From positions 1-43,383 of IMG/VR virus record IMGVR_UViG_3300030620_000002: a DNA stretch of 43,383 bases. One strand, 5' to 3'. The translations under genes were made by a program, and so were the position numbers. This document shows positions 1 through 43,383 of the stretch, one piece after another. This DNA comes from a virus. Numbering within the stretch: the first letter of the stretch is position 1; the number at the start of each line of letters is the position of its first letter. The notes under the pieces are model-generated. The model saw nothing but the letters and a program-made list of their open reading frames with translations. It was not told the origin of the DNA and ran no database searches.

Positions 1-127
1 CCCGAGTCGCAGCAGGCGAGCCCGTGGAAGCTCCTCGACGAGGCCCTCGACCGAGAGTACCTCCACCCCAGCGGCCAGGCCCTGGGGATCTCGTCGACGT
101 GCATCGACTCGGCCGGCCACCGGACGA
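1..127. repeat. Terminal direct repeat, exact copy of 43257-43383 (assembly overlap of a circular molecule, or a short DTR)
   Basis: Read directly: cccgagtcgcagcaggcgagcccgtggaag...ggccaccggacga occurs at both ends, 127/127 identical. Confidence 0.97.
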
Positions 128-633
128 CTCAGGTCTACTCCTACGCCTCGAGGCGCGCAGCGCGGCGCGTCCAGGCGATCATCGGCCGCGACAGCCAGCG
201 GCCGATCGTCTCTGCACCGAGCAAGCGGCGCTGGGGGAGGGAGAAGCGGGTCGTCTACCTCTACACGATCGGCGTCGACGCGGCGAAGGCGCTCTTGAAG
301 TCCCGCCTCGAGCTCACGGACCATGGGCCCGGCTTCATCCACATCCCGATCCAGGACTGGGCCGACGAGGAGCTCGCGCTGCAGCTCACGAGCGAGCGCC
401 TGATCACGCGGCACGTCCAGGGCGCGCCCGTCCAGAGCTGGCGGAAGGTCCGGGCCCGGAACGAGGCCCTCGACTGCTGGGTCTACGCCCTGGGCGCATT
501 GCGCCTGCTGCACCCGAACCTGCCCCTCATGTCGCAGCGGCTGAGCAACCCCGCTGCGGCGCCGGCGCCGCCCACGGAGCAACCGCCGCCGCGGCGGCCG
601 TGGATCCGGCGCCGGCGGGGATGGCTGCGCTAG
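1..633 (+). CDS. terL: Terminase large subunit, lambda gpA family, C-terminal part (continuation of 41955-43383 across the junction)
   Basis: Frame 1 is open from base 1 (PESQQASPWKLLDEALDREYLH...) and in phase with the 41955 frame. The tail ...ERLITRHVQGAPVQSWRKVRARNEALDCWVYALGA is typical of gpA-type terminases. Stop at 631-633. The joined gene is about 644 aa. Confidence 0.9.
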   Translation, partial: PESQQASPWKLLDEALDREYLHPSGQALGISSTCIDSAGHRTTQVYSYASRRAARRVQAIIGRDSQRPIVSAPSKRRWGREKRVVYLYTIGVDAAKALLKSRLELTDHGPGFIHIPIQDWADEELALQLTSERLITRHVQGAPVQSWRKVRARNEALDCWVYALGALRLLHPNLPLMSQRLSNPAAAPAPPTEQPPPRRPWIRRRRGWLR

Positions 634-642
634 GAGGACACG

Positions 643-846
643 GTGGCGAAGTGGACACAGGCGGACCTCGACAAGCTGGACGCGGCGATCGCCGACGGCG
701 CCGCGATCCAGTCCATGACCTTCGGGGACCAGACCTACACCTTCCGGTCGCTCGAGGAGCTGCTCAAGCTGCGGAGCCTCATGCAGCAGGAGGTCAGCGG
801 CTCGAAGAGCAAGCGGCGGCTGGCCACCACCCGGAAGGGAGTCTGA
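643..846 (+). CDS. gpW-like head-tail joining protein (67 aa)
   Basis: The size and the position between terL and the portal match lambda W. Motif: WTQADLDKLDAAIADGAAIQSMTFGDQTYTFRSLEELLKLRSLM. Confidence 0.7.
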   Translation: MAKWTQADLDKLDAAIADGAAIQSMTFGDQTYTFRSLEELLKLRSLMQQEVSGSKSKRRLATTRKGV

Positions 847-848
847 CG

Positions 849-2408
849 ATGGCGACACCGAAGACCCTCCCCATGAGGACCTGGCTTGACCGGATGATCG
901 GGGTCCTCTCGCCAGCGGCCGAGCTGCGCCGCATGCGGGCCCGGGTCGCGACGGCTCTCCTCGCGCGGCACTACGAGGCGGCCTCGAGCGGTCGCCGCAC
1001 GCAGCACTGGCGGAAGCCGGCCACGGACGCGAACGCGGCGGTTCACGCCGGGCTCGGCCGGCTGCGGAACCTGGCTCGTGACCTGGTCCGGAACAACCCC
1101 CACGCGGAGAGCGCGATCGACACGATCGAGAACCACACGGTCGGGACCGGAATCGTGCCCAGGCCGTTCCCGGCGAACGCGGCCGCCGCGGCGGCCTGGA
1201 AGGAGTGGGCGGGCTCGACGGCGTGCGACGCCGACGGTCGCCTGGACTTCGCCGGCCTGCAGGGGCTGACCATCCGCACGGTCGTCGAGTCCGGCGAGGC
1301 GCTCGTCCGGCTACGGCCGCGGCGGCTCGAGGACGGACTCCCGCTCCCGCTGCAGCTCCAGGTCCTCGAGCCGGACTACCTGGACACGTCCAAGACGGCG
1401 CAGCTCCCGAGCGGCGGCCGGGTCATCAACGGGGTAGAGCTCGACCGCCTCGGCCGCCGCGTCGCGTACTGGCTCTTTCCGGAGCACCCGGGGTCGGAGA
1501 TCTACGGCGGGGCGCCCGCCTCGAGGCGCGTTCCGGCCGAGCGAGTGCTCCATGTCTTCAAGCCGACCAGAGCCGGTCAGGTCCGGGCCGCGTCGTGGTT
1601 TGCGCCCGTCCTCCTCCGGTTCAAGGACTTCGACGAATACGAGGACGCGACCCTCGTGAAGCAGAAGATCGCGGCCTGCCTGGCCGTCCTCACGACCGAC
1701 CCCGACGGCCAGTCCCCGCCACTGGGTGAGCAGGGCTCGAACGAGGAGGAGGACATGCTCGAGCCGGGGCTGATCCTCAACCTGCCTCCGGGCCGGAACG
1801 TCGAGGTGGTCCAGCCGCCGCAGGTCGGCGACTACAAGGACTACTCGGAGGTTTCACTCCGCGCGATCGCGGCGGGGCTGGGTGTCGCTTACGAAGACCT
1901 CACCGGCAGCTATCAGCGCCTACCCTTTTCGGCGGCGCGGATGTCGCGGATCCGGCACTGGTCCCGCGTGGTGAAGTGGCGCCGGCGGATGCTCATCCCC
2001 CAGCTCTGCACCCCGGTCTGGGTCGAGGCGATGCGCACAGCGGCGATCATCGGGCGTGTCTCCGAACCCGCGCCCCTGCCTGTCTGGTCCGCACCCCCGC
2101 CGCCGATGATCGAGCCGGACAAGGAGGGGCTGGCCTACCAGCGGAACATCCGGGGCGGGATCATGAGTCTCTCGGAAGCGATCCGGGAGCGGGGCTACGA
2201 CCCCGAGGAGCTCTTGCGCGAGCTCGCCGACGACTTCGAGTTGCTCGACACGCTCGGCCTGATCCTCGATTGCGATCCTCGGCGGACGACGCAGGCGGGC
2301 AACCCGCGGCAGCAGGGTGCCGGGGCGATGGATCCCGACGAGCCGAGCCCCGCGCCGACCGATGCCGAGGAGACCACGGACGACGAACTCACGGGCGAGG
2401 AGGAGTAG
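849..2408 (+). CDS. Portal protein, lambda (gpB) family
   Basis: ATG at 849 lies in the frame of track ORF 24..2408. LARDLVRNNPHAESAIDTIENHTVGTGI and SLRAIAAGLGVAYEDLTGSYQRLPFSAARMS parallel lambda gpB motifs (DLVRNNGYAANAI, IAAGLGVSYEQLS). Confidence 0.92.
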   Translation: MATPKTLPMRTWLDRMIGVLSPAAELRRMRARVATALLARHYEAASSGRRTQHWRKPATDANAAVHAGLGRLRNLARDLVRNNPHAESAIDTIENHTVGTGIVPRPFPANAAAAAAWKEWAGSTACDADGRLDFAGLQGLTIRTVVESGEALVRLRPRRLEDGLPLPLQLQVLEPDYLDTSKTAQLPSGGRVINGVELDRLGRRVAYWLFPEHPGSEIYGGAPASRRVPAERVLHVFKPTRAGQVRAASWFAPVLLRFKDFDEYEDATLVKQKIAACLAVLTTDPDGQSPPLGEQGSNEEEDMLEPGLILNLPPGRNVEVVQPPQVGDYKDYSEVSLRAIAAGLGVAYEDLTGSYQRLPFSAARMSRIRHWSRVVKWRRRMLIPQLCTPVWVEAMRTAAIIGRVSEPAPLPVWSAPPPPMIEPDKEGLAYQRNIRGGIMSLSEAIRERGYDPEELLRELADDFELLDTLGLILDCDPRRTTQAGNPRQQGAGAMDPDEPSPAPTDAEETTDDELTGEEE

Positions 2409-2675
2409 ATGGCAGGGAAGCGGGAACGCAGAGCCGTGACACCCTTGGAGATCGAGAACCCCGAGCGAGATCTTCGGGGCTTCGACCGCGCTTCGGACGG
2501 CCCGCCGGCGCCGCCCGACATCGAGGACACTACCGGCGAGCTCGAGGAGCTGCGAGCCAGGATCGAGTCGGCCCGGAAGCTGCGGCCGAAGGGCGACGAC
2601 CTCCACTGCTACGGCTGCTGGCGGCGGGGCCGCGACGCGACCCTGCGCCACGTCGAGGGGATCGGAGAGGGGTGA
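2409..2675 (+). CDS. Hypothetical small protein (88 aa, acidic centre, HCYGC motif)
   Basis: ATG directly follows the portal stop, and the 3' end overlaps the next start as GTGA. No family recognised. Confidence 0.5.
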   Translation: MAGKRERRAVTPLEIENPERDLRGFDRASDGPPAPPDIEDTTGELEELRARIESARKLRPKGDDLHCYGCWRRGRDATLRHVEGIGEG

Positions 2676-2944
2676 GCGACGGCGGCCACCGCGTCGCCCC
2701 CCTCGCGGGCCGGCAGCGTGCCGTCCTCGAGCTGATCCAGGCCTACTACAGGGTGGCCGCGCGGCGAGCGGATCCGCCGCGCTACCGCTACCCGTCGGTC
2801 GCGTACCTCGCGGCCCGCCTCGGGCTACACCCCACGACCGTCCAGGATCACCTCGAGGCCCTCTACCGGAAGGGGTGGCTTCGGACCCCACAGCCGGCCG
2901 GGCTCCGGTGTCCGCACCTCCCGGACACTACCGAATCGCCGTAA
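2672..2944 (+). CDS. LexA-N-terminal-like winged-helix DNA-binding protein (90 aa)
   Basis: GTG 2672 overlaps the upstream stop. LAGRQRAVLELIQAYYRVAARRADPPRYRYPSVAYLAARLGLHPTTVQDHLEALYRKGWL resembles the LexA DNA-binding domain pattern (LTxRQxEVLxxI...PSxREIAxxLGxSSxSTVxxHLxALExKGxI). Confidence 0.55.
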   Translation: MSDGGHRVAPLAGRQRAVLELIQAYYRVAARRADPPRYRYPSVAYLAARLGLHPTTVQDHLEALYRKGWLRTPQPAGLRCPHLPDTTESP

Positions 2945-2965
2945 GCCACTCATGCGCCTGGGCAA

Positions 2966-2992
2966 CGTACCCCGTGAAAATCACGGGTTACG
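2966..2992 (+). promoter_or_regulatory. Palindrome/hairpin cgtaCCCCGTGAaaaTCACGGGttacg between the wHTH gene and the protease-capsid gene
   Basis: 12-bp stem with one mismatch and a 3-nt loop. The core CCGTGA-AAA-TCACGG is a perfect palindrome. No U-tract follows. Confidence 0.5.
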
Positions 2993-3024
2993 CGCGGGGG
3001 GCAGTGGGACGCACCCTTCCCAGG

Positions 3025-5097
3025 ATGGCGAAGCGACGGTCGAGGATGAGTTCGCCCGGCCCCGGCCTCGAGATCCGGGCGGGTGCGGCGCCGGCGACAG
3101 CCGCCCCGGCGCGCACCGCCGGCCCCGGAGAGCTGGACGTCATGCCGCTCTCGCTGCGGGCCGCGATCGCCCCCTCGACGCTCAACGACCAGGAGCGGAC
3201 CGTCGAGCTCATCTGGACGACCGGAGCGGACGTCGAGCGCTACGACTGGATGCGCGGCGAGCGGTACATCGAGCGGCTCTCCCTGGACCCGGCGCACGTC
3301 CGGCTCGATCGCCTGAACGACGGCGGTCCGCTGCTGGACGCGCACAGCGCCTGGAGCGTCTCGGACCAGCTCGGCACGGTGGTGCCGGGCAGCGCCTCGG
3401 TCTCCAAGCCCCAGAGGCAGGGACGGGCCCGCGTGCGCTTCTCCAAGCGCGCGGCCGTAGAGCCCGTCTGGCAGGACGTCCGGGACCAGATCGTCCGCAG
3501 CGTTTCGGTCGGCTACCGGGTCTACGCGGTCAAGGAGACGGCCGCCGGGAAGAACAACGCGCTCCCGATCCGCGAAGCGATCGACTGGGAGCCCTTCGAG
3601 GTCTCCATGGTGCCCATGCCCGCGGACGCGGGCGCCCACACGCGGGGCGAGGCGTCGGCCGAGACCAACCGTTGCCGTGTCGTCACAGGAGAGGAAAAGC
3701 CCATGCCAGACGAAGAGCGCTCCGAGACCGTCGTCGAGACGCCGCTCGCGGCGCCGCCCGAGCCGGAGCCCGAGCCCACGGAGCCGAACGAGCGGGACGA
3801 GGGCGCGCAGGCGGAGCGCACGCGCGTCCAGGGCATTCTCCAGGCCTGCCGCGCGGGGCGGCTGCCGCAGTCGTTCGCGGACCGCCTGATCAGCGACGGC
3901 GTCACCCTGGTCGACGCGCAGACGCGAGTCCTCCAGGAGATCGAGCGCCGCGATCCCGGCACGCCCCGGGCGAACAGCCGCGGCCGCGAGGTCGCGGTCG
4001 GCGACGACCCCCTGGTCCACGTCCGCGCCGGGATCGAGAACGCGCTGCTCCACCGCTGCGCGCCCTCGCTCTTCGAGCTCGCGGACGTCGGCCGGGACTA
4101 CCGAGGCATGAGGCTCCTCGACGTCGCTCGTACCCTCCTGAACGCCCGCGGTGTGCGGACCACGGCGATGAGCCGCATGCAGCTCGCCGGCGTGGCCCTC
4201 GGGCTCGATGTCCGGAGCGGCATGCACACGACCTCCGACTTCGTGGAGCTCCTCGCGGACGTGGCCGGCAAGATGCTGCGGCGTGCCTACGAGCAGGCCC
4301 CCCAGACGTTCGGGCCGATCTCCCGCCGGACGACGCTCCCGGACTTCAAGCCGGCCAAGCGCAACCAGCTCGGCGACGCCCCGCAGCTCCTCGAGATCGA
4401 CGAGCACGGGGAGTTCAAGCACGGCACGATCGGCGAGGGCAAGGAGCAGTACCAGCTCGCCACGTACGGGCGGATCTTCGGCATCACCCGCAAGACCCTC
4501 GTCAACGACGACCTGGAGGCATTCTCTCGCGTGCCGCAGTTCTTCGGGCGCGCGGCGCGGAACCTCGAGAGCAACCTCGTCTGGAAGCAGATCACGTCGA
4601 ACCCGGACATGGGTGACGGGACGGCGCTCTTCCACGCGGACCACGGGAACCTGGCCGGTTCCGGGGCCGCGATCAGCGTCGCGACGATCGGCACCGGCCG
4701 CGCCGCGATGCGCACCCAGAAGGGGCTCGACGGCGAGACGCTGCTGAACATCATGCCGCGCTTCCTGATCGTGCCGGCCGCCATCGAGACGGAAGCCGAC
4801 AAGTTCGTTTCGAACAACCTGGTCGCGGACTCGCCCGGCAACATCAACCCCTTCGCCGGCCGACTCTCCGTGATCCCGGAGCCGCGCCTCGACGCGGACT
4901 CGGCCACGGCCTGGTACCTGGGCGCCGACCCGGACCAGATCGACATGATTGAGTACGCGACCCTCGAGGGCGAGGACGGCCCGATGGTCGAAAGCCGCGT
5001 CGGCTTCGACATCGACGGCCTCGAGGTCAAGGCCCGCCACGACTTCGCCGCGAAGGTCCTCGACTGGCGCGGCCTCTACAAGAACGCCGGGGCGTAA
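3025..5097 (+). CDS. Prohead protease (HK97/S78-type) fused to major capsid protein
   Basis: The N-terminal part shows the S78 pattern (LLDAHS...SVSVGYRVYAV...FEVSMVPMPADAGA). An acidic/Pro linker follows (PEPEPEPTEPNERDEG). The C-terminal ~330 aa is capsid-like (GEFKHGTIGEGKEQYQLATYGRIFGITRKTLVNDDL...). The start is uncertain: ATG at 3025, 3046 or 3142, the last with a GGAGAG RBS. Confidence 0.85.
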   Translation: MAKRRSRMSSPGPGLEIRAGAAPATAAPARTAGPGELDVMPLSLRAAIAPSTLNDQERTVELIWTTGADVERYDWMRGERYIERLSLDPAHVRLDRLNDGGPLLDAHSAWSVSDQLGTVVPGSASVSKPQRQGRARVRFSKRAAVEPVWQDVRDQIVRSVSVGYRVYAVKETAAGKNNALPIREAIDWEPFEVSMVPMPADAGAHTRGEASAETNRCRVVTGEEKPMPDEERSETVVETPLAAPPEPEPEPTEPNERDEGAQAERTRVQGILQACRAGRLPQSFADRLISDGVTLVDAQTRVLQEIERRDPGTPRANSRGREVAVGDDPLVHVRAGIENALLHRCAPSLFELADVGRDYRGMRLLDVARTLLNARGVRTTAMSRMQLAGVALGLDVRSGMHTTSDFVELLADVAGKMLRRAYEQAPQTFGPISRRTTLPDFKPAKRNQLGDAPQLLEIDEHGEFKHGTIGEGKEQYQLATYGRIFGITRKTLVNDDLEAFSRVPQFFGRAARNLESNLVWKQITSNPDMGDGTALFHADHGNLAGSGAAISVATIGTGRAAMRTQKGLDGETLLNIMPRFLIVPAAIETEADKFVSNNLVADSPGNINPFAGRLSVIPEPRLDADSATAWYLGADPDQIDMIEYATLEGEDGPMVESRVGFDIDGLEVKARHDFAAKVLDWRGLYKNAGA

Positions 5098-5118
5098 GGG
5101 TTCGCTGAGGAGGGCACC

Positions 5119-5748
5119 TTGAAGGCGTTCATTGCGTCGGGCTTGGTCCAGGACTTCACCGCCCCCGCCGGCGGCGTGGTCAGCGGTTCGGCCTACCTGA
5201 TCGGTGCCCTGCTCGTCGTGGCCACCCACGACGCCGCGGCGGGGGCGTCGTTCCGCGGGCTGGCGAGGGGTGTCGTCGACGTCCCGAAGGTCCCGAGCGA
5301 GGCATGGAGTGAGCTCCTCAAGATCTATTGGGACGACACCGCGAAGAAGTTCACGCTCGACGACGACACCGGGAGCAATCCGCTCGTGGGCGTCGCCACG
5401 CAGCCGCTGGTGCCGGCCGCGGTGGTGCTGGCGACGGACGCTGATCCTACGGACCTCGCCATTTCGGGACTCACCCTGCAGGTCCTGGACTTCGCCCAGC
5501 TCGCTACCGACGACGCCCAGGTGACCATCACGATCGCGGGGGTGGTCACCGTCCTGGTGGAGGGCACGGACTTCACGGCCGAGACGAGTGCCGACGTCAC
5601 GGCGACGAACCTCGCTGCGGCGATCGACGCTCTCGACGGGGTCTCGGCCGCCGCGGTGACCGACACCGTCACCGTGACGCCGGGAACCGGGATCGCCGCC
5701 GAGTCGCCGGCGGTCGGGCGCGTGCGACTCGACGGCGTGGCGCGCTAG
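5119..5748 (+). CDS. DUF2190-family (head decoration/cement-like) protein carrying a ~100-aa internal insertion
   Basis: TTG start with a GAGGAGGG RBS. The N-terminus FIASGLVQDFTAPAGGVVSGSAYLIGALLVVATHDAAAG and C-terminus VGRVRLDGVAR parallel the neighbouring 111-aa paralog. The insertion is Thr/Val/Ala-rich. Confidence 0.75.
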   Translation: MKAFIASGLVQDFTAPAGGVVSGSAYLIGALLVVATHDAAAGASFRGLARGVVDVPKVPSEAWSELLKIYWDDTAKKFTLDDDTGSNPLVGVATQPLVPAAVVLATDADPTDLAISGLTLQVLDFAQLATDDAQVTITIAGVVTVLVEGTDFTAETSADVTATNLAAAIDALDGVSAAAVTDTVTVTPGTGIAAESPAVGRVRLDGVAR

Positions 5749-5756
5749 GAGGAGAC

Positions 5757-6092
5757 ATGAAGACTTTCGTCCAGCCCGGCGACATCCTCTCCCTCACCGC
5801 TCCCTCGGGCGGCGTGGTGAGCGGGACCGCCTACCTGATCGGTTCGGTCGTCATCGTCGCGCTGGTTTCGGCCGCGGAAGGGGAGAGCTTCTCAGCGATG
5901 CTGACCGGCGTCGTGGAGCACGCGAAGGTGAGCGCCCAGGCCTGGACCGAGGGCGCCAAGCTCTACTGGGACGACGCGGCGAAGGACTTCACGACCACGG
6001 CGGCCGGGAACACGCTCGTGGGTGTGGCGGCCGAGGCCGCCGCGAACCCAAGCGCCACGGGCAAGATCCGCCTCGACGGCGTGGCGCGGTAG
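5757..6092 (+). CDS. DUF2190-family head decoration/cement-like protein (111 aa)
   Basis: GGAGGAG RBS. MKTFVQPGDILSLTAPSGGVVSGTAYLIGSVVIVAL...AKLYWDD...TLVGVA...GKIRLDGVA is the canonical DUF2190 pattern. Confidence 0.85.
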   Translation: MKTFVQPGDILSLTAPSGGVVSGTAYLIGSVVIVALVSAAEGESFSAMLTGVVEHAKVSAQAWTEGAKLYWDDAAKDFTTTAAGNTLVGVAAEAAANPSATGKIRLDGVAR

Positions 6093-6105
6093 CGCCCTGG
6101 CGCCC

Positions 6106-6480
6106 GTGTCCGACGCTCTCGCCGCCGCGGTCCGAGGTGCTCTCTCCGCGGCGGACGCCGGGACGGCGAGCCTGCAGGAGGACGTCACGCACGAGGCATA
6201 CATCGAGGCGATCGACCACAGTGGGACGCCCGGCTACGCCGCTCCCGTCACGCGGACCGCGCTGGTCCAGAGGAAGCGCGGGACCGTGCCCACCGCGGGC
6301 GGGCGCGAGTTCCGCTTTCGCGCCGTGCTGTCGTTCCTCCGCCCCTTCCCGCTCTCGCCACGGGACCGGATCCGCCTCAGCGACGGCTCGACGGGTCCGA
6401 TCCACACGCCGACCGGCGGGCACGTGGATCCCTCGACCGGCGAGCCCTTCGCCCGGACCGTCTACCTCGGGGGAGCGTGA
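6106..6480 (+). CDS. Head-tail connector/adaptor candidate (124 aa)
   Basis: GTG 6106 lies in the frame of track ORF 6022..6480. Position and size fit a head-closure protein; no diagnostic motif. Confidence 0.5.
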   Translation: MSDALAAAVRGALSAADAGTASLQEDVTHEAYIEAIDHSGTPGYAAPVTRTALVQRKRGTVPTAGGREFRFRAVLSFLRPFPLSPRDRIRLSDGSTGPIHTPTGGHVDPSTGEPFARTVYLGGA

Positions 6481-6872
6481 TGTCGGGCTCGCAGATCACG
6501 ATGGCGCTCCAGGGGGATCGCGCAATGCGCCGCCGGCTCGAGAAGGTCGCCGGCGAGAAGGGTCTCCGGAAGGTGGCGCGCGGAGCGTCGGCCAAGGTGG
6601 GCGAGAGCCACATCCTGACCCCGGCCCGAGACGCGGCGCCCGAGAAGACCGGCCGCCTCAAGCGCTCCGGACGCGTGAAGATCAGCGTCTCGTCGGCGCG
6701 GCAGAACATCCGCATTACCGTCATCTTCGGTGGACCCCTCGCGCCCTACGCTGCGATCGTCCACGCGACGCACCCGACGAAGGCGAAGTTCCTCGAGCGC
6801 GCGCTCCACGAGGCCCGGCGCACCGTGGGTCTCGCGCTGGCCGAGGATATCGACCTCCGGAGGGCGATCTAG
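6477..6872 (+). CDS. HK97 gp10-like head-tail/tail-completion protein
   Basis: GTGA overlap with the upstream gene. APEKTGRLKRSGRVKIS resembles the gp10-family xDTGxLxxS motif. Position is consistent. Confidence 0.65.
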   Translation: MMSGSQITMALQGDRAMRRRLEKVAGEKGLRKVARGASAKVGESHILTPARDAAPEKTGRLKRSGRVKISVSSARQNIRITVIFGGPLAPYAAIVHATHPTKAKFLERALHEARRTVGLALAEDIDLRRAI

Positions 6873-7283
6873 GTGACCTGGTACCTCTCCGTCCAGGCCC
6901 CCGGCGAGCCCGCCGACCTCGGCGAGCTCGACGACCAGGGCCGGATCGTCTACGAGTTCAACATCCTCGTCCAGAAGCGGGGCGGGGGTGTGTTCCTCGA
7001 CGAGCTCGTGCAGGTCCTCGAGGACGCCGGGGTCGGGGACCGGCGGGTCGACATCTTCACCTCCTCGCTCGCCGGGATCCCCGACGGGGACGGCCCCTTC
7101 CTCACGATCCGCGAGACGCCCGGCATCGGCCCGACCGGCACGCTCCAGGACCCGGTCGCGTACCGGGGCCCCGGCGCGCAGATCCTGGTCCGGGCGACGT
7201 CGAAGCCCGCGGCGTCGGCGATGGCGCAGCAGGCCTTCGTCGCGCTGCTCGCCGTCGCGAACCGCGACGTGGTGGCGGCGTGA
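6873..7283 (+). CDS. Tail terminator/tail completion candidate (136 aa)
   Basis: GTG immediately after the upstream TAG. Called from its position before the tail tube gene. Confidence 0.5.
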   Translation: MTWYLSVQAPGEPADLGELDDQGRIVYEFNILVQKRGGGVFLDELVQVLEDAGVGDRRVDIFTSSLAGIPDGDGPFLTIRETPGIGPTGTLQDPVAYRGPGAQILVRATSKPAASAMAQQAFVALLAVANRDVVAA

Positions 7284-7573
7284 CGGAGGCGCGCGAGCCC
7301 GCCTTCTACTGGTCCGGCCTGCCGGTCTACCGCTGCCGCTACTGCGGCGATCGTTTCGAGCGGGTCGACAACCTGAAGGCGGTCCTCGACCACGAGGCCG
7401 CGCTCCACCCGGTGCGGATCCGGACCTCGCCCATCCTCGGCCCCGAAGGTGAGGCCGTCGAGGTCATCGAGGAGGAGGATCCGGGCCCGGACGCCAGCGG
7501 CCTGATCCACGTCCCCGGCCTGCCGGTCGGGACCGGGCTGAGAGTCCAGCTCGAGGAGGAGTCGCATGAGTGA
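7280..7573 (+). CDS. Small zinc-finger-like protein (97 aa)
   Basis: GTG 7280 overlaps the upstream stop. YRCRYCGDRFERVDNLKAVLDHEAALH gives a C-x2-C-x15-H-x4-H arrangement, followed by an acidic tail. Confidence 0.5.
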   Translation: MTEAREPAFYWSGLPVYRCRYCGDRFERVDNLKAVLDHEAALHPVRIRTSPILGPEGEAVEVIEEEDPGPDASGLIHVPGLPVGTGLRVQLEEESHE

Positions 7574-8003
7574 CGCTCAATCAGGGACCGGAATCCTGCT
7601 CAAGGCCGGCGACGGAGAAGACCCCGAGTCGTTCGTGGCGGTCGCCGAGATCGTCGCGCTCAAGCCGCCGCAGCTGAGCAGGAACGAGATCGAGGTCTCG
7701 AACCACAACGAGGGCGCCGACGCCAAGATCCTCGGCATGCTGCGACGCGGCCAGGTCACCGGGACAGCCAACTGGCTCCCGCTCGACCCGACGCAGAGCT
7801 CGGATGGCGAGGGCATCCTCGCCGACATCCGGAACAACGTGAAGCGGAACTGGAGGATCGAGGTCCCGCCGAACGGCTTCCCGCGCTGGACCATGGCAGC
7901 CCGGGTCCAGATGTTCGACGTCCAGGAGTTCAGCGTCGACGCGGCCCAGCAGTTTGCCTTCGCCCTCACGATCGACGGGGCGATCACGATGGAGAACAGC
8001 TGA
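7566..8003 (+). CDS. Major tail tube protein
   Basis: GTGILLKAGDGEDPESFVAVAEIVALKPPQLSRNEIEVSNHNEG...GQVTGTANW follows the siphovirus tail tube pattern. It sits upstream of the chaperone and tape measure genes. Confidence 0.75.
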   Translation: MSDAQSGTGILLKAGDGEDPESFVAVAEIVALKPPQLSRNEIEVSNHNEGADAKILGMLRRGQVTGTANWLPLDPTQSSDGEGILADIRNNVKRNWRIEVPPNGFPRWTMAARVQMFDVQEFSVDAAQQFAFALTIDGAITMENS

Positions 8004-8005
8004 CC

Positions 8006-8593
8006 ATGAAGATCCGCCGCTTCCTCTCCAGCCTCGCCGCTTTCGCCGTCGTCGCCGGGTTCCTGCTCCAGCAAGGGGACGTCTCCGCGGCTTCCCTGAC
8101 GTCCCAGGTCCAGCTCCTGGTCAAGGCCGACCTCACCGACACGTCCGGACTGGTCGAGGCCCGCGCGCCCCTCGTCATGCAGAGGATCCTCACCCTCGCG
8201 AGCGGCGACGCCGCGAACGAGGCATCCGTCGTCTGGAGCGACTCCCGCACGATCGCCGCCTCCGGGAGCGAGACCCTGGACTTCGCGGGCGGGGGTTTGA
8301 CGGACCCCTTCGGAGCTGCCGTCGCGCCGGCGAAGATCCGCGCGATCGTCGTGTCGGCCGCCGCGGGCAACACGAACGACGTCGTCCTCGGGAACGACGT
8401 GAACCACGTGCCGATCCTGAGCGACGCCACGACGACGGTCACGATCCAGCCCGGGGGGATCTTCGTCGTGACCGCGCCGGCGCTCGCCGGGGTAGCGGTC
8501 ACGGCGGGCACGGGCGACATCATCGCCGTCGCGAACAGCGGAGCCGGGTCCTCGGTGACGTACTCGATCGTGGTCCTCGGCACGGCGAGCTAG
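8006..8593 (+). CDS. Hypothetical protein with signal-peptide-like N-terminus, inside the tail module
   Basis: MKIRRFLSSLAAFAVVAGFLLQQGDVSAA is followed by a Thr/Ala/Val-rich beta-like sequence. It lies between the tube and chaperone genes. Confidence 0.55.
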   Translation: MKIRRFLSSLAAFAVVAGFLLQQGDVSAASLTSQVQLLVKADLTDTSGLVEARAPLVMQRILTLASGDAANEASVVWSDSRTIAASGSETLDFAGGGLTDPFGAAVAPAKIRAIVVSAAAGNTNDVVLGNDVNHVPILSDATTTVTIQPGGIFVVTAPALAGVAVTAGTGDIIAVANSGAGSSVTYSIVVLGTAS

Positions 8594-8603
8594 GAGGCCG
8601 CGT

Positions 8604-9014
8604 GTGAGCGACGACAGCCCAGCCACTGCTCACGCGACGCCCCTGACGGCAGAGACGCTCGCGGGCCTCGCGGACTGCGAGGTCCTCCCGGTCCCCGTCC
8701 CGGAGTGGGGCGGGACGGCCTACCTCCGGGACCTCCCCGCCGGCGAAGGCCTCGAGCTGGCCGAGAAGGTCCAGGCGCTCTCCAAGGAGGAGCAGCCCCG
8801 CGCCTGCTTCCTGCTCCTGGGTGCCACGCTGTGCGACCCGGACGGGCGCCCACTCTTCGAGACCCTCGAGAGGGCCGAGGAGGTCCTGAAGCGGCGTAGC
8901 GGACGCGTCCTCGTCCACCTCCAGGACGTCGCGATGAAGCACCTCGGCTGGATCAAAGACGGGGGAAAAGGCGGCTTCGCGCCAGCGGGGGGCGACGGTT
9001 CGCCTACCGCCTAG
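8604..9014 (+). CDS. Tail assembly chaperone (gpG-like)
   Basis: GTG with a TAGGAGG RBS. It sits before the tape measure gene and contains a slippery site near its 3' end. Confidence 0.8.
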   Translation: MSDDSPATAHATPLTAETLAGLADCEVLPVPVPEWGGTAYLRDLPAGEGLELAEKVQALSKEEQPRACFLLLGATLCDPDGRPLFETLERAEEVLKRRSGRVLVHLQDVAMKHLGWIKDGGKGGFAPAGGDGSPTA

Positions 9015-9367
9015 CGCTCCGGCTCGGCCACATCAACGTCGACCGGATGCTGGCGCAGGTCAGCACCCGCCAATTCAACGAATGGCGCGACTACGCGGAC
9101 CTCGAGCCGTTCGACGAGAAGCGCGCCGACCTGCGGGCTGCGTCGATCGTCCAGGCGCTCGTCAACCTCCTCGGCCGCCGCAAGGGCCAGCCCGCGGTCA
9201 AGCTCGAGGAGTGCGCCCTCCGGCTCCAGGAGAAGCAGGAGCGGCAGAGCCGCGAGCAGCTCGTCCGGATGATGACCGTGATCGGGCAGATGTACGGCGC
9301 GGAGCCGGAGACGCCCCGGCTCCTCGACGCGAGCGGCCGGCCGATCCGCTCGGCGGCGGAGGACTGA
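8604..9367 (+). CDS. Tail assembly chaperone G-T fusion produced by a -1 frameshift at 8963-8969
   Basis: The -1 frame is open from the slip site to 9367. It encodes HINVDRMLAQVSTRQFNEWRDYADLEPFDEKRADLRAASIV, matching the lambda gpT motif (EFTEWMAYYSLEPFGEERADLRAG). Confidence 0.7.
8963..8969 (+). promoter_or_regulatory. Programmed -1 ribosomal frameshift slippery heptamer G_GGA_AAA
   Basis: The zero-frame codons are GGG GGA AAA GGC. The heptamer fits X_XXY_YYZ (lambda uses G_GGA_AAG). The frame relation is 8604 = 0 mod 3 and 9047 = 2 mod 3, which is a -1 shift. Confidence 0.7.
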
Positions 9368-9371
9368 GCTA

Positions 9372-11720
9372 GTGGCGATCAGCATCGGCGAGCTCCGCGG
9401 CGTCCTCACGCTGCAGGATCGCTTCTCGCAGCCTGCCCAGAACGTGGGCAAGCAGCTCGGCTTCATGTCCGAGTCGTTCCGGACCGTCACCCAGGTCACG
9501 GGCATCGCGGCCGCCGCCGTCACCGGGACGACCGCGGCGATCATCGCGCTCGGCCACCGCGGCGGCGAGATCGCGAACGTCCGCGATTCGTTCGGCAGCC
9601 TCTCCGCCGCGATCGGCCAGTCCGGCGACCGGATGCTCGAGGTCTCCAAGAACAAGACCAAGGGCCTGATCTCCGACTTCGACCTCATGGCCGCGGGCAA
9701 CCAGGCGATGCTCCTCGGGCTGCCCGTGACCGAGCAATCGCTCGGGACCATGGCTGAGGCCGCGACGGTCCTCGGGCGGGCGATGAAGCAGGACGCGGGG
9801 AAGTCGCTCCAGGACCTGACGACCGCGCTGGGCCGGAGCTCCCCGCTGATCCTCGACAACCTCGGCCTCACGGTGAAGGTGGGCGAGGCGAACCAGGCCT
9901 ACGGGCGAGAGCTCGGCAAGTCCACCGGCGAGCTCACCGAGGCCGAGAAGAAGATGGCGTTCTACAACGCCGCCATGACGGCCGCGCAGCAGAAGACGGA
10001 GGAGCTCGGCGGCATCCAGCTCACGTTCCGCGACCGGATCCAGCGAGCCCGCGTCGCCGCCGAGAACTTCGTCGACGGGCTCAGCGTGGGTGTCGCGACG
10101 TCTCCCGTCTTCGCTGCCGGCATGGACGCCGTCGGTGAGGCCGTCGAGCGCGCCTTCGGCGGCCGCCAGCAGCAGGCGATCCAGTCCGTGCTCGGGTTCC
10201 TCGAGGGGTTCGCGATCGGCCTGGTCCAGGCCGGGCAGGTGGGGGTCGAGGTGGCCCGCTTCATCCACAACGCCTGGCACGGACTGCAGCTGATCTTCAA
10301 CCAGGTGTTGGGGGACCTCCTCGGCGGACTCGGGGGGATCGTCGACGGCGTGGCGTTGGTGCTCGAAGCCCACGCCCAGATCCCCGGCATCGGTCGACTG
10401 TACGAGGGGGCCGCGGCGACGGTCCGCGGCGTCGCCGCCGACATCGAGCACCTCGCGGGCGGCTTCCGGGCGCAGGCCGCGGACGCGCTCAAGGCGGCCG
10501 GCGAGACGAACGCCGGCTACGACAAGGTCAAGGGCGTGCTCGGGGAGGTCGAGACCGCGATGCGGGGCGCGATGGGCGCCAACCGCGACATGGGCGCCGC
10601 GGCGGCGGACACGGCGAAGGCGACGGCGGAACTCGGCGAAGAGACCGGGCGCGCCTCCGAGGCGTCAGCTCGCCTCGCGGAGCAGAACAGGAGGGCGTGG
10701 GAAGAGTACGCCCGCGCGCAGGAGGAGGCCGCGGTACAGATCGCGGACCGCACCCGCCAGCTCGAGGAAGAGCTCGCCCTGGCCAACGCCGAAGGGCTGG
10801 AGAAACGCCTCCTCGACATCCAGTTCCAGCGCGACGAAGAGCTGCGGGGGATCGAGGGCCTGAAGGTCGGGTACCAGGAGCAATACGCCGAGCTCGTCGA
10901 GATGATCAACCAGAAGTATGCGGAGATGGGGGCGGCGGCGCAGCGCCAGCACACCAGCATCGCCGCCGGCGCGGACGAGCTCGGGTTCAAGACGCGCGCG
11001 GCGCTCGAGGAGACGGCTCTCCACGCTCAAGAGACGTACGAGCGGATGCTCGAGAGCGGCCTCTTCACCACCGACACGCTGCGTGCGGCCTACGAGGCCG
11101 CCGAGGAGGCGAAGCGCCAGGCGACGGGCAAGACCGAGACTTATCAGCTCACAGCGGCCGAGGCCGTCGTGCAGGGGACGGTCGAGATCTTCGGCGTGCT
11201 GGGCCAGAAGTACAAGGCTGCCGCCATCGCCGGCGCCATCATCAGCACGTACCAGGCGATCGCGAAGGCCCTTGCCTCGGCGCCGTGGCCTTGGAGCCTC
11301 GCCCTCGCCGCCGGTGCTGCAGCCACGGGCTGGGCGAACGTGGACAGGATCCGAAGTTCGGACGCCGGCTGGCGCCTGGGCACACCCGGCACCGAGTTCC
11401 GCGACTTCGGCCGCGAGTCTCTGGAGCTGCTCCACGGCCCGGAGGCGGTGGTGACCGTCGCCCAGGGCGAGAGCCTTGCGGGAATGGTCGAGCAGGGCAT
11501 CCGGCGCGGCTACGAAGCCGGGGTGCGGCACGGAGCGAGCGGGCGTGTCGGCGGCGCCGCCGAGCGGCTCCGCATGCGCTCCGGCGCCGGTTCGGCCGGC
11601 GGCGCCGCCCAGCAGGTCGTCCTCAACCTCCAGCTCGCCGGGCGGTCCGTGGGCGAGGCCCTGCTCGAGCTCAGTGAGGACAGGTCCGTTCGGATCAGTC
11701 AGAGCGCGGTGATCGGCTGA
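9372..11720 (+). CDS. Tail tape measure protein (782 aa)
   Basis: Size, Ala/Gly/Glu-rich helical composition and the N-terminal TMP pattern (LISDFDLMAAGNQAMLLGLP...LILDNLGLTVKVGEANQAY). It directly follows G/GT. Confidence 0.9.
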   Translation: MAISIGELRGVLTLQDRFSQPAQNVGKQLGFMSESFRTVTQVTGIAAAAVTGTTAAIIALGHRGGEIANVRDSFGSLSAAIGQSGDRMLEVSKNKTKGLISDFDLMAAGNQAMLLGLPVTEQSLGTMAEAATVLGRAMKQDAGKSLQDLTTALGRSSPLILDNLGLTVKVGEANQAYGRELGKSTGELTEAEKKMAFYNAAMTAAQQKTEELGGIQLTFRDRIQRARVAAENFVDGLSVGVATSPVFAAGMDAVGEAVERAFGGRQQQAIQSVLGFLEGFAIGLVQAGQVGVEVARFIHNAWHGLQLIFNQVLGDLLGGLGGIVDGVALVLEAHAQIPGIGRLYEGAAATVRGVAADIEHLAGGFRAQAADALKAAGETNAGYDKVKGVLGEVETAMRGAMGANRDMGAAAADTAKATAELGEETGRASEASARLAEQNRRAWEEYARAQEEAAVQIADRTRQLEEELALANAEGLEKRLLDIQFQRDEELRGIEGLKVGYQEQYAELVEMINQKYAEMGAAAQRQHTSIAAGADELGFKTRAALEETALHAQETYERMLESGLFTTDTLRAAYEAAEEAKRQATGKTETYQLTAAEAVVQGTVEIFGVLGQKYKAAAIAGAIISTYQAIAKALASAPWPWSLALAAGAAATGWANVDRIRSSDAGWRLGTPGTEFRDFGRESLELLHGPEAVVTVAQGESLAGMVEQGIRRGYEAGVRHGASGRVGGAAERLRMRSGAGSAGGAAQQVVLNLQLAGRSVGEALLELSEDRSVRISQSAVIG

Positions 11721-12802
11721 TGGACCGCTTCGCCTACCGCAACCTGGTGGCGGCCGTCGAGGGGGCCCTGATCATCCCCTCGGCCTCGCAGCCTGGCTTC
11801 ACCTCGAGGAACCTGAGGGATCCTCTCCGCTCGGTGGAATGGCGCTCGCCGGTCGGCCACACGATCGGGCGCTTCAACGACCGGCTCGACTTCGAGCGGT
11901 CGAGCGTCCCCTACGCCGCCGTGCTCACCCACGGAACGTATGCGACGCCAGACGACCTCGCCGAGCACGTCGAGGCCCGAATGAACGCCGAGGATGCCAA
12001 CAGCTACAACATCGTCCCGAACACCACCTCGGGGCAGAGCAAGTTCCAGATCACCGGCTCCGCCGCCTTCGAGCTCCGCTTCGCCACGGGCGCCAACCTG
12101 GCGCGCTCGATCGCCCTCGACCTGGGCCACTCCGAGATCGACAAGACCGGAGCCAACAACTACGCGTCGAACGTGGACGCCTACCACTCGCGCGCCTGGA
12201 TCGTCGTCGACCTTCTGACGGCGCAGGCTTTCCAGCGGGCCCTCATCCTCGGCCACAACCTGACCCCAGGCGCGAGCGTGGTCCTCGAGGCGAACGACTC
12301 GGACGCGTGGACTACGCCCGCCGCCGCGCTGTCCCTGCCGGTTGCCGGCATCTACCGCGGAGCGGACTTTGCCGAGGCGACCTGGCGCTACGTGCGGCTC
12401 GAGCTCGACGACCGCAGCAACCCCGATGCCTTCACGCGGATCGGGGCGTTCTTCGTCGGGCCCTACTTCGAGCCATCGAGGGGGCACTCGCTCGCCGAGC
12501 GCCACGGCCGTACCGGTGCGTCGCGCGCGGTCCGGGCCCGGCAGGGAGCCCTTCACCAGGTCCGGTACCAGCAGGGCGGAGAGTGGGGGATCACCTTCGA
12601 GGGCCTCACCGACGCCGACAGGGCGTCATTCGAGGTCCTCGCCGACGACGTGCGTGCGGGCGGGTCGTTCTTCTGGACGCACGACGCCGCCGACCTCTCG
12701 GACACCCACTACCTGACCTTCGTCGACTTCGCCTTCGAGCGCCTCGAGGAGACGGACGACAAGTGGATCCTCGCCCTCGACCTCGAGGAGGCGCTCGGGT
12801 GA
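11720..12802 (+). CDS. Minor tail / distal tail protein candidate (360 aa)
   Basis: TGATG overlap with the tape measure gene. Called by position; no family recognised. Confidence 0.6.
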   Translation: MDRFAYRNLVAAVEGALIIPSASQPGFTSRNLRDPLRSVEWRSPVGHTIGRFNDRLDFERSSVPYAAVLTHGTYATPDDLAEHVEARMNAEDANSYNIVPNTTSGQSKFQITGSAAFELRFATGANLARSIALDLGHSEIDKTGANNYASNVDAYHSRAWIVVDLLTAQAFQRALILGHNLTPGASVVLEANDSDAWTTPAAALSLPVAGIYRGADFAEATWRYVRLELDDRSNPDAFTRIGAFFVGPYFEPSRGHSLAERHGRTGASRAVRARQGALHQVRYQQGGEWGITFEGLTDADRASFEVLADDVRAGGSFFWTHDAADLSDTHYLTFVDFAFERLEETDDKWILALDLEEALG

Positions 12803-15800
12803 GCCTGGTGGTCCCCGGGCGCCCCGGGCTCGTGTCGGGGCTGCGGCCGCTCACGGAGCTGCGTGAGGAGTCGGCCGCCGGCCTCGAGTACCTGGTGGAG
12901 CTGCGCCTCGGGCAGCTCGTGCGAGGCCCCTGGTCGAAATTCGGCACCAACGTCTGGGGGGCGCGCTTCGCGGCGTCATTTCGCGGTGCGGACCTCCCCG
13001 CGTCCGCCGCGCGTAGCCTCCGGGACGCCGGCCTCGAGCGCGTCGAGTCGCTCACGGCCTGCGACGCCGAGCCCGGGACCTTCTTCGTCGACGGCGTCGC
13101 CGACGCCGGCCACCGCTGGGGGGACGGAGTCACGCGGTGGGGCTCGCACTACCTCGGGCTGCCGACGGCGCTCTACGAGTTCGAGGCCAACGGCCTGGAC
13201 GCCACGGGTATCCACCACCTGACCCCGTCAGGGAGCCCGGCGTACGTCGCAGGGCTTCAGGGCCAGGCAGTGCACCTGGACGACGCCCCCTACTACTCGC
13301 TCCCCGCGGCCGCGGCGACGGCGTTCAACCCCGGGGCGGGCAACTGGACGCTGGCCGCGAAGGTTCGCCTCCTGACCGCAGGGACGTTCCGCGTCATCGC
13401 CGCTCACGGCGGCACCACGACGCCGGCGAGACCTGGCTGGCAGTTGGGCTACGGGACGACGGGCGGGGGAAACCACAGAGCGCTACTCATCCTCATCAAG
13501 CCCGACCTCTCCGAGATCAGGCTCGAGAGCAGCACGCTGCTGACGGTCGACGGAGCGTGGCATGACCTCGTGTTTGTAGCCGACAAGCTGGGCACGGACA
13601 CAGGGTATCTCTGGATCGACCGCGTTCTCGAGGATACGGCGGACCTGTCGAGCTACTCGACGATCGTCGCGGACACGGAATTCTTCGTGGGCCGCAACAT
13701 CAACGGCTTGGAGTGGGCCGGGTACATCGACCAGCTCGGCTGGTGGAAGGAGCAGGCGTGGACCGAGGACCAGGTCCTCCGCTACGGCTTCGCCCCCGTG
13801 GGCTCTCCGCCGGTCGGGCTCGTCATCGATGCGACCGGTGCGCGGCCGCGCTGGGGCGCCTTCCCGCGCCTCTACGTCCACCTCGCCGATGGCAGCTCGC
13901 CGGCACGCACCTCCGTCCTCGTCTCTCTCTCGACGTGGCTCTCCGAGCGCGGCCAGGCGGTGCCGCAGCTTGGCCGCGAGAAGCTCACCGACGGCGGCTT
14001 CGAGGAGTGGGACAGCAGCTCCGAGCTCACGCACTGGTCCGAGATCATGAACTCGGGGTTCGCGCTCAGCCAGGAGACGGAGCTCGTCCGCAGCGGCTCC
14101 TTCGCCGCGCGGATCGACTGGGACGGCACCGCCGGCATCAGCTTCATCTTCCAGCCGGAGACCACCGTGGTTGGGGCCTGGTACCGGGTCTCGGGAGAGT
14201 ACCTGACGGGCCCGGAGAACGACGCGTCTGACCCGATCCGGATCGGGGTTGGCAACGGTACGGCCGGATTCCTCCTCGCCGGCGGGCGATCGACCGGCGG
14301 CGAAGGGGTCGACCTCCAGCGGACGGGCGGAGAGTGGCGCCGCTTCTACTTCGACGTCCTCGCCCACACCGCGGCGCCGGTCGTGAGGATCCTCGCGCGC
14401 TGCAATTCGGGGCAGCCCGGGTTCCTCGTCGTCGACCGGGTCTCCTTCCGCCCGATCTACTCCTGGGAGCAGGCCCACCCTCGCCTCCTCGAGGGCTCCA
14501 CGCCCACCGCCGAGCTGGGGACGAACGACGCCCTCTTCGGCGGCGACAAGGTCGGCCGCGGCGACCTCCGCCTGGTCAACGCCGACGGCTTCTTCTCCGA
14601 GCTGCTCGGGACCTTCGCGAGCCTCGGACAGGAGGCGCACGTCTACGAGTCCGGGACCTTCCGCGACGGGCAACCCATCCCCGCCGACGACTGGCGTCCC
14701 GTCTTCACCGGCCGCACGCAGCGCCCAGTCGTCGAGGACGCCGTCGCCCAGATCCCGCTCCGCGACGGGCGCGGAGATCTCCACCGCCAGGTCCCGCCGC
14801 GCAAGTACTCCCAGCTCGACCAGCCGCGGCTCGACCTGAGCCAGGAAGGCAAGTCGCGGCCGGTGTGGCTCGGCCCGAAGACCGGGATCAGCCCGGTCCG
14901 GATCGACTTCAGCGAGGACGGCTTCGGGGTGTACGAGCTCGCGGACACCGGCTGGGACCTCCCGTTCCCACTCGCGCCCGCGGGGCTCAAGTCGATCGAC
15001 GCCGTCTACGCCTACGCCTCGCGTGAGGCGGCCGCGGCGCGGCTCGCGGCCGACCGCGCGCTGCTCACCCCCGGTACTCACTACAGCGTGGACCTGGTGC
15101 GGGGCACCCTCACCGTGCTCGTCCACCTTGGTCCCTTCATCCTGCCCGACGACCTCTTCCTCGACTTCGACACGGGCGGATCGACGCTCTCCGCCACCAT
15201 CCAGGCCGGCACCTACGCCTCGGTTTCGGAGGTCGCCGCCGAGACCCAGGCAGCGATCCGAGCCGAGATCGGGGGCGGAGACGTCACGGGCCTCTGCGAG
15301 TTCGACGTCGAGGCGAAGTCGTACCGGGTCGGCCGCACCTCCGGCACCTTCAACCTCCGCGCCCAGTCCGGGCCCAACCGGGACCTCGGGATCTACAGCC
15401 TCCTCGGCTTCGCCGCGTCGGCGGATCAGACCGGGATGTCGTCCTACCTCGGGAGCCCGGTCCTCACTGACGTGGACAAGCAGCACGTGATCCGGGTCGA
15501 CGGCGAGGGCTACAAGGACGACTCCTCGGGCACCTACACCGGCTCGGCGGACGGTCTCATCACCCTCGGCGCCGACGTCGCGCGGCTCCTCTGGCACCGG
15601 TTCATGGGGCGGTCTCTCGCCCTGGTGGACGAGCCCTCCTTCGCCGCTGCCCGCACCGCGCGCCCGGCGAAGCTCGGACTCTACCTGAGGTCGGAGGAGA
15701 GCACCGCCGCCGTCCTCGAGGCGCTCAAGCTCTCGACCCTGTCGGACATCGTGATCGACGGCGCCGGGCGGGTCTCCTACCTGCCCTACTCCTCCACGGT

Positions 15801-16254
15801 CCCCGCCTCCGCCGAGCAGCTCTTCGACCGGGACTACCTCGCCTGGTCGATGAGCCGGCCGATCCGGGACGTCCACGCGGAGGTCCTCGTCGAGTTCGAC
15901 CTCGACGCCTCGACCGGGACGCCGCGGGTGCGGCGGAAGGCGATGCCGGAGGTCGCCCTCACCGCCGGGAGGTCGGAGGCCAAGACGGTGCGGACCTACC
16001 TCACGGTCGGGAACGACGCCCAGGCCGTGGCGCAGGACCTGGCCACCCTCGCCGCGGCGCAGCCCCGGGAGGTCGCGTTGCAGCTCAAGAGCCGGCTCCG
16101 GGACGCGCGCCCGGGGACCGTCGTGCGCCTGACACGGGACGCCGGGCTGGACCCCTCGGGCCGGCTCGACGACGTCGCCTTCCGCGTCGCGTCGATCGCC
16201 GTTGGAGAGCGCGTCGAGCTGCGTCTTCTGGAGCTCATCGAGCTGGGGAGCTGA
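12799..16254 (+). CDS. Tail fibre/host-specificity protein with LamG-like (ConA-type) and CBM4/9-like domains (1151 aa)
   Basis: GTG 12799 overlaps the upstream stop. The LamG-like stretch is NWTLAAKVRL...WHDLVFVADKLGTDTGYLWIDRVL...FFVGRNINGLEWAGYIDQLGWW. The CBM-like stretch is LTDGGFEEWDSSSELTHWSEI...SGSFAARIDW...RVSGEY...VVDRVSF. Confidence 0.75.
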   Translation: MSLVVPGRPGLVSGLRPLTELREESAAGLEYLVELRLGQLVRGPWSKFGTNVWGARFAASFRGADLPASAARSLRDAGLERVESLTACDAEPGTFFVDGVADAGHRWGDGVTRWGSHYLGLPTALYEFEANGLDATGIHHLTPSGSPAYVAGLQGQAVHLDDAPYYSLPAAAATAFNPGAGNWTLAAKVRLLTAGTFRVIAAHGGTTTPARPGWQLGYGTTGGGNHRALLILIKPDLSEIRLESSTLLTVDGAWHDLVFVADKLGTDTGYLWIDRVLEDTADLSSYSTIVADTEFFVGRNINGLEWAGYIDQLGWWKEQAWTEDQVLRYGFAPVGSPPVGLVIDATGARPRWGAFPRLYVHLADGSSPARTSVLVSLSTWLSERGQAVPQLGREKLTDGGFEEWDSSSELTHWSEIMNSGFALSQETELVRSGSFAARIDWDGTAGISFIFQPETTVVGAWYRVSGEYLTGPENDASDPIRIGVGNGTAGFLLAGGRSTGGEGVDLQRTGGEWRRFYFDVLAHTAAPVVRILARCNSGQPGFLVVDRVSFRPIYSWEQAHPRLLEGSTPTAELGTNDALFGGDKVGRGDLRLVNADGFFSELLGTFASLGQEAHVYESGTFRDGQPIPADDWRPVFTGRTQRPVVEDAVAQIPLRDGRGDLHRQVPPRKYSQLDQPRLDLSQEGKSRPVWLGPKTGISPVRIDFSEDGFGVYELADTGWDLPFPLAPAGLKSIDAVYAYASREAAAARLAADRALLTPGTHYSVDLVRGTLTVLVHLGPFILPDDLFLDFDTGGSTLSATIQAGTYASVSEVAAETQAAIRAEIGGGDVTGLCEFDVEAKSYRVGRTSGTFNLRAQSGPNRDLGIYSLLGFAASADQTGMSSYLGSPVLTDVDKQHVIRVDGEGYKDDSSGTYTGSADGLITLGADVARLLWHRFMGRSLALVDEPSFAAARTARPAKLGLYLRSEESTAAVLEALKLSTLSDIVIDGAGRVSYLPYSSTVPASAEQLFDRDYLAWSMSRPIRDVHAEVLVEFDLDASTGTPRVRRKAMPEVALTAGRSEAKTVRTYLTVGNDAQAVAQDLATLAAAQPREVALQLKSRLRDARPGTVVRLTRDAGLDPSGRLDDVAFRVASIAVGERVELRLLELIELGS

Positions 16255-16256
16255 GC

Positions 16257-17297
16257 ATGGTCACGCGAAAGAGCAGCGTCTGGACCGAGGGCTACCCGCC
16301 CACCACGAGCCCGCTGGAGCCGTTGGACGAGGGCCCGATCAGGGACATCCACGACTCCATCCCGATCGCGCTGCTCAGCCAGAACTGGCTCCCGCCGCCG
16401 CACCTGTGGAGCGACGGCGCCTCGGCGGCCCCGGACTACTACCTCCCCCTCGGCACCGGCGTGGCGATCGCGCGCGAGACCACGATCGTGAAGATGCCCG
16501 GCTGGGGCGGCGTCCAGCAGAGCGCGAAGGTCACGGCGGGCGGCGGTGACAACGGCTCGCTGCGGCACCGCTTCATCCAGCCGGCGAGCTTCGGCCGCTT
16601 TCACTTCTTGCGGGGCATGGACTTCAGCGTCGCCGTGTGGGTGAAGACGAGCGAGGTCGGCACCGTCCAGCTCATCGTCGACGACGGGGATGCCATCACG
16701 TTCAGCACGGCCCACACGGGCTCTGGAACCGGCGGAGTCGACGGGGACGGCTGGGAGCTGCTGCAGGTGACGCATCCAATCAGCGCAGCCGCCGATCGGC
16801 TCGAGTGCCGTGTCCGTGGCCCGGCCAGCTCGGTCTTCTACGTCGACGCCGGGATGGCCTGTCCCGGCCCGATCCGGCCCGCCGCGTGGCAGCCCTGCCC
16901 GACGATCGTCGCCCGGCTCCCCTGGGTCTACGCAGGAGGCCTGGTGGCCGGGAACGGCGCACTCGACGTCCAGCACACGCTCGACCGGCCTGGGCTCGCA
17001 GTGGCCTGGTACCTGCGCGCCAAGACGGGACCCTCGGGCGCCGCGTTCGCGGCGCAGTTCCGCAAGGGTGGCGCGACGGACCTCTTCACCACGGCCCCCA
17101 CGATCGCGGACGGCCAGACGGTGGGGGAGGCGGGCGGGGTCGCCGGCGACTACCTGGCCCGCTGCCTCGGCCGGCGCCAGTACGTCGAGCTCGACGTCGA
17201 CACCGTCTCCGGCGTCGAGGGGCTGAACGCGCAGCTCGTCGTGATTCACCCCTGGCGGCCGCACGAGCACCTGCTCGACTTCGACGAGATCGACTGA
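16257..17297 (+). CDS. Second tail fibre/receptor-binding candidate (346 aa)
   Basis: Follows the fibre gene. A jelly-roll-like stretch (GMDFSVAVWVKTSEVGTVQLIVDDGD...WELLQVTH...VFYVDAG) resembles a CBM. Confidence 0.55.
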   Translation: MVTRKSSVWTEGYPPTTSPLEPLDEGPIRDIHDSIPIALLSQNWLPPPHLWSDGASAAPDYYLPLGTGVAIARETTIVKMPGWGGVQQSAKVTAGGGDNGSLRHRFIQPASFGRFHFLRGMDFSVAVWVKTSEVGTVQLIVDDGDAITFSTAHTGSGTGGVDGDGWELLQVTHPISAAADRLECRVRGPASSVFYVDAGMACPGPIRPAAWQPCPTIVARLPWVYAGGLVAGNGALDVQHTLDRPGLAVAWYLRAKTGPSGAAFAAQFRKGGATDLFTTAPTIADGQTVGEAGGVAGDYLARCLGRRQYVELDVDTVSGVEGLNAQLVVIHPWRPHEHLLDFDEID

Positions 17298-18085
17298 TGT
17301 TCACCTCCGTGCTGCTGCCGCTCACCGTCAAGTCCGGGAGCGCGAACGAGTGGGAGAACCGCGAGCTGGCCGGGGGCTCGCCCTGCAGCGGGCTCACGCT
17401 GGCCACGGCGATGAGGTCCTCGGGGAACGACTGCGCATCGGCCCGCCGCTTCGACGGCCTCGACGGCGGCGTGGTGGGCCTCGTGTGCTACGTCGACGCC
17501 CTACCCCCCGCGGCGCGTTTCATCCGACCCACGGGCGGGGTCCGGGTCTCGAGCGTCACGAGCGAGGACAGTAGCGGCGACGAGACGGGCTCGCACGGCG
17601 TGCAAGCGGCGGACGGGACCAACGACGCCGGCGCGGCGCAAGACATCGGTGGAACGCAGGGCGCCCACATCGACACCCACACCGTCGACGAGAACCCGGA
17701 GGTCCGCCCGTGGCGCGAGGATGACTTCAGCGGTAGCGGCGCCGGCAACGTGGCCGTGGTGGTGTCCGCGGCGCGCCCGGCCTCGAACTACATCTACTTC
17801 CACCAGGTCCAGATCGCCGTGGACTGGGAGCGGGATCCGCAGCCCGGGATCTACGAGCTGATCGCGCCCTACCTGCCCCTGCCGCTCGCCGCGATCTTCG
17901 GGGGCCTGGCCCACGCTCGCGTCGACATGCGGGCCTTCGCCGGCGCCGTCTACCGGCTCTCGGAGCGCCGGCTCTGGTGGGACGCCGCCGAGGACCTGGC
18001 GCTCGAGCGGGAGCTGCGCGCGTACCGCTGGCCACGGGTCTTCGACCTCGGCGCGACGCGCCGTCGGCTACTGGTCGGGGCGTAG
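17297..18085 (+). CDS. Hypothetical tail-associated protein (262 aa), last gene of the + strand late block
   Basis: ATG 17297 overlaps the upstream TGA, in the frame of track ORF 16637..18085. Ordinary amino-acid composition. Confidence 0.5.
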   Translation: MFTSVLLPLTVKSGSANEWENRELAGGSPCSGLTLATAMRSSGNDCASARRFDGLDGGVVGLVCYVDALPPAARFIRPTGGVRVSSVTSEDSSGDETGSHGVQAADGTNDAGAAQDIGGTQGAHIDTHTVDENPEVRPWREDDFSGSGAGNVAVVVSAARPASNYIYFHQVQIAVDWERDPQPGIYELIAPYLPLPLAAIFGGLAHARVDMRAFAGAVYRLSERRLWWDAAEDLALERELRAYRWPRVFDLGATRRRLLVGA

Positions 18086-18337
18086 CTTGGGCTTGGGCCC
18101 GCGCGGGAGCGCACCCGGCGGCTCCCACCAGTAGTATGACTTGCACCGTGGGCACTTCCGCGGCGGGCTACAGCCCTTGCGGTGCGCACGCGGGACCCGG
18201 GCCGCTCCGTCCGCGCCCGTGACCACGAGGCAGTCGCACAGGGAGAGCCAGCGGTGATCGCAGCGGCGGCAAGCGCAGCGCCAGCCGCTGACCAGCACGG
18301 GCTCGGCGACGGGGGCGACGGTGGCCGAGCCCGTCAC
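18068..18337 (-). CDS. Zinc-ribbon small protein (start uncertain: GTG 18337 or 18298)
   Basis: WRCACRRCDHRW...PRKCPRCKSYYWWEPP provides two CxxC pairs. It is the last gene of a minus-strand trio. Confidence 0.45.
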   Translation of the reverse strand: MTGSATVAPVAEPVLVSGWRCACRRCDHRWLSLCDCLVVTGADGAARVPRAHRKGCSPPRKCPRCKSYYWWEPPGALPRGPKPKLRPDQ

Positions 18338-18368
18338 CGGCGATGCGCTCGCCAGGCGCGCGCGGCGA

Positions 18369-18713
18369 TCACCGGCCGGGCTCCGGCTCCCCGCGCTCAG
18401 CCCGGCGCCGCTCCGCTCGCCGCTCGGCAGCTCCGGCACCCTTGCGCCGCACGAACGGGCGCACGCTGACGTGCGTCACGATCGCCAGCTTGCCGTCCCT
18501 CGCGATCATCGCCCCGACGTCGACGCCGAGTCCCGCGGAGCGGGCGCGCCAGCTCTCCGCGCCCGTCCGGGAGTCGCCGCGCCGACGGGCCCCCAGGAGG
18601 AGACCCGTCAGCTCGCGGCGAGCCTCCTCGAAGCCCAGGTCGCGCGCGTCGGCGTAGGCGTCCGCCGCGGCCTGGGTGACGAGGATCTGGCCGGTCTCGC
18701 CGAGGGTGGTCAC
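18369..18713 (-). CDS. Hypothetical protein (114 aa)
   Basis: The GTG start overlaps the upstream stop as GTGA. ILVTQAAADAYADARDLGFEEARRELTGLL...DGKLAIVTHV has ordinary composition. Confidence 0.5.
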   Translation of the reverse strand: MTTLGETGQILVTQAAADAYADARDLGFEEARRELTGLLLGARRRGDSRTGAESWRARSAGLGVDVGAMIARDGKLAIVTHVSVRPFVRRKGAGAAERRAERRRAERGEPEPGR

Positions 18714-19036
18714 TCCTCCTCGTCCGCGTCGGGCGCAGCCGGCCCCCAGGAGTGGCTCGGGCGGTTCGTCGGCCCGTCGATCCCGTTGGCGAGGAGGAGA
18801 CCATTCTCCCGCAGCCGATCGAGCCAGCTCCGAGCGCTCTCAGTGCGGATCCGCCGCTCGATCCGAGCGAAGGTGGGGTCGTCGAGCCCCTTCTCCGCGG
18901 CTGCAGCCTCCAGCCGCTCGACCGCCAGGTCGCGCTCGATGCGGCTGGGGAACCACGTCCGATGCCCGTGGGGGTTGGACGCAGGGACGAAGAAGCGGCC
19001 GTTCTCGAATCCGTAGACCCTCGTGCTCTTGCTCAT
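18710..19036 (-). CDS. Hypothetical protein (108 aa), possible DNA-binding
   Basis: ATG 19036 has a GGAGG RBS 6 nt upstream. MSKSTRVYGFENGRFFVPASNPHGHRTWFPSRIERDLAVERLEAAAAEKG is weakly AP2-like. Confidence 0.55.
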   Translation of the reverse strand: MSKSTRVYGFENGRFFVPASNPHGHRTWFPSRIERDLAVERLEAAAAEKGLDDPTFARIERRIRTESARSWLDRLRENGLLLANGIDGPTNRPSHSWGPAAPDADEEE

Positions 19037-19087
19037 CTCGGCCTCCAGTGTTCCCGCGGCCCCTGCGGCCGCGTCCGACACTCAGAG

Positions 19088-19117
19088 ATTAGTACCCCCG
19101 GAGGGGCAGATTGTCAA
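19088..19117 (-). promoter_or_regulatory. Sigma70-like promoter TTGACA-18-ACTAAT for the 19036->18068 operon
   Basis: The reverse complement reads ccccTTGACAatctgcccctccgggggtACTAATctc. The -35 box overlaps the stop codon of the upstream lipoprotein gene. Confidence 0.45.
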
Positions 19118-19605
19118 GGGGAATCACCGCGCGACAGCCGGATCGCGGTCGTCGCCGCGTCCGCCGCGGCGACGACCGCGGCGGCAACCGCGAGGATCCG
19201 CCCCCAGCGCCGGGTGCCGGCGTCGTCGCTCTTGATCATGCTGTCGAGCCCCCAGAGGGCGGCGCCGTAGAGCGCGGGCTTCCCCGCCCAGCGCGCCGCG
19301 CGAGAGCGCATCAAGGGGTTGCCCTCGGCGAAGCCCGGCCTGGCGAGAGCGACCTCCGTCAGGACGCTCGCCGTCGTGGCGCCGGCAATGGTGACGCCCC
19401 GGGTCCAGCGGGCGAAGGCCCGGGCCTCGGCGAGCTGGTCGTGCGTGATGATCCGCTCGATCGCGATGTCGGCGCGATCGAGCGGGGCGGGTGGTCCGTT
19501 CAGCTCGGCGCTCTGGGCGGCCGCCAGGACGCCTCGCGAGGCTGGAGCGGGGGGATCAGCCAGGCTCTCGCCGCCCCCGCACGCCAGCAGCGCCAGCGCG
19601 GCCAT
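19114..19605 (-). CDS. Putative lipoprotein (163 aa)
   Basis: The internal ATG at 19605 gives MAALALLACGGGE, which contains a lipobox (LLAC). A GFAEGNPLM motif and a hydrophobic C-terminus are present. The track ORF extends to 19761, but that extension is Arg-rich. Confidence 0.6.
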   Translation of the reverse strand: MAALALLACGGGESLADPPAPASRGVLAAAQSAELNGPPAPLDRADIAIERIITHDQLAEARAFARWTRGVTIAGATTASVLTEVALARPGFAEGNPLMRSRAARWAGKPALYGAALWGLDSMIKSDDAGTRRWGRILAVAAAVVAAADAATTAIRLSRGDSP

Positions 19606-19877
19606 CTGGGCCGTTGCCCAGGCGTTGCCCCCAAAGCGGCGGCCCGGAGGAGCTTGACGGCCGTGCCTACAAGTCGCTGTGGATTGGTGGTTTGCGTCGA
19701 CGACTCGTGCCGACTCGGAATCTCTATCAGGACCGCCTCTTCTGTTACCGTGTATCAGCATCGCCGTGACCTCCTATGCAGTCGTTCCTCATCAACAACA
19801 TACGTCCCTGGACGGCGATGTGGTAGCATAGAATTGCATCGCAGGCGTTGCCCGGCCGTTGCCCAGGAGAAGGCCCC
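19606..19877. other. attP candidate: low-GC intergenic region flanked by CGTTGCCC repeats, next to int
   Basis: GGCCGTTGCCCAGG occurs at 19609-19622 and 19854-19867. GCGTTGCCC occurs at 19623-19631 and 19845-19853. The sequence between them is visibly AT-richer than the rest of the genome. Confidence 0.35.
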
Positions 19878-21068
19878 ATGAAGGACAGGATCACCCTCAA
19901 GGCGCTCGCGGAGCTGCAGCTCGGCCAGACGGTCTGGGACACGGAGCAGCTCGGGTTCGGGGCCCGCCGGCGGAAGGGCGGGGTCTTCTTCGTCTTCAAG
20001 GTGCAGCGGCGGGGGAAGGCGGACTGGGTCCCCCTCGGGCGCCTCGGCGACGTCACCCTCGACGACGCCCGCAAGGCGGCCGCCAGGGAGCGAGGCATCG
20101 TCGCCCTGGGCGGCCGCCCCGGCGCCTGGCGCCGCACCCCCACCCTGAAGCACTTCGGGGCCCGCTACCTGCGGGAGGCGGCGTCGGCCACGAAGGCCCT
20201 GTCCTACGCCTGGACCGAGCGCGCGCTGCGTCTCCACCTCTACCCCGCGCTCGGGCACCTCCGGCTCGACGAGATCACGGCGCATGACGTGACGCGGCTC
20301 AAGGATCGCTACGCGACGCGGAAGGGGGCGTTCAACAACGCCCGCCGGGCCCTGAGCATGCTCTACGCGAAGGCGATCGAGTGGCGCGAGCTCTCCGCGG
20401 ACTGGCCGTCGCCGTGCCGCTACGTCGCCTCCTATGCGATGCCGAAGCACGAGCGCTACCTGTCGCAGAAGGAGCTCGCGGGCCTCGGCGCCGCGCTGGC
20501 CACCCACGCGCAGCAGGGCCCGGCCGCGGCCCTGGTGGTGGCGGCCGTCCGGCTGATGATCTTCACCGGTGCTCGTCGTGACGAGGTCCGCTTCCTTCGC
20601 TGGGGCGAGGTGGGCCCCACCGCCCTCCACCTGAGTGACACCGCCGCGGGCCCGCGATCGGGCCTGAAGACGGGCGCGAAGCCGATCAGCCTGAACCCGC
20701 CTGCGGCCCAGCTCCTGGCCGCGCTCGAGCGCCGCGGCGACGAGGACCTGGTCTTCGAGTCACCGCTCCGGCCGGGTCACCCCGTGGCGCTGCACCAGGC
20801 CTGGGACCAGATCCGGCGCGCGGCCGGCCTGAAGGATGTCCGCCTGCACGACCTCCGCCACTCGTTCGCCTCGGTCGCCGTGGCAACGGGCCACTCGCTC
20901 TACGTCACCGGCGCCCTCCTCGGCCACCGCAACTCCAGGACCACGGAGCGGTACGCCCACCTGAGCGCGGACCCGCTCGCGGCCGCCAGCGCCGCGGTCG
21001 CCCGCCGGATCCAGACCGCCCTCGAGGCAGGCGAGGGGGAGGCGAAGGCGAAGGGCGGGGCGAGCTAG
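19878..21068 (+). CDS. int: Tyrosine recombinase/integrase, P4-like (DUF4102-type N-terminus)
   Basis: AGGAGAAGG RBS. The N-terminus reads LKALAELQLGQTVWDTEQLGFGARRRKGGVFFVFKVQRRGK. The catalytic motifs are TGARRDEV, HDLRHSFAS, LGHRNSRTTERYAHL. Confidence 0.93.
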   Translation: MKDRITLKALAELQLGQTVWDTEQLGFGARRRKGGVFFVFKVQRRGKADWVPLGRLGDVTLDDARKAAARERGIVALGGRPGAWRRTPTLKHFGARYLREAASATKALSYAWTERALRLHLYPALGHLRLDEITAHDVTRLKDRYATRKGAFNNARRALSMLYAKAIEWRELSADWPSPCRYVASYAMPKHERYLSQKELAGLGAALATHAQQGPAAALVVAAVRLMIFTGARRDEVRFLRWGEVGPTALHLSDTAAGPRSGLKTGAKPISLNPPAAQLLAALERRGDEDLVFESPLRPGHPVALHQAWDQIRRAAGLKDVRLHDLRHSFASVAVATGHSLYVTGALLGHRNSRTTERYAHLSADPLAAASAAVARRIQTALEAGEGEAKAKGGAS

Positions 21069-21073
21069 TGTAG

Positions 21074-21793
21074 CTAGGAAGGCTCGCGGTCGAGGACCTT
21101 GTTCCGCTCGATGTCGCCGCGGCTCTGGCCCCGGACCGCAGGCGCCACGTCGCCAGACGACGTCGCCCACGTGCCGCAGTCGTCGTCGGTGTAGAAGCCC
21201 ACGTCACCCGCCTGGATCTCAACCAGTTGCGCGCCCCCGTCTCCGACGAAATCGTTCGCGATGATCGCTCGCAGCGTGCCGTCGAAGTTGGCGAGGCGCT
21301 CCCAGTAGCAGGCCGCGCCGGCGTCCACCCGATAGAGGCCCGGGGCGACTTGCGCGCCGACGAGCCAGCGGCCAGGGGGGATCCCGACCTGCATCCCCTC
21401 GCGCGGCTCCGCGAACCAGTCGCCGCAGTCGCCGTCGCCCTCGAAGGCGAAATCGGAGGCGAGAATGTCGACGATCTCCTGTGGGGAGTCGAAGCCCACG
21501 AAGGTGTTCGCCAGCACGTCGTCCAGGGTGCCACCGGCGCCACTTTGGCGCTCCCAGTAGCAGCCACTCTCCGGATCCGCGAAGTAGCGTCCCGCGTCGA
21601 TGTCGGCCCCGACGAGGTGCTGGCCGGGGCTGAAGGCGGCGAGTTCCGGCGTGGGGGTCGGAGCCGGCGTGGGGGCGGGCGTCGCCTGGCTGGCCCCTGT
21701 CGGCGAGTCGCTGCCGCCGCCACAGCCCACCACCGCGCAGCATGTCCCAGCAGCGATCAGCCACCAGATCTTGCGACCGTCGTTCATTCTCAT
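21074..21793 (-). CDS. Secreted lipoprotein with two tandem ~75-aa repeats
   Basis: Lipobox AVVGCGG, a Pro/Thr linker, then two repeats that each carry G.Y....CYWER...GTL..I.AN.FVG....CG.W. GAGGAGG RBS. Confidence 0.75.
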   Translation of the reverse strand: MRMNDGRKIWWLIAAGTCCAVVGCGGGSDSPTGASQATPAPTPAPTPTPELAAFSPGQHLVGADIDAGRYFADPESGCYWERQSGAGGTLDDVLANTFVGFDSPQEIVDILASDFAFEGDGDCGDWFAEPREGMQVGIPPGRWLVGAQVAPGLYRVDAGAACYWERLANFDGTLRAIIANDFVGDGGAQLVEIQAGDVGFYTDDDCGTWATSSGDVAPAVRGQSRGDIERNKVLDREPS

Positions 21794-21815
21794 GGCTTCA
21801 GCCTCCTCATCCTGA

Positions 21816-21880
21816 ACGGACCTCTACCAACGGGAACGCACGAGGGTCGCGGTTCGAACGGCGGGCCCGGGCGGGACCTG
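21816..21880 (-). repeat. Conserved upstream element, copy A (5' of the lipoprotein gene)
   Basis: acggacctct...aacgcacgagggtcgcggttcgaacggcgggcccgggcgggacctg is about 80% identical to 22874-22947. Confidence 0.5.
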
Positions 21881-21892
21881 GGGCGAGGCGAG

Positions 21893-22435
21893 CTAGGGGC
21901 TACAGGGCTCGCGCGTGTTCACGTCCTGGAACAGCGTGCGCGTGACCTGGATCGCACTCACCCAACCCACAGACTGATCCAGGGGGCTCCGCACCTGGTA
22001 CTGGTCGCCCTGTTTGGCGAGGATCATGGCGCGCGAGCCGGGGCGCATCTCGCCGACCTTCCGCTGCTTCTCTGGGCTGTTCCACAGGTTGATCTTGTGG
22101 TTCTGTGCGACCCACAGCGGCGGTCGATCCAACTCGCGAGCCCACCACTCGAGGGACTTGAGCTCCACGTGCTCGGCGCAGGGGTTCGGGGTCGGCGTCG
22201 GTGCGGCGGCCGCGGTCGTTGGCGGTGTCACGGGCGTCGGCCTGGCCGCGGGCGCCGGCGGCGGTGCCGACGGCCAGGTGAGGGCGCCGACGAGATACAA
22301 GCCCACGGCGAGGACCAGTAGTGCCGCGCAGCCGCCGGCGACACAGCCGGTCCTCTGCCGCAGCTTCCTCCCACAGTTGGGGCAGCTAGCGGCGCTCTTC
22401 GAGAGGTCCTTGCCGCAATCCGGACACTTGGTCAT
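21893..22435 (-). CDS. Zinc-ribbon / transmembrane / SH3-like domain protein (180 aa)
   Basis: CPDCGKDLSKSAASCPNCG, then a TM segment (GCAALLVLAVGLYLVGAL), a Pro/Thr/Ala linker and an SH3b-like C-terminus (GSRAMILAKQGDQYQVRSPLDQSVGWVSAIQV). Confidence 0.7.
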   Translation of the reverse strand: MTKCPDCGKDLSKSAASCPNCGRKLRQRTGCVAGGCAALLVLAVGLYLVGALTWPSAPPPAPAARPTPVTPPTTAAAAPTPTPNPCAEHVELKSLEWWARELDRPPLWVAQNHKINLWNSPEKQRKVGEMRPGSRAMILAKQGDQYQVRSPLDQSVGWVSAIQVTRTLFQDVNTREPCSP

Positions 22436-22502
22436 GGGAGACCCACCCCCTCAGGTGGCCGGCACCCGCTCGCCCGCCGCGGAGGGCGCGGCCTCAGTGT
22501 GT

Positions 22503-22814
22503 TCACCGTTCGCACAGCTTCAGCGCGCGCTCGATCAGCGGGCCGATGTTCTTTCGGGTTCCTGGTATCGAAGGGTTGTGTGCCCACACGGGCTCGATCC
22601 CGGGATAGCCGTGGTGTTTCGCCAGCCCGTTGAGCGCGTACCGCCGGCCGTCGACTAGCGCCACCGCGACCGGGATGCCTTTGCTCTGGGGATCGCACTC
22701 CAGCCGCGCCGAAGGGCTCGTGAGGGGCCACGCGGCGCCCAGTCCGGAGCTTGTCACGAGGTGCCCTTCTACATCCTCGGCGGGTGGACTCATGAACGAG
22801 TCGATCCCCTGCAA
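22503..22814 (-). CDS. Hypothetical protein (103 aa as called; true N-terminus probably further upstream)
   Basis: The TTG-start ORF has ordinary composition (VALVDGRRYALNGLAKHHGYPGIEPVW). The in-frame upstream codons encode a hydrophobic segment but lack an ATG, GTG or TTG start. Confidence 0.5.
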   Translation of the reverse strand: MQGIDSFMSPPAEDVEGHLVTSSGLGAAWPLTSPSARLECDPQSKGIPVAVALVDGRRYALNGLAKHHGYPGIEPVWAHNPSIPGTRKNIGPLIERALKLCER

Positions 22815-22873
22815 GGCCGCCCAGAAGAGAGGGCCGCCCCAAAACCAGAGTCCGACACCCAGAGCGAGGCTTC

Positions 22874-22947
22874 ACGGGACCTCTCCTCTGGAGGGTAACG
22901 CACGAGGGGCGCGATCCGAACAGAACGCCGGCCCCGGGAGGAACCTG
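22874..22947 (-). repeat. Conserved upstream element, copy B
   Basis: acgggacctct...aacgcacgaggggcgcgatccgaacagaacgccggccccgggaggaacctg is a diverged copy of 21816-21880. Confidence 0.5.
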
Positions 22948-22950
22948 CGG

Positions 22951-22977
22951 GCACCCTGACGCCATACGTCAGGGTGC
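22951..22977. terminator. Perfect 11-bp stem hairpin gcaccctgacg-ccata-cgtcagggtgc (possible terminator or operator)
   Basis: Read directly. It lies 39 nt downstream of the minus-strand RHH gene stop. There is no U-tract on either strand. Confidence 0.4.
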
Positions 22978-23015
22978 GGCCGACAGTCTCCCGTGCCCGT
23001 CCGCCCTCCCGGGAC

Positions 23016-23198
23016 CTAACCGCCGCGCTTCCTGAGGTACTCGTCGATTGCTTCAGTCACGACCGCTGCCCGCTTTCGTCGGAGATCGTGCTCGACCTCG
23101 TAGTGGCCGAGGCGCTTCGCGATCGCTGCCGGGATGCGGACGTTGAGCTGCTGCCGCGGGGCCGCCCCGGCTTCCCGGGGTTTCTTTGGTCGAGCCAT
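23016..23198 (-). CDS. Ribbon-helix-helix (CopG/Arc-like) DNA-binding protein, candidate repressor
   Basis: MARPKKPREAGAAPRQQLNVRIPAAIAKRLGHYEVEHDLRRKRAAVVTEAIDEYLRK follows the RHH pattern. It is divergent from the early operon. Confidence 0.7.
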   Translation of the reverse strand: MARPKKPREAGAAPRQQLNVRIPAAIAKRLGHYEVEHDLRRKRAAVVTEAIDEYLRKRGG

Positions 23199-23205
23199 CG
23201 AAGCA

Positions 23206-23234
23206 AGCCTAGCAGCGGCCCATGGTGATAGCAA
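23206..23234 (-). promoter_or_regulatory. Promoter TTGCTA-17-TAGGCT for the RHH gene, positioned for a leaderless mRNA
   Basis: The reverse complement reads TTGCTAtcaccatgggccgctgcTAGGCTtgcttcgATG, with 7 nt between the -10 box and the ATG. Confidence 0.45.
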
Positions 23235-23245
23235 GGGGTTTATCC

Positions 23246-23274
23246 TTGACGGTCGCCTGATAGCAAGCTAGCAT
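23246..23274 (+). promoter_or_regulatory. Early promoter TTGACG-17-TAGCAT, positioned for a leaderless or near-leaderless mRNA
   Basis: TTGACGgtcgcctgatagcaagcTAGCATctagggaaATG, with 8 nt between the -10 box and the ATG at 23283. Confidence 0.55.
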
Positions 23275-23282
23275 CTAGGGAA

Positions 23283-23840
23283 ATGGCTGCGGAAGGCATC
23301 GAGATCCAGAGGGTCGTGAACGCACTGCTGCGCTGGCGCGGCAACGTGAAGGCGGCCGCGGACGAGCTGGGGATCCGGCGGAAGAGCCTCTATGAGCGCA
23401 TCCAGCGCGCCGGCATCGACCTCCAGGCGATCCGCCATGCGTCCCCCTCCGTGAGCGAGTTCCGGGGCATGCCCCGTATGCCCCCCGTGCCCCGGGACAT
23501 GTCCCGTGAGGGGGTGACCCGTAGTGTCCCGAAATCTGCTAGTGCCCCGTACCAAAGCACGCCTCAGGGGCCTACCGTGACGGGCATGCAGCAGGCCACC
23601 GCGGAACCACCCTTCGCACCGTCGCACAGCAAGCCGCGACTCCCGCGCGTCCTGCCCCGCGACCAGGAGCGGCTCCGCGCCGCCAAGATCGAGATCATCG
23701 CCCGCTTCCGCATCGAGACCGACGAGCAGGCGATCCACGACCAGTTCATGGCGGAGGCGTTCGACGGCTGGCTCGAGGACAAGCTGGCGGTCGAGGGTGC
23801 CCGTCCGGCGGAGCGGCCGCAGCGGAAGAAGGCCCCGTGA
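23283..23840 (+). CDS. Fis-type HTH (HTH_8) regulator, first gene of the early operon (185 aa)
   Basis: VNALLRWRGNVKAAADELGIRRKSLYERIQRAGIDL is a Fis/NtrC-type HTH. Confidence 0.7.
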   Translation: MAAEGIEIQRVVNALLRWRGNVKAAADELGIRRKSLYERIQRAGIDLQAIRHASPSVSEFRGMPRMPPVPRDMSREGVTRSVPKSASAPYQSTPQGPTVTGMQQATAEPPFAPSHSKPRLPRVLPRDQERLRAAKIEIIARFRIETDEQAIHDQFMAEAFDGWLEDKLAVEGARPAERPQRKKAP

Positions 23841-24220
23841 CGAGCCTCCAGGCGCAGCGGGCCGAGGACAGGACCGGCGACCCGACGGGCGCGCCGCGCC
23901 GCCCCGCCGAGCTCCGGGCCCTGGCGCACGATCATCTCGTCGAGGCGCGCCGGTACGAGATGGAGGCGCAGGAGCTGTTCGCCGAAGCCGCGCGGCTGGA
24001 GAGTAGCCAGGCGCTCGAGGCTCGGCTCTCGCCCGACGATGCGGCGGCGTTCCTGCGCGTGAAGCGGGGGACGCTCAACGCCTGGCGCCGGAACGGGCGT
24101 GGGCCGCGCTACGTCATGGTGGGGACGAAGATCACCTACCTCCGGGCCGACCTGGAGAGCTGGCTCCAGAGCCGCCGGATCGGCAGCACGGCCGAGCGGC
24201 GCGACCTGGGGGCGCAGTGA
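23837..24220 (+). CDS. Excisionase/MerR-type HTH (HTH_17) protein
   Basis: LSPDDAAAFLRVKRGTLNAWRRNGRGPRYVMVGTKITYLRADLESWL matches the Xis/AlpA-type pattern. GTGA coupling to the upstream gene. Confidence 0.65.
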   Translation: MTSLQAQRAEDRTGDPTGAPRRPAELRALAHDHLVEARRYEMEAQELFAEAARLESSQALEARLSPDDAAAFLRVKRGTLNAWRRNGRGPRYVMVGTKITYLRADLESWLQSRRIGSTAERRDLGAQ

Positions 24221-24471
24221 GCCAACCCCTGGGCGACCTGTTCCGCGCGCCGCAGCCCACGCCACTGCAGAAGGCGATCGGCGAGGCGGCGACGACGCTC
24301 AGCGTCCTGGGGCCCCTGACGGGCGCCGTGTACCACTCCACGCCGGCGCTCCAGTTGCGCATCCTCGACGAGATCCAGAACGCGCTGGTGAAGGCCGCCG
24401 GGCAGATCGCCGAGGCGCGGTGCGTCGTCGAGGCGGGGATCGAGCGCGAGCTCGCGGGGCCGTCCCGGTGA
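24217..24471 (+). CDS. Hypothetical protein (84 aa)
   Basis: GTG start coupled to the upstream stop. Ordinary composition. Confidence 0.5.
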   Translation: MSQPLGDLFRAPQPTPLQKAIGEAATTLSVLGPLTGAVYHSTPALQLRILDEIQNALVKAAGQIAEARCVVEAGIERELAGPSR

Positions 24472-24929
24472 GGGCCTGGCTTCGAGGGCTCGCGCGCCGG
24501 GCGCTGTTCGCGGGCCTGCCGGAAGACCCGGCTGTTGTTGCTCGCGGGTGGCCTCCGCTGCCGAAGCCCCTGCCCCCACCGCCTCCGGCGCCGCCGTCGC
24601 CGCGCTCGCATGCCGCCGGGCCGGTGCTCGCGCGGGCCTGGGCTCGCCGGCGGGGGCCGCTCATGCTCGACGTGGGGCGTCTCCTGGGCTCGTGTGGAGG
24701 TCGCGTTCCGATGGAGGGCGCCGAGGTGCTGGCGCGGCGCGCCTTCTACGCCGGCGCCCGGGCGGCGCTGGAGGTGATCGACGGCACGGTCGAGGACCTC
24801 CCGGTGGACGCGGAACCGTCCGACGAGCAGGTCGCCGCAGCCGAGGCGCGGTTCGAGCGCATGCTCGAGGAGCTCGGCGAGGAGATCGACGCAACCGGAG
24901 GTGGGCCGGAGGAGGAGACCTCCGGATGA
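24468..24929 (+). CDS. Hypothetical protein (153 aa), paralog-like to the next gene
   Basis: GTG 24468 lies in the frame of track ORF 24099..24929. It contains ARRAFYAGARAALEVI and an acidic tail. Confidence 0.5.
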   Translation: MRAWLRGLARRALFAGLPEDPAVVARGWPPLPKPLPPPPPAPPSPRSHAAGPVLARAWARRRGPLMLDVGRLLGSCGGRVPMEGAEVLARRAFYAGARAALEVIDGTVEDLPVDAEPSDEQVAAAEARFERMLEELGEEIDATGGGPEEETSG

Positions 24930-25339
24930 GCCGGAAGGCCGCCGCGCCGCCGCCGGGCCCGTTCGGGCGCGAGTGGGAGGCCTACCGCTGGCGGTGCGTC
25001 CCGGCCGAAGCCGGCCCCGGCCAGGTCGGCGCGGCCCAGCGGGCGTTCTACAGCGGCGCCGCCGCGGTGCTGCGGCAGTTGCTCGCGGCGCCGACCCAGG
25101 CCGCGATCACGCAGCTCACCCAGGAGGCGGCCGAGCACGCCGCGATGCCCGAGCCGCAGGATCAGGACCCCGACGCGTGGCTGGGCCCGCCGGTCGTGTC
25201 CGTGCACACGAGCGGCGGGGACCCCGGACGGTTGCGCCCTGTCGACGCGCCCGCGACCTGCGAGCGAGAGCCCGGAACCTTCCACTTCCAGGCGTCCTCA
25301 ACTCCCAGGCGTGCGACGCCCGAGAGCGAGGAGGACTAG
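24926..25339 (+). CDS. Hypothetical protein (137 aa)
   Basis: ATGA coupling to the upstream gene. AQRAFYSGAAAVLRQLL parallels the motif in the preceding gene. Confidence 0.5.
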   Translation: MSRKAAAPPPGPFGREWEAYRWRCVPAEAGPGQVGAAQRAFYSGAAAVLRQLLAAPTQAAITQLTQEAAEHAAMPEPQDQDPDAWLGPPVVSVHTSGGDPGRLRPVDAPATCEREPGTFHFQASSTPRRATPESEED

Positions 25340-25353
25340 TTGGGCTGGCGCAC

Positions 25354-25656
25354 GTGAAGTGCAACCTGACGAAGCTGCCCGGCGGTGCGACCGCGATCGT
25401 GTGCTCGAGCGGAGCGCGGTCGAAGCCGAAGCCATGCTCGTCGTGCGGTCGGCCGGCGGACCGCCTGTGCGATTTCCCGGTCAAGCGCGCCGGTCGGCGG
25501 ACGACGTGCGATCGGCCGATCTGTCGGCGCTGCGCTCGGCCGATCTCGGGCGACCGTGACCTGTGCCAGCCGCACGGGCGGCTGTGGGATGGCGAGACGG
25601 ACCGGCCCCGCGTCGGCCCGGGCCTCGACGCGACCGGAGGTGGCCCGGAGCAGTAG
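25354..25656 (+). CDS. Cys-rich zinc-finger-like small protein (~100 aa)
   Basis: GTG 25354 lies in the frame of track ORF 24901..25656. AIVCSSG...CSSCGRPADRLCDFPV...TTCDRPICRRCA...DLCQPH. Confidence 0.55.
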   Translation: MKCNLTKLPGGATAIVCSSGARSKPKPCSSCGRPADRLCDFPVKRAGRRTTCDRPICRRCARPISGDRDLCQPHGRLWDGETDRPRVGPGLDATGGGPEQ

Positions 25657-25709
25657 ACCGGCCGCCCGACTTTCGAACCCCGTAGGAGGAACAGGATGAT
25701 TGCGCCAGC
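25621..25709 (+). repeat. Gene-boundary repeat R1 (3' end of the Cys-rich gene, intergenic RBS and first codons of the next gene)
   Basis: About 90% identical to 27626-27719, including ...gaccggaggtggccc..gcagTAGaccggcc..gact.tcgaaccc.gtAGGAGGaacaggATG..tgcgccagc. Confidence 0.85.
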
Positions 25710-25872
25710 CGAACAGCGAAGCTCTGCCGAGGCGGCCCCGGAGCGGATCCGGACCGTCTGCTGCGTCTGCGGGGAGCTGATCCAGGACGGGGCGTCGCCG
25801 GCGGGGCTCGTGTCCCACGGGGTCCACCCGGGCGAGTGCGCGCGCCGGATGCTCGCCGGTGAGGCCGTATGA
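25696..25872 (+). CDS. Small Cys-rich protein (58 aa; below the ORF-track size cutoff)
   Basis: AGGAGGA RBS 5 nt upstream. MIAPAEQRSSAEAAPERIRTVCCVCGELIQDG...HGVHPGEC. ATGA coupling to the next gene. Confidence 0.55.
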   Translation: MIAPAEQRSSAEAAPERIRTVCCVCGELIQDGASPAGLVSHGVHPGECARRMLAGEAV

Positions 25873-26177
25873 GCGGCGGCCGCCGGAAGGCCCTGATGGC
25901 GGCGTACACCGCCAAGCACGGCGCGCCGCCGACCGGGCACTACGTCGAGCACGGCCGCCGGCACCCCTCGGAGCGCCGGCCGGCGAAGAAGGCCTACCTG
26001 GCGCGGCGCCGCGGCGCAGTGCCGATCCCCGAGCCGTGGGGCCGCCTGGCCGCCCGTGAGCGGCGCCGCCGGGCCCGGGCGGCGCGCCGCGGCGCGCGAC
26101 TGAAGGGTGGGCCCCGCCACCTGACCGCGGCCGAGCTGCGCGCGGCGCGCGCGGCCCTCCTCGGAGAGCAGCCGTGA
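25869..26177 (+). CDS. Highly basic hypothetical protein (102 aa)
   Basis: Coupled at both ends. Arg/Lys-rich; ends AALLGEQP. Confidence 0.5.
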   Translation: MSGGRRKALMAAYTAKHGAPPTGHYVEHGRRHPSERRPAKKAYLARRRGAVPIPEPWGRLAARERRRRARAARRGARLKGGPRHLTAAELRAARAALLGEQP

Positions 26178-26485
26178 TGAAGCCTCCCCAGCACCTGATC
26201 GACAAGATGCTCGCCGACGGCGAGATCGGGATCCTGTCTTCCCTGGTCGTCCTCGGCGCGGCGCTCGCGGTGCAGCGTGGCTCGGGGGCGGCGCTGGAGG
26301 GCGTGCAGACCGCAGGGGGCGAGCCGATCCCACCTGGCCTCGAGGCGCGGATGAAGGAAGCCCATGCGGCGATGGTCGAGGAGTTCCAGGCTGTGAGCGC
26401 CGAGGAGCTGGATCACTGCATCGCGCTGAGCACCGCGCACCTGCGAGCGGCGGGCTACCAGTGGACCTCCGGGCGGGACAACTGA
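26174..26485 (+). CDS. Hypothetical protein (103 aa) with one hydrophobic segment
   Basis: GTGATG coupling. Contains EIGILSSLVVLGAALAV. Confidence 0.5.
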   Translation: MMKPPQHLIDKMLADGEIGILSSLVVLGAALAVQRGSGAALEGVQTAGGEPIPPGLEARMKEAHAAMVEEFQAVSAEELDHCIALSTAHLRAAGYQWTSGRDN

Positions 26486-26991
26486 TGGCGACCGAGGAGC
26501 TGCTCGAGAGCGAGGTCGTCTGGGGGTGGGCATCCCACGCCGAGAGCGAGGTCTGGTCCGGCGCCTATTCCCTCGAGGCGACCGTGGAGCGCGCGATCGA
26601 GGAGGCGCGCAGCACCGGTGCCTGGGACGTCTACATCGCCGCCGGACAGTACCCCTCCACGGGCGCTATCGCCGCGACGGCGATTCGCCTCGACGACGTG
26701 CTCGAGCGCATGGAAGAGGACGCCGCCGACCAGGGGATCTACGCCGCCGACGAGCTGCTGTTCGAGCCCTCACCGGCCGCCGCCGAGAAGCTGGAGGAGG
26801 CACTGCGGGCCTGGGGAGCAGACGCGGTGACGGCCTTCGACCGCTGGACTCGCACCGGTGAGCCCGTACGCATCGTGCTCGTGAGAGCGGACTGCGGCGA
26901 TTGCGGCGTCGGGGTCAAGGTCGACGAGGACGGGTGCTGCGCCCAATGCGGGCGTGACGCCGAGATCGTCGTGCCCGGGAGCAGCTCGTGA
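26485..26991 (+). CDS. Acidic protein with C-terminal zinc ribbon (168 aa)
   Basis: ATG 26485 overlaps the upstream TGA. The body is very Asp/Glu-rich. The C-terminus reads CGDCGVGVKVDEDGCCAQCG. Confidence 0.55.
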   Translation: MATEELLESEVVWGWASHAESEVWSGAYSLEATVERAIEEARSTGAWDVYIAAGQYPSTGAIAATAIRLDDVLERMEEDAADQGIYAADELLFEPSPAAAEKLEEALRAWGADAVTAFDRWTRTGEPVRIVLVRADCGDCGVGVKVDEDGCCAQCGRDAEIVVPGSSS

Positions 26992-27365
26992 AGCAGGCGG
27001 GGCTCGACTGGGACCTCGACCCGGCGGAGTGGACCGCCGCGGCGCCGCCGGCGCCTCGCGCGCCCGCGCCACCGCCCACGGAGACGGCCGTCCTCGACGA
27101 GCGCGGCCGCGTCCGGCTCGGGACCGTCCTCGAGGCGCTCCCCGGCACGGCGTACCCGTACACCGCGGCCTGTGGCGCGTGCGGCGCCCGGCAGTCTGGC
27201 TGGGCGTCGGTCTGGAGCGCCGAGATGTGGGTCCGGCACCACCGCCGGACGTGTGCGGGAGCCGAGCAAGCCATGGAGGGCCGGCCCGCTGGCGCCGCCG
27301 CCAGCGCTCCTCCAACCAGAGTCCCCGCCGGCCGGGGCGGGGAACCCCCGCGGGGGGGAGCATGA
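26988..27365 (+). CDS. Duplicated-family protein A1 (125 aa, CGACG motif)
   Basis: The N-terminal ~85 aa is nearly identical to 28570..28923 (DWDLDPAEWTAAAPPAPRAPAPPPTETAVLDERGR...YPYTAACGACG..QSGW.SVWSAEMWVRHHR). Confidence 0.6.
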   Translation: MKQAGLDWDLDPAEWTAAAPPAPRAPAPPPTETAVLDERGRVRLGTVLEALPGTAYPYTAACGACGARQSGWASVWSAEMWVRHHRRTCAGAEQAMEGRPAGAAASAPPTRVPAGRGGEPPRGGA

Positions 27366-27508
27366 CCTGGCGCGCCTTGCAGATCCTGTCGGCGTCGGGG
27401 CTCGCGTTCGTCGCGGCCCTGTGCCTCTCGTGGTGGATCCGCGACGAGCGGCGCCGTCCTGAGCCGGTGGGTCGGGTGCGGCCGGGGTGGCGGCCCCGGC
27501 GGCCGTGA
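27362..27508 (+). CDS. Duplicated-family small membrane protein B1 (48 aa)
   Basis: MTWRALQILSASGLAFVAALCLSWWIRDERRRPEPVGRVRPGWRPRRP. Paralog at 28415..28573. ATGA coupling. Confidence 0.5.
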   Translation: MTWRALQILSASGLAFVAALCLSWWIRDERRRPEPVGRVRPGWRPRRP

Positions 27509-27744
27509 AGCAGTCCGCCCTCGACCTCGGCCACCACCCGGGCGCAGCGCGGGGGCGAGGAGCCGCCGCCGCTCGCGCCCTGCCCCGATTGCAGCCAGGA
27601 GCTCCAGTCTTTCGGCGCCGGCGGAGGCCTCGATCTCGACGCGACCGGAGGTGGCCCCGGGCAGTAGACCGGCCCGCCGACTTCGAACCCAGTAGGAGGA
27701 ACAGGATGCCTGCGCCAGCGGCCCTCCTGGGAGAGCAGCCATGA
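27505..27744 (+). pseudogene. Recombination scar: A-type start, then the tail of the Cys-rich gene, repeat R2 and a 12-codon mini-ORF
   Basis: GTGAAGCAGTCCGCCCTCGAC mimics the A1/A2 starts. 27626-27719 is a copy of 25621-25709. 27718-27744 is a copy of 26151-26177. The reading frame is Arg-rich and looks non-functional. Confidence 0.45.
27626..27719 (+). repeat. Gene-boundary repeat R2 (copy of 25621-25709)
   Basis: Direct comparison by eye, with small indels. Confidence 0.85.
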
Positions 27745-28418
27745 CGGCGCGCGCGCGGACCCCGGAGGACCTGGAGACGCCGGTGATCGCCGCCGCCCTG
27801 CGCCGCCTCGTCGGCGCCCACCACACCTACGGCGGCCTCTGGTCCGTCCCCCACCCCTCGACAGGGGGCGGCGTGTGGGCGGTCGGGGCGGACGGCTGGT
27901 GCTTCGCAGCTCTGCGCGTCTGGGGCCCGCCGCCCTTCCCGCTGGAGCCGGAGTCGACTCGTGGGGCTCGGACCAGGGCGGTGGAGCGGTGGCTCTCCCA
28001 GGATCAGGAGGGGCATCCCGTCGACGGCGAGGCCCTCCTGGCCTGGTGCGGCGCCGTCTGCGAGGACTGCGAGGACACCCGGGTGCAGCCGTGTGAATGC
28101 GAGGGCACCGGGGAGATCACGTGTACCTGCTCCAGGTGCGACGACGAGCACGAGACGACGTGCCCGGACTGCGCCGGCGACGGGCGCGCGACCTGCGACT
28201 CTTGCAGCCACCCCCTCTACGGGGTCCTGCTGGGTCGGCTGTGGGACCGGCACCTGATCCGCCTGGTCCTGACGGCGATCGGGACGGATGGGCTCAGCGT
28301 CTCCCACGACCGCGAGTTCGACGCCCTGGTCCTGCGAGCCCCCGGCCGGCTGGGTGTGGTGATGGGGATGCGGGGCGAGATCGAAGCGCACTACCCGCGG
28401 TTCGAGGCCCTCCCATGA
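27741..28418 (+). CDS. Protein with a DnaJ-type CxxCxGxG-like Cys cluster (225 aa)
   Basis: CEDCEDTRVQPCECEGTGEITCTCSRCDDEHETTCPDCAGDGRATCDSC. Confidence 0.6.
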   Translation: MTARARTPEDLETPVIAAALRRLVGAHHTYGGLWSVPHPSTGGGVWAVGADGWCFAALRVWGPPPFPLEPESTRGARTRAVERWLSQDQEGHPVDGEALLAWCGAVCEDCEDTRVQPCECEGTGEITCTCSRCDDEHETTCPDCAGDGRATCDSCSHPLYGVLLGRLWDRHLIRLVLTAIGTDGLSVSHDREFDALVLRAPGRLGVVMGMRGEIEAHYPRFEALP

Positions 28419-28573
28419 CCTGGCGCGCCCTCCAGATCCTGTCAGCGTCGGGTCTCGCGCTCTTCGGGGCCGTGTGTCTCGCGCGCTGGATCCGGGACGT
28501 GAAGAGCCGACCGGAGCCGGTGGAGCGGGTGCGGGCCGGGTGGCGGCCGCGGCGGCTGCTGGAGCGGCGGTGA
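28415..28573 (+). CDS. Duplicated-family small membrane protein B2 (52 aa)
   Basis: MTWRALQILSASGLALFGAVCLARWIRDVKSRPEPVERVRAGWRPRR. ATGA coupling. Confidence 0.5.
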   Translation: MTWRALQILSASGLALFGAVCLARWIRDVKSRPEPVERVRAGWRPRRLLERR

Positions 28574-28923
28574 AGCAAGGCGCCCTCGACTGGGACCTCG
28601 ACCCGGCGGAGTGGACCGCCGCGGCGCCGCCGGCGCCTCGCGCGCCCGCACCACCGCCCACGGAGACGGCCGTCCTCGACGAGCGCGGCCGCGCCCGGAT
28701 CGGCACCGTCATCGAGGCGCTCCCCGGCACGGCGTACCCGTACACCGCGGCCTGCGGCGCGTGCGGCACCCGCCAGTCCGGCTGGTCGTCGGTCTGGAGC
28801 GCCGAGATGTGGGTCCGCCACCACCGGACGGCCGAGGATCTCGACCTGGTGGAGGCGCTGCGCGCGCTCGCGGCCGAGGATCGCCTCGACGCCTTCGAGG
28901 CGGACGCTGGGGGCGCCCGGTGA
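28570..28923 (+). CDS. Duplicated-family protein A2 (117 aa)
   Basis: GTG 28570 overlaps the B2 stop. About 250 nt is roughly 93% identical to A1, followed by a different C-terminus. Confidence 0.6.
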   Translation: MKQGALDWDLDPAEWTAAAPPAPRAPAPPPTETAVLDERGRARIGTVIEALPGTAYPYTAACGACGTRQSGWSSVWSAEMWVRHHRTAEDLDLVEALRALAAEDRLDAFEADAGGAR

Positions 28924-29252
28924 CGCCGCTCACCGAGGCCGGCGGGCGCCGGCGTTGCCGCTACTGCGGCCGGCCGATCCGCTTCGCGTTGCTCCCGGAC
29001 GGTCGCCAGGTCCCGTACGACCCGGAGCCCAACCCGGCGGGCAGCCTGGTCTTCGAGCGCGCGCGGACGGAGTCGGGCGACGAGCTGGCGCTCCGCCGGG
29101 CCGTGTTCGCCGCGCTCGGCGAGCGGGCGGGGGAGACGCGCTACCTGCCCCACCGGAGCAGCTGCCCGGCTCGAGCCGTGCGCCGGCGGCGCCGCGGCGG
29201 GCGGCACTCGCCTGGCCGCCGCCAGCGCCATCTCTTCGGGGGGACCCCTTGA
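28920..29252 (+). CDS. Zinc-ribbon-like hypothetical protein (110 aa)
   Basis: GTG 28920 is coupled to the upstream stop. CRYCGRPIRFALLPDGRQVPYDPEP ... SSCPA. Confidence 0.5.
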   Translation: MTPLTEAGGRRRCRYCGRPIRFALLPDGRQVPYDPEPNPAGSLVFERARTESGDELALRRAVFAALGERAGETRYLPHRSSCPARAVRRRRRGGRHSPGRRQRHLFGGTP

Positions 29253-29409
29253 GCGCCCGCCTGCTCCGCTTTCCGCCCGGCTCGGCGCCGCGCCCCCTCG
29301 TCGTGCCCGGTCGCGTCGGTCGCCTCCGTCGCTTCGCGTTCGCCCGGATGCGCCTCGAGGTCTGGCTCCGGGTGCGGCTGTACCGGTACCGCCGGTGGAG
29401 GAGGCACTT

Positions 29410-29634
29410 GTGATCGGCGAGATCTTCGACGCGGCGGCCGCGCGGCTGATCTGGGGGATGTGGGGGGTGTCGCTGATCGCCGGCGCCGCCGGCGGAGCAG
29501 TCCTCCTCGGCGCCGGCTGGGTCTGGGGCTACCTCTCGCGCTGCCGGGACGAGCGCGAGGCGCAGCTGAGCGACGAGTGGCGTGCGGAGCGCGCCCGCCA
29601 GGAGCAGCAAGGGGCCAAGGAGGACTCCGCGTGA
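29410..29634 (+). CDS. Small membrane protein (74 aa)
   Basis: GTG 29410. Hydrophobic LIWGMWGVSLIAGAAGGAVLLGAGWVWGYL followed by a charged tail. Confidence 0.45.
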   Translation: MIGEIFDAAAARLIWGMWGVSLIAGAAGGAVLLGAGWVWGYLSRCRDEREAQLSDEWRAERARQEQQGAKEDSA

Positions 29635-30266
29635 GCCTCTACGACCGCTACCACGAGCTGCACGGGCTGCAGGAGGCGCTCCGCGAGAGCGAGAGGCCGG
29701 AGAAGGTCCGCGTCTGCATCGAGCACCGGGTGACGTGCTCGGTCCGGGACGACGCGGTGGTGTGCCCCGTGGGGTCCCACGAGCTCGAGGAGCGTGAGTG
29801 GGCGGTCGCGAACGCCCCGGGGCCAGGCACTACGACGGCGGCACCGCCGCCGCCACACAGGAGGGAGGCGCCGATGGCGCAGCACGGCGGGAAGAGACAG
29901 TCGTCGGTCGTCGACCGGAGATTCTTCCGGGACGCCGCCGGCAACAGGCTGTACCTGCGGCTGAAACAGCAGGAGGACGGGGCCATGGTGATCGCCGTGC
30001 AGCACCTCCCCAAGGGGGGCGGCAACCGGAGCGGGGTGCTGGGGCACTTCCGGCCCGGCGACGACCCCGCCCTGGCGGATCGCCAGGCCAAGGCGCGCTT
30101 CATCGAGCTCATCGGGCAGACGCTCCAGAAAGGCTGGACCGCGTCGGCCGGGAGGCGCCCCGGGGGCCTACAGGAGATTCCCGAGGCTCAGGGCGCCGCG
30201 GCCGCCGCCGCGGCGCCGAAGCGCAGCACGGCACGCCCGCGGCCGTACGCCGGGAGGGGACGTTGA
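29631..30266 (+). CDS. Hypothetical protein (211 aa), C-terminal half weakly WGR-like
   Basis: GTGA coupling. RRFFRDAAGNRLYLRLKQQEDGAMVIAVQHLPKGGGNRSGVLGHF...AKARFIELIGQTLQKGW. Confidence 0.5.
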   Translation: MSLYDRYHELHGLQEALRESERPEKVRVCIEHRVTCSVRDDAVVCPVGSHELEEREWAVANAPGPGTTTAAPPPPHRREAPMAQHGGKRQSSVVDRRFFRDAAGNRLYLRLKQQEDGAMVIAVQHLPKGGGNRSGVLGHFRPGDDPALADRQAKARFIELIGQTLQKGWTASAGRRPGGLQEIPEAQGAAAAAAAPKRSTARPRPYAGRGR

Positions 30267-31465
30267 CCGCCGCGGCGCCGGCGCTGCAGGACCTGAAGCT
30301 CGACGTCCTCGTCGAGTCACCGTCCAACCCCCGCAAGACCTGGGGCGACCTGGCCGAGCTCGTGGCGAGCATCCGCGAGAAGGGCGTGCTCCAGCCGATC
30401 CTGGCCCGGCCGCTCCCGGGCCCCCGCGAGAAGGGGTCCGCCACCCACGAGGTGGTCTTCGGGCACCGGCGTCTCCGCGCCGCGCGGAAAGCGGGGTTAG
30501 CCACGATCCCCGCGATCGTCCGGTCCCTCGACGACCTCGCCGCCCTCGAGGCACAGGTGATCGAGAACGGCCAACGAGAGGACATCCATCCCCTCGAGGA
30601 GGCCCTCGGGATGGCGAAGAAGCGGGCCGAGGCGGAAGCGGCCGGCCGCCAGGTCCTCACGGGCAAGGCGGCGAAGGCGGCGATCGAGAGCCGCGTCAAG
30701 TTCGTGAAGCCCGGGGACCACTGCTGGGAGGACCCGAAGGGGCAGCGCACATGGGGGAAGCTGCTCGGGAAGAAAGGCCTCGAGGAACACGGGGTGCTCG
30801 CGGAGGGGCCCGACGGCGACCTGGTGGAGCTCGTCCCCGCGGAGGCGGCGCGCGCCGCCCTCAAGGATGTGCTGAAGGCATCGGGTCTCTCGCCGGCGCG
30901 CTCGAGGGCGTCGAGCCCCTCGTCGATCGCGGCGTCCCAGCGGCGCGAGCAGGCGAAGCGTGACCTGGAGCGGCGTGTTCGCGGGCGGATCCTCGACGAG
31001 ATCGTTCCCAGGGTGAAGTCACTCGACCGCGAGGACATGGTGCTCGTCCTCGTCTCGATGTTCCGCCGGCTCTGGCACGACGACTACAAGGTGCCGCTCT
31101 CGAAGCGCTGGGGCCTCCGAACGGAGACCGAGAAGGGCACGAAGGCCTTCGCCGCCCGCCTCGACCTTGACGCGGCTCTCGATCGCCGCCTTCGCCGCCT
31201 TGCCCGTGAGGACTTGGTCGACCGGCCCGAGGCCGCGCCCCGCCTCCCGGCCGTGCTCGCAGCGCGCATCCTGGAGGTCGCCCTCTTCACCGAGACACAC
31301 CCGCTGGCCCACCACACGCCGAAGGCTGACGCGCTGCTCGAGGCGGCCCAGCGCTACGGTATCGACGCTGCGGCGATCCGCCGCGAGGAGACCGCCGCCG
31401 CGGCCCGGCCGAAGAAGAAGGCCCCGAAGAAGACGCGCGGGAAGAAGGCGGCTCGCCGTGGGTGA
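30263..31465 (+). CDS. ParB/Srx-like N-terminal domain protein (400 aa)
   Basis: TTG 30263 is coupled to the upstream stop. SPSNPRKTWGDLAELVASIREKGVLQPILARP...VVFGHRRLRAARKAGLATIPAIV matches ParB boxes. Basic C-terminal tail. Confidence 0.8.
   Translation: MTAAAPALQDLKLDVLVESPSNPRKTWGDLAELVASIREKGVLQPILARPLPGPREKGSATHEVVFGHRRLRAARKAGLATIPAIVRSLDDLAALEAQVIENGQREDIHPLEEALGMAKKRAEAEAAGRQVLTGKAAKAAIESRVKFVKPGDHCWEDPKGQRTWGKLLGKKGLEEHGVLAEGPDGDLVELVPAEAARAALKDVLKASGLSPARSRASSPSSIAASQRREQAKRDLERRVRGRILDEIVPRVKSLDREDMVLVLVSMFRRLWHDDYKVPLSKRWGLRTETEKGTKAFAARLDLDAALDRRLRRLAREDLVDRPEAAPRLPAVLAARILEVALFTETHPLAHHTPKADALLEAAQRYGIDAAAIRREETAAAARPKKKAPKKTRGKKAARRG
30653..30700. repeat. Left arm of a 48-bp perfect inverted repeat inside the ParB-like gene
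   Basis: gtcctcacgggcaaggcggcgaaggcggcgatcgagagccgcgtcaag is the exact reverse complement of 31166-31213. Confidence 0.95.
31166..31213. repeat. Right arm of the 48-bp perfect inverted repeat
   Basis: cttgacgcggctctcgatcgccgccttcgccgccttgcccgtgaggac. The spacer 30701-31165 is 465 bp (155 codons). Confidence 0.95.
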
Positions 31466-32006
31466 GGACCGGCTGCAGCTGCGCGCCCTCAGCCTCACTC
31501 AGCCGTGGGCCTCGCTGGTCGCCCTCGGCGCCAAGCGCATCGAGACGCGTTCCTGGGCCACCGCCTACCGAGGCCCCCTCGCGATCCACGCGTCGTGGCA
31601 CTTCCCGCCACACGCGCGGCGGCTGTGCGAGGAGGAGCCCTTCCTCCGCCTCCTCGAGGAGGCGGGCCTCGACGAGGACACCCTCCCTCGCCGGGCCGTG
31701 CTCGGCGTCTGTCGACTGCTGGGCTGCCATCTCATCACCGAGCTCGAGGCGCAGCGCATTGCCCACCTCGGGGCCGGTGAAGAGCTCCACCTGGGCGTCC
31801 GCTTCGGCGCCGCCGTCGTCACCCGCGTCGAGGCCGCGCTCGGCGACTTCAGCGCACGCCGCTACGCCTGGACGCTGAGCGAGCCGCGGCTCTTCAGCCG
31901 GCCGTCACCGGCTTCCGGCCGTCTGGGCGTCTGGCGGTGGACTGCGCCGGTCAACTTCCGCGATCTCGAGCCCGAGGTCGCGGCCCAACTCCAGGAGGGG
32001 CGGTGA
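31458..32006 (+). CDS. ASCH (PUA-like) domain protein
   Basis: LRALSLTQPWASLVALGAKRIETRSWATAYRGPLAIHAS is the ASCH signature. GTG 31458 overlaps the end of the ParB-like gene. Confidence 0.75.
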   Translation: MGEDRLQLRALSLTQPWASLVALGAKRIETRSWATAYRGPLAIHASWHFPPHARRLCEEEPFLRLLEEAGLDEDTLPRRAVLGVCRLLGCHLITELEAQRIAHLGAGEELHLGVRFGAAVVTRVEAALGDFSARRYAWTLSEPRLFSRPSPASGRLGVWRWTAPVNFRDLEPEVAAQLQEGR

Positions 32007-32266
32007 GCGAGAGGAAGGCGCCGCAGCAGCGCGCGCTGGAAATCGTCCGATACGAGGTCGAGCGGAGCGGGGGCACACCCGGGGAGGTCACCCTCTCGAC
32101 GCGGCTGTGCGACCTGGGGCTCGACTCGCTCGCTCTACTCGAGCTCCAGATCTCCCTCGAGGACGAGTTCGACGTCGAGCTCCTCGAGGAGATGTTAGCC
32201 GGAGGGACGGTCGGCGAGCTGATCATCCAGGCCGTGAGGCGAGAGCAGGGCCAAGAGGGCCAGTGA
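32003..32266 (+). CDS. Acyl/peptidyl carrier protein-like (PP-binding) protein (87 aa)
   Basis: GTGA coupling. TRLCDLGLDSLALLELQISLEDEFDVELLEEMLAGGTVGELI carries the DSL phosphopantetheine-attachment motif in its usual helix-II context. Confidence 0.75.
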   Translation: MSERKAPQQRALEIVRYEVERSGGTPGEVTLSTRLCDLGLDSLALLELQISLEDEFDVELLEEMLAGGTVGELIIQAVRREQGQEGQ

Positions 32267-32300
32267 CCGAGCCGCATCACCAAACGAAGGCCAACTGAGC

Positions 32301-32831
32301 GTGCCCGCCTGGCTGCAGTCGATCGTCGACTTCTTCGGCCGCTTCCGCCTCTGGTACGTCGTCATGCCCTGGGAGCGCGCAGTGCGCGTGCGCCTCGGCA
32401 ACCGCGTCGTCAAGCGCGGCCCCGGCTTCCACTGGAAGCTGCCTCTCCTCGACCGCGTGTTCATCCAGAACGTCCGCCTACACGTGGTCAGCACCTGCAG
32501 CCAGGTCCTCGAGGACGGCGATGGACGAACCGTGGCCGTCGTCGCGTGCATCGGCTTCAGCATCGACGACATCTTGCGCGTGTACACCAGCGTGCAGCAT
32601 CTCGACGAGGCGCTCTACTCCTGGGCCTCCGCCGCCCTGGCGGATCACATCACGAAGGGTCGTGCGGCCGCCGAAGAGGCGGTGGCGCGGAGTCTCGAAG
32701 AGCAGGCGACCAGGTGGGGGATACGCATCGAGTTCTTTCGCTTGACCGACTACACACGGGTCCGTGCGTTCCGGCTGCTGCAAGGAGACCGCTGGTCGCG
32801 CTCAGAAATCGACCTGGGGAAGGGCCTATGA
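32301..32831 (+). CDS. SPFH/Band-7 (stomatin/prohibitin-like) domain protein (176 aa)
   Basis: VVMPWERAVRVRLGNRVVKRGPGFHWKLPLLDRVFIQNVRLHVVSTCSQVLEDGDGRTVAVVACIGFSIDD follows the SPFH pattern (P..E.AV....G.....GPG.H...P..D.V....R). Confidence 0.75.
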   Translation: MPAWLQSIVDFFGRFRLWYVVMPWERAVRVRLGNRVVKRGPGFHWKLPLLDRVFIQNVRLHVVSTCSQVLEDGDGRTVAVVACIGFSIDDILRVYTSVQHLDEALYSWASAALADHITKGRAAAEEAVARSLEEQATRWGIRIEFFRLTDYTRVRAFRLLQGDRWSRSEIDLGKGL

Positions 32832-33829
32832 CGGAGCCCCACCACCAGCTGCGCGACGTCCTCCGCCGCGGCCGCGCCCGCCTGCCGGCGGAGCTGCAGC
32901 CGGCTGGGGCGCTCCTCGTCCTGCGCGAGCTGACCGAGTGGCGCGACCTGGACCCGTCAAGCCGGCAGCTCGAGGAGGCCACGGGCCAGCACCGGAGCCG
33001 GATCCGCCGCTACCTCGACCAGGCCGTGGCCTGCGGGCTCCTCGTCGTCCTCCAGGAGGCATCGGCGGGCGGTCGAGGGCGCCGCGGCCGCGGCCGCCGC
33101 TACGGACTCGGTCCGCTCGCTCTCCAGGCCCTGCCAGAAAGCGGGGACGCCAGGTCCCCTGTTTCTGGCGCTGCCCCGCCTGAAAGTGGGGACGCCACGT
33201 CCCCTGTTTCCGAGAAAGCGGGGACCAAAGTGGGGACCAAAGTGGGGACCAAAGTGGGGACGCCACGTCCCCCTCACCTACACCTACACCGTACGGATAC
33301 ACCCCCCCCTACCCCCCCTCGGGACGAGGGGGGGCCAGTCGAGCTCCGAATCGCAGCCAGGCGACGACGGCCACGGCACCGCGACGAGCGGGATGCCCTC
33401 GAGGCGTACGGTCAGGAGCTCGGGCTCACCCTCGACACCGAGCTGCGGGACCGGATCCGCGACGCGCTGCGCGACGGCTGGGCGGTCGATCGGATCCGGT
33501 CGAGCCTCGAGCGCCGCGCCGGGCGGCCGCGGTCGCCGCCGGCGCCGGAGCGGCCGCTACCGACGCGCGAGGCGCTGCGGCTGTGGGAGGGCGCCGTCTG
33601 CTGGCTCGAGTCCCGAGTCCCGCGCCGGTCGTGGCTCACCTGGCTCCGAGCCGGCACCTGGGGCTACCGCCTCGACGGCGAGCGCCTGGTCGTCGGCGTC
33701 GCCACCCCCGCACACCAGCGCTGGCTCGCCGGCCACGTCGAGTGGCGGCCGCTCTACCTCGAGGCGCTCGCCGCCGGCGGCCACGCGGGGCTCGAGGTCC
33801 TCTTCGAGACGGGACTCCCAGGAGGTTGA
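32828..33829 (+). CDS. Replication initiator candidate: N-terminal wHTH, iteron-encoding linker, DnaA-N-like C-terminus
   Basis: ATGA coupling. The N-terminus has LEEATGQHRSRIRRYLDQAVACGLL. The C-terminus WEGAVCWLESRVPRRSWLTWLRAGTWGYRLDGERLVVGVATPAHQRWLAGHVEWRPLYLEAL resembles the DnaA domain I pattern. Confidence 0.6.
   Translation: MTEPHHQLRDVLRRGRARLPAELQPAGALLVLRELTEWRDLDPSSRQLEEATGQHRSRIRRYLDQAVACGLLVVLQEASAGGRGRRGRGRRYGLGPLALQALPESGDARSPVSGAAPPESGDATSPVSEKAGTKVGTKVGTKVGTPRPPHLHLHRTDTPPPTPPRDEGGPVELRIAARRRRPRHRDERDALEAYGQELGLTLDTELRDRIRDALRDGWAVDRIRSSLERRAGRPRSPPAPERPLPTREALRLWEGAVCWLESRVPRRSWLTWLRAGTWGYRLDGERLVVGVATPAHQRWLAGHVEWRPLYLEALAAGGHAGLEVLFETGLPGG
33135..33277. repeat. Candidate origin of replication: six AAAG(C/T)GGGGAC iterons plus three GGGGACGCCA(C/G)GTCCCC palindromes
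   Basis: Iterons start at 33138, 33183, 33215, 33227, 33239 and 33251; the last four are in exact 12-bp phase. Inverted GTCCCC partners are at 33154, 33199 and 33267. Confidence 0.6.
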
Positions 33830-33831
33830 CG

Positions 33832-35538
33832 ATGCTGAAGGTGGGCGCCGGGTTCCAGCTCGCGATCGAGCACGTCGAGGACGTCGTCGCGATCATCGGC
33901 CGCCGCGGCCGCGGGAAGACGTCGACCGCGGCCGTGCTCGTCGAGGAGCTCCACCGCGCGCGGCACCGGTTCTGCGTCGCGGATCCAGTCGGGGTCTGGC
34001 ACGGGCTCAAGTCCTCGAGGGACGGGAAGTCCCCCGGCCTCCCGGCGATCGTGATGGGCGGCGATCACGGGGACGTCCCCCTCGAGGCGACGGCGGGGCG
34101 GGTGATCGCCGACTTCGTAGCGACCTCGGACAGCTCCGTCGTCCTCGACTTCCTGCACTTCCGCAAGGCCCACATGAGCCGCTTCATGACCGACTTCCTC
34201 GAGGAGCTCTACACCAAGAGCCGGCGGGCGCTCCACCTGGTGCTTGACGAGGCCGACAAGTTCATCCCGCAGCGCGTGGACGGCAGCAACGCGCAGCTGG
34301 TCGGCGCCGCCGAGGACGTCGTCAAGATGGGCCGGGCCCGGGGGTTGCTGCCCATCCTCATCACGCAGCGGCCAGCCTCGCTCAACAAGAACGCGCTCTC
34401 GCAGGCGGGCCTGCTGATCGCGCATGGCCTGACCTCGCCCCACGACCGCAAGGCCGTCGACCTCTGGGTGAGGGAGAACGCCACCGAGGAGCAGCGCAAG
34501 GCCTTCCACGCCTCGCTCGCCGGGCTCGACCGGGGCGTCGCGTGGTTCTGGCAGCCGGAGGCCGAGATCTTCCGCCAGGTGTCCGTGCGGGAGCGCGCCA
34601 CGTTCGACTCGTCGTCGACGCCGAAGGCCGGGGGCCATCGCGCCGCGCCGAAGGTCGTCGCGAAGGTCGACCTGGAGCAGCTCGAGAAGCGGATCCGGTC
34701 GACCATCGAGGAGCGGAAGGCGAACGACCCGAAGGAGCTGCGGCGCAGGATCGGCGAGCTCGAGCGCCAACTGGCGAAGCCGCCCACGCTGGCGCCGGCG
34801 ACGGTGGAGCGGGTCGAGGTCCCCATCCTGGAGGCGCCCACGGTGAAGCGCCTCGAGGCCGCGCTCGCGAAGGTGGACCGGCAGGCCGAGCGCCTCACCG
34901 CCGACGTCCAGCGCCTGGTCGACCTACAGGCTGACGTCAAGGCCCGCCAGGCGGAGATCCGGTCAGCCCTGATCACGCGCTCGGAGCGCGCACGACCGGC
35001 CGCGGCGCCGCCGCGCGTCTCGACGACGCCAGCGCCGCCTCGCCCTGCCCCGCGGCCGGCGCAGGGATCCGTCGGGGGCGGCCTGCAGCGGATCCTCGTC
35101 GCCCTCGCGCAGCGGCCGCAGGGACTGACGATCAAGCAGGTCGCGCTACGCGCGGGGCTGTCCAGCCGGAGCGGCACCTTCTCGACGTACGTCAGCCGCT
35201 GCCGCCAGCAGGGCTGGATCGCGGGCGGCAGCAAGGAGGTCCTCCGGATCACGGATGAGGGCCTCGAGGCGCAGGGGCCCTTCGAGCCCCTGCCCACGGG
35301 TGCCGGGCTGCTCGCCTACTGGTCGAGCCAACTCGGGGGTGGCGCTGCCAGGCTCCTCGAGGCGGTCGCTGCCGCCTACCCTGCCGAGCTGAGCAACGAC
35401 GAGGCCGCGGCCGCCGCGGGCCTCTCTGGGCGCAGCGGCACCTTCTCGACGTACGTGAGCCGCCTCCGCGGCCTGCAGCTGATCGACGGCGCGCGCGGGA
35501 GCGGCCGCCTGCGCGCGTCCGATGAGCTCTTCGAGTGA
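33832..35538 (+). CDS. HerA/FtsK-like P-loop ATPase (DUF87-type) with two C-terminal wHTH-like repeats (568 aa)
   Basis: Walker A is IIGRRGRGKTS and Walker B is HLVLDEADKF. LPILITQRPASLNKNALSQAGLLIAHGLTS also fits the family. A coiled-coil lies in the middle. The repeat GLS.RSGTFSTYVSR.R occurs twice at the C-terminus. Confidence 0.75.
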   Translation: MLKVGAGFQLAIEHVEDVVAIIGRRGRGKTSTAAVLVEELHRARHRFCVADPVGVWHGLKSSRDGKSPGLPAIVMGGDHGDVPLEATAGRVIADFVATSDSSVVLDFLHFRKAHMSRFMTDFLEELYTKSRRALHLVLDEADKFIPQRVDGSNAQLVGAAEDVVKMGRARGLLPILITQRPASLNKNALSQAGLLIAHGLTSPHDRKAVDLWVRENATEEQRKAFHASLAGLDRGVAWFWQPEAEIFRQVSVRERATFDSSSTPKAGGHRAAPKVVAKVDLEQLEKRIRSTIEERKANDPKELRRRIGELERQLAKPPTLAPATVERVEVPILEAPTVKRLEAALAKVDRQAERLTADVQRLVDLQADVKARQAEIRSALITRSERARPAAAPPRVSTTPAPPRPAPRPAQGSVGGGLQRILVALAQRPQGLTIKQVALRAGLSSRSGTFSTYVSRCRQQGWIAGGSKEVLRITDEGLEAQGPFEPLPTGAGLLAYWSSQLGGGAARLLEAVAAAYPAELSNDEAAAAAGLSGRSGTFSTYVSRLRGLQLIDGARGSGRLRASDELFE

Positions 35539-35927
35539 GCGAGCGCCGTACGATCACGATCCCGGGTCTGCCGGTCGGAAAGCCGCGGCAGACCCGGCGC
35601 GACCGCTGGGCCAGGCGGCCGGCGGTGCTCCGATACCGGGCCTGGGCCGACACCGCCCGAGCCGCGGTGCTCGCCGCCCTCGGCGCCCACGCCCTCGACC
35701 AGGTCCCGCTCGAGGTCCACGTCCTCGCCTGGTTCCCCCTGCCCCAACGCCGCCGCCCGGGCGTCAGGCCTGGCTGGCCTTATCGGCAGAAGCCCGACGC
35801 CGACAACGTCATCAAGGCGGTCTGTGACGCCCTCTGGGCGCGGGACGAGCTCATCGCGGGATCCTCGTGCTGGTGCTCCTGGGACGACGGCCGCGGACCT
35901 CGACTGGAGGTCTGGTGGAGGGACTGA
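35535..35927 (+). CDS. rusA: RusA-family Holliday junction resolvase
   Basis: TIPGLPVGKPRQ...RQKPDADNVIKAVCDALW matches the RusA catalytic motif (KPDxDNxxKxxxDAL). Confidence 0.85.
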   Translation: MSERRTITIPGLPVGKPRQTRRDRWARRPAVLRYRAWADTARAAVLAALGAHALDQVPLEVHVLAWFPLPQRRRPGVRPGWPYRQKPDADNVIKAVCDALWARDELIAGSSCWCSWDDGRGPRLEVWWRD

Positions 35928-36121
35928 CGCCGGAGCAGCAGGAGATCCTCGAGCGCCTGCCGGCGGCGGTCGTCGAGCTGCTCGTCGAGGAGTTCCGTGC
36001 CCTGGGCCCGTCCAGGTCGGGCGAGATCCGCCTGGTCCTCGCAGTCGTGCGAGGCGCCGTCAGGGCGGAGCGCTCGTACATCGAGCCGCCGCGCCGGTGG
36101 GCCCGCCACCCGCGCGACTGA
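35915..36121 (+). CDS. Hypothetical small protein (68 aa)
   Basis: GTG 35915 lies in the frame of track ORF 35867..36121. It is the last gene before a 136-bp intergenic gap. Confidence 0.4.
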   Translation: MEGLTPEQQEILERLPAAVVELLVEEFRALGPSRSGEIRLVLAVVRGAVRAERSYIEPPRRWARHPRD

Positions 36122-36139
36122 CCCGGCCGCCGGAATGGC

Positions 36140-36168
36140 TTGACCGCGCGGCTGTCAGCCCGTACCCT
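36140..36168 (+). promoter_or_regulatory. Candidate promoter TTGACC-17-TACCCT upstream of the endolysin gene
   Basis: cTTGACCgcgcggctgtcagcccgTACCCTctg lies in the only sizeable intergenic gap of the + strand block. Confidence 0.4.
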
Positions 36169-36257
36169 CTGACCTGAGCCGCGTGGCTCCGGCGAGGTAG
36201 CCCGCGACGCAAGCGGGCCCGCCGGGGGGGATTGCCCGGTGCCGAGGGCCCTCCGAC

Positions 36258-36899
36258 ATGCCTCTCACGAGGCGAGTCGGAGGATCCTTGCCGGCAGACG
36301 CAGACCGGGCCACCGAGCCGCCCCTCTCGACATTCGACCGGGCCTTCACCCTCATCGTCCTCGCCGAGGGCGGCGCCGCCTTCAGCGACCACCCCCACGA
36401 CCCCGGCGGGCCCACGAAGTGGGGCGTCTCCTGGCGCGCGGTCCGCCTGCGCGATGCGGACCGCGACGGCCGCTTCGACTTCGACCTCGACTTCGACGGC
36501 GACGTTGATGTCGAGGACATCAGGCTGATCGAGCGCCACCACGCCGAGCAGCTCTTCGCGGAGGACTACTGGGCCCCCGCCGGCTGCGAGCGGTGGCCAG
36601 CGCCGGTGGCGATCGCCGTCGCCGACGCCGCGTACAACCAGGGCCCGCGGACCGCCGTCGCGATGCTCCAGCGCGCGGTCGGCCCCGGAGCGGGGCGGGA
36701 CGACGGGATCCCCGGACCCCGCACCCGCGCCGCCGTCGAGGCGCTCGAGGCCGCCGGGCGCGTCCGCCAGCTCCTCGCCGACTTCGCGACCCACCGAGCG
36801 GACCGCTACCGGCAGCACCCGCGCGTCGACACCTTCTTTCGCGGCTGGATCGCGCGGCTCATCGAGCTCGACAGGGCTCTGGCTGGAGGTTGCCAGTGA
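36258..36899 (+). CDS. Endolysin, glycoside hydrolase family 108 plus PG_binding_3-like C-terminus
   Basis: LAEGGAAFSDHPHDPGGPTKWGVS matches the GH108 motif (EGGYxxxxxDPGGxTxxGI). ADAAYNQGPRTAVAMLQRAV...DDGIPGPRTRAAV...FFRGWIARL fits the peptidoglycan-binding part. Confidence 0.85.
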   Translation: MPLTRRVGGSLPADADRATEPPLSTFDRAFTLIVLAEGGAAFSDHPHDPGGPTKWGVSWRAVRLRDADRDGRFDFDLDFDGDVDVEDIRLIERHHAEQLFAEDYWAPAGCERWPAPVAIAVADAAYNQGPRTAVAMLQRAVGPGAGRDDGIPGPRTRAAVEALEAAGRVRQLLADFATHRADRYRQHPRVDTFFRGWIARLIELDRALAGGCQ

Positions 36900-37981
36900 A
36901 GCGACGACGCTGGACGGGTCTGTGCGTAGTGCTCGTGGCGATGGTGCCCGGGCTGGTGATGGCGCACGGCTGCGCGAGCTTCCCGATCCAGCTCGAGCGC
37001 GAGGACTGGCCCGTGCGGGACGACGGGACCCCGTACGCGAGCTGTCAGCTCGGTGCCAACGTGCCGGAGGACATGCCGCGGGTGTCGTGCGACTGCGCGA
37101 CCGAGGGCCCGGTGGTCGACTTCGTCGGGACCTGGGAGATCCGCGAGTGTCCCGCGCCGCCACCTCCACCGCCTCCACCGCCGGAGCCCGACCCCGAGCC
37201 CGATCCTGACCCGACGCCTCCTCCGCCCCCTCCGCCGGCAGGCACGTGTCCGCCCATCACGGCCTTCCGTTGCTTCGACGGCGACTCAACGGCGCTCGCC
37301 GGCGTCGAGGTCTCGGCTGCCGAGCGCCGCGTCATCGCCTCAAGGCCGGGCTACCTGATCGAGGTGCACGAGCGAGGGCAGCACCTCCGGGCCAAGATCC
37401 GGACCCCGGACCCCGGCGCCGAGCCCGACCTGCGCCGCTGGACGGAGGACGTAGCCGCCGAGCTGCGTCGCGCCGGCTACTGCGCCTACAGCGGCGATCC
37501 AGGCGGCAGCTCGCCCGACGAGATCCTGATCGTCGTGGACGACCCGGAGGGCCTCGTCGACGCCGAGCAATGGGACCTCGCGAAGTGCGGCGCGGTCGAC
37601 CCCGACAAGCGCTATTGCGTTGGGAGCGATCTCGAGCACCAGCCGTTCGACTGCGTGCTCCGGGACTCGGGTCCCGACCTGGGATCCGGTGGCCCGGGCG
37701 ACCCCGGGCCCGAAGACGAGCCGGAGGGCTACTGCACCGTCAGGGGGCACGGCAACGCGGACGGGCCGCTGCGGTTCCCGACCATGCTCGCCGCGTGCCA
37801 GTTCTCGCTCGATTGGGCGAGCGACGCCGGGCACACGACGCGCCACACGAGCGGCGGCGAGACGTGGTTCTACGACGAGGGCCGGGGCTGGTATCGCCGC
37901 GCGACGTGCGAGCGGTACGACTCGCCGGGTGGGCGTCGGCTCAGCGGGCCCGAGTGGTTCGGCGTCGAGTGCTTCCCGTGA
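36896..37981 (+). CDS. Secreted Cys-rich lipoprotein candidate with a poly-Pro/Asp-Pro linker (361 aa)
   Basis: GTGA coupling to the endolysin gene. Signal/lipobox-like VKRRRWTGLCVVLVAMVPGLVMAHGCAS. Linker PAPPPPPPPPPEPDPEPDPDPTPPPPPPPAG. Many Cys residues. Confidence 0.6.
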   Translation: MKRRRWTGLCVVLVAMVPGLVMAHGCASFPIQLEREDWPVRDDGTPYASCQLGANVPEDMPRVSCDCATEGPVVDFVGTWEIRECPAPPPPPPPPPEPDPEPDPDPTPPPPPPPAGTCPPITAFRCFDGDSTALAGVEVSAAERRVIASRPGYLIEVHERGQHLRAKIRTPDPGAEPDLRRWTEDVAAELRRAGYCAYSGDPGGSSPDEILIVVDDPEGLVDAEQWDLAKCGAVDPDKRYCVGSDLEHQPFDCVLRDSGPDLGSGGPGDPGPEDEPEGYCTVRGHGNADGPLRFPTMLAACQFSLDWASDAGHTTRHTSGGETWFYDEGRGWYRRATCERYDSPGGRRLSGPEWFGVECFP

Positions 37982-38124
37982 GCAGCGGGCTCGCCGTGTG
38001 CTCGGGGTGCGGCCGAGAGGTGCACCAGGATGGCGAACGCCCACCAGACTGGAGGTATCCGCGCGGCTGGCGCCACTGCAAGCGCCGGTGGACGCCGCCG
38101 AAGCCGCGGCCGGGCAGCCGAGCG

Positions 38125-38457
38125 CTACTCCTGCTCGCGCTCGGCCTTGCGGCGCCGCCGGGACTCGGCGCGGAGCCGCCCCTGCTCCTTCCGCTCCTCG
38201 GGCGTGAGGCTCTGCCAGTACGCGCGGCTCACGTCCCCGGCGGAGGCCCGGGCCTTCGAGGGGCCTCGGACACGCCCGCCGAGGGACCCGAGAGCGCGGG
38301 CAGCCTCGGTCGTGTTCGCGGCTTGGATCTCGGCCCGGGCCGCGTCCGCGAGCGCCAAGAGTGCCTCCCGCTGCGATGGGTGGGTCTCCTCGCGGCCGTC
38401 GGCGTAGATGACGACCCGGGTGCGCTCGATGCGGCCCACCCCGGGGATCGAGACCAT
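38125..38457 (-). CDS. Orphan protein 3 of the minus-strand cassette (110 aa, basic C-terminal tail)
   Basis: The ATG abuts the upstream TAG. High GC3. ...SRAYWQSLTPEERKEQGRLRAESRRRRKAEREQE. Confidence 0.6.
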   Translation of the reverse strand: MVSIPGVGRIERTRVVIYADGREETHPSQREALLALADAARAEIQAANTTEAARALGSLGGRVRGPSKARASAGDVSRAYWQSLTPEERKEQGRLRAESRRRRKAEREQE

Positions 38458-38703
38458 CTACAGCTCGAACCGGTGGCGGTGGCCGCCACCCGCGGGGTAG
38501 GGGTAGGCGGCGAAGCCCTCGCCGCGCCGCACCATCACGATCGTCGGCACGGGGAGGCCCCGTCCCGCAGCCCACTCACGCACGCCCTCCGGGCTCCTGC
38601 CTGGCGTCGGGCTGTCGACGTGGATTCGGAGCCCGTGCTCCTGGGCGGCCAGCATCACGGACTGTCCGGGCCGACACCAGATCGTATTCGCGTTCGTGCT
38701 CAT
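38458..38703 (-). CDS. Orphan protein 2 of the minus-strand cassette (81 aa; alternative start 38745)
   Basis: ATG 38703 is preceded by a GAGGAGAG RBS. MSTNANTIWCRPGQSVMLAAQEHGLRIHVDSP... Confidence 0.55.
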   Translation of the reverse strand: MSTNANTIWCRPGQSVMLAAQEHGLRIHVDSPTPGRSPEGVREWAAGRGLPVPTIVMVRRGEGFAAYPYPAGGGHRHRFEL

Positions 38704-38787
38704 CTCACTCTCCTCGGGCCGCCCATCGGCCCAGGTCTGATCCATCTCGTCGGGGGCGGGACCGAAGTCCTCCCCCGGCGGCAGGGA

Positions 38788-39051
38788 TCAGAGAGTGGGG
38801 ATCCGGTGCAGCCGATAGCCGGCCGCTTCCGCTTGCGTGATCATCTCGTCCGCGAGCGGCAGGTCCTCGTCGTGCGTCATGGTGAGTCCGCCATACACCT
38901 CGGCGGATCCGTACGCGATGCCGTCGACCACCACGACCGGGAGCCCGTAGCTGCTCGCGGCGTGCTCGGTCGTCAACACCCCGTACCGCGCCTCGGCGCG
39001 ATTCCCCGGCTCCGTGTACGTCATCACCCGTATGCTCATCGTGTCCTCCAT
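38788..39051 (-). CDS. Orphan protein 1 of the minus-strand cassette (87 aa; alternative start 39039)
   Basis: The ATG lies 6 nt downstream of a TATATT -10 box, so the mRNA would be leaderless. GC3 is about 88% by direct count. MEDTMSIRVMTYTEPGNRAEARYGVLTTEHAASSYGLPVVVVDG... Confidence 0.65.
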   Translation of the reverse strand: MEDTMSIRVMTYTEPGNRAEARYGVLTTEHAASSYGLPVVVVDGIAYGSAEVYGGLTMTHDEDLPLADEMITQAEAAGYRLHRIPTL

Positions 39052-39057
39052 ACCCCC

Positions 39058-39086
39058 AATATACCGCCAGCGCTGGCGGGTGTCAA
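39058..39086 (-). promoter_or_regulatory. Near-consensus sigma70 promoter TTGACA-17-TATATT driving the minus-strand cassette
   Basis: The reverse complement reads TTGACAcccgccagcgctggcggTATATTgggggtATG. The spacer is almost entirely the palindromic operator. Confidence 0.65.
39064..39079. promoter_or_regulatory. Operator candidate O1: perfect 16-bp palindrome CCGCCAGCGCTGGCGG
   Basis: Read directly. It lies in the -35/-10 spacer of the cassette promoter. Confidence 0.6.
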
Positions 39087-39117
39087 GGTGGATCGACAGC
39101 GCGGGGCCACCCTTCTT

Positions 39118-39133
39118 CCGCTAGCGCTGGCGG
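39118..39133. promoter_or_regulatory. Operator candidate O2: CCGCTAGCGCTGGCGG (one mismatch from O1)
   Basis: Centre-to-centre spacing from O1 is 54 bp. A + strand TAGACT -10-like hexamer (39134-39139) follows immediately. Confidence 0.55.
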
Positions 39134-39178
39134 TAGACTCTGAGCCGACTCGCTCCGGACCGCCCACGCAGAATCAAC

Positions 39179-39236
39179 GACTTACGGGCGCCCCGCCGGC
39201 ACCGCACCCCTCCCCCGGGTGCGATTCGCGTAAGTC
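39179..39236 (+). other. Nested hairpin structure in the + strand leader (possible regulatory RNA structure)
   Basis: The outer stem pairs gacttacg (39179-39186) with cgtaagtc (39229-39236). The inner stem pairs cgcaccc (39203-39209) with gggtgcg (39217-39223), with a 7-nt C-rich loop. Confidence 0.4.
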
Positions 39237-39252
39237 CAGTGAATCCGCCAAC

Positions 39253-39882
39253 TTGCAGAGCCTCCAGGAGGCGCCCGAAGGGGCGCACCCTACCCCGCAC
39301 CCCCGGGGAGCCACGATCGGCGCTCCTGGAGCCTCTGAGGCGGTCCCGCTCGTCGAGGGCTGGGCCGGGCGCTACCAGACGCACTCCCGGCAGCCTGATG
39401 GCTCCTCAGCGGGCTCTGCGGGCTGGCAGGGCCTCGCGACCCTCCGCACCCCCGCCTGGCGCGGGCTGCGGCTCTGGGGCGCGGCGGAGACGGCACCACA
39501 GAGCGGCGCCCTCGTCGCCGACGCCCTCGAGACGTGGCAGGGGGCGGAGCTGGTGGGCGGGCTCCAGCTCGACGGCTGGCGGGTCGGCCCGTGGCAGGTG
39601 AGCCCCTCCGTGGCGGCCGGCGGCGTGGTCGCGCTCGGGAGCGACCGTGATCGGGTGCGGGTGACGCCGACGCTGCTCGCGGCGGGGGCTCGACTCGAGG
39701 GCTTCCCCGTGCGGCTCTACGTCGGCCTCGGGAGGCATGGAGCGACGAGCGACGGGCTCGTGCTCATCGCGGACGCGCTGGTGCGGCTCCCGAGCACTGA
39801 CGGGCGCCTTGCGTTGCACTCGCGCTGGATCAGCGGGGAGGCGGCGTCGTGGCGCTACGGGATCGTGGGGAGGTGGTGGTGA
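39253..39882 (+). CDS. Hypothetical protein (start uncertain: TTG 39253 or GTG 39553)
   Basis: GC3 is about 80-90% in this frame from roughly 39253 and about 67% upstream of it. TGATG coupling to the next gene. No ATG in the frame. Confidence 0.4.
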   Translation: MQSLQEAPEGAHPTPHPRGATIGAPGASEAVPLVEGWAGRYQTHSRQPDGSSAGSAGWQGLATLRTPAWRGLRLWGAAETAPQSGALVADALETWQGAELVGGLQLDGWRVGPWQVSPSVAAGGVVALGSDRDRVRVTPTLLAAGARLEGFPVRLYVGLGRHGATSDGLVLIADALVRLPSTDGRLALHSRWISGEAASWRYGIVGRWW

Positions 39883-40250
39883 TGGACGCCCTACTCATCC
39901 TCGCAGCCTGCGGGCTCGCCCTCATCGTCATCGACTGGATCGCGGCGAGCCGGCGGGCCTCCGAGGACCCCTACTGGATCCGCGTCCGCAAGCGAGCCCG
40001 GGAGCTGGGCTCGGATGGGTGCACGGGTGGCGGCGCCCTCTTCCGCGACTGCTGCCTCGAGCACGATATCCACGAGCGCACCCACCGCACGCCCGACGGA
40101 CACCCGATCACCGAATACGAATCAGACCGGCGTTTCCTCCACTGCATGCAGCGGCGCTCCTTCGTCGGCTGGTGGACGCCGATAGGGTGGAGCCGGTACG
40201 CCGCCGTCCGCATCTGGCGGCGCTGGCGCGCGTGGCGGGCGGGGAGCTGA
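39882..40250 (+). CDS. Membrane-anchored protein with a PLA2-like CC..HD motif (122 aa)
   Basis: TM segment MDALLILAACGLALIVIDWIAA, then DGCTGGGALFRDCCLEHDIHERTH. Confidence 0.55.
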   Translation: MDALLILAACGLALIVIDWIAASRRASEDPYWIRVRKRARELGSDGCTGGGALFRDCCLEHDIHERTHRTPDGHPITEYESDRRFLHCMQRRSFVGWWTPIGWSRYAAVRIWRRWRAWRAGS

Positions 40251-40254
40251 GGGT

Positions 40255-40725
40255 GTGGACGAGATCGGACAGGGGCTCAAAGCCATCGCCGCCCTCGACC
40301 CCCTTGGGATCGCGCTCGTCATCATCCTCGTCCTGGCAATCGGTGCCGTTTGCGCTCTTGCAATCGCTTGGAAGCGTGGCTACTTCCGCTCGCACACAGA
40401 CCTCGCGCGGCGCTCCGCGGAACTCGCGCGGGACATCGCGACCGTGCAGCGTGACGTGCATCAGCTCCAGTCGGACTGGCGCACCCTGGAGGGGAGGCTG
40501 GACGTGTTCGCGATAGATCAGGCGCGGTGGCAGCCGACGCTCGAGGAGGGGCGTCGCGTAGCGGATGACATCCAGCGCACGCTACGACGCCTGACGTCCG
40601 AGGTGGCCCGCCTCGGCGGAGTCACTTCGGCGCTGCTGACGATGGTCCAGCCGTCGACGCCGCACGGCGGGAATCAGGCGTTGGGTGTACTGGAGGAGAC
40701 CCCGGACCCGGAGCGTAGGAAGTGA
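40255..40725 (+). CDS. N-terminally anchored coiled-coil protein (i-spanin-like or holin-associated candidate, 156 aa)
   Basis: GTG with a GGGGAG RBS. TM segment LGIALVIILVLAIGAVCALAIAW, then a heptad-like region (DIATVQRDVHQLQSDWRTLEGRLD). Confidence 0.55.
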   Translation: MDEIGQGLKAIAALDPLGIALVIILVLAIGAVCALAIAWKRGYFRSHTDLARRSAELARDIATVQRDVHQLQSDWRTLEGRLDVFAIDQARWQPTLEEGRRVADDIQRTLRRLTSEVARLGGVTSALLTMVQPSTPHGGNQALGVLEETPDPERRK

Positions 40726-40937
40726 TCAGGACGCACACCTACGCGGTGCTCGAGGTGAGCCCCGCCGCGTACGAGGAGATCCGCTCCCTGCTCGAGGCCG
40801 CGGGCTACGGCCACGTCCGCGTCAACCGAGGCGGGCAGGTCCTGCTCGACATGCACGGCATCGCCCTGGCCCCTGACAGCTCGACCCGCGGGGGGGGCGT
40901 GGAGCCCCCCGGGGGCGGACCTCCGGGTGGGCCATGA
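40722..40937 (+). CDS. Hypothetical small protein (71 aa)
   Basis: GTGA coupling. MIRTHTYAVLEVSPAAYEEIRSLLEAAGYGHVRVNRGGQVLLDMHGIAL. Confidence 0.45.
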   Translation: MIRTHTYAVLEVSPAAYEEIRSLLEAAGYGHVRVNRGGQVLLDMHGIALAPDSSTRGGGVEPPGGGPPGGP

Positions 40938-41389
40938 GGACGCCCCCAGGGCCCCGCTCTGCGCTGAACGTCGGCGATCGGAGCGGCGACAACGAGGTTC
41001 TCGGCTGGACCCGGCGAGAGCTAACGATCCCGCGGGCGATCGTCGATGCCTCGGAGCTGGCGGCCGCCCTCGTTCTCGACCTGGTAGAGGCCAGGGTGCC
41101 GCAAGTCGGGACAGCACTCGACGAGGTCGCGGTCCGCCTCGGTCGTGCCGCCTCACGAGCGTTGCAGCGGCTGGTGGCCGATGAGCGGCGAGCCGCGCGG
41201 CGCTGGGGCAAGACGAAGCGGAGGCAGGGGTCCCGACGTCGCGGCCGAGCGGCCCCGGCGGGGGCACCCCCCCCGGTGGCCTGGGTCCTCCCACGGGCCC
41301 GGGCCGAACGGGTTGCCCCCCCCGCGGATATTTTTCAGTCTCCGGCCCCGCCCGGGGGGCATTGGGCATTCAGGTGGGCGGGGCAGTAG
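40934..41389 (+). CDS. Hypothetical protein (151 aa); the 3' third overlaps the candidate cos region and may not be coding
   Basis: ATGA coupling. The first ~95 aa have ordinary composition; the tail is Arg/Pro-rich. Confidence 0.4.
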   Translation: MRTPPGPRSALNVGDRSGDNEVLGWTRRELTIPRAIVDASELAAALVLDLVEARVPQVGTALDEVAVRLGRAASRALQRLVADERRAARRWGKTKRRQGSRRRGRAAPAGAPPPVAWVLPRARAERVAPPADIFQSPAPPGGHWAFRWAGQ

Positions 41390-41400
41390 GCCGCCGGCCG
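41260..41400. other. Candidate cos/packaging-recognition region upstream of the Nu1-like gene
   Basis: Two C8 tracts (41267-41274 and 41316-41323) share a similar context. An isolated AT patch ggatatttttcagtctcc lies at 41326-41343, and a G6 tract at 41354-41359. The position corresponds to lambda cos. Confidence 0.3.
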
Positions 41401-41958
41401 GCCCCGGCGGCGTCTCCCTCCAGCTCGAGGCCGCGGCTCACCCGCGTGCAGTTGGCCGAGGCCCTCGGGTGCAACGTCCGGACGCTGGCGAAGTGGCTGG
41501 AGGAGGGGATGCCGGTCGTCCGCCGCGGCCGCGGCGGGCGCGCATCCCTCTACGACGAGGTCGAGGTGCGCGCCTGGCTCGAGGCGCGCGAAGAGGCGGC
41601 GCGCGGCGAGGAAGGCCCTCTGGTCCTCGAGCACGAGCGCGCCCTCAAGGAGCACTGGCTTGCGCTCGTCAACAAGCAGACGTACCTCACGCGTGAGCGC
41701 CAGCTGATCCCCGCGGCCGAGGTAGAGGTGGCCCTATCGCGTGAGCGCGACGCGGTGAGGGCGAAGGTCCTCTCGATCTACACGACGAGAGCGGACCGGC
41801 TGCACCGGATCGCCACTCTCGAGGGCGTCGCCGGAGTCGAGGAGGAACTCCGACAGATCGGGCACGAGGTCCTGCGCGAGCTCGCGGAGCCACCCGAGGA
41901 CGAGAAGCCCGGGGAGCCGCGCCGGCGCCGGCGCAGCAAACGCAAGGGTGACGGGTGA
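41362..41958 (+). CDS. terS: Terminase small subunit, lambda Nu1-like (wHTH N-terminus); the true start may be GTG 41446
   Basis: LTRVQLAEALGCNVRTLAKWLEEGMPVVRRGRGGRASLYDEVEVRAWL parallels lambda Nu1 (KKQLADIFGASIRTIQNWQEQGMPVLRGGGKGNEVLYDSAAVIKWY). GTGA coupling to terL. Confidence 0.8.
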   Translation: MGIQVGGAVGRRPAPAASPSSSRPRLTRVQLAEALGCNVRTLAKWLEEGMPVVRRGRGGRASLYDEVEVRAWLEAREEAARGEEGPLVLEHERALKEHWLALVNKQTYLTRERQLIPAAEVEVALSRERDAVRAKVLSIYTTRADRLHRIATLEGVAGVEEELRQIGHEVLRELAEPPEDEKPGEPRRRRRSKRKGDG

Positions 41959-43383
41959 CCGTCGCGGCCGCCGCCGGCGGCGACGAGGTCGAGCTCTCGC
42001 CACGGACACGCGAGATGGTGCTCCGGGTGCGCGCCGGGTACGCGCCGCCTCCGGAGCTCCGCGTCTCCGAGTTCGCCGATCGCGAGCTGATCGTCACGAC
42101 GGGTCCGCTCGCACAGACGAAGTGGCAGACGGACTTCGCGCCGTACCAGCGGGGGATCCTCGACGTGTTTCACGCGCTCGGGATCGAGATCGCGGTTGTC
42201 CAGGGCAGCTCGCAGTGGGGGAAGACCTCCTGCGCGGTTTGCCTGGCTGCGTACCACATCCGACACGACCCCTGCCCCATCCAGGCCGTCCTCCCGACCG
42301 TGGATCCGATGGCGAAGGACTTCGCGCGGAACCGGCTCGAGCCCGTGATCGAGGCGAGCCCCGCGTTGCGCGAGGTGGTGGCCAAGAAGCGAGCGAAGGA
42401 CCAGTCAAACACGATCCTCAGCAAGACCTTCAAGGGCGGCTCGATCGCGATCGGCGGCGCCAACTCCGCCGCGTCGCTCGCCGCCCGCTCGACGCGCGTC
42501 CTCCTGCTCGACGAGGTCGATCGCTACCCGCTCGAGCTCCCCGGCGAGGGGAACACGATGTCAATCGCGCTAAAGCGGACACAGGCGTACCGTCGCCGGC
42601 GGCGCGTCCTGATCACCTCGAGTCCCACGCTCAAGGGCGGGACGATCGACACCTGGTTTCAGCGCGGGGACCAGCGGCACTACTTCGTCCCCTGCCCCGC
42701 CTGTGGGCACATGCACCGCTTCGAGTGGCGCAACGTCGTGTGGAAGAACGAGGACGCGCGCACCGCCCGGCTCCGCTGCCCATCGTGCGAGCACCTCATC
42801 TCCGACGCCGAGCGGGTCGCCGTCCTGATCCGGGGCGAGTGGCGGGCCGCGAGGCCGGACCGGCCGGAGAGGCACGTCGCGTCCTTCCACCTCTGGGAGG
42901 CCTACTCGCCACTCTCCTCGCTCCCCGAGATTGTCTCTGGCTTCCTCCACGCCCGGAAGCAGCAGAAGGCCGGCGACCACTCCGAGATGCACACCTGGCA
43001 GAACACCACTCTGGGCGAGCCGATCGAGCTCGACGCGGGCGAGGGCGTGGAGCCCCACACGCTGATCGCGCGCCGCGAGGTCCCCGAAGAGGAGGCGGAC
43101 ATGCCGGCGGGTGCGGTGTGCCTGACCATGGGCGTCGACACCCAGGACGACCGGCTCGAGCTGCTGGTGACGGGGTGGGGGATCGGAGAGGAATGCTGGC
43201 TCGTCGACCGGCTCACGCTGCCCGGGGACACGTCCCGGCTCCCCGAGCCGGGGGACCCCGAGTCGCAGCAGGCGAGCCCGTGGAAGCTCCTCGACGAGGC
43301 CCTCGACCGAGAGTACCTCCACCCCAGCGGCCAGGCCCTGGGGATCTCGTCGACGTGCATCGACTCGGCCGGCCACCGGACGA
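41955..43383 (+). CDS. terL: Terminase large subunit, lambda gpA family, N-terminal part (continues at base 128 after the 127-bp overlap)
   Basis: GTG 41955 overlaps the terS stop. TKWQTDFAPYQRGILDVF...VVQGSSQWGKTS...LLLDEVDRYP...CPACGH...RCPSCEH are gpA-family features. The frame is open to the window end and in phase with frame 1 at base 1. Confidence 0.92.
   Translation, partial: MTVAAAAGGDEVELSPRTREMVLRVRAGYAPPPELRVSEFADRELIVTTGPLAQTKWQTDFAPYQRGILDVFHALGIEIAVVQGSSQWGKTSCAVCLAAYHIRHDPCPIQAVLPTVDPMAKDFARNRLEPVIEASPALREVVAKKRAKDQSNTILSKTFKGGSIAIGGANSAASLAARSTRVLLLDEVDRYPLELPGEGNTMSIALKRTQAYRRRRRVLITSSPTLKGGTIDTWFQRGDQRHYFVPCPACGHMHRFEWRNVVWKNEDARTARLRCPSCEHLISDAERVAVLIRGEWRAARPDRPERHVASFHLWEAYSPLSSLPEIVSGFLHARKQQKAGDHSEMHTWQNTTLGEPIELDAGEGVEPHTLIARREVPEEEADMPAGAVCLTMGVDTQDDRLELLVTGWGIGEECWLVDRLTLPGDTSRLPEPGDPESQQASPWKLLDEALDREYLHPSGQALGISSTCIDSAGHRT
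43257..43383. repeat. Terminal direct repeat, exact copy of 1-127
   Basis: Identical 127-nt string at both window ends. Confidence 0.97.

Follow-up and report, generated by a model that had tools for sequence, protein, structure and literature searches.

A perfect 48-bp inverted repeat within a phage ParB-like gene is probably a recent inverted duplication made by template switching

We observe a perfect 48-bp inverted repeat, with both arms inside a single gene for a ParB-like protein, in a viral genome recovered by metagenome assembly (IMG/VR record IMGVR_UViG_3300030620_000002; the whole stretch of 43,383 nucleotides that was analyzed is referred to below as the window). The repeat is real and reproducible, and we consider it probable, at roughly 60%, that it is a young, lineage-specific inverted duplication that arose by a template switch in replication or repair and that has been tolerated as an extra helix in the protein.

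Geometry and statistics of the repeat

An exact repeat search found the arms to be reverse complements of each other at 48/48 nt, with both arms codon-aligned in one gene and the spacer between them a multiple of three in length (155 codons; Table 1). These results bear out the arm coordinates, the complementarity, and the 465-bp spacer of a preliminary description made from the sequence, as well as its placement of the repeat inside a genuinely coding ORF, with the GC3 frame plot showing the plus-strand frame to be coding straight through the spacer. The peptides that it assigned to the arms (VLTGKAAKAAIESRVK and LDAALDRRLRRLARED) are likewise correct, and the tandem 9-mer is present (AAGGCGGCG twice, at arm offset 13). 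The CGATCG motif, described there as central, is found at arm offset 29-34, and beyond this motif the arm is not self-palindromic.

Extending the arms by 4 nt outward gives 51/52 matches, as had been claimed, and a further 4 nt inward gives 54/56, while a search that allowed mismatches returned arms of 69 nt with 88% complementarity. Two mismatches lie directly beside the perfect 48-nt core. The inward flank matches at 11/17 positions (empirical P = 0.005), and the outward flank shows one mismatch followed by three matches (P = 0.03). Codon-phased antisense pairs match with an empirical probability of 0.31 per base, from which the arithmetic expectation for 48 consecutive matches is about 1e-15 per window. 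The runner-up among exact inverted repeats in the 43-kb window measures 21 nt, and a 33-nt core searched with up to 3 mismatches is found only in the two arms in the genome and in none of 100 shuffles, so that the earlier dismissal of a chance origin stands.

Table 1. Positions of the repeat, its host gene, and associated features in the window
Feature	Position	Strand	Description	Basis
ParB-like gene	30263..31465	+	400 aa	ORF, start codon, GC3 plot, Pfam/PHROGs/NCBIfam, 39-homolog alignment, AF2
In-frame deletion junction	30608..30619	+	codons 117/118, EEALG/MAKKR	BLASTP/BLASTN vs P0002/L007, MSA of 40
Extended imperfect left arm	30649..30717	+	perfect core plus 4 nt on its outer and 17 nt on its inner side	
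Left arm	30653..30700	+	codons 131-146, VLTGKAAKAAIESRVK; ancestral coding segment, putative donor	exact inverted repeat
Spacer	30701..31165	+	465 nt, codons 147-301; ancestral orientation	collinear with L007
Extended imperfect right arm	31149..31217	+	ancestral in its inner 17 nt, which belong to KAFAARLD	
Right arm	31166..31213	+	codons 302-317, LDAALDRRLRRLARED; derived inverted copy	exact reverse complement of left arm
Lineage-specific in-frame insertion	31166..31246	+	~81 nt, right arm plus 33 nt (31214-31246); boundaries approximate	
Tyrosine integrase	19878..21068	+	with Arm-DNA-binding domain	Pfam hits; Pfam labels on L008 gene list

The ParB-like gene and its protein

The gene starts with TTG, preceded by GGGAGGGG and overlapping the upstream stop codon as TTGA. 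Its only detected domain is ParB_N (aa 8-102), with the GHRRLRAA and ENGQRED motifs intact and scores well above the cut-offs (PF02195, 79.6 bits against 26.3; TIGR00180, 102 bits against 58.45), and by this CTP-binding domain the protein belongs to the ParB/Spo0J/KorB superfamily. The AF2 model has a mean pLDDT of 83.6, and its Foldseek matches in the PDB to ParB, Noc, and KorB cover the N-terminal domain only. In this model, the left arm is predicted to encode a strand and a helix within the high-confidence domain (pLDDT ~95), and the right arm to encode the end of a helix (residues 295-315) followed by a low-confidence loop. The gene is neighbored by one for a 211-aa protein and then by those for ASCH, ACP-like, and SPFH proteins, and no promoter or terminator tied to the arms was found in positions 29000-33000.

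The protein shares a bona fide ParB_N fold and the GxxRxxA and ENxQRxD motifs with ParB/Spo0J and the ParB-like CTPases KorB and Noc, but in contrast to them its HTH_ParB domain has been deleted. In an alignment of 40 family members, the HTH_ParB region is present in 39/39 homologs, and this domain and a CxxC...C module occur in all close homologs. Relative to all homologs, about 185 aa are gone, corresponding to the HTH_ParB domain plus the Cys-rich module as identified by Pfam on two homologs (P0002 and P0009). The deletion junction precedes the left arm by 39 nt; we looked for a signature shared between the junction and the repeat and found none, and a link between the two events is speculative.

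Comparison with relatives

The comparison with related sequences proposed in the preliminary description was carried out, and the inverted arms are absent from the nearest relative (L007/P0002; 81% nucleotide identity in the N-terminal part) as well as from 26 other, more distant loci, none of which has an exact inverted repeat of at least 30 nt. The repeat is carried by one lineage only, that is, by two near-identical genomes: the window and L008, a contig of the same phage. The DNA-level comparison of the arms uses L007 as its one outgroup. The left arm aligns without gaps to nt 952-999 of the L007 gene and falls on a conserved family motif (GRxVLTGKEA), and the spacer is collinear with nt ~1000-1392 of that gene on the same strand. 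The right arm has no DNA counterpart in L007. It lies within a stretch (nt 853-984 of the window gene) that matches no L007 DNA and exceeds its counterpart there by 63 nt, with the BLASTN alignment resuming at gene nt 985 (window 31247). At the protein level, the insertion is anchored upstream by KAFAARL, which resembles QAFASTL of P0002, and downstream by PAVLAARILEV, which resembles KPAELAARLMEV, and it is placed in a linker that is variable across the family. Pairing the right-arm residues ALD with ALD of P0002 as orthologs was considered and rejected, with a manual count giving ~44% nucleotide identity over 48 nt against ~64% for KAFAARL/QAFASTL.

The codons of the two arms differ in the way expected if one were copied from the other. 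All 16 codons of the left arm are preferred codons ending in G or C (0/16 end in A or T), whereas 6/16 right-arm codons are rare T-ending ones (CTT three times, GCT, GAT, and CGT), a significant excess given a genome-wide AT3 of 7% (P = 5e-4). These T-ending codons are the exact complements of A-starting codons in the left arm, as would be expected of an antisense copy of the latter that has yet to adapt to its new frame. Since the left arm is ungapped and on a conserved motif while the right arm sits in an insertion in a variable linker, the direction of copying is clear: on these alignments and codon patterns, the left arm is ancestral and the right arm derived.

Searches for closer relatives yielded little. 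INPHARED phages gave a single weak blastn match of 177 nt, IMG/VR gave relatives of at most 50% identity at the protein level, and GTDB genomes gave matches of at most 52% identity in Acidobacteriota, Sorangium, and other MAGs. Neither JGI metagenome contigs nor a search of 5.8 billion protein clusters returned an informative closer relative, the exact 38-nt core of the arm had no match in IMG/VR, and no record of the encoding contig was found for the JGI copy (P0001). For dating the repeat, only L008 and L007 are informative.

Template switching as the probable origin

Most likely, a nascent strand switched template while the DNA of this temperate phage was being replicated or repaired, so that ~48-56 nt of the ParB-like gene, spanning codons 131-146, would have been copied backwards from the complementary strand before the strand switched back. 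The product would be an in-frame insertion of ~81 nt, 465 nt downstream in the variable linker of the same gene, where the antisense copy, by chance readable as an amphipathic helix (LDAALDRRLRRLARED), was tolerated. The switch was possibly primed by GTCG/CGAC microhomology at the inner junction, where the present sequences, TTCG and CGAC, match at 3/4 positions; L007 has G at the ortholog of T30701, which would restore a perfect 4-nt GTCG/CGAC match. Under this scenario, it is the recency of the event that would explain the identity of the arms.

Exact short inverted copies, of up to ~90-125 nt, are documented products of template switching, which can create perfect inverted repeats or hairpins and alter coding sequence (10.1101/2021.11.26.470150; PMC5941160; PMC8604942; PMC8794818). 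The repeat resembles short-range template-switch mutations, as described by quasi-palindrome correction, the Ripley model, and the four-point model of Loytynoja and Goldman, in several respects: the new segment reproduces in exact reverse complement a sequence nearby on one and the same molecule, an intact ancestral donor persists and the outgroup lacks the copy, a single step yields a perfect inverted repeat or hairpin, and protein sequence can be added or recoded (10.1101/2021.11.26.470150; PMC8604942; PMC8794818; PMC5941160). Compared with catalogued events, both the distance (465 nt) and the copy (48-56 nt) are at the long end, and unlike in quasi-palindrome conversion there is a net gain of ~81 nt, 33 nt of which have no identified donor. 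These differences also count against the scenario, as the distance of ~465 nt between donor and copy exceeds that of most catalogued short-range events and the remaining 33 nt of the insertion match no donor in the window (none was found for the whole of 31214-31262). We infer the template-switch mechanism from its product. No phage-encoded single-strand annealing or other recombination proteins were found in the early region with PHROGs and Pfam.

We likewise infer that the repeat has no selected role, and no sign was found that the arms are kept for a function. Perfect identity is expected both of a young repeat and of a strongly constrained one, and one lineage only carries the repeat. A perfect core next to imperfect flanks could also reflect ongoing homogenization or selection on the core. 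The preliminary description held that perfect identity calls for either selection or recent conversion; these were the right alternatives, and the evidence favors a recent copying or conversion event. A MITE or insertion sequence with 48-bp terminal repeats was rejected, the spacer being orthologous, collinear coding sequence.

Alternative explanations

The repeat had also been proposed to bracket a recombinase-invertible segment, and such an intragenic inverton, in which the arms serve as recombination sites and 30701-31165 flips between 400-aa and 194-aa states, is in our view rather unlikely. The agent would be a site-specific recombinase of host or phage or RecA-type homologous recombination across 48 bp, and the flipped state would yield a 194-aa product with ParB_N only, possibly plus a separate C-terminal fragment. 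A working switch in a temperate phage, with a host invertase, the integrase, or recombination between the arms toggling the protein between its full-length and truncated ParB_N-only forms, we regard as distinctly unlikely. In the Gin/Cin/Pin/Hin systems, an adjacent serine invertase gene acts on short crossover sites of about 26-34 bp, with an alternative coding C-terminal cassette on the other strand and tail-fiber genes as the target. As in Mu G/Gin, P1 C/Cin, e14 P/Pin, and Salmonella Hin/hix, the inverted repeat here brackets the 3' part of a coding sequence and inversion would change the C terminus, but the adjacent serine invertase, the short sites, the coding cassette, and the tail-fiber target are all absent, with the segment instead neighbored by the 211-aa, ASCH, ACP-like, and SPFH proteins. 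A closer parallel is the "premature stop" class of intragenic invertons described by Chanin et al. (10.1101/2023.03.11.532203), in which a repeat pair lies within one coding sequence and inversion gives a stop and two ORFs. The perfect repeat wholly within one coding sequence, the spacer of a multiple of three, and a flip that generates both a premature stop and an ORF reading into the native C terminus all fit this class, and the invertases of such invertons are often unlinked and unidentified (10.1101/2023.03.11.532203). The perfect core and imperfect flanks are compatible with arms kept identical by recombination, and the phage does encode a tyrosine recombinase. No other recombinase was detected in the genome: this one is a lambda-type integrase with an arm-binding domain, accompanied by an excisionase-like protein, and the arm sequence has no further occurrence, such as at a candidate attP; among the ORFs scanned in the 43-kb genome, there is no serine recombinase, no resolvase/invertase domain, and no second tyrosine recombinase. 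In contrast to the known intragenic invertons, for which an 11-nt repeat was mutated in thiC as against arms of 48 nt here (10.1101/2023.03.11.532203), inversion of this segment is a prediction from sequence, no invertase is found in the genome, and the nearest relative lacks the repeat. The in-silico flip gives the truncated product with a stop after 48 codons (not the 47-aa tail given earlier), and this tail looks non-coding, with the composition of sense position 1 at its third positions and no GC3 coding signature. The segment has one and the same orientation in both assemblies, the matches from 5.8 billion protein clusters, where such a protein would have come out among the best, include no flipped product, and the right arm resembles a raw antisense copy. 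Taken together, the proposal of an invertible segment is unsupported.

The remaining two readings are a selected cis-acting element and an artefact. It is very unlikely that the arms are maintained as a 48-bp mRNA duplex closing a 465-nt loop, which would act as an RNase III substrate or translation block and tune how strongly the ParB-like gene and those downstream of it are expressed, or as paired parS- or operator-like sites to which a DNA-binding protein would attach. The full arm-arm helix is held in both the predicted MFE and centroid structures (MFE of -363 kcal/mol against -312 +/- 8 for shuffles, z = -6.3), which supports the earlier suggestion of an RNA duplex insofar as the duplex would form physically; folding is, however, the trivial outcome of any perfect inverted repeat, an Rfam search of the whole window gave 0 hits, the repeat is absent from relatives, and no sign of selection for a duplex was found. 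As for parS, such sites are often located in or near parB genes, but the protein has lost HTH_ParB, the domain that recognizes parS, and whereas parS-type sites are 16-bp palindromes, the arm is not itself palindromic and has only two copies in the genome. Unlike in ParABS systems, no ParA-type partner ATPase was recognized among the ORFs scanned, which included only some of the small ones, and the parS proposal is accordingly disfavored. An assembly or amplification artefact, such as a fold-back or MDA-type chimera carried into the consensus, is extremely improbable. The contig does come from a metagenome assembly and has a 127-bp terminal overlap of the kind that de Bruijn assemblers leave, MDA is known to generate inverted chimeras, and the two assemblies may share a read set. 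Nevertheless, L008 (contig k141_2444888 of ENA analysis ERZ27256807, MEGAHIT-style, 99.88% identical) reproduces the structure base for base, including two perfect arms in an unchanged orientation, from another assembler and another archive, and its 15 clustered SNPs relative to the window all lie away from the repeat, so that the repeat is not an assembler artefact. The homologous gene is matched collinearly on either side of the right arm, with the frame kept, and a chimera would therefore need two precise switches and not one join. Furthermore, the 48-nt arms are shorter than the k-mers of either assembler (127 and 141), and graph collapse at the repeat would thus not be expected. The chimera, raised as a possibility in the preliminary description, is disfavored on these grounds.

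Implications

If inversion were real, a phage maintenance-module gene would join the known range of intragenic invertons, and a true inverton would amount to an intragenic switch encoded by a phage outside its structural genes, producing heterogeneity in a replication- or maintenance-module function. Under the preferred reading of a template-switch duplication, the physical properties of the repeat are side effects: the mRNA can form a 48-bp duplex as a matter of physics and not of design, and the arms are long enough for occasional inversion by homologous recombination, which would truncate the protein. This reading opens no new biological question. If it is true, a single mutational step in a phage has created a long perfect inverted repeat, added an in-frame helix derived from the gene's own antisense sequence, and left a substrate for later inversion. 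The repeat would then be a cautionary case for predicting invertons and parS sites from inverted repeats alone, and would illustrate protein innovation by template switching.

The inverted repeat

The ParB-like gene carries two arms of 48 nt that are exact reverse complements of each other, and this inverted repeat is a real, non-random and reproducible feature. The repeat search bore out the preliminary description in its perfect arms, its outward extension (51/52 matches) and its 465-nt spacer (155 codons, a multiple of three); extension in both directions gives 54 matches in 56 positions. The runner-up exact inverted repeat in the whole 43,383-nt window (72% G+C) measures 21 nt. With the empirical per-base complementarity of codon-phased antisense pairs in this genome (0.31), we calculate an expectation of ~1e-15 per window for 48 matches in succession, and a 33-nt core, allowing up to 3 mismatches, was found at the two arms only and in none of 100 shuffles, in agreement with the earlier view that chance does not account for the repeat. 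CGATCG, previously placed at the center of the arm, lies at arm offset 29-34.

Features of the ParB-like gene and of the phage genome
Feature	Position	Strand	Details
ParB-like gene	30263-31465	+	400 aa; TTG start, preceded by GGGAGGGG; overlaps upstream stop
Deletion junction	30608-30619		EEALG/MAKKR, codons 117/118; 39 nt upstream of left arm
Left arm	30653-30700		48 nt
Spacer	30701-31165		465 nt
Right arm	31166-31213		48 nt
Extended imperfect arms	30649-30717 and 31149-31217		69 nt; 88% complementarity
In-frame insertion	~31166-31246		~81 nt
Tyrosine integrase	19878-21068		with arm-binding domain
Excisionase-like protein			gene in window
Lambda-family portal, capsid, cement protein			genes in window
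Nu1-like small terminase, GH108 endolysin			genes in window

The ParB-like gene and its genomic context

As had been proposed, the repeat lies within one truly coding ORF, with a GC3 of ~0.9 in the plus frame across both arms and the spacer. ParB_N (aa 8-102) is the only domain detected in the product, and ParB, Noc and KorB structures match only the N-terminal domain of its AF2 model (mean pLDDT 83.6). Among the best 120 of 684 homologs, nearly all are 500-690 aa long, with ParB_N and HTH_ParB. Alignment with the top 39 reveals an in-frame deletion in the window protein alone, which lacks ~185 aa comprising HTH_ParB and a conserved CxxCPKRTG...CTDPxC module (zinc-ribbon-like), while the ParB_N CTPase-type domain is intact and fused to the family's C-terminal domains. 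Judging by this alignment, the window protein is a remodelled member of its family.

The gene directly upstream (29631-30266; 211 aa) and the ParB-like gene are translationally coupled, with stop and start overlapping in TTGA; the 211-aa product has no match in Pfam or PHROG. Downstream (31458-32831) follow an ASCH-domain gene, an acyl-carrier-protein-like (PP-binding) gene and an SPFH/Band-7 gene. The closest relative other than the same phage, the Logan locus L007, likewise has a PP-binding gene (within 1850-3563) a few ORFs downstream of its ParB-like gene. The ACP-like gene is unusual content for a phage replication or maintenance module.

The window is a genome assembled as a circle, that of a lambda-like temperate phage. 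Positions 1-127 are identical to 43257-43383, a direct repeat which we attribute to overlap from circular de Bruijn assembly, giving a genome unit of 43,256 bp; an ENA contig of the same phage apparently wraps round by ~624 nt. Two small early genes (~26988-27365 and ~28570-28923) share a paralogous duplication (27003-27235/28585-28817; ~93% identity over 268 nt, exact blocks of at most 65 nt). ORF 32828-33829, which directly precedes a HerA/AAA-like ATPase gene (33826-35538), contains a 12-nt unit in tandem (AAAGTGGGGACC x3.9, 33215-33261), flanked by the two copies of a 22-nt direct repeat (33183-33204; 33251-33272). The arrangement is iteron-like and a candidate for a replication origin located inside the gene of an initiator.

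Direction and origin of the duplication

L007 encodes P0002, a homologous ParB-like protein, and its DNA identity to the window gene is 81% in the first 347 nt and 66-73% in the C-terminal half. Comparison with relatives, already suggested in the preliminary description, revealed no comparable inverted repeat in L007 and no exact inverted repeat of at least 30 nt in 26 other related loci, which implies that the repeat postdates the divergence from L007.

The left arm gives an ungapped alignment with nt 952-999 of the L007 gene, lies on the family motif GRxVLTGKEA and forms a confident strand-helix element in the AF2 model. The right arm falls within a 132-nt stretch (window gene nt 853-984) that does not match its 69-nt counterpart in L007 at the DNA level. 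It forms, together with 33 nt for which the window holds no donor, an insertion bounded by anchors to P0002 upstream (KAFAARL, QAFASTL) and downstream (PAVLAARILEV, KPAELAARLMEV), in a region that is a variable linker in the family alignment. None of the 16 left-arm codons is AT-ending and all are preferred, versus 6 of 16 rare T-ending codons in the right arm (CTT three times, GCT, GAT and CGT, each 2-9% of its own synonymous set; AT3 genome-wide, 7%; P = 5e-4), these Ts being complements of the leading As in left-arm AAG, ACG, ATC and AGC. Alignment, insertion and codon usage thus indicate that the right arm is an antisense copy of the left that has not adapted. At 30665-30682 the left arm holds a perfect tandem 9-mer (AAGGCGGCG x2, KAAKAA) where L007 has AAGGAGGCC GAGGCTGTG (KEAEAV), which suggests that the donor underwent a minor slippage or conversion event prior to copying.

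The best explanation, with a probability of roughly 0.6, is a young inverted duplication, produced by template switching in a ParB-like gene that had been remodelled before. We infer a template switch because an exact inverted copy nearby, an intact donor and absence of the copy in the outgroup are the signature of such an event. A switch during replication or repair would have placed an inverted copy of the left arm within the same gene. The inner junction is a plausible priming site, with ancestral ...CTCGAC closing its right side and TTCG opening its left; the L007 base orthologous to T30701 is G, which would make the junction a perfect GTCG/CGAC. The inner flanks match at 11/17 positions (P = 0.005). 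For the event to survive, a length divisible by three would suffice, because a high-G+C gene has few stop codons on its in-phase antisense; one occurs across all 155 codons of the flipped spacer. Template switches have been documented to generate perfect inverted repeats and hairpins in a single step, the copied stretches reaching ~90-125 nt, and to change coding sequence (10.1101/2021.11.26.470150; PMC5941160; PMC8604942; PMC8794818).

Alternative explanations

Premature-stop intragenic invertons are a described class whose invertases are often unlinked (10.1101/2023.03.11.532203), and the arms could serve as inversion sites of this type: 48 perfect bp could carry occasional homologous-recombination inversion, and a perfect core beside imperfect flanks is compatible with it. 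We nevertheless regard this as unlikely, given that the ORFs scanned include neither a serine invertase nor a further tyrosine recombinase, that the arm sequence has no further occurrence in the genome, and that flipping the spacer in silico yields a 194-aa product whose tail (48 aa, not 47 as first described) is read in a frame that lacks coding composition. The flipped product is not among the protein-database matches listed, where 146 identical residues would rank it second, and both assemblies have one and the same orientation. Less probable still is a selected RNA or DNA cis-element; the mRNA is predicted to form a 48-bp helix (MFE -363 kcal/mol, z = -6.3), but such a helix is a consequence of any perfect repeat, Rfam gave no family match and the relatives are without the repeat. 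The parS-like sites considered earlier are disfavoured, since the protein no longer has the HTH by which parS is read, the arm is no palindrome and no ParA was seen among the ORFs scanned.

The second assembly bears on the assembly chimera that the preliminary description had also raised. The 90% cluster of the ParB-like protein has a second member, on the ENA contig (k141-style name, 43,880 bp), which is 99.88% identical to window 20263-33016 (12.7 kb) and has both arms perfect. The 15 differences all cluster in 29406-29445 and 32894-32995, none in the ParB-like gene. Because the arms recur in this assembly, possibly from shared reads, and the right arm is flanked at either end by sequence in frame and collinear with the homologous gene, an artefact is highly improbable. 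Of the two divergent patches, the first falls within a 79-aa ORF and the second where ORF 32828-33829 begins; they represent either hot spots of microdiversity between strains or alternative paths through assembly bubbles.

Template switching is a mutational kind already known, of which the repeat in the window would be a further example; its interest is modest, and would be greater if reads showed inversion.

Follow-up and report, generated by a model that had tools for sequence, protein, structure and literature searches.

Adjoining ASCH, acyl-carrier-like and compact SPFH genes in a temperate siphovirus genome: probable outcome of modular shuffling

Do three tightly packed phage genes, encoding an ASCH (PUA-like) protein, an acyl-carrier-protein-like (ACP) polypeptide and a compact SPFH/Band-7 protein, work together, or do they just happen to be neighbours? 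The question is raised by the virus record IMGVR_UViG_3300030620_000002, of which all 43,383 nucleotides (the window) have been analysed, and in which a reading based on sequence only had taken the three genes as a coupled trio located in the replication module. The window is the genome of a temperate siphovirus and has a GC content of 72%. Its GH108 endolysin suggests a Gram-negative host, without pointing to a genus. Counterparts of the capsid-protease fusion in Ralstonia, Rhodobacter and Pseudomonas phages share no more than 44.5% identity with it. A DNA search with the 29500-37000 interval against 50,697 deposited phages revealed no relative, the single match being 177 nt long at 69% identity. 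As argued below, the ASCH, ACP and compact SPFH genes have very probably become adjacent in this siphovirus genome through modular shuffling, and not because their products act jointly.

The three genes and their flanks

The three ORFs lie on the + strand and have the composition of coding sequences (GC3 0.87-0.89 vs GC2 0.39-0.54). The ASCH gene (31458..32006, 182 aa) starts with a GTG at 31458 and overlaps by 8 nt the upstream ParB-like gene, the stop of which is at 31465. The GTG start of the ACP gene (32003..32266, 87 aa) is at 32003, and forms a 4-nt GTGA overlap with the ASCH stop at 32006. A 34-nt gap separates the ACP stop at 32266 from the GTG start, at 32301, of the SPFH gene (32301..32831, 176 aa), which in turn shares an ATGA (SPFH stop at 32831, ATG at 32828) with the next gene. 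Overlaps and gap correspond to those initially described, and the genes and their domains are all supported by Pfam, PHROGs, AlphaFold2 and Foldseek. Profile scores exceed the cutoff for PF00550 in the ACP (35.1 bits, E 1.6e-8, cutoff 20.8), for Band_7 PF01145 in the SPFH protein (52.5 bits, E 8e-14, cutoff 23.6) and, marginally, for PF04266 in the ASCH protein (21.9 bits, cutoff 21.2).

The trio had been placed between a ParB-like gene and an initiator gene. The upstream assignment holds, as the ~400-aa product (30263..31465, + strand) carries a ParB N-terminal/CTPase-fold domain (ParB_N 78 bits, TIGR00180 102 bits, phrog_6218); no match to HTH_ParB was found in it. The downstream assignment is less firm. 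The 333-aa product (32828..33829, + strand), a putative replication initiator or HTH protein, is weakly initiator-like (HTH_36 E 0.027, phrog_270 E 0.006). It is followed by a gene encoding a 570-aa HerA/FtsK-like P-loop ATPase (33826..35538, + strand) with matches to HerA_C, AAA_22 and DUF87, the HerA matches in PADLOC and NCBIfam falling under cutoff.

The carrier protein is an orphan in this phage, as had been supposed. No phosphopantetheinyl transferase (ACPS, Sfp), ketosynthase, adenylation or condensation domain is present in the 27 other window proteins (7 + 20; small ORFs of less than ~100 aa excluded) scanned against Pfam. Nine structural and packaging proteins, scanned against PHROGs only, match virion, integrase or terminase families, or have no match. 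None of the ASCH, ACP and SPFH proteins matches a defence system in PADLOC-DB at E <= 0.01.

Sister phages and the ACP-SPFH spacer

Four different gene arrangements occur in the clade to which the window phage belongs, the independent relatives being three only, two of them contigs of less than 3 kb that end within the SPFH gene. In L009, L113 and L006 the order is ParB-ASCH-ACP-GapR-AAA-293aa-HerA, and SPFH is absent. L123 features ASCH-ACP-GapR-AAA-SPFH, and its SPFH gene is 98% identical to that of the window at the nucleotide level. In L122 the order is ParB-ASCH-SPFH, and what lies between ASCH and SPFH is a fusion joining 39 N-terminal residues of the ACP to the 20 final residues of the AAA protein. 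The DSL motif is lost in the fusion, and although the ACP active site is deleted, the L122 SPFH gene is 98-99% identical to that of the window. The fourth arrangement is the ASCH-ACP-SPFH of the window. When aligned to L113, the window is 87% identical over positions 31392-32251, has no counterpart from 32252 to 33830, and is 94% identical from 33831 to 37408. The SPFH and 333-aa genes thus make up a 1.58-kb block missing in this sister phage, and identity is back at 94% from the HerA/FtsK-like gene on. The ASCH and ACP genes move jointly, as a block of 0.86 kb, and do so in this clade only.

The 34-nt spacer between ACP and SPFH (32267..32300, + strand) is regarded as a deletion or recombination scar, because a 13-nt stretch, 2 nt short of its end, is shared with the 3' end of the AAA gene that the window lacks. 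The sequence GAAGGCCAACTGA (32286-32298) is identical to the last 13 nt, stop codon included, of the IetA-like AAA gene of the sister phages. The AAA gene ends with this 13-mer both in L113, devoid of SPFH, and in the two phages L122 and L123, in which SPFH begins 2 nt on; in the window, GAAGGCCAACTGA is similarly followed by a 2-nt spacer and by the SPFH start. Homology to L123 and L122 starts again, by blastn, at 32283-32285. The scar contributes a GAAGG Shine-Dalgarno-like sequence to the SPFH gene. That the whole spacer is a remnant of the AAA gene was also considered and rejected: the last 13-17 nt are demonstrable, and the remainder fits no better than shuffled sequence, the score of the upstream part being reached by 93 of 500 shuffles and hence not significant.

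From comparison with the sister phages, an ancestor probably had both a GapR-like and an IetA-like AAA ATPase gene downstream of ACP, SPFH being located 2 nt past the stop codon of AAA in one lineage or more. A deletion of ~1.5 kb, or else recombination, probably took out both GapR and AAA in the lineage of the window. Their loss would have put SPFH 34 nt past ACP, leaving the last 13 nt of AAA behind as a scar. The direction of the event, that is deletion as opposed to the gain of SPFH along with the AAA 3' end, we infer from the 13-17-nt vestige.

Outside the clade, no ACP was found near SPFH in the 32 other loci surveyed (23 viral, 5 metagenomic, 4 genomic; motif scan of 28 loci; tblastn of 27, the 4 genome loci included, using the ACP of the window). 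No recurrence of the ACP-SPFH adjacency was seen in these loci beyond the clade. The neighbours of SPFH vary by locus, and include structural genes, an XRE regulator, a YqaJ exonuclease, an RHH protein and a capsid gene. Clustering of the neighbours of 29 SPFH loci revealed no universal partner, which speaks against a conserved partner gene such as NfeD. One SPFH sub-clade has in common a portal gene, an RHH gene and a gene for a 483-aa protein with no Pfam match. ASCH is located within 2 kb of SPFH in two of 27 distant SPFH loci (L100 and L092), and the GapR-AAA pair flanks SPFH in two loci, L123 and L119; because of these associations, some loose linkage among early genes is apparent.

The arrangements found in L123, L122 and L009/L113, together with the AAA scar, refute the notion of a coupled unit by the criterion set out with it (co-occurrence of the genes in relatives), most clearly for ACP and SPFH, the juxtaposition of which is, on sequence comparison, mosaicism. 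Since the ACP-SPFH adjacency would derive from a recent deletion, the genes are best seen as ordinary accessory genes shuffled separately, and not as a new functional trio. An eye-catching pair made of a carrier and a membrane scaffold within a replication module would thus be a deletion scar, and a false lead is removed. The case also teaches that function is not implied by dense packing and overlapping of genes in the early regions of phages.

Alternative pairings

ASCH and ACP, possibly along with the ParB-CTPase-fold protein, could be a genuine two- or three-gene unit to which SPFH is unrelated, the ACP supplying or accepting an acyl group, or serving as acidic partner, for a PUA-like/amidohydrolase ASCH protein acting on nucleic acid. 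A two-gene function is possible because of the 4-nt overlap and of the joint inheritance wherever the ACP is intact, the two genes forming one mosaic block in which the GTGA is conserved in the window, L009/L113 and L123. ParB is invariably upstream of ASCH in the clade, despite a differing ParB body: the relatives host, before the same ASCH gene, a different ParB of 501-504 aa endowed with HTH_ParB, alignable to that of the window only at the N-terminal domain (69%) and over the last ~70 nt. Inclusion of ParB is favoured also by known fusions, ParB-CTPase folds being often joined to PUA-like domains, either DUF3850 in phages or ASCH in archaea (PMC12704722). However, 80 other viral ASCH loci were examined by a strict motif scan to a distance of 3 kb, and by inspection of each next downstream gene; none held an ACP, and the genes downstream of ASCH are heterogeneous. 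ParB is found within 3 kb in just two of 81 ASCH loci, which rules out ParB-ASCH as a general pair. Furthermore, L122 retains ASCH in spite of the loss of the ACP serine, the ACP evolves faster (dN 0.17 vs 0.04 for ASCH), and co-inheritance, seen among close relatives only, may reflect recent common descent. On the whole, a genuine ASCH-ACP unit is unlikely.

Far less probable is an elaboration of the same pairing, according to which the ASCH-ACP block, inherited jointly and coupled in translation, with a ParB-CTPase-fold gene always upstream in the clade, is a small nucleic-acid acylation/deacylation system. The AcpS of the host would load the phage ACP, the latter would give or take the acyl group, and a YqfB-like ASCH amidohydrolase would act on a cytosine-type base in phage or host nucleic acid. 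If true, this would be the first link of a carrier protein to nucleobase modification.

Alternatively, SPFH could be paired with the IetA-like AAA ATPase and the GapR-like protein, the window holding an orphaned or decaying remnant of the set. A pairing of AAA and SPFH recalls that of FtsH with HflK/C. The SPFH start lies 2 nt past the AAA stop in L123, and L119, a distant locus, has an SPFH gene (34% identity) ~0.4 kb upstream of a GapR-like gene, in turn followed by an AAA gene (42% identity); moreover, the AAA protein matches the PADLOC IetA profile with an E value of 1e-53. Yet the AAA gene accompanies SPFH in only two of ~33 loci, and GapR-AAA are found without SPFH in L009/L113. Neither is the window SPFH gene decaying, because it is intact, virtually the same as in L122 and L123, and under strong purifying selection (dN/dS 0.04). 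Such a partnership is rated as quite improbable.

Least tenable is the view that ASCH-ACP-SPFH, or at least ACP and SPFH, are a co-evolved module, for example a carrier tethered to an SPFH membrane microdomain or operating there, with lipid hijacking, factor modification or counter-defence as proposed uses: the genes do lie close together and overlap on a single strand, the three domain assignments are sound, and L123 holds ACP and SPFH in one region, but two genes intervene there, SPFH is preserved in L122 without the ACP active site, ACP occurs without SPFH in L009/L113, the gap is the scar of a deleted AAA gene and no ACP was found near SPFH in any of 32 other loci, so that the module is to be deemed highly improbable.

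The proteins taken singly

The AlphaFold2 model of the SPFH protein (pLDDT 92.7) includes a short N-terminal amphipathic helix and the SPFH1 and SPFH2 domains. The helix spans 11 residues (3-13) and precedes a beta strand; residues 4-24 include D10, R14 and R16. Coiled coil and C-terminal cap are both missing, and the chain stops ~25 residues past the last SPFH2 strand. Foldseek matched the model to stomatin, prohibitin, HflK/C and QmcA with probability 1.0 and TMq 0.65-0.73, in alignments of 148-186 columns covering about half of the 240-420-residue targets (TMt 0.3-0.5). With these proteins the window SPFH shares the SPFH1 + SPFH2 alpha/beta core, but it is ~100 residues shorter and in the model shows neither a transmembrane helix nor a hairpin. 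Its scores are well below the HflK/HflC equivalog cutoffs (TIGR01933, 29.3 vs 159.4 bits; TIGR01932, 25.4 vs 134.4 bits). In cage-forming SPFH proteins, a long coiled coil (CC1/CC2) closes the 16-24-mer cages together with a C-terminal cap. The CC1/CC2 and C-terminal segments found in the cage-forming HflK/C, QmcA, stomatin, prohibitin and flotillin are lacking in the window protein, and no NfeD or FtsH partner gene is located near it.

The best viral structural match is A0A6J7WFI0 (TM 0.80), a 173-aa 'HflK' from an uncultured Caudovirales phage, which has the same compact architecture at ~16% identity. It has no assigned function, and neither have other viral SPFH proteins, such as prohibitin-family proteins of Rhizobium phages and Band-7 proteins of giant viruses. 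No PHROGs family matches the SPFH protein, and the 50,697 deposited phage genomes contain no full-length counterpart, the partial matches (40-48% of the query) being to Rhizobium phages. The compact family, ~180 aa long, is nevertheless large, almost only metagenomic, and mostly derived from phage contigs. It comprises 968 clusters at 50% identity at E<=1e-3, the best 150 being nearly all 175-200 aa long, and at least 283 such clusters at E<=1e-10. SPFH loci were searched with a 10-sequence sub-alignment, the full alignment of 58 sequences being too diverse for pattern scanning; an IMG/VR scan with the single SPFH protein gave no match. dN/dS values range from 0.04 to 0.28.

The protein may sit on the inner membrane by means of the N-terminal amphipathic helix and the SPFH1 face. 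Since it lacks the cage-closing coiled coil, its most likely role is to join, or to cap, SPFH assemblies of the host (HflK/C or QmcA type), and it could thereby alter FtsH-type proteolysis or membrane organisation in the lysis-lysogeny decision or in replication. We tentatively entertain, at a fairly low probability, that the coiled-coil-less compact SPFH family supplies a poison subunit, or a cap, that is phage-specific and targets the HflK/C-FtsH cages of the host. The family may offer a handle on phage interference with host SPFH-FtsH membrane complexes.

The ACP is very acidic (pI 4.3, net charge about -10) and matches phrog_5934 'acyl carrier protein'. In the D41-S42-L43 motif, Ser42 (codon 32126-32128), the predicted residue of phosphopantetheine attachment, starts helix II of a four-helix model (residues 7-21, 42-56, 63-67 and 70-82; pLDDT 81.7). 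The best 50 Foldseek matches in the PDB are all ACPs, or ACP domains or subunits in larger complexes. The closest solved relatives are AcpM and the AcpP of B. subtilis and E. coli (~23-29 bits, 27-38% identity). The window protein is in this respect distant from the AcpP/AcpM of bacterial type II fatty acid synthesis, and far below the NCBIfam equivalog cutoffs (TIGR00517 for AcpP, 28.6 vs 70.45 bits; NF040636 for AcpM, 27.6 vs 146). It conforms to the orphan ACPs of phages (PHROG 5934/4154), which are similarly small, very acidic, four-helix proteins, have a helix II beginning at the serine of DSL and a recognition helix that is conserved, and are encoded in genomes having no cognate synthase or phosphopantetheinyl transferase; ORF32 of Erythrobacter phage vB_EliS-R6L is an example. 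The type is already known, as PHROGs holds 'acyl carrier protein' families, and phage ACP homologs of unclear function have been previously reported (PMC5463345).

Close relatives (65-89% identity) are only the ACP genes of the three sister phage arrangements, in five loci. A viral scan with the ACP found L113 and otherwise weak or partial matches. With the ACP alignment, the profile scan of genome contigs gave no match, and that of metagenome contigs picked up, via the EDEFDVE motif, ordinary cellular ACPs alone (35-50% identity) and no new clade members. The gene has a dN/dS of 0.40-0.47, with dN about four times that of the neighbour genes, and the ACP appears dispensable, because the serine is lost in one relative. 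It is AcpP-like, a carrier of four helices in which the recognition helix DSLALLELQISLEDEF is intact, and could reach the holo form only via an AcpS-type transferase of the host. Once loaded, it might plug into, or titrate, host type II fatty-acid/lipid enzymes or other AcpP-binding partners. The clade supplies in L122 a natural loss-of-serine variant for comparison with orphan AcpP-like phage ACPs.

By its profile matches, the ASCH protein belongs to an ASCH family that is very common in phages (phrog_3193, E 7e-32), and many of the protein's 1693 homologs are already annotated as PF04266. Typical of phage early regions, proteins of this family share with it the ASCH profile and the GxKxxExR signature, here GAKRIETR at residues 24-31. 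Q15, P16, K26, E29, T30, R31 and H44 are invariant, and K26, E29 and R31 are so across 30 homologs. The ASCH/PUA-like superfamily includes YqfB, an N4-acetylcytidine amidohydrolase, and TRIP4 ASC-1. The PUA-like protein putatively binds nucleic acids or modified bases, or acts on them as an amidohydrolase. Points of difference from the phage family and the superfamily are a Pfam score barely above threshold and a clade-specific insertion at residues ~95-125. Relative to L113, the dN/dS of the ASCH gene is 0.30.

Gene order around the ASCH, ACP and SPFH genes

The plus-strand genes encoding an ASCH protein (31458-32006), an acyl-carrier-protein-like protein (ACP, 87 aa, 32003-32266) and an SPFH/Band-7 protein (176 aa, 32301-32831) had been read as a coupled trio inside the replication module. 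All three ORFs are real genes, with GC3 of 0.87-0.89 and GC2 of 0.39-0.54 in frame, and the junctions described in the sequence-only reading are confirmed. The stop of the preceding ParB-like gene (31465) lies past the ASCH start (31458), the ASCH stop (32006) and the ACP start (32003) overlap at GTGA, and the SPFH stop (32831) overlaps at ATGA the start of the next gene (32828). A gap of 34 nt (32267-32300) separates ACP from SPFH. The functional trio is refuted by the arrangements found in relatives, which differ, and by the absence of ACP genes beside the other SPFH and ASCH loci surveyed. Judged by gene order, the three are shown to be accessory early-region genes that are shuffled separately, and the ACP-SPFH adjacency to be recent and accidental.

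Close homologs are few: word-index searches detected six SPFH proteins, one ACP and two ASCH proteins (83-85% identity). Around the three genes, four close relatives feature four different arrangements. In one sister phage (L009/L113, IMGVR_UViG_3300037515_000929; hereafter L113) the order is ParB (501 aa), ASCH, ACP (91 aa), a GapR-like protein (200 aa), an IetA-like AAA ATPase (304 aa), a 293-aa protein, HerA and RusA, and the SPFH gene is absent from this arrangement. In sister phage L123, ASCH, ACP, GapR and AAA are followed, 2 nt past the AAA stop, by an SPFH gene that shares 98% nucleotide identity with that of the window. In sister phage L122, ParB and ASCH precede a 60-aa chimera (L122:2419-2601) and then the same SPFH gene. 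The chimera joins in-frame ACP residues 1-39 to the final 20 residues of the AAA protein, at a PL(R/W)xDA microhomology. Here a second, independent deletion has hit the region and taken out the DSL serine, GapR and most of AAA. L122 has lost the ACP active site and retained SPFH, which is under strong constraint (dN/dS 0.04); ASCH, too, has been kept in this variant despite the loss of a functional ACP. The 304-aa AAA ATPase of the sister phages (L113:6875-7786 and L123:1845-2756) matches the PADLOC IetA model (E 1e-53), and the gene before it encodes a GapR_DNA-bd protein of 200-204 aa.

The window lacks the GapR and AAA genes, save for a remnant of the latter at 32286-32298. These nucleotides, GAAGGCCAACTGA, exactly match the final 13 nt of the AAA gene (alignment A5), also in L113, which has no SPFH. 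In L122 and L123, GC and then the SPFH GTG come directly after this 13-nt AAA end, just as in the window. The remaining, upstream part of the spacer has no significant similarity. The 13-nt identity marks the ACP-SPFH gap as a scar, to all appearances that of the event by which GapR and AAA were lost and SPFH came to lie beside ACP. By blastn, 31392-32251 (ParB end, ASCH and nearly all ACP) is 87% identical to L113, 32252-33830 (SPFH and the following 333-aa gene) has no L113 counterpart, and 33831-37408 is 94% identical. Among close relatives, but not beyond them, ASCH and ACP make up a single 0.86-kb block whose 4-nt overlap is conserved.

SPFH and ASCH loci outside the clade

The SPFH loci compared include 23 from IMG/VR (GC 37-68%), 5 metagenomic and 4 genome loci, the last from Steroidobacteraceae, Pirellulaceae and Gammaproteobacteria MAGs and one metagenomic chromosome. 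An ACP was found near SPFH in none of the 32 (motif scan of 28; tblastn with the window ACP over 27, including the 4 genome loci). SPFH neighbours vary by locus, and include tail- or structure-like proteins, an XRE regulator, a YqaJ exonuclease, an RHH protein, portal and capsid genes. Similarly, no ACP motif occurs within 3 kb of the ASCH homolog at 80 IMG/VR loci, and the genes downstream of ASCH are heterogeneous across these. A ParB-ASCH pairing is more plausible than an ASCH-SPFH one, because the ParB-CTPase fold is often fused to PUA-like domains according to a survey (PMC12704722); its generality is not borne out by the loci examined, as ParB lies within 3 kb of ASCH in just 2 of 81.

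Compact SPFH genes (~180 aa) are found beside a GapR-like and IetA-like AAA pair at two of about 30-33 loci, L123 (1231-2989) and the distant L119 (6001-8637). The order is GapR-AAA-SPFH in the former, SPFH-DUF4031-like-GapR-AAA in the latter. The L119 SPFH is 34% identical to that of the window, and the L119 AAA 42% identical to that of L113. This proximity may amount to an association of AAA with SPFH, reminiscent of that of FtsH with HflK/C. Two distant, low-identity loci (L100:1010-2505 and L092:~2055-4558) have an ASCH-family gene at most 2 kb upstream of SPFH. L100 mirrors the window in having one gene, here for a 136-aa protein and not an ACP, between ASCH and SPFH. Both kinds of proximity are hints only, each from 2 of about 30 loci, and may result from a shared early-region location or from a loose functional neighbourhood.

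The encoded proteins

The three domain assignments have been upheld by profile searches: PP-binding for ACP (35.1 bits, E 1.6e-8), Band_7 for SPFH (52.5 bits, E 8e-14), and ASCH (21.9 bits, just above the cutoff of 21.2). The last is backed by phrog_3193 (E 7e-32), by 1693 homologs and by the signature GxKxxExR, occurring as GAKRIETR; the protein belongs to a PUA-like family that is very common in phages. All three belong to known kinds of phage protein: orphan ACPs, ASCH proteins and SPFH proteins.

The ACP features D41-S42-L43, a pI of 4.3 and a net charge of about -10. Its AF2 model (pLDDT 81.7) is a four-helix bundle with helix II beginning at Ser42, and the top 50 Foldseek matches are all ACPs or ACP domains or subunits, mostly type II FAS AcpP/AcpM (27-38% identity). 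As in AcpP, recognition helix and canonical geometry are retained, which makes loading by host AcpS probable. Once loaded, the protein would engage type II FAS or other AcpP partners of the host. PPTase, KS, A and C domains are missing from the 27 other window proteins scanned with Pfam, so that, small ORFs aside, the carrier protein is an orphan within the phage, as had been proposed. The ACP is diverging faster than the genes beside it (dN 0.17 vs 0.04; ACP dN/dS 0.40-0.47), in keeping with a dispensable accessory gene. ACP homologs in phages have been reported before (PMC5463345), and phage ACP families are present in PHROGs (PHROG 5934/4154). Close relatives of the window ACP have been found in sister phages only, wider scans yielding nothing or just ordinary cellular ACPs.

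The SPFH model is confident (pLDDT 92.7), and can be overlaid on SPFH1 and SPFH2 of stomatin, prohibitin, HflK/C and QmcA (TMq 0.65-0.73). Unlike these, the protein lacks the cage-closing coiled coil and the C-terminal cap, and consists of an SPFH1/2 core plus a short N-terminal amphipathic helix. Its scores for the HflK and HflC equivalogs stay below the cutoffs. The best guess is a membrane-peripheral protein perturbing host SPFH assemblies, which it would join or cap; in a temperate phage, FtsH-type proteolysis or membrane organisation might be perturbed in this way. Exhaustive phmmer searches identified 968 representative clusters at E <= 1e-3, and 283 at E <= 1e-10. Length is 175-200 aa in nearly all of the best 150 clusters, and this near uniformity therefore sets apart a distinct compact SPFH family, the sole item here of some independent interest.

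Genome setting and neighbouring genes

The 43.4-kb window reads as a complete temperate siphovirus genome. Functions assigned with PHROGs and Pfam include portal (849-2408), capsid-protease fusion (3025-5097), tape measure protein (9372-11720), integrase (19878-21068), HTH regulators (23283-24220), GH108 endolysin (36288-36899), Nu1-like small terminase (41362-41958) and large terminase (41955 to the window end). Identity of the capsid-protease fusion to its counterparts in proteobacterial phages does not exceed 44.5%; a Gram-negative host is suggested by the GH108 endolysin. At the GC of the window (70-75%) the majority of long ORFs are spurious, and genes were therefore called by third-position GC. 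Very long ORFs overlap on both strands at 26739-29252 and elsewhere, as the 830-aa minus-strand ORF at 26739-29231. They are artefacts of 75% GC, and the real genes in that interval are short plus-strand ORFs. A small early gene at 28920-29252 encodes the Cys-rich motif CRYCGRPIRF, matches DUF6083 below threshold (23.9 bits vs 27.1) and is 94% identical in nucleotides to L113.

The ParB-like gene preceding ASCH (30263-31465, 400 aa) has no HTH_ParB match; the ParB proteins of relatives (501-504 aa; counterpart at L113:3958-5463) have one. What the two versions have in common is limited to the N-terminal domain (69% nucleotide identity) and the final ~70 nt, and on this comparison the gene has been replaced. 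The 333-aa gene following SPFH (32828-33829) had been called an initiator, a call weakly supported by HTH_36 (E 0.027) and phrog_270 (E 0.006). By eye, the C-terminal ~70 residues of the product resemble a DnaA N-terminal-like domain, and an unrelated 293-aa protein occupies its place in a sister phage. The ORF at 33826-35538 encodes a HerA/FtsK-like P-loop ATPase of 570 aa, whose C-terminal part gives weak winged-helix (MarR/IclR-like) matches. It is labelled terminase large subunit in PHROGs, the real TerL starting at 41955, and is probably a replication or DNA-translocation ATPase.

Follow-up and report, generated by a model that had tools for sequence, protein, structure and literature searches.

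A cassette of three small minus-strand genes, termed A, B and C, is found in a 43,383-nucleotide stretch of viral DNA (the whole of this stretch is referred to below as the window). The phage encodes an integrase and is a temperate phage of the lambdoid type, HK97-like. The features of the cassette and its upstream region are as follows.

38060–38124, minus strand: 3′ trailer of the cassette, without a canonical terminator; kept in two other elements (L013, L008)
38125–38457, minus strand: gene C, 110 aa, basic (pI 10.7)
38458–38745, minus strand: gene B, 95 aa, with a most likely length of 81 aa (start at the ATG at 38703, behind GAGGAGAG-N4); a basic orphan (pI 10.0)
38701–38720, minus strand: invariant 20-nt translation-initiation block, GGCCCGAGGAGAGTGAGATG, preceding gene B
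38736–38792, minus strand: intergenic RNA hairpin of ~24 bp with a UUCG loop, spanning the stop codon of A (−46.7 kcal/mol, z = −2.7)
38788–39051, minus strand: gene A, 87 aa, or 83 aa if the start is the ATG at 39039 behind a Shine-Dalgarno (SD) sequence
39058–39086, minus strand: sigma-70-type promoter, TTGACA-17-TATATT (−35 at 39086–39081, −10 at 39063–39058)
39064–39079, no strand assigned: candidate operator O1, perfect 16-bp palindrome CCGCCAGCGCTGGCGG, filling the promoter spacer
39118–39133, no strand assigned: candidate operator O2, a one-mismatch version of the palindrome, CCGCTAGCGCTGGCGG, 54 bp upstream of O1

The genes and their surroundings

A reading made earlier from the sequence only (the sequence-only reading) had taken the three minus-strand genes, of 87, 81–95 and 110 aa, to be real coding sequence, and the computed codon statistics bear this out. 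GC3 of the minus-strand genes is 0.88–0.94, as high as had been judged for the first of them, and GC1 is greater than GC2. An 878-aa plus-strand open reading frame overlaps the cassette; its GC1 is 0.88–0.94 and its GC3 is 0.65–0.76, and thus it is the plus-strand open reading frame that is the shadow. GC per codon position, together with homologues (of A and C, at the protein level), rules out A, B and C as antisense shadows. The GC content of the cassette shows no anomaly. The stop codon of B (TAG, 38458–38460) adjoins the ATG of C (38455–38457) to form TAGATG, the abutment being present exactly where it had been placed.

The order of genes in this region is RusA, a GH108 endolysin, a 361-aa lipoprotein, the cassette, a membrane protein, an Rz-like protein and a Nu1-type small terminase. 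This is the order previously described, with the cassette between the endolysin/lipoprotein pair and the membrane-protein/terminase genes, but an additional plus-strand gene that had been overlooked, p209 (39253–39882, 209 aa), separates the cassette from the membrane-protein gene. The cassette promoter therefore shares an intergenic stretch of about 200 bp with a divergent gene. At the other end of the cassette no canonical or factor-independent terminator was detected, and the trailer folds no better than shuffled sequences (z = −0.36).

The slot differs among relatives. The closest relative (L012) shows 94% identity up to position 37982, the stop codon of the lipoprotein gene, and has a different gene beyond it. 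The opposite end of the L012 contig was not recovered with small-terminase or p209 queries, and the comparison covers L012 up to and just beyond this junction. In a second element (L013) the slot is kept and its cargo is different.

A, B and C show nothing significant against Pfam, PHROGs, PADLOC and NCBIfam, and have no match among PDB sequences or in INPHARED. Searches of 50,697 phage records with the locus and with the three proteins (tblastn, megablast) likewise gave no match. Thus the earlier statement that no family could be recognised holds against all of these collections, and the check proposed at that time, for homology to known lysis, structural or housekeeping phage proteins, gave no family match. 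The three translations, read by eye, display no hydrophobic membrane-type stretch. Rfam and tRNA scans of the window yielded nothing.

The promoter matches the sigma-70 consensus at 11 of 12 positions. It is the sole match in positions 37800–40000 (2.2 kb; 0.0 expected from shuffles) and is the better of the only two matches scoring 10/12 or more in the entire 43.4-kb window, which has a GC content of 72%. Both the promoter and the palindrome in its spacer are located where the sequence-only reading had put them; the second copy, O2, had been missed. O2 is in helical phase with O1 and sits between the cassette promoter and the first rightward gene. Further copies of the palindrome were not found in the window, including the integrase-proximal switch region, and a search of 185,579 species genomes for the exact promoter pattern gave no match. 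Transcription is expected to start near 39051. The ATG of A is 6 nt past the −10 hexamer, and the transcript of gene A, if read from the 87-aa start, is possibly leaderless. Two other modes of control were considered and rejected: MerR-type activation, since the spacer has the optimal 17 bp and not 19–20 bp, and a sigma-54 late promoter near O2, where no GG-N10-GC match was seen by eye.

Exchange of cargo between conserved elements

A near-identical promoter and palindrome are present in four other metagenomic elements (L013, L007, L010 and L011). Across the five elements the promoter/palindrome is almost base-for-base alike, the palindrome core CGCNAGCGCTNGCG being kept in all of the other four, and the flanks are unalignable. 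These five, all metagenomic, are the only known instances of the promoter. O2 is found in L013 with the same 54-bp spacing, together with further conserved blocks; O2 and p209 are absent from L007, L010 and L011. The surroundings of the module vary: it lies in the lysis region in the window, at a helicase/methylase gene in L010, and downstream of an integrase gene in L011.

The L011 sequence breaks off inside its cassette; the cassettes of the window, L013, L007 and L010 are complete. In L013 an A-like gene and genes of 71 and 57 aa precede a C-type gene, C′ (80% identity). The cargo of L007 comprises four genes (110, 103, 69 and 77 aa), again ahead of C′, and in L010 three genes (56, 68 and 74 aa) are followed by one for a 64-aa protein that consists of the C-terminal module of C alone (hhalign probability 94%). 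A C-type gene closes the cassette in all four and is the sole gene common to them; the genes upstream of it differ in each. No Pfam domain is present in any cargo protein of these cassettes. The C-type proteins of the promoter-sharing elements are only about 40% identical.

The trio is not conserved as a unit, which had been raised earlier as a point on which its interpretation would turn. Gene B has no homologue (it yielded only its self-match), and A and C occur apart from each other in other elements; what co-occurs is the promoter/operator and the C-type gene. The single match of protein B, to an Lsr2 DNA-binding domain (E = 0.06), is regarded as noise.

Conserved segments are also found at the junction of A and B. 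The hairpin spanning the stop codon of A is in the same position in L013 and L007, with a different inner-stem sequence. The 20-nt block GGCCCGAGGAGAGTGAGATG occurs once in the window and is identical in L013, L007 and L009, where it stands ahead of unrelated open reading frames. An integron-like attC interpretation of these intergenic blocks was rejected, as they consist of translation-initiation regions and a hairpin behind a gene, not of repeated cassette-end sites.

Protein A is acidic (pI 4.7), with a conserved motif, LTTEHAASSYGLPVVV, and is a member of a small group of related acidic phage proteins found on about 15 phage contigs. Its structural model is confident and predicts a beta-rich fold with one helix; a Foldseek search of the model against PDB and BFVD gave nothing with E <0.09 or a TM-score >0.46. 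The homologues of A are found in several settings. One is fused to an HTH_3 domain (L017, 33.7 bits); one is immediately 3′ of a sigma-70-like promoter match (L001); one lies within early small-gene arrays (L003); and one is at the edge of an integrated element, beside bacterial genes (L002). In L001, two genes downstream of the A homologue, there is a weak TacA-like match (E = 0.0035, below the Pfam cut-off), which is possibly a ribbon-helix-helix (RHH) protein.

Homologues of protein C have a variable N-terminal half and an invariant C-terminal module (about residues 50–110) with the sequence LGSxGGxVxGPSKARASAGDVSRAYWxSLTPEE followed by an arginine-rich helix; the pI of the module is 11.3. 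C belongs to no HTH or RHH family in Pfam or NCBIfam, and its only match, to SRP_SPB (E = 0.11), is regarded as noise. The predicted structure has beta strands, a long helix and a basic helical hairpin, and is of low confidence (pLDDT 68, pTM 0.30), which makes the outcome of a Foldseek search with it meaningless. The helix motif W-x-S-L-T-P-E-E-R-x-E-x-G of C is repeated in the C-terminal regions of GIY-YIG and HNH/NUMOD3 homing endonucleases (P0019, P0021). These matches are weak (E = 6e-5 to 2e-4), the endonuclease repeats sharing the motif score as DUF3106 and not as NUMOD3, and the common motif may be a generic helical repeat.

An exhaustive HMM search of 1.8 billion representative proteins with the C profile gave only 9 matches, among them a spurious repetitive protein (P0017). 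The profile has no match in the 185,579 species genomes, nor in IMG/VR, where the peptide pattern used was too strict and missed even L013. Two distant C-type matches (P0018, P0023) are in low-GC small-gene arrays that have no such promoter, and do not extend the association. The C-type gene is not the last gene of its array in L009, L022 and L023, and the promoter is also absent from the latter two.

A proposed self-repressed accessory operon and the competing explanations

The cassette appears to be an accessory operon that is portable, carries exchangeable cargo and probably represses itself; among known systems, anti-defence operons of the acr-aca type come nearest to it in architecture. 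A probability of roughly 0.4 is assigned to this explanation. It is a pattern that the sequence-only reading did not weigh, and it fits the data better than the functions proposed there.

In such an operon the host sigma-70 RNA polymerase would start at the near-consensus promoter and transcribe A, B and C leftwards, and a phage activator would be unnecessary. The first start codon would be at or beside the transcription start, the long hairpin would lie behind gene A in the transcript, and translation of C would be coupled to that of the preceding gene via TAGATG. A dimer of C would bind O1 in the spacer and the in-phase O2 54 bp upstream, and turn the promoter off after an initial burst, so that expression would be early and self-limited. 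The choice of C as the putative repressor is based on its being the only conserved protein of the module, small, and with a very basic C-terminal helical hairpin. Because no HTH or RHH domain is recognisable in C and its model is poor, DNA binding by C is a conjecture, and C is presented here as a candidate operator-binding autoregulator; a host protein or another phage protein could occupy the operator in its place. The payload would then consist of A, which is acidic and widespread in early regions or beside regulators elsewhere, and of B, a lineage-specific orphan. Most likely it would inhibit a host function, for example an immune system.

The insert had been described earlier as self-contained, oppositely oriented and independently promoted, with the architecture of a moron, and its own promoter and variable slot agree with that description. 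A classical lysogenic-conversion moron would be transcribed from the prophage and help the lysogen, through superinfection exclusion or defence for instance, with the operator merely tuning the level of expression. The temperate nature of the phage, the host-type promoter inside the late region and the A homologue next to bacterial genes (L002) are all in keeping with this. The defence system once suggested is not supported: PADLOC gave no matches (nor did Pfam or PHROGs), and the cargo is variable. The proteins also lack membrane-type stretches, the GC content is not anomalous, and other homologues of A are in early arrays (L003) or directly 3′ of a promoter match (L001). A repressor-like site occupying the core promoter, combined with a conserved candidate regulator downstream, fits a burst followed by shut-off better than steady expression, and this type of moron is considered rather unlikely. 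A toxin-antitoxin or abortive-infection module autoregulating at the palindrome, another of the functions first proposed, would account for small, tightly packed genes, for the abutment of B and C and for a palindrome within the promoter. It is very improbable, given three genes (four to five in relatives) with no conserved pair, a different partner for C at every locus, and no toxin-like protein or toxin/antitoxin family in PADLOC or Pfam.

Control of late genes or of lysis timing, also proposed earlier, fits the intergenic region itself. Here a cassette product, most likely C, would bind O2 and O1, switch its own promoter off and turn on or time the rightward genes for p209, the membrane protein, the Rz-like protein and the small terminase. 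The first rightward gene shares its ~200-bp intergenic region with the cassette promoter, the phased O2 lies between the two and is kept with further conserved blocks in L013, and the scanned window genes (33583–41958, 16257–24220) yielded no Q-like or other late regulator. The proposal is weakened because the same promoter/operator module adjoins unrelated genes in L007, L010 and L011, without O2 and p209; in addition, the window has no palindrome elsewhere, and the turnover of cargo would be unusual for an essential timing circuit. Such a late switch is accordingly judged improbable. Similarly unlikely is an immediate-early host-takeover operon controlled in trans, in which a prophage repressor or a host regulator would bind the palindromes and C would have another nucleic-acid-binding role. 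The palindrome is very strongly conserved although the C-type proteins have diverged, and C has no recognised DNA-binding fold, both of which suit control by another protein. A prophage repressor or host regulator is harder to reconcile with the lack of another operator copy in the window, even in the integrase-proximal switch region, with the absence of the exact promoter pattern from the species genomes, and with the C-type gene being the only gene common to all complete cassettes.

The self-repressed operon may be carried one step further, to a proposal that is speculative and on balance doubtful. The promoter/palindrome and the basic C-type protein could represent a novel class of cassette carrier, portable and self-repressing, with an Aca-like autoregulator that is neither HTH nor RHH. 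The carrier would move orphan genes for counter-defence between temperate phages of high GC content, and protein A (LTTEHAASSYGLPVVV) would in that case represent a new defence-inhibitor family. If C binds the palindrome, the module would provide a new marker for guilt-by-association searches for anti-defence and host-takeover genes in high-GC environmental phages, and would work where HTH-based Aca searches see nothing. Protein A, with its confident model, no structural match and about 15 phage contigs, would be nominated as an inhibitor candidate. Should C not bind, the locus still illustrates clearly how cargo is exchanged at conserved promoter/RBS junctions in a phage accessory slot, a useful but ordinary result.

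Relationship to known systems

Small abutting genes and a palindromic operator overlapping the promoter are also properties of type II toxin-antitoxin loci. Unlike these, the cassette has no conserved gene pair and no recognisable toxin or antitoxin, its candidate regulator is the last gene and not the first, and its number of genes varies. The helix motif of C resembles the C-terminal DNA-binding repeats (NUMOD-type) of GIY-YIG/HNH homing endonucleases, where it forms tandem repeats; C has a single copy of the motif and no nuclease domain.

Morons, as defined by Juhala and Hendrix, are reportedly extra transcription units between genes of lambdoid phages. The cassette is similar in having an independent promoter, in its position between late genes of a lambdoid-type, HK97-like temperate phage, and in a slot whose content differs between close relatives. 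It differs in that no factor-independent terminator was detected and its composition is not anomalous. The operator and the putative regulator of the module are, in addition, both conserved, and classical morons need have neither.

The acr-aca operons (anti-CRISPR/anti-CRISPR-associated; examples are those with Aca1, Aca2 or Aca14) occur in phages and other mobile elements. Their promoters have consensus −35 and −10 elements and one inverted repeat in the core promoter, sometimes with a second nearby (PMC9410906, section 18). The cassette promoter is likewise strong, close to the sigma-70 consensus and directly upstream of the operon, with an inverted repeat inside the core promoter (O1) and a similar second repeat nearby (O2). 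The aca gene is located downstream of variable acr genes (PMC9410906); in the cassette, small fast-changing orphan genes are followed by a 3′-terminal small gene that is conserved (C). Aca regulators carry an HTH (Aca1–13) or an RHH domain (Aca14), in contrast to the terminal protein C, which has neither in Pfam and NCBIfam and fits none of the Aca families that could be checked; Aca14 shows that non-HTH Aca proteins exist (PMC13551039). No payload protein was matched to a known Acr (Pfam, PHROGs, PDB, INPHARED), and the operon is likened to these systems from its sequence. The position of the module differs between elements, as in the acr-aca pattern, and the payload family A is also found fused to an HTH domain, which may be compared with the self-regulating Acr proteins (PMC9410906; PMC13551039).

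The cassette and its genomic setting

The window, with a GC content of 72%, appears to be a complete temperate genome of siphovirus type, and its proteins are also encoded by a 43,880-bp metagenomic contig. It has an HK97-like capsid-protease fusion with about 44% identity to counterparts in Ralstonia, Pseudomonas and Rhodobacter phages. As the sequence-only reading had stated, three minus-strand open reading frames (A, B and C) are present between a lipoprotein gene and a rightward block of genes.

Genes of the cassette and its surroundings
19848-21068, integrase
35535-35927, RusA
36258-36899, GH108 endolysin
36893-37981, lipoprotein, 361 aa
38125-38457, minus strand, C, open reading frame between the lipoprotein gene and the rightward block
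38458-38745, minus strand, B, open reading frame in the same interval
38788-39051, minus strand, A, open reading frame in the same interval
39253-39882, plus strand, p209, 209 aa, GC1/2/3 = 0.77/0.62/0.90
39849-40250, membrane protein
40255-40725, Rz-like protein
41362-41958, Nu1-type small terminase

A, B and C are genuine coding sequences, as had been proposed: read on the minus strand, they have GC3 values of 0.88-0.94 and a GC1 higher than GC2. An 878-aa plus-strand open reading frame over the cassette displays the inverted pattern (GC1 0.88-0.94, GC3 0.65-0.76) and is thus a shadow. Protein homologues of A and C lend further support, and independent gene callers annotate all three genes (A 83 aa, B 81 aa, C 110 aa). 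The TAG stop codon of B directly abuts the ATG of C, again as described earlier. The GC content across the locus is unremarkable.

The cassette splits the lysis genes, with the endolysin and lipoprotein on its left (36258-37981) and the membrane and Rz-like proteins on its right (39849-40725); this layout is shared by L013, a 44.9-kb IMG/VR contig. The C-terminal part of the lipoprotein differs among relatives. Upstream of RusA, a 651-aa protein (33583-35538, plus strand) displays a HerA/FtsK-like ATPase core and weak MarR/IclR-type winged-helix matches at its C-terminus. Its closest PHROGs family is labeled "terminase large subunit", which seems unlikely at this position.

Promoter, predicted operators and the divergent region

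Promoter, operator and hairpin positions in the cassette
39086..39058, minus strand, predicted sigma-70-like promoter TTGACA-17-TATATT
39064-39079, perfect palindrome CCGCCAGCGCTGGCGG filling the promoter spacer (O1, a predicted operator)
39118-39133, one-mismatch copy of the palindrome (O2, a predicted operator), 54 bp from O1, about five helical turns
38736-38792, hairpin across the A stop codon, stem of ~24 bp, UUCG loop, -46.7 kcal/mol, z = -2.7

The cassette promoter is the only sigma-70-like site in positions 37800-40000 (0.0 expected from shuffles). Across the entire window just two sites reach 10/12 matches or more, and it is the better of them. No palindrome copies at one mismatch or less are present in the window besides O1 and O2, and no canonical terminator was found 3′ of C.

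The other promoter (19088-19117, minus strand, TTGACA-18-ACTAAT, 10/12) precedes two minus-strand genes adjoining the integrase gene, 18710-19081 (123 aa) and 18369-18713 (114 aa), neither of which has a Pfam match. These could form a second independently promoted accessory unit.

An ATG of A is situated 6 nt past the -10 hexamer, where transcription would be expected to start; this suggests that the 87-aa form of A is translated leaderless. A second in-frame ATG, 12 nt downstream and following GGAGGA, gives the 83-aa form. The distance between ATG and -10 is 6-7 nt in the window (39049-39063) and in the relatives L007 (1062-1076) and L010 (about 1033-1047), and 9 nt in L013; the first cistron may thus be translated from a leaderless mRNA. 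An in-frame ATG led by a Shine-Dalgarno sequence is found 12 nt downstream in both the window and L013 (ATGGAGGnCACGATG).

Because the p209 gene begins at 39253, the cassette promoter is in a divergent intergenic region of ~200 bp. The p209 gene, missing from the gene list of the sequence-only reading, seems to open the rightward block, ahead of the genes for the membrane protein, the Rz-like protein and the small terminase. It has a homologue in L013 (48% identity) and no Pfam, PHROG or NCBIfam match; its C-terminus reads ...RYGIVGRWW. Conserved elements occupy the stretch from O2 to p209 and the 5′ end of p209 itself (39172-39236, 39256-39337), and these may represent a late-promoter or 5′-UTR control region. 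They include two inverted repeats: one of 8 bp, GACTTACG at 39179-39186 with CGTAAGTC at 39229-39236, which L013 retains except for a single mismatch, and one of 15 nt (39256-39270 and 39323-39337). Another of these elements, AATCAACGACTTA, fits the IHF consensus WATCAANNNNTTR by eye.

Protein families and exchange of cargo

Searches with A, B and C gave no meaningful E-value in Pfam, PHROGs, PADLOC or NCBIfam, no PDB sequence match, and no match among 50,697 INPHARED phage records. The three proteins are new: A and C belong to tiny families known from metagenomes alone, and B is unique, with zero homologues found.

A is acidic (pI 4.7). A search of 5.8 billion protein clusters gave nine relatives, and IMG/VR added six. 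Nearly invariant across the family is the motif LTTEHAASSYGLPVVV..DG.AYG.AEV; the members also share AAGY at the C-terminus. The AlphaFold2 model is confident (pLDDT 84.6, pTM 0.73) and shows a beta-rich fold with one helix; comparison with PDB and BFVD yielded no structural match (best E = 0.09, TM-scores of 0.46 or less).

Homologues of A are found in several settings. One is the first gene past TTGACT-18-TATACT (L001), and two genes downstream there is a weak TacA-like match (E = 0.0035, below the Pfam cut-off), possibly a ribbon-helix-helix protein. Others are inside an early small-gene array (L003) and at the edge of an integrated element (L002). In L017 (2917-3294) a whole A domain is joined in one protein to an HTH_3 domain of XRE type at the C-terminus (33.7 bits, cut-off 23), which resembles self-regulating Acr-HTH fusion proteins. 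Association or fusion with a regulator is a pattern used for finding anti-CRISPR proteins.

C is basic (pI 10.7; 11.3 for its C-terminal module). In its four close relatives the N-terminal halves are divergent and the C-terminal 60 residues nearly invariant, with the consensus AARALGSxGGxVxGPSKARASAGDVSRAYWxSLTPEE..G..RAESRRR.KAE. Confidence in the model is confined to a C-terminal helical hairpin, and neither an HTH nor a ribbon-helix-helix domain was detected. An exhaustive search of 1.8 billion representative proteins with the C profile gave only 9 matches, including small stand-alone basic proteins. At lower significance the profile matches tandem "W.SLTPEER.E.G" repeats in the C-terminal regions of two homing endonucleases, one GIY-YIG and one HNH/NUMOD3, repeats that also score as DUF3106. 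This likeness is a hint, not proof, that C may bind nucleic acid.

L013 also has a cassette between its homologues of the lipoprotein and p209 genes, the slot seen in the window. The promoter is the same, and both palindromes are present with identical 54-bp spacing. The four genes of this cassette are an A-like gene sharing the core motif alone, unrelated 71-aa and 57-aa genes, and a C homologue at 80% identity. In L007 the promoter and O1 are followed by four unrelated genes, of 110, 103, 69 and 77 aa, and finally by a C homologue. L010, a lower-GC element with unrelated neighbors and a helicase/methylase gene divergent from the promoter (TTGACAcgCGCAAGCGCTGGCGCTATATT), has three unrelated small genes as cargo. 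The final gene of its cassette, after these three, encodes a 64-aa protein equivalent to the C-terminal module of C and nothing more (hhalign probability 94%). In L011 the promoter and palindrome directly follow an integrase gene, and the first gene is different again. A five-way alignment is nearly invariant from the -35 through the palindrome to the -10; the flanks in L010 and L011 are unalignable. No Pfam domain was found in any of ten alternative cargo proteins.

Junctions are kept although the genes differ. A 20-nt block, GGCCCGAGGAGAGTGAGATG, precedes unrelated open reading frames in four loci, and C is always abutted by the preceding gene. In both the window and L013 there is a hairpin behind gene 1, and L007 has one in the homologous intergenic region, which there separates genes 3 and 4; the inner-stem sequence differs.

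Thus A, B and C do not form a conserved trio, since relatives keep the promoter/operator and a C-type gene yet exchange the cargo. The unit is a promoter/operator, exchangeable cargo and a C-type gene, in a variable slot. The closest relative, L012 (IMGVR_UViG_3300037515_000929), is 94% identical over 4.2 kb (window 33831-37982). The similarity breaks off abruptly at 37982, with the stop codon of the lipoprotein gene; L012 continues with another plus-strand gene, of 75 aa (MVRARFVCQSVRKF...; L012 7078-7403), and its contig ends before any cassette could be visible.

In L009 an extra 84-aa gene (714-968) is present 3′ of the C homologue; it shares its terminal ...KRRKAEREE tail with C, and its 3′ flank is that of C (91% over 34 nt, window 38122-38155). 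This suggests insertion of the gene by recombination inside the tail-encoding region.

Nature of the operon

The cassette is very probably a portable operon that is controlled by an operator and whose cargo can be exchanged, and as a kind of locus this is already known: an accessory operon of the moron or acr-aca (anti-CRISPR/anti-CRISPR-associated) type. A moron expressed from the prophage would suit a temperate phage and a slot of variable content, but no exclusion-like or defense-like protein is found in the cassette, and we regard it as rather unlikely. A switch for the divergent late operon would fit with O2 and with the cassette's position; elsewhere, however, the module is beside unrelated genes and lacks O2, which leaves such a role improbable. 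A repressor of the host or of the prophage, acting in trans, is given the same low weight. A toxin-antitoxin module, with neither a conserved pair nor family matches to point to it, is hardly to be expected.

The reading we favor, at a probability of about 0.4, is a self-repressed accessory operon of anti-defense type, because its anatomy matches the description of acr-aca operons. C, as candidate autoregulator, would repress the cassette's own promoter, and A and B would be the payload. By its architecture alone, the cassette is a promising starting point for finding genes by guilt by association in phages of high GC content.

Unlike Aca proteins with an HTH or ribbon-helix-helix domain, candidate C has neither. 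Aca proteins need not be HTH proteins; Aca14 is a ribbon-helix-helix Aca, and neighboring operons can also be controlled by Aca (PMC13551039). As described in PMC9410906, the promoters of acr-aca operons look like strong housekeeping ones and have consensus -35 and -10 elements; the core promoter always contains an inverted repeat, at times with a second, similar repeat nearby, and the aca repressor gene is downstream of variable acr genes. With this description the anatomy of the cassette agrees point by point, in a comparison made entirely on architecture.

What the first reader, a model, noticed from the sequence alone, without database searches (positions are those of the whole stretch)
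39058..39139. Second genetic-switch-like region: paired 16-bp palindromes in back-to-back promoters
CCGCCAGCGCTGGCGG (39064-39079, a perfect palindrome) fills the 17-nt spacer of the minus-strand promoter TTGACA/TATATT. A second copy with one mismatch, CCGCTAGCGCTGGCGG (39118-39133), lies 54 bp away centre-to-centre, about five helical turns. It sits immediately upstream of a + strand TAGACT hexamer that faces the downstream late genes.

This resembles a dimeric repressor controlling two divergent promoters. It is separate from the RHH/Fis-HTH switch at 23199-23282, so the phage appears to carry two operator-controlled divergent regions. I did not see this palindrome elsewhere in the window.
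Basis: seen in the sequence. Interest (0 to 1): 0.62.

Follow-up and report, generated by a model that had tools for sequence, protein, structure and literature searches.

The report
Operator pair of a phage accessory cassette
Two copies of a 16-base palindrome sit at the head of a small backwards-facing gene cassette in a temperate phage and most likely let the cassette's own last gene switch off its very strong promoter; this layout is already known from phage anti-defence (anti-CRISPR-type) operons, so it is a new example, not a new kind of switch.

Summary
CCGCCAGCGCTGGCGG (39064-39079) fills the spacer of the minus-strand promoter TTGACA-17-TATATT, the best sigma-70 match in this complete 43.4-kb, 72% GC phage genome. 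A one-mismatch copy (39118-39133) lies 54 bp away and abuts a plus-strand TAGACT. No other copy exists in the genome.

Palindromes are common in this genome, so the evidence is repetition and conservation. Four elements give six sites with consensus CCGC-N-AGCGCT-N-GCGG; only symmetric positions 5 and 12 vary. In three cassettes with different cargo genes (window, sister phage G003, contig L017) the palindrome occupies the same promoter spacer and the last gene belongs to the same 110-aa basic protein family. A phage 94% identical on both flanks (G001) lacks cassette, palindromes and that gene together. One cargo family also occurs under a different palindrome without the 110-aa gene.

Best reading: an autoregulated accessory cassette of the acr-aca type, not a second lysis/lysogeny switch. 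The second palindrome occurs only in the window and G003. Its hexamer is conserved but has no -35, so the plus-strand promoter is unproven (about 0.35-0.4). The binding protein is inferred from linkage only; it matches no known DNA-binding domain.

This scan had already described the adjacent cassette (e1-3421572) this way.

The parts
39064..39079 (.). O1: perfect 16-bp palindrome CCGCCAGCGCTGGCGG. It occupies positions about -28 to -13 (the spacer) of the cassette promoter and is the primary operator.
   Evidence: The same position is kept in G003, L017 and L029.
39058..39086 (-). Cassette promoter P(-): TTGACA (39086-39081), 17-nt spacer, TATATT (39063-39058).
   Evidence: 11/12. (best sigma-70-like site in the genome). 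Conserved as TGGACA/TATATT in G003, TTGACA/TATATT in L017 and TTGACA/TACGAT in L029.
39118..39133 (.). O2: second palindrome CCGCTAGCGCTGGCGG, 54 bp from O1. Either an auxiliary operator or the operator of a candidate outward promoter.
   Evidence: Kept with the identical 54-bp spacing and no indels in G003. Absent in L017 and L029.
39134..39139 (+). Candidate -10 hexamer TAGACT of a plus-strand promoter P(+). No recognisable -35. It overlaps a GANTC motif.
   Evidence: G003 has TAGAGT. The next 27 nt are only 12/27 identical. GANTC overlap. Function not shown.
39087..39117 (.). Inter-operator DNA with the conserved block ATCGAC-N-GCGCGGGGCCA. The GTCGAT(T)CC part just upstream of the -35 is also present in L017.
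   Evidence: 30/38 identical over 39080-39117, no indels.
38125..38457 (-). Last cassette gene, 110 aa, pI 10.7, with a near-invariant basic C-terminal 61 residues. Candidate autorepressor that binds O1 and O2.
   Evidence: Homologs are the terminal gene in G003 (81% identical) and L017 (67%). Charge. No known domain.
38458..38745 (-). Cargo gene 2 (95 aa from ATG 38745, or about 81 aa from the ATG at 38703 that follows a GAGGAG site). An orphan.
   Evidence: Replaced by other genes in G003.
38788..39051 (-). Cargo gene 1 (87 aa from ATG 39051, or 83 aa from ATG 39039 behind GGAGGA). Acidic, pI 4.7.
   Evidence: The family also occurs in G003, L003 and L034.
39140..39345 (+). Leader-like stretch after the candidate P(+). 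The first 27 nt are divergent, followed by conserved blocks. The first conserved in-frame start of gene X is TTG 39253. Contains 4 further GANTC sites.
   Evidence: The fold is not conserved.
37983..39858 (.). Mosaic module: cassette, operators, leader and the divergent gene X allele. It is replaced in phage G001 by a 75-aa plus-strand gene and a signal-peptide-bearing allele of X.
   Evidence: 94% identity on the flanks 35002-37982 and 39859-40873..

Best explanation
The two palindromes are binding sites (operators) for one symmetric, probably dimeric, repressor that controls a mobile accessory-gene cassette.

O1 lies in the 17-nt spacer of the cassette's near-consensus sigma-70 promoter, so a bound protein would exclude RNA polymerase. 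The most likely repressor is the cassette's own last gene product, a 110-aa protein with a basic C-terminal half. That would give negative autoregulation: a burst of transcription of the small cargo genes when the DNA enters a cell, then shut-off. Shut-off would also stop strong transcription running head-on into the endolysin and lipoprotein genes.

O2 lies 54 bp (about five helical turns) upstream and binds the same protein. It either tightens repression cooperatively or also represses a weak, -10-only outward promoter (TAGACT) that reads towards gene X and the lysis/packaging genes.

Shown here:
- the sequence anatomy;
- conservation of the operator at the same promoter position;
- co-occurrence of the operator with the 110-aa gene family;
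- presence or absence of the whole unit between near-identical phages.

Inferred, not shown:
- protein binding;
- the identity of the binder;
- repression;
- activity of the plus-strand promoter;
- the function of the cargo (anti-defence is a guess by analogy).
For: 1. Anatomy. O1 fills the spacer of the genome's best promoter. O2 is its mirror copy abutting a TA-N3-T hexamer.

2. Footprint across elements. Six sites from four elements read CCGC-N-AGCGCT-N-GCGG, with variation only at symmetric positions 5 and 12. Between the window and G003, the 82-bp control region is 70/82 identical with no indel. The first cargo gene's body is 19/47 identical and the 27 nt after the plus hexamer are 12/27 identical.

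3. Linkage with the 110-aa gene. Three cassettes with different cargo (window with 3 genes, G003 with 4, L017 with 5) all start with this promoter-operator and end with a member of the 110-aa family. L017 sits at a different place in a related phage, next to a holin-like gene and the lipoprotein gene.

4. Joint absence. G001 is 94% identical on both flanks and circular. It lacks the cassette, the palindromes and the 110-aa gene together.

5. The operator follows the regulator, not the cargo. The gene-1 family also occurs in L034 behind a TTGACA promoter carrying a different palindrome (TACCCGGGTAATAT, two copies 69 bp apart) with no 110-aa homolog, and in L003 with other repeats.

6. Charge. 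Only the 110-aa protein is basic (pI 10.7; conserved C-terminal 61 aa pI 11.3). The cargo proteins have pI 4.7 and 6.4.

7. Precedent. In acr-aca operons IR1 always lies in the core promoter, and an optional similar IR2 lies just outside it (PMC9410906). Single Aca proteins repress neighbouring or second operons through repeated IRs, and some are not HTH proteins (PMC12282945, PMC13551039).
Against: - The 110-aa protein matches no DNA-binding family in Pfam, PHROGs, NCBIfam or PADLOC, and no PDB sequence.
- Its AlphaFold2 model is poor (pTM 0.30), and Foldseek gives nothing.
- The family is tiny, with 8 hits among 1.8 billion representatives. The linkage therefore rests on three cassettes that are related to one another, and the operator is too invariant for any covariation test between protein and site.
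- More distant small homologs (P0007, P0011) lie in unrelated contexts without such a promoter.
- O2 is absent from L017 and L029.
- The plus-strand promoter has no -35.
- No terminator was found after the cassette.
- No cargo gene matches any known anti-defence, defence or toxin family.
Confidence: 0.6

Rival explanations
1. The palindromes are operators, but the protein that binds them is not the 110-aa cassette protein. It is another regulator, either the phage's own (for example the RHH or Fis-type HTH proteins of the 23.2-kb switch) or a host factor. The cassette would then be a moron under prophage or host control.
For: The 110-aa protein has no recognisable DNA-binding domain. The phage encodes other regulators (HTH_8; an RHH-like 60-aa protein).
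Against: The operator travels with the 110-aa gene into a different genomic position (L017), and both are missing together from G001 and G002. A host-factor site would not be expected to follow one phage gene this closely.
Confidence: 0.17
2. Only O1 is functional. O2 with its TA-hexamer is a leftover of a local inverted duplication of the operator and -10 unit, with no promoter activity and no regulatory role.
For: O2 is missing from L017 and L029. The plus side has no -35. TAGACT shares 4/6 bases with TATATT, as expected of a decayed copy. Near-palindromes arise easily in this genome.
Against: O2, its exact 54-bp spacing and its hexamer are all retained in G003, while the 27 nt just beyond have diverged to 12/27 identity. 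Both O2 copies keep all 14 invariant operator positions.
Confidence: 0.15
3. The palindrome is the site of a MerR-type or other activator that turns the promoters on; it is not a repressor site.
For: The dyad lies centred in the spacer between the -35 and -10, the position that MerR-family activators use (own knowledge). The plus-strand promoter lacks a -35 and so might need an activator.
Against: MerR-type promoters have over-long 19-20-bp spacers. Here the spacer is the optimal 17 bp between near-consensus hexamers, so the promoter should be strong unaided. No MerR-like gene lies in the cassette.
Confidence: 0.04
4. The pair is not regulatory. It is either the terminal inverted repeats of a miniature transposable element flanked by a TA duplication, or a REP-like host repeat, or chance in GC-rich DNA.
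For: The two 16-mers are inverted repeats flanked outwardly by TA (I5). 16-bp near-palindromes are frequent in this genome.
Against: L017 and L029 have complete promoters with a single copy, so the pair is not an inserted unit. The motif is not scattered: there are 2 sites in this genome, 2 in G003 and none in G001 or G002. Exact-pattern hits in the large collections are few and unrelated. The same 16-mer twice within 54 bp has a chance expectation of roughly 0.001 (from 0.2 per genome).
Confidence: 0.04

Closest known systems
acr-aca operons (anti-CRISPR genes followed by an anti-CRISPR-associated repressor; Aca1 and Aca2 with IR1/IR2), PMC9410906 and PMC6765145
   Same: Both have a near-consensus constitutive promoter, an inverted-repeat operator inside the core promoter, and an optional second similar repeat just outside it. 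Small variable orphan genes come first and a conserved regulator gene comes last. Cargo is exchanged between cassettes that carry different regulators.
   Different: No cargo gene is a known Acr. The terminal protein has no HTH and no detectable relation to any Aca. Binding and repression are untested. The host is an unknown high-GC bacterium.
Aca11/Aca13 'bidirectional' regulation and Aca14 (RHH) control of neighbouring operons, PMC12282945 and PMC13551039
   Same: One small regulator acts through repeated palindromic sites at its own promoter and at a second promoter nearby. Aca13 and Aca14 show that such regulators need not be HTH proteins.
   Different: Here the second promoter is only a -10-like hexamer without a -35. 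It would read into phage lysis/packaging-side genes, not into a second anti-defence operon. It is present in only two of the four elements.
Phage morons such as lambda bor and lom (PMC3594210)
   Same: An independent transcription unit with its own promoter is inserted between genes that are adjacent in a close relative (G001). It lies in the late region, on the opposite strand.
   Different: Classic morons are usually single genes with a terminator and no dedicated operator or repressor. No terminator was found here.
immI region of Salmonella phage P22 (Arc/Mnt operators at the divergent Pant/Pmnt promoters); own knowledge, not checked here
   Same: It is a second operator-controlled region separate from the main immunity region. 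A small dimeric repressor binds a palindrome placed between the -35 and -10 and affects two oppositely directed promoters.
   Different: immI encodes an antirepressor and two RHH repressors that feed back on lysogeny. Nothing here links the cassette to the lysis/lysogeny decision, and no RHH fold was detected.

Membership tests
acr-aca type autoregulated anti-defence operon | Strong, near-consensus sigma-70 promoter at the head of the operon | tested here: met
   TTGACA-17-TATATT scores 11/12 and is the best site in the genome. It is conserved in G003, L017 and L029.
acr-aca type autoregulated anti-defence operon | Conserved inverted repeat (IR1) within the core promoter, optionally with a second similar IR nearby | tested here: met
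   O1 lies in the spacer in 4 of 4 elements. O2 lies 54 bp away in 2 of 4. Criterion taken from PMC9410906.
acr-aca type autoregulated anti-defence operon | Conserved regulator gene at the 3' end behind variable small cargo genes | tested here: met
   The 110-113-aa family is the last gene in the window, G003 and L017, and the cargo differs in each.
acr-aca type autoregulated anti-defence operon | Regulator carries a recognised DNA-binding domain (HTH in Aca1-12, RHH in Aca14) | tested here: not met
   No Pfam, PHROG, NCBIfam or PDB match. The AF2 model has pTM 0.30 and is helical with no Foldseek match. Only a basic C-terminus was found. Aca13 also lacks a canonical motif (PMC12282945).
acr-aca type autoregulated anti-defence operon | At least one cargo gene is a demonstrated or homologous anti-CRISPR or anti-defence protein | tested here: not met
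   All cargo proteins of the window, G003, L017 and L029 are orphans in Pfam, PHROGs, NCBIfam and PADLOC. No dedicated Acr library was available.
acr-aca type autoregulated anti-defence operon | Regulator binds the IR and represses the promoter | not testable with these tools
   This needs EMSA or footprinting and reporter assays. Transcript data were unavailable.
Moron (independent accessory transcription unit in a phage late region) | Inserted between genes that are contiguous in a close relative | tested here: met
   G001 is 94% identical on both flanks and has no cassette at this place.
Moron (independent accessory transcription unit in a phage late region) | Own promoter and own terminator | tested here: inconclusive
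   The promoter is present. No intrinsic terminator was predicted, and the 3' flank folds no better than shuffled sequence.
Immunity-type bistable switch (lambda OR-like) | Two divergently transcribed regulator genes that antagonise each other through shared operators | tested here: not met
   The plus side encodes no regulator. It carries a leader and then gene X, an allele of a secreted-protein gene in G001.
MerR-type activated promoter | Dyad in an over-long 19-20-bp spacer | tested here: not met
   The spacer is 17 bp in the window, G003, L017 and L029.
Miniature transposable element / REP-like repeat | The repeat unit occurs as a discrete insert or in many dispersed copies | tested here: not met
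   Single-copy promoters exist in L017 and L029. Only the two local sites occur per genome. The host chromosome was not available.

The most novel reading that the evidence does not exclude
The 110-aa protein founds a new, non-HTH class of Aca-like repressors, recognising CCGC-N-AGCGCT-N-GCGG through a basic helical C-terminal domain. It would mark anti-defence cargo in high-GC temperate phages. In the window and G003 it would also gate an outward, -10-only promoter whose hexamer and leader carry the densest GANTC cluster of the genome, that is, a promoter doubly controlled by a repressor and by DNA methylation that restarts late-gene transcription behind the inverted cassette.
Probability: 0.15. 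Interest if true: 0.6.

Novelty: new member of a known kind. Interest (0 to 1): 0.35.

Why it matters
If the 110-aa protein does bind this palindrome, the pair gives a new guilt-by-association marker. That marker consists of the promoter TTGACA-N-CCGCNAGCGCTNGCGG-TATATT together with the terminal gene. It could be used to find accessory, possibly anti-defence, genes in high-GC environmental phages, where current Aca-based searches, which rely on HTH or RHH domains, find nothing.

It would also add a DNA-binding family with no recognisable fold.

The comparison with G001 gives a clean natural with/without pair for testing what the cassette does.

Otherwise the regulatory logic is ordinary and already well described.

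Tried and rejected
- Rfam and tRNA scans of the genome found nothing.
- GenBank phages, blastn on 38000-41400: no match.
- Paired-palindrome pattern with Y/R at positions 5 and 12 in IMG/VR: no hit. The pattern was too strict, because G003 has A/T at those positions.
- Exact promoter-operator pattern in metagenome, genome and viral collections: L021-L028 are chance matches in lower-GC DNA with no -35 and no 110-aa homolog. Only L029 is genuine.
- Structured-RNA reading of the plus-strand leader: the window folds well (z = -4.6) but the G003 orthologue does not (z = 0.0). The T-to-C change in the 8-bp outer stem breaks a pair instead of compensating. Not supported.
- Coding reading of the leader: substitutions by codon phase are 9/12/15, with no clear third-position excess. 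Undecided.
- Conserved leader blocks in IMG/VR: found only in G003.
- Distant homologs of the 110-aa core (P0007, P0011): unrelated low-GC contexts, no comparable promoter. P0008 and P0010 are homing-endonuclease-like proteins whose W-x-x-L-TPEER repeats match DUF3106 (P0010). The NUMOD3 match in P0008 lies elsewhere in that protein. This is not usable as evidence of DNA binding.
- Structure route: the AF2 model was too poor (pTM 0.30) and Foldseek gave only noise.
- Profile against PDB: nothing significant.
- PADLOC and NCBIfam on all cassette proteins: nothing.
- Terminator after the cassette: none found.
- MITE with TA duplication, REP-like repeat, MerR-type activation and chance were each considered and rejected (see rival explanations).

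Full report
**What is there.** The window is a complete 43,383-bp viral genome from IMG/VR with direct terminal repeats and 72% GC. It is a temperate phage. It has a tyrosine integrase, a Fis-type HTH gene at the 23.2-kb divergent region, and RusA ahead of the lysis block. It also has a GH108 endolysin, a spanin-like protein, a Nu1-type small terminase and a large terminase that runs off the window end.

- CCGCCAGCGCTGGCGG lies at 39064-39079.
- CCGCTAGCGCTGGCGG lies at 39118-39133, 54 bp on.
- The minus-strand promoter is TTGACA (39086-39081), 17 nt, TATATT (39063-39058).
- TAGACT lies at 39134-39139.

The two units are mirror-image 18-mers, each palindrome abutting an outward-facing TA (I5). 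No further copy within two mismatches exists in the genome. The minus-strand promoter scores 11/12. It is the best of only two sites in the whole genome that reach 9/12; the other is the immunity-side promoter at 23246.

**Is it more than chance?** Palindromy alone is not. This GC-rich genome holds 88 16-bp palindromes with at most one mismatched pair, against a mean of 59 in 300 dinucleotide shuffles. Thirteen of them are perfect and at least 16 bp long. The signal lies elsewhere. The same 16-mer occurs twice, where 0.2 matches per genome are expected. The two copies are 54 bp apart in one of the few non-coding gaps. The motif is also conserved in other phages.

**Surroundings.** Third-position GC and ORF maps show three small minus-strand genes behind the promoter:
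- 38788-39051, giving 83 aa from the ATG at 39039 that follows GGAGGA;
- 38458-38745, 95 aa;
- 38125-38457, 110 aa.

They lie head-on to the endolysin gene (36258-36899) and a large lipoprotein gene (36896-37981). On the plus side, a stretch of about 200 nt without codon periodicity follows TAGACT. Next comes gene X, whose frame ends at 39882. After it come a PLA2-motif gene, a spanin-like gene, two small genes and the terminase genes. None of the three cassette proteins matches Pfam, PHROGs, NCBIfam or PADLOC.

**Relatives.** Four comparisons carry the argument.

1. *Sister phage G003* (IMGVR_UViG_3300037478_000562) has the cassette at the same place. It keeps both palindromes (CCGCCAGCGCTTGCGG in window orientation, twice), the exact 54-bp spacing, TATATT, a slightly weaker -35 (TGGACA), and TAGAGT on the plus side. 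Between the two phages:
   - the 82-bp control region is 70/82 identical with no indel;
   - the body of the first cassette gene is 19/47 identical;
   - the 27 nt after the plus hexamer are 12/27 identical.

   G003's cassette has four genes: a relative of gene 1, two unrelated small genes, and a 113-aa protein 81% identical to the window's 110-aa protein.

2. *Contig L017* (JGI 3300037722) carries a five-gene cassette whose first four genes are unrelated to those of the window. Its promoter reads TTGACA-g-CCGCAAGCGCTGGCGG-TATATT, and its last gene is a 112-aa homolog (67% identical). This cassette sits at a different position of a related phage, diverging from a holin-like gene and the lipoprotein gene. 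It has only one palindrome.

3. *Contig L029* (IMG/VR 3300036833_000417) has TTGACA-a-CCGCAAGCGCTTGCGG-TACGAT, again with one palindrome. The contig ends 435 bp later.

4. *Phage G001* (IMGVR_UViG_3300037515_000929) is 94% identical to the window over 35002-37982 and 39859-40873, and its contig ends overlap, so it is circular. At this place it has a 75-aa plus-strand gene and an allele of gene X with a signal peptide. It has no cassette, no palindrome and no 110-aa gene. G002 also lacks both.

The six operator copies from the four elements give CCGC-N-AGCGCT-N-GCGG. All 14 other positions are invariant, and variation is confined to the symmetric positions 5 and 12. That is the pattern expected of a dimer reading two half-sites.

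**Operator follows regulator, not cargo.** The gene-1 family (core VLTTxHAASSYGxPVxVVDG) also occurs elsewhere.
- In L034 it is the second gene behind a TTGACA promoter. That promoter's spacer and -10 carry a different palindrome (ATTACCCGGGTAAT). TACCCGGGTAATAT occurs twice, 69 bp apart, and there is no 110-aa homolog.
- In L003 it lies behind yet other repeats.

The only gene constantly linked to the CCGC...GCGG operator is the terminal 110-aa gene.

**The candidate binder.**
- Conservation: the family's C-terminal 60 or so residues are almost invariant (EAARALGSRGGRVRGPSKARASAGDVSRAYWASLTPEQRREQGRLRAESRRRRKAE), while the N-terminus varies.
- Charge: the protein has pI 10.7 overall and 11.3 for the conserved part. 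The two cargo proteins have pI 4.7 and 6.4.
- Structure: AlphaFold2 on the six-sequence alignment gives a weak model (mean pLDDT 68, pTM 0.30). It shows a long helix, a disordered Gly/Arg-rich loop and two confident C-terminal helices. Foldseek against the PDB gives only noise.
- Sequence searches: single-sequence and profile searches of the PDB are negative. A profile search of 1.8 billion representatives finds only 8 proteins.

A DNA-binding role is therefore an inference from linkage and charge, not from fold.

**The plus-strand side.**

*In favour of a promoter:*
- The hexamer is conserved (TAGACT, or TAGAGT in G003) next to strongly diverged sequence.
- Its geometry relative to O2 is the mirror of O1 and TATATT.
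My scan confirmed TTGACG-17-TAGCAT.

*Against:*
- No -35 is present at 16-18 nt.
- O2 is absent from L017 and L029.
- G001 manages without any promoter here.

*What a transcript would contain:* it would start near 39146 and carry about 107 nt before the first conserved in-frame start, TTG 39253, which has no Shine-Dalgarno site.

*Gene X:* in the window and G003 it lacks the signal peptide that G001's allele has. Amino-acid identities are 70% for G001-G003, 48% for window-G003 and 43% for window-G001.

*The leader:* it is 109/134 identical between the window and G003. I could not show that it is coding, since substitutions fall 9/12/15 by codon phase. I could not show that it is structured either, since fold z-scores are -4.6 for the window and 0.0 for G003.

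I put the chance that P(+) is a real, O2-controlled promoter at about 0.35-0.4. The alternative is that O2 is an auxiliary operator, like IR2 of acr-aca promoters, which lies upstream or downstream of the core elements (PMC9410906).

**Mechanism proposed.** On entry, host RNA polymerase fires the near-consensus P(-). The small acidic cargo proteins and the terminal basic protein are made. The basic protein then binds O1 as a dimer in the promoter spacer, binds O2 five helical turns away, and shuts the promoter. This limits cargo expression. It also removes strong transcription that would otherwise collide with late transcription of the endolysin and lipoprotein genes. If P(+) is real, the same protein also holds down an outward promoter that reads into gene X and the lysis/packaging side.

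The anatomy, conservation and linkage are shown. Binding, repression, timing and cargo function are inferred.

**Comparison with known systems.** The layout matches acr-aca operons feature by feature:
- consensus promoter;
- IR1 in the core promoter;
- optional IR2;
- variable small genes;
- conserved terminal regulator;
- cargo shared between cassettes that have different regulators (PMC9410906, PMC6765145).

Control of a second, neighbouring or oppositely directed promoter by the same regulator has been shown for Aca11, Aca13 and Aca14. Aca13 and Aca14 are not HTH proteins (PMC12282945, PMC13551039).

Membership is not established. No cargo gene is a known anti-defence gene, and the regulator has no recognised DNA-binding domain. 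My conclusion is that the unit works like an acr-aca operon and may be a new member of that class.

It also fits the moron definition (PMC3594210), except that no terminator was found. It is not an immunity-type bistable switch, because the plus side carries no regulator gene.

**Relation to earlier notes of this scan.** The adjacent cassette (38125-39051) was already followed up (e1-3421572) and read as an acr-aca-like self-regulated cassette. I re-derived that independently. I add:
- the operator consensus;
- the cassette-free relative G001;
- the single-operator cassettes;
- the L034 counter-example;
- limits on the plus-strand promoter claim.

The nested-hairpin note on the leader (e1-3421574) is not supported by the G003 comparison.

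**Verdict.** This is a new member of a known kind, of moderate-to-low interest. The open points are who binds the palindromes and whether the plus-strand promoter fires.

Noticed in passing
window 39104-39253; L006 3024-3180: The densest GANTC cluster of the genome: 5 sites in 150 nt, where about 0.3 are expected. The genome total is 91 against about 109 expected, so there is no depletion. One site overlaps the plus hexamer (TAGACTC), and the single substitution there in G003 (TAGAGTC) falls on the N of GANTC. G003 keeps 5-6 sites; one is lost and one is gained elsewhere. GANTC is the CcrM/HinfI-type methylation motif (own knowledge). This may hint at a methylation-sensitive element or an alphaproteobacterial host.
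   Followed up: partly
window 39039-39051, 38703-38720; L004 3215-3232, 3584-3601; L017 1410, 1734, 2022: Cassette genes in the window, G003 and L017 begin with a repeated junction, (ATG)GAGG(A/C)CACG-ATG-AGC/ACN, translated as ME[AD]TMS... or ...RPEESEMS.... These shared ribosome-binding junctions could serve as recombination points for swapping cargo genes.
   Followed up: no
window 39253-39882 versus L014 57-827 (G001): Gene X has a clear signal peptide in the cassette-free phage G001, with a TTG start overlapping the stop of the upstream gene. In the window and G003 that N-terminus is replaced by a non-hydrophobic stretch behind a conserved TTG with no Shine-Dalgarno site. The cassette-bearing phages may therefore have a non-exported or poorly translated allele. 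The window's allele is also the most diverged (43-48% aa identity).
   Followed up: partly
L034 2970-3052 (Logan SRR12927082 contig, 44.1 kb phage-like with integrase): A separate accessory cassette carries the same cargo family under a TTGACA promoter with a different palindrome. TACCCGGGTAATAT occurs twice, 69 bp apart, next to a divergent 75-aa orphan gene. This is an independent operator and regulator set, worth its own look.
   Followed up: partly
window, whole genome: 16-bp palindromes with at most one mismatched pair are over-represented: 88 against a mean of 59 and a maximum of 87 in 300 dinucleotide shuffles. Examples include paired CGGGGCATGCCCCG / CGGGACATGTCCCG at 23463-23506, just inside the early operon.
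   Followed up: no
window 39090-39101; L004 3162-3173; L017 1026-1037: A short block, GTCGAT(T)CC(A/C)C, directly upstream of the -35 is shared by the window, G003 and L017 but not L029. It may be an UP-like element or an additional protein site.
   Followed up: no
L015 6826-6955 and L014 1-130 (G001 contig ends): The ends of the 'linear' IMG/VR record G001 overlap by about 130 bp with one mismatch, so the genome is circular or terminally redundant and complete across this junction.
   Followed up: yes
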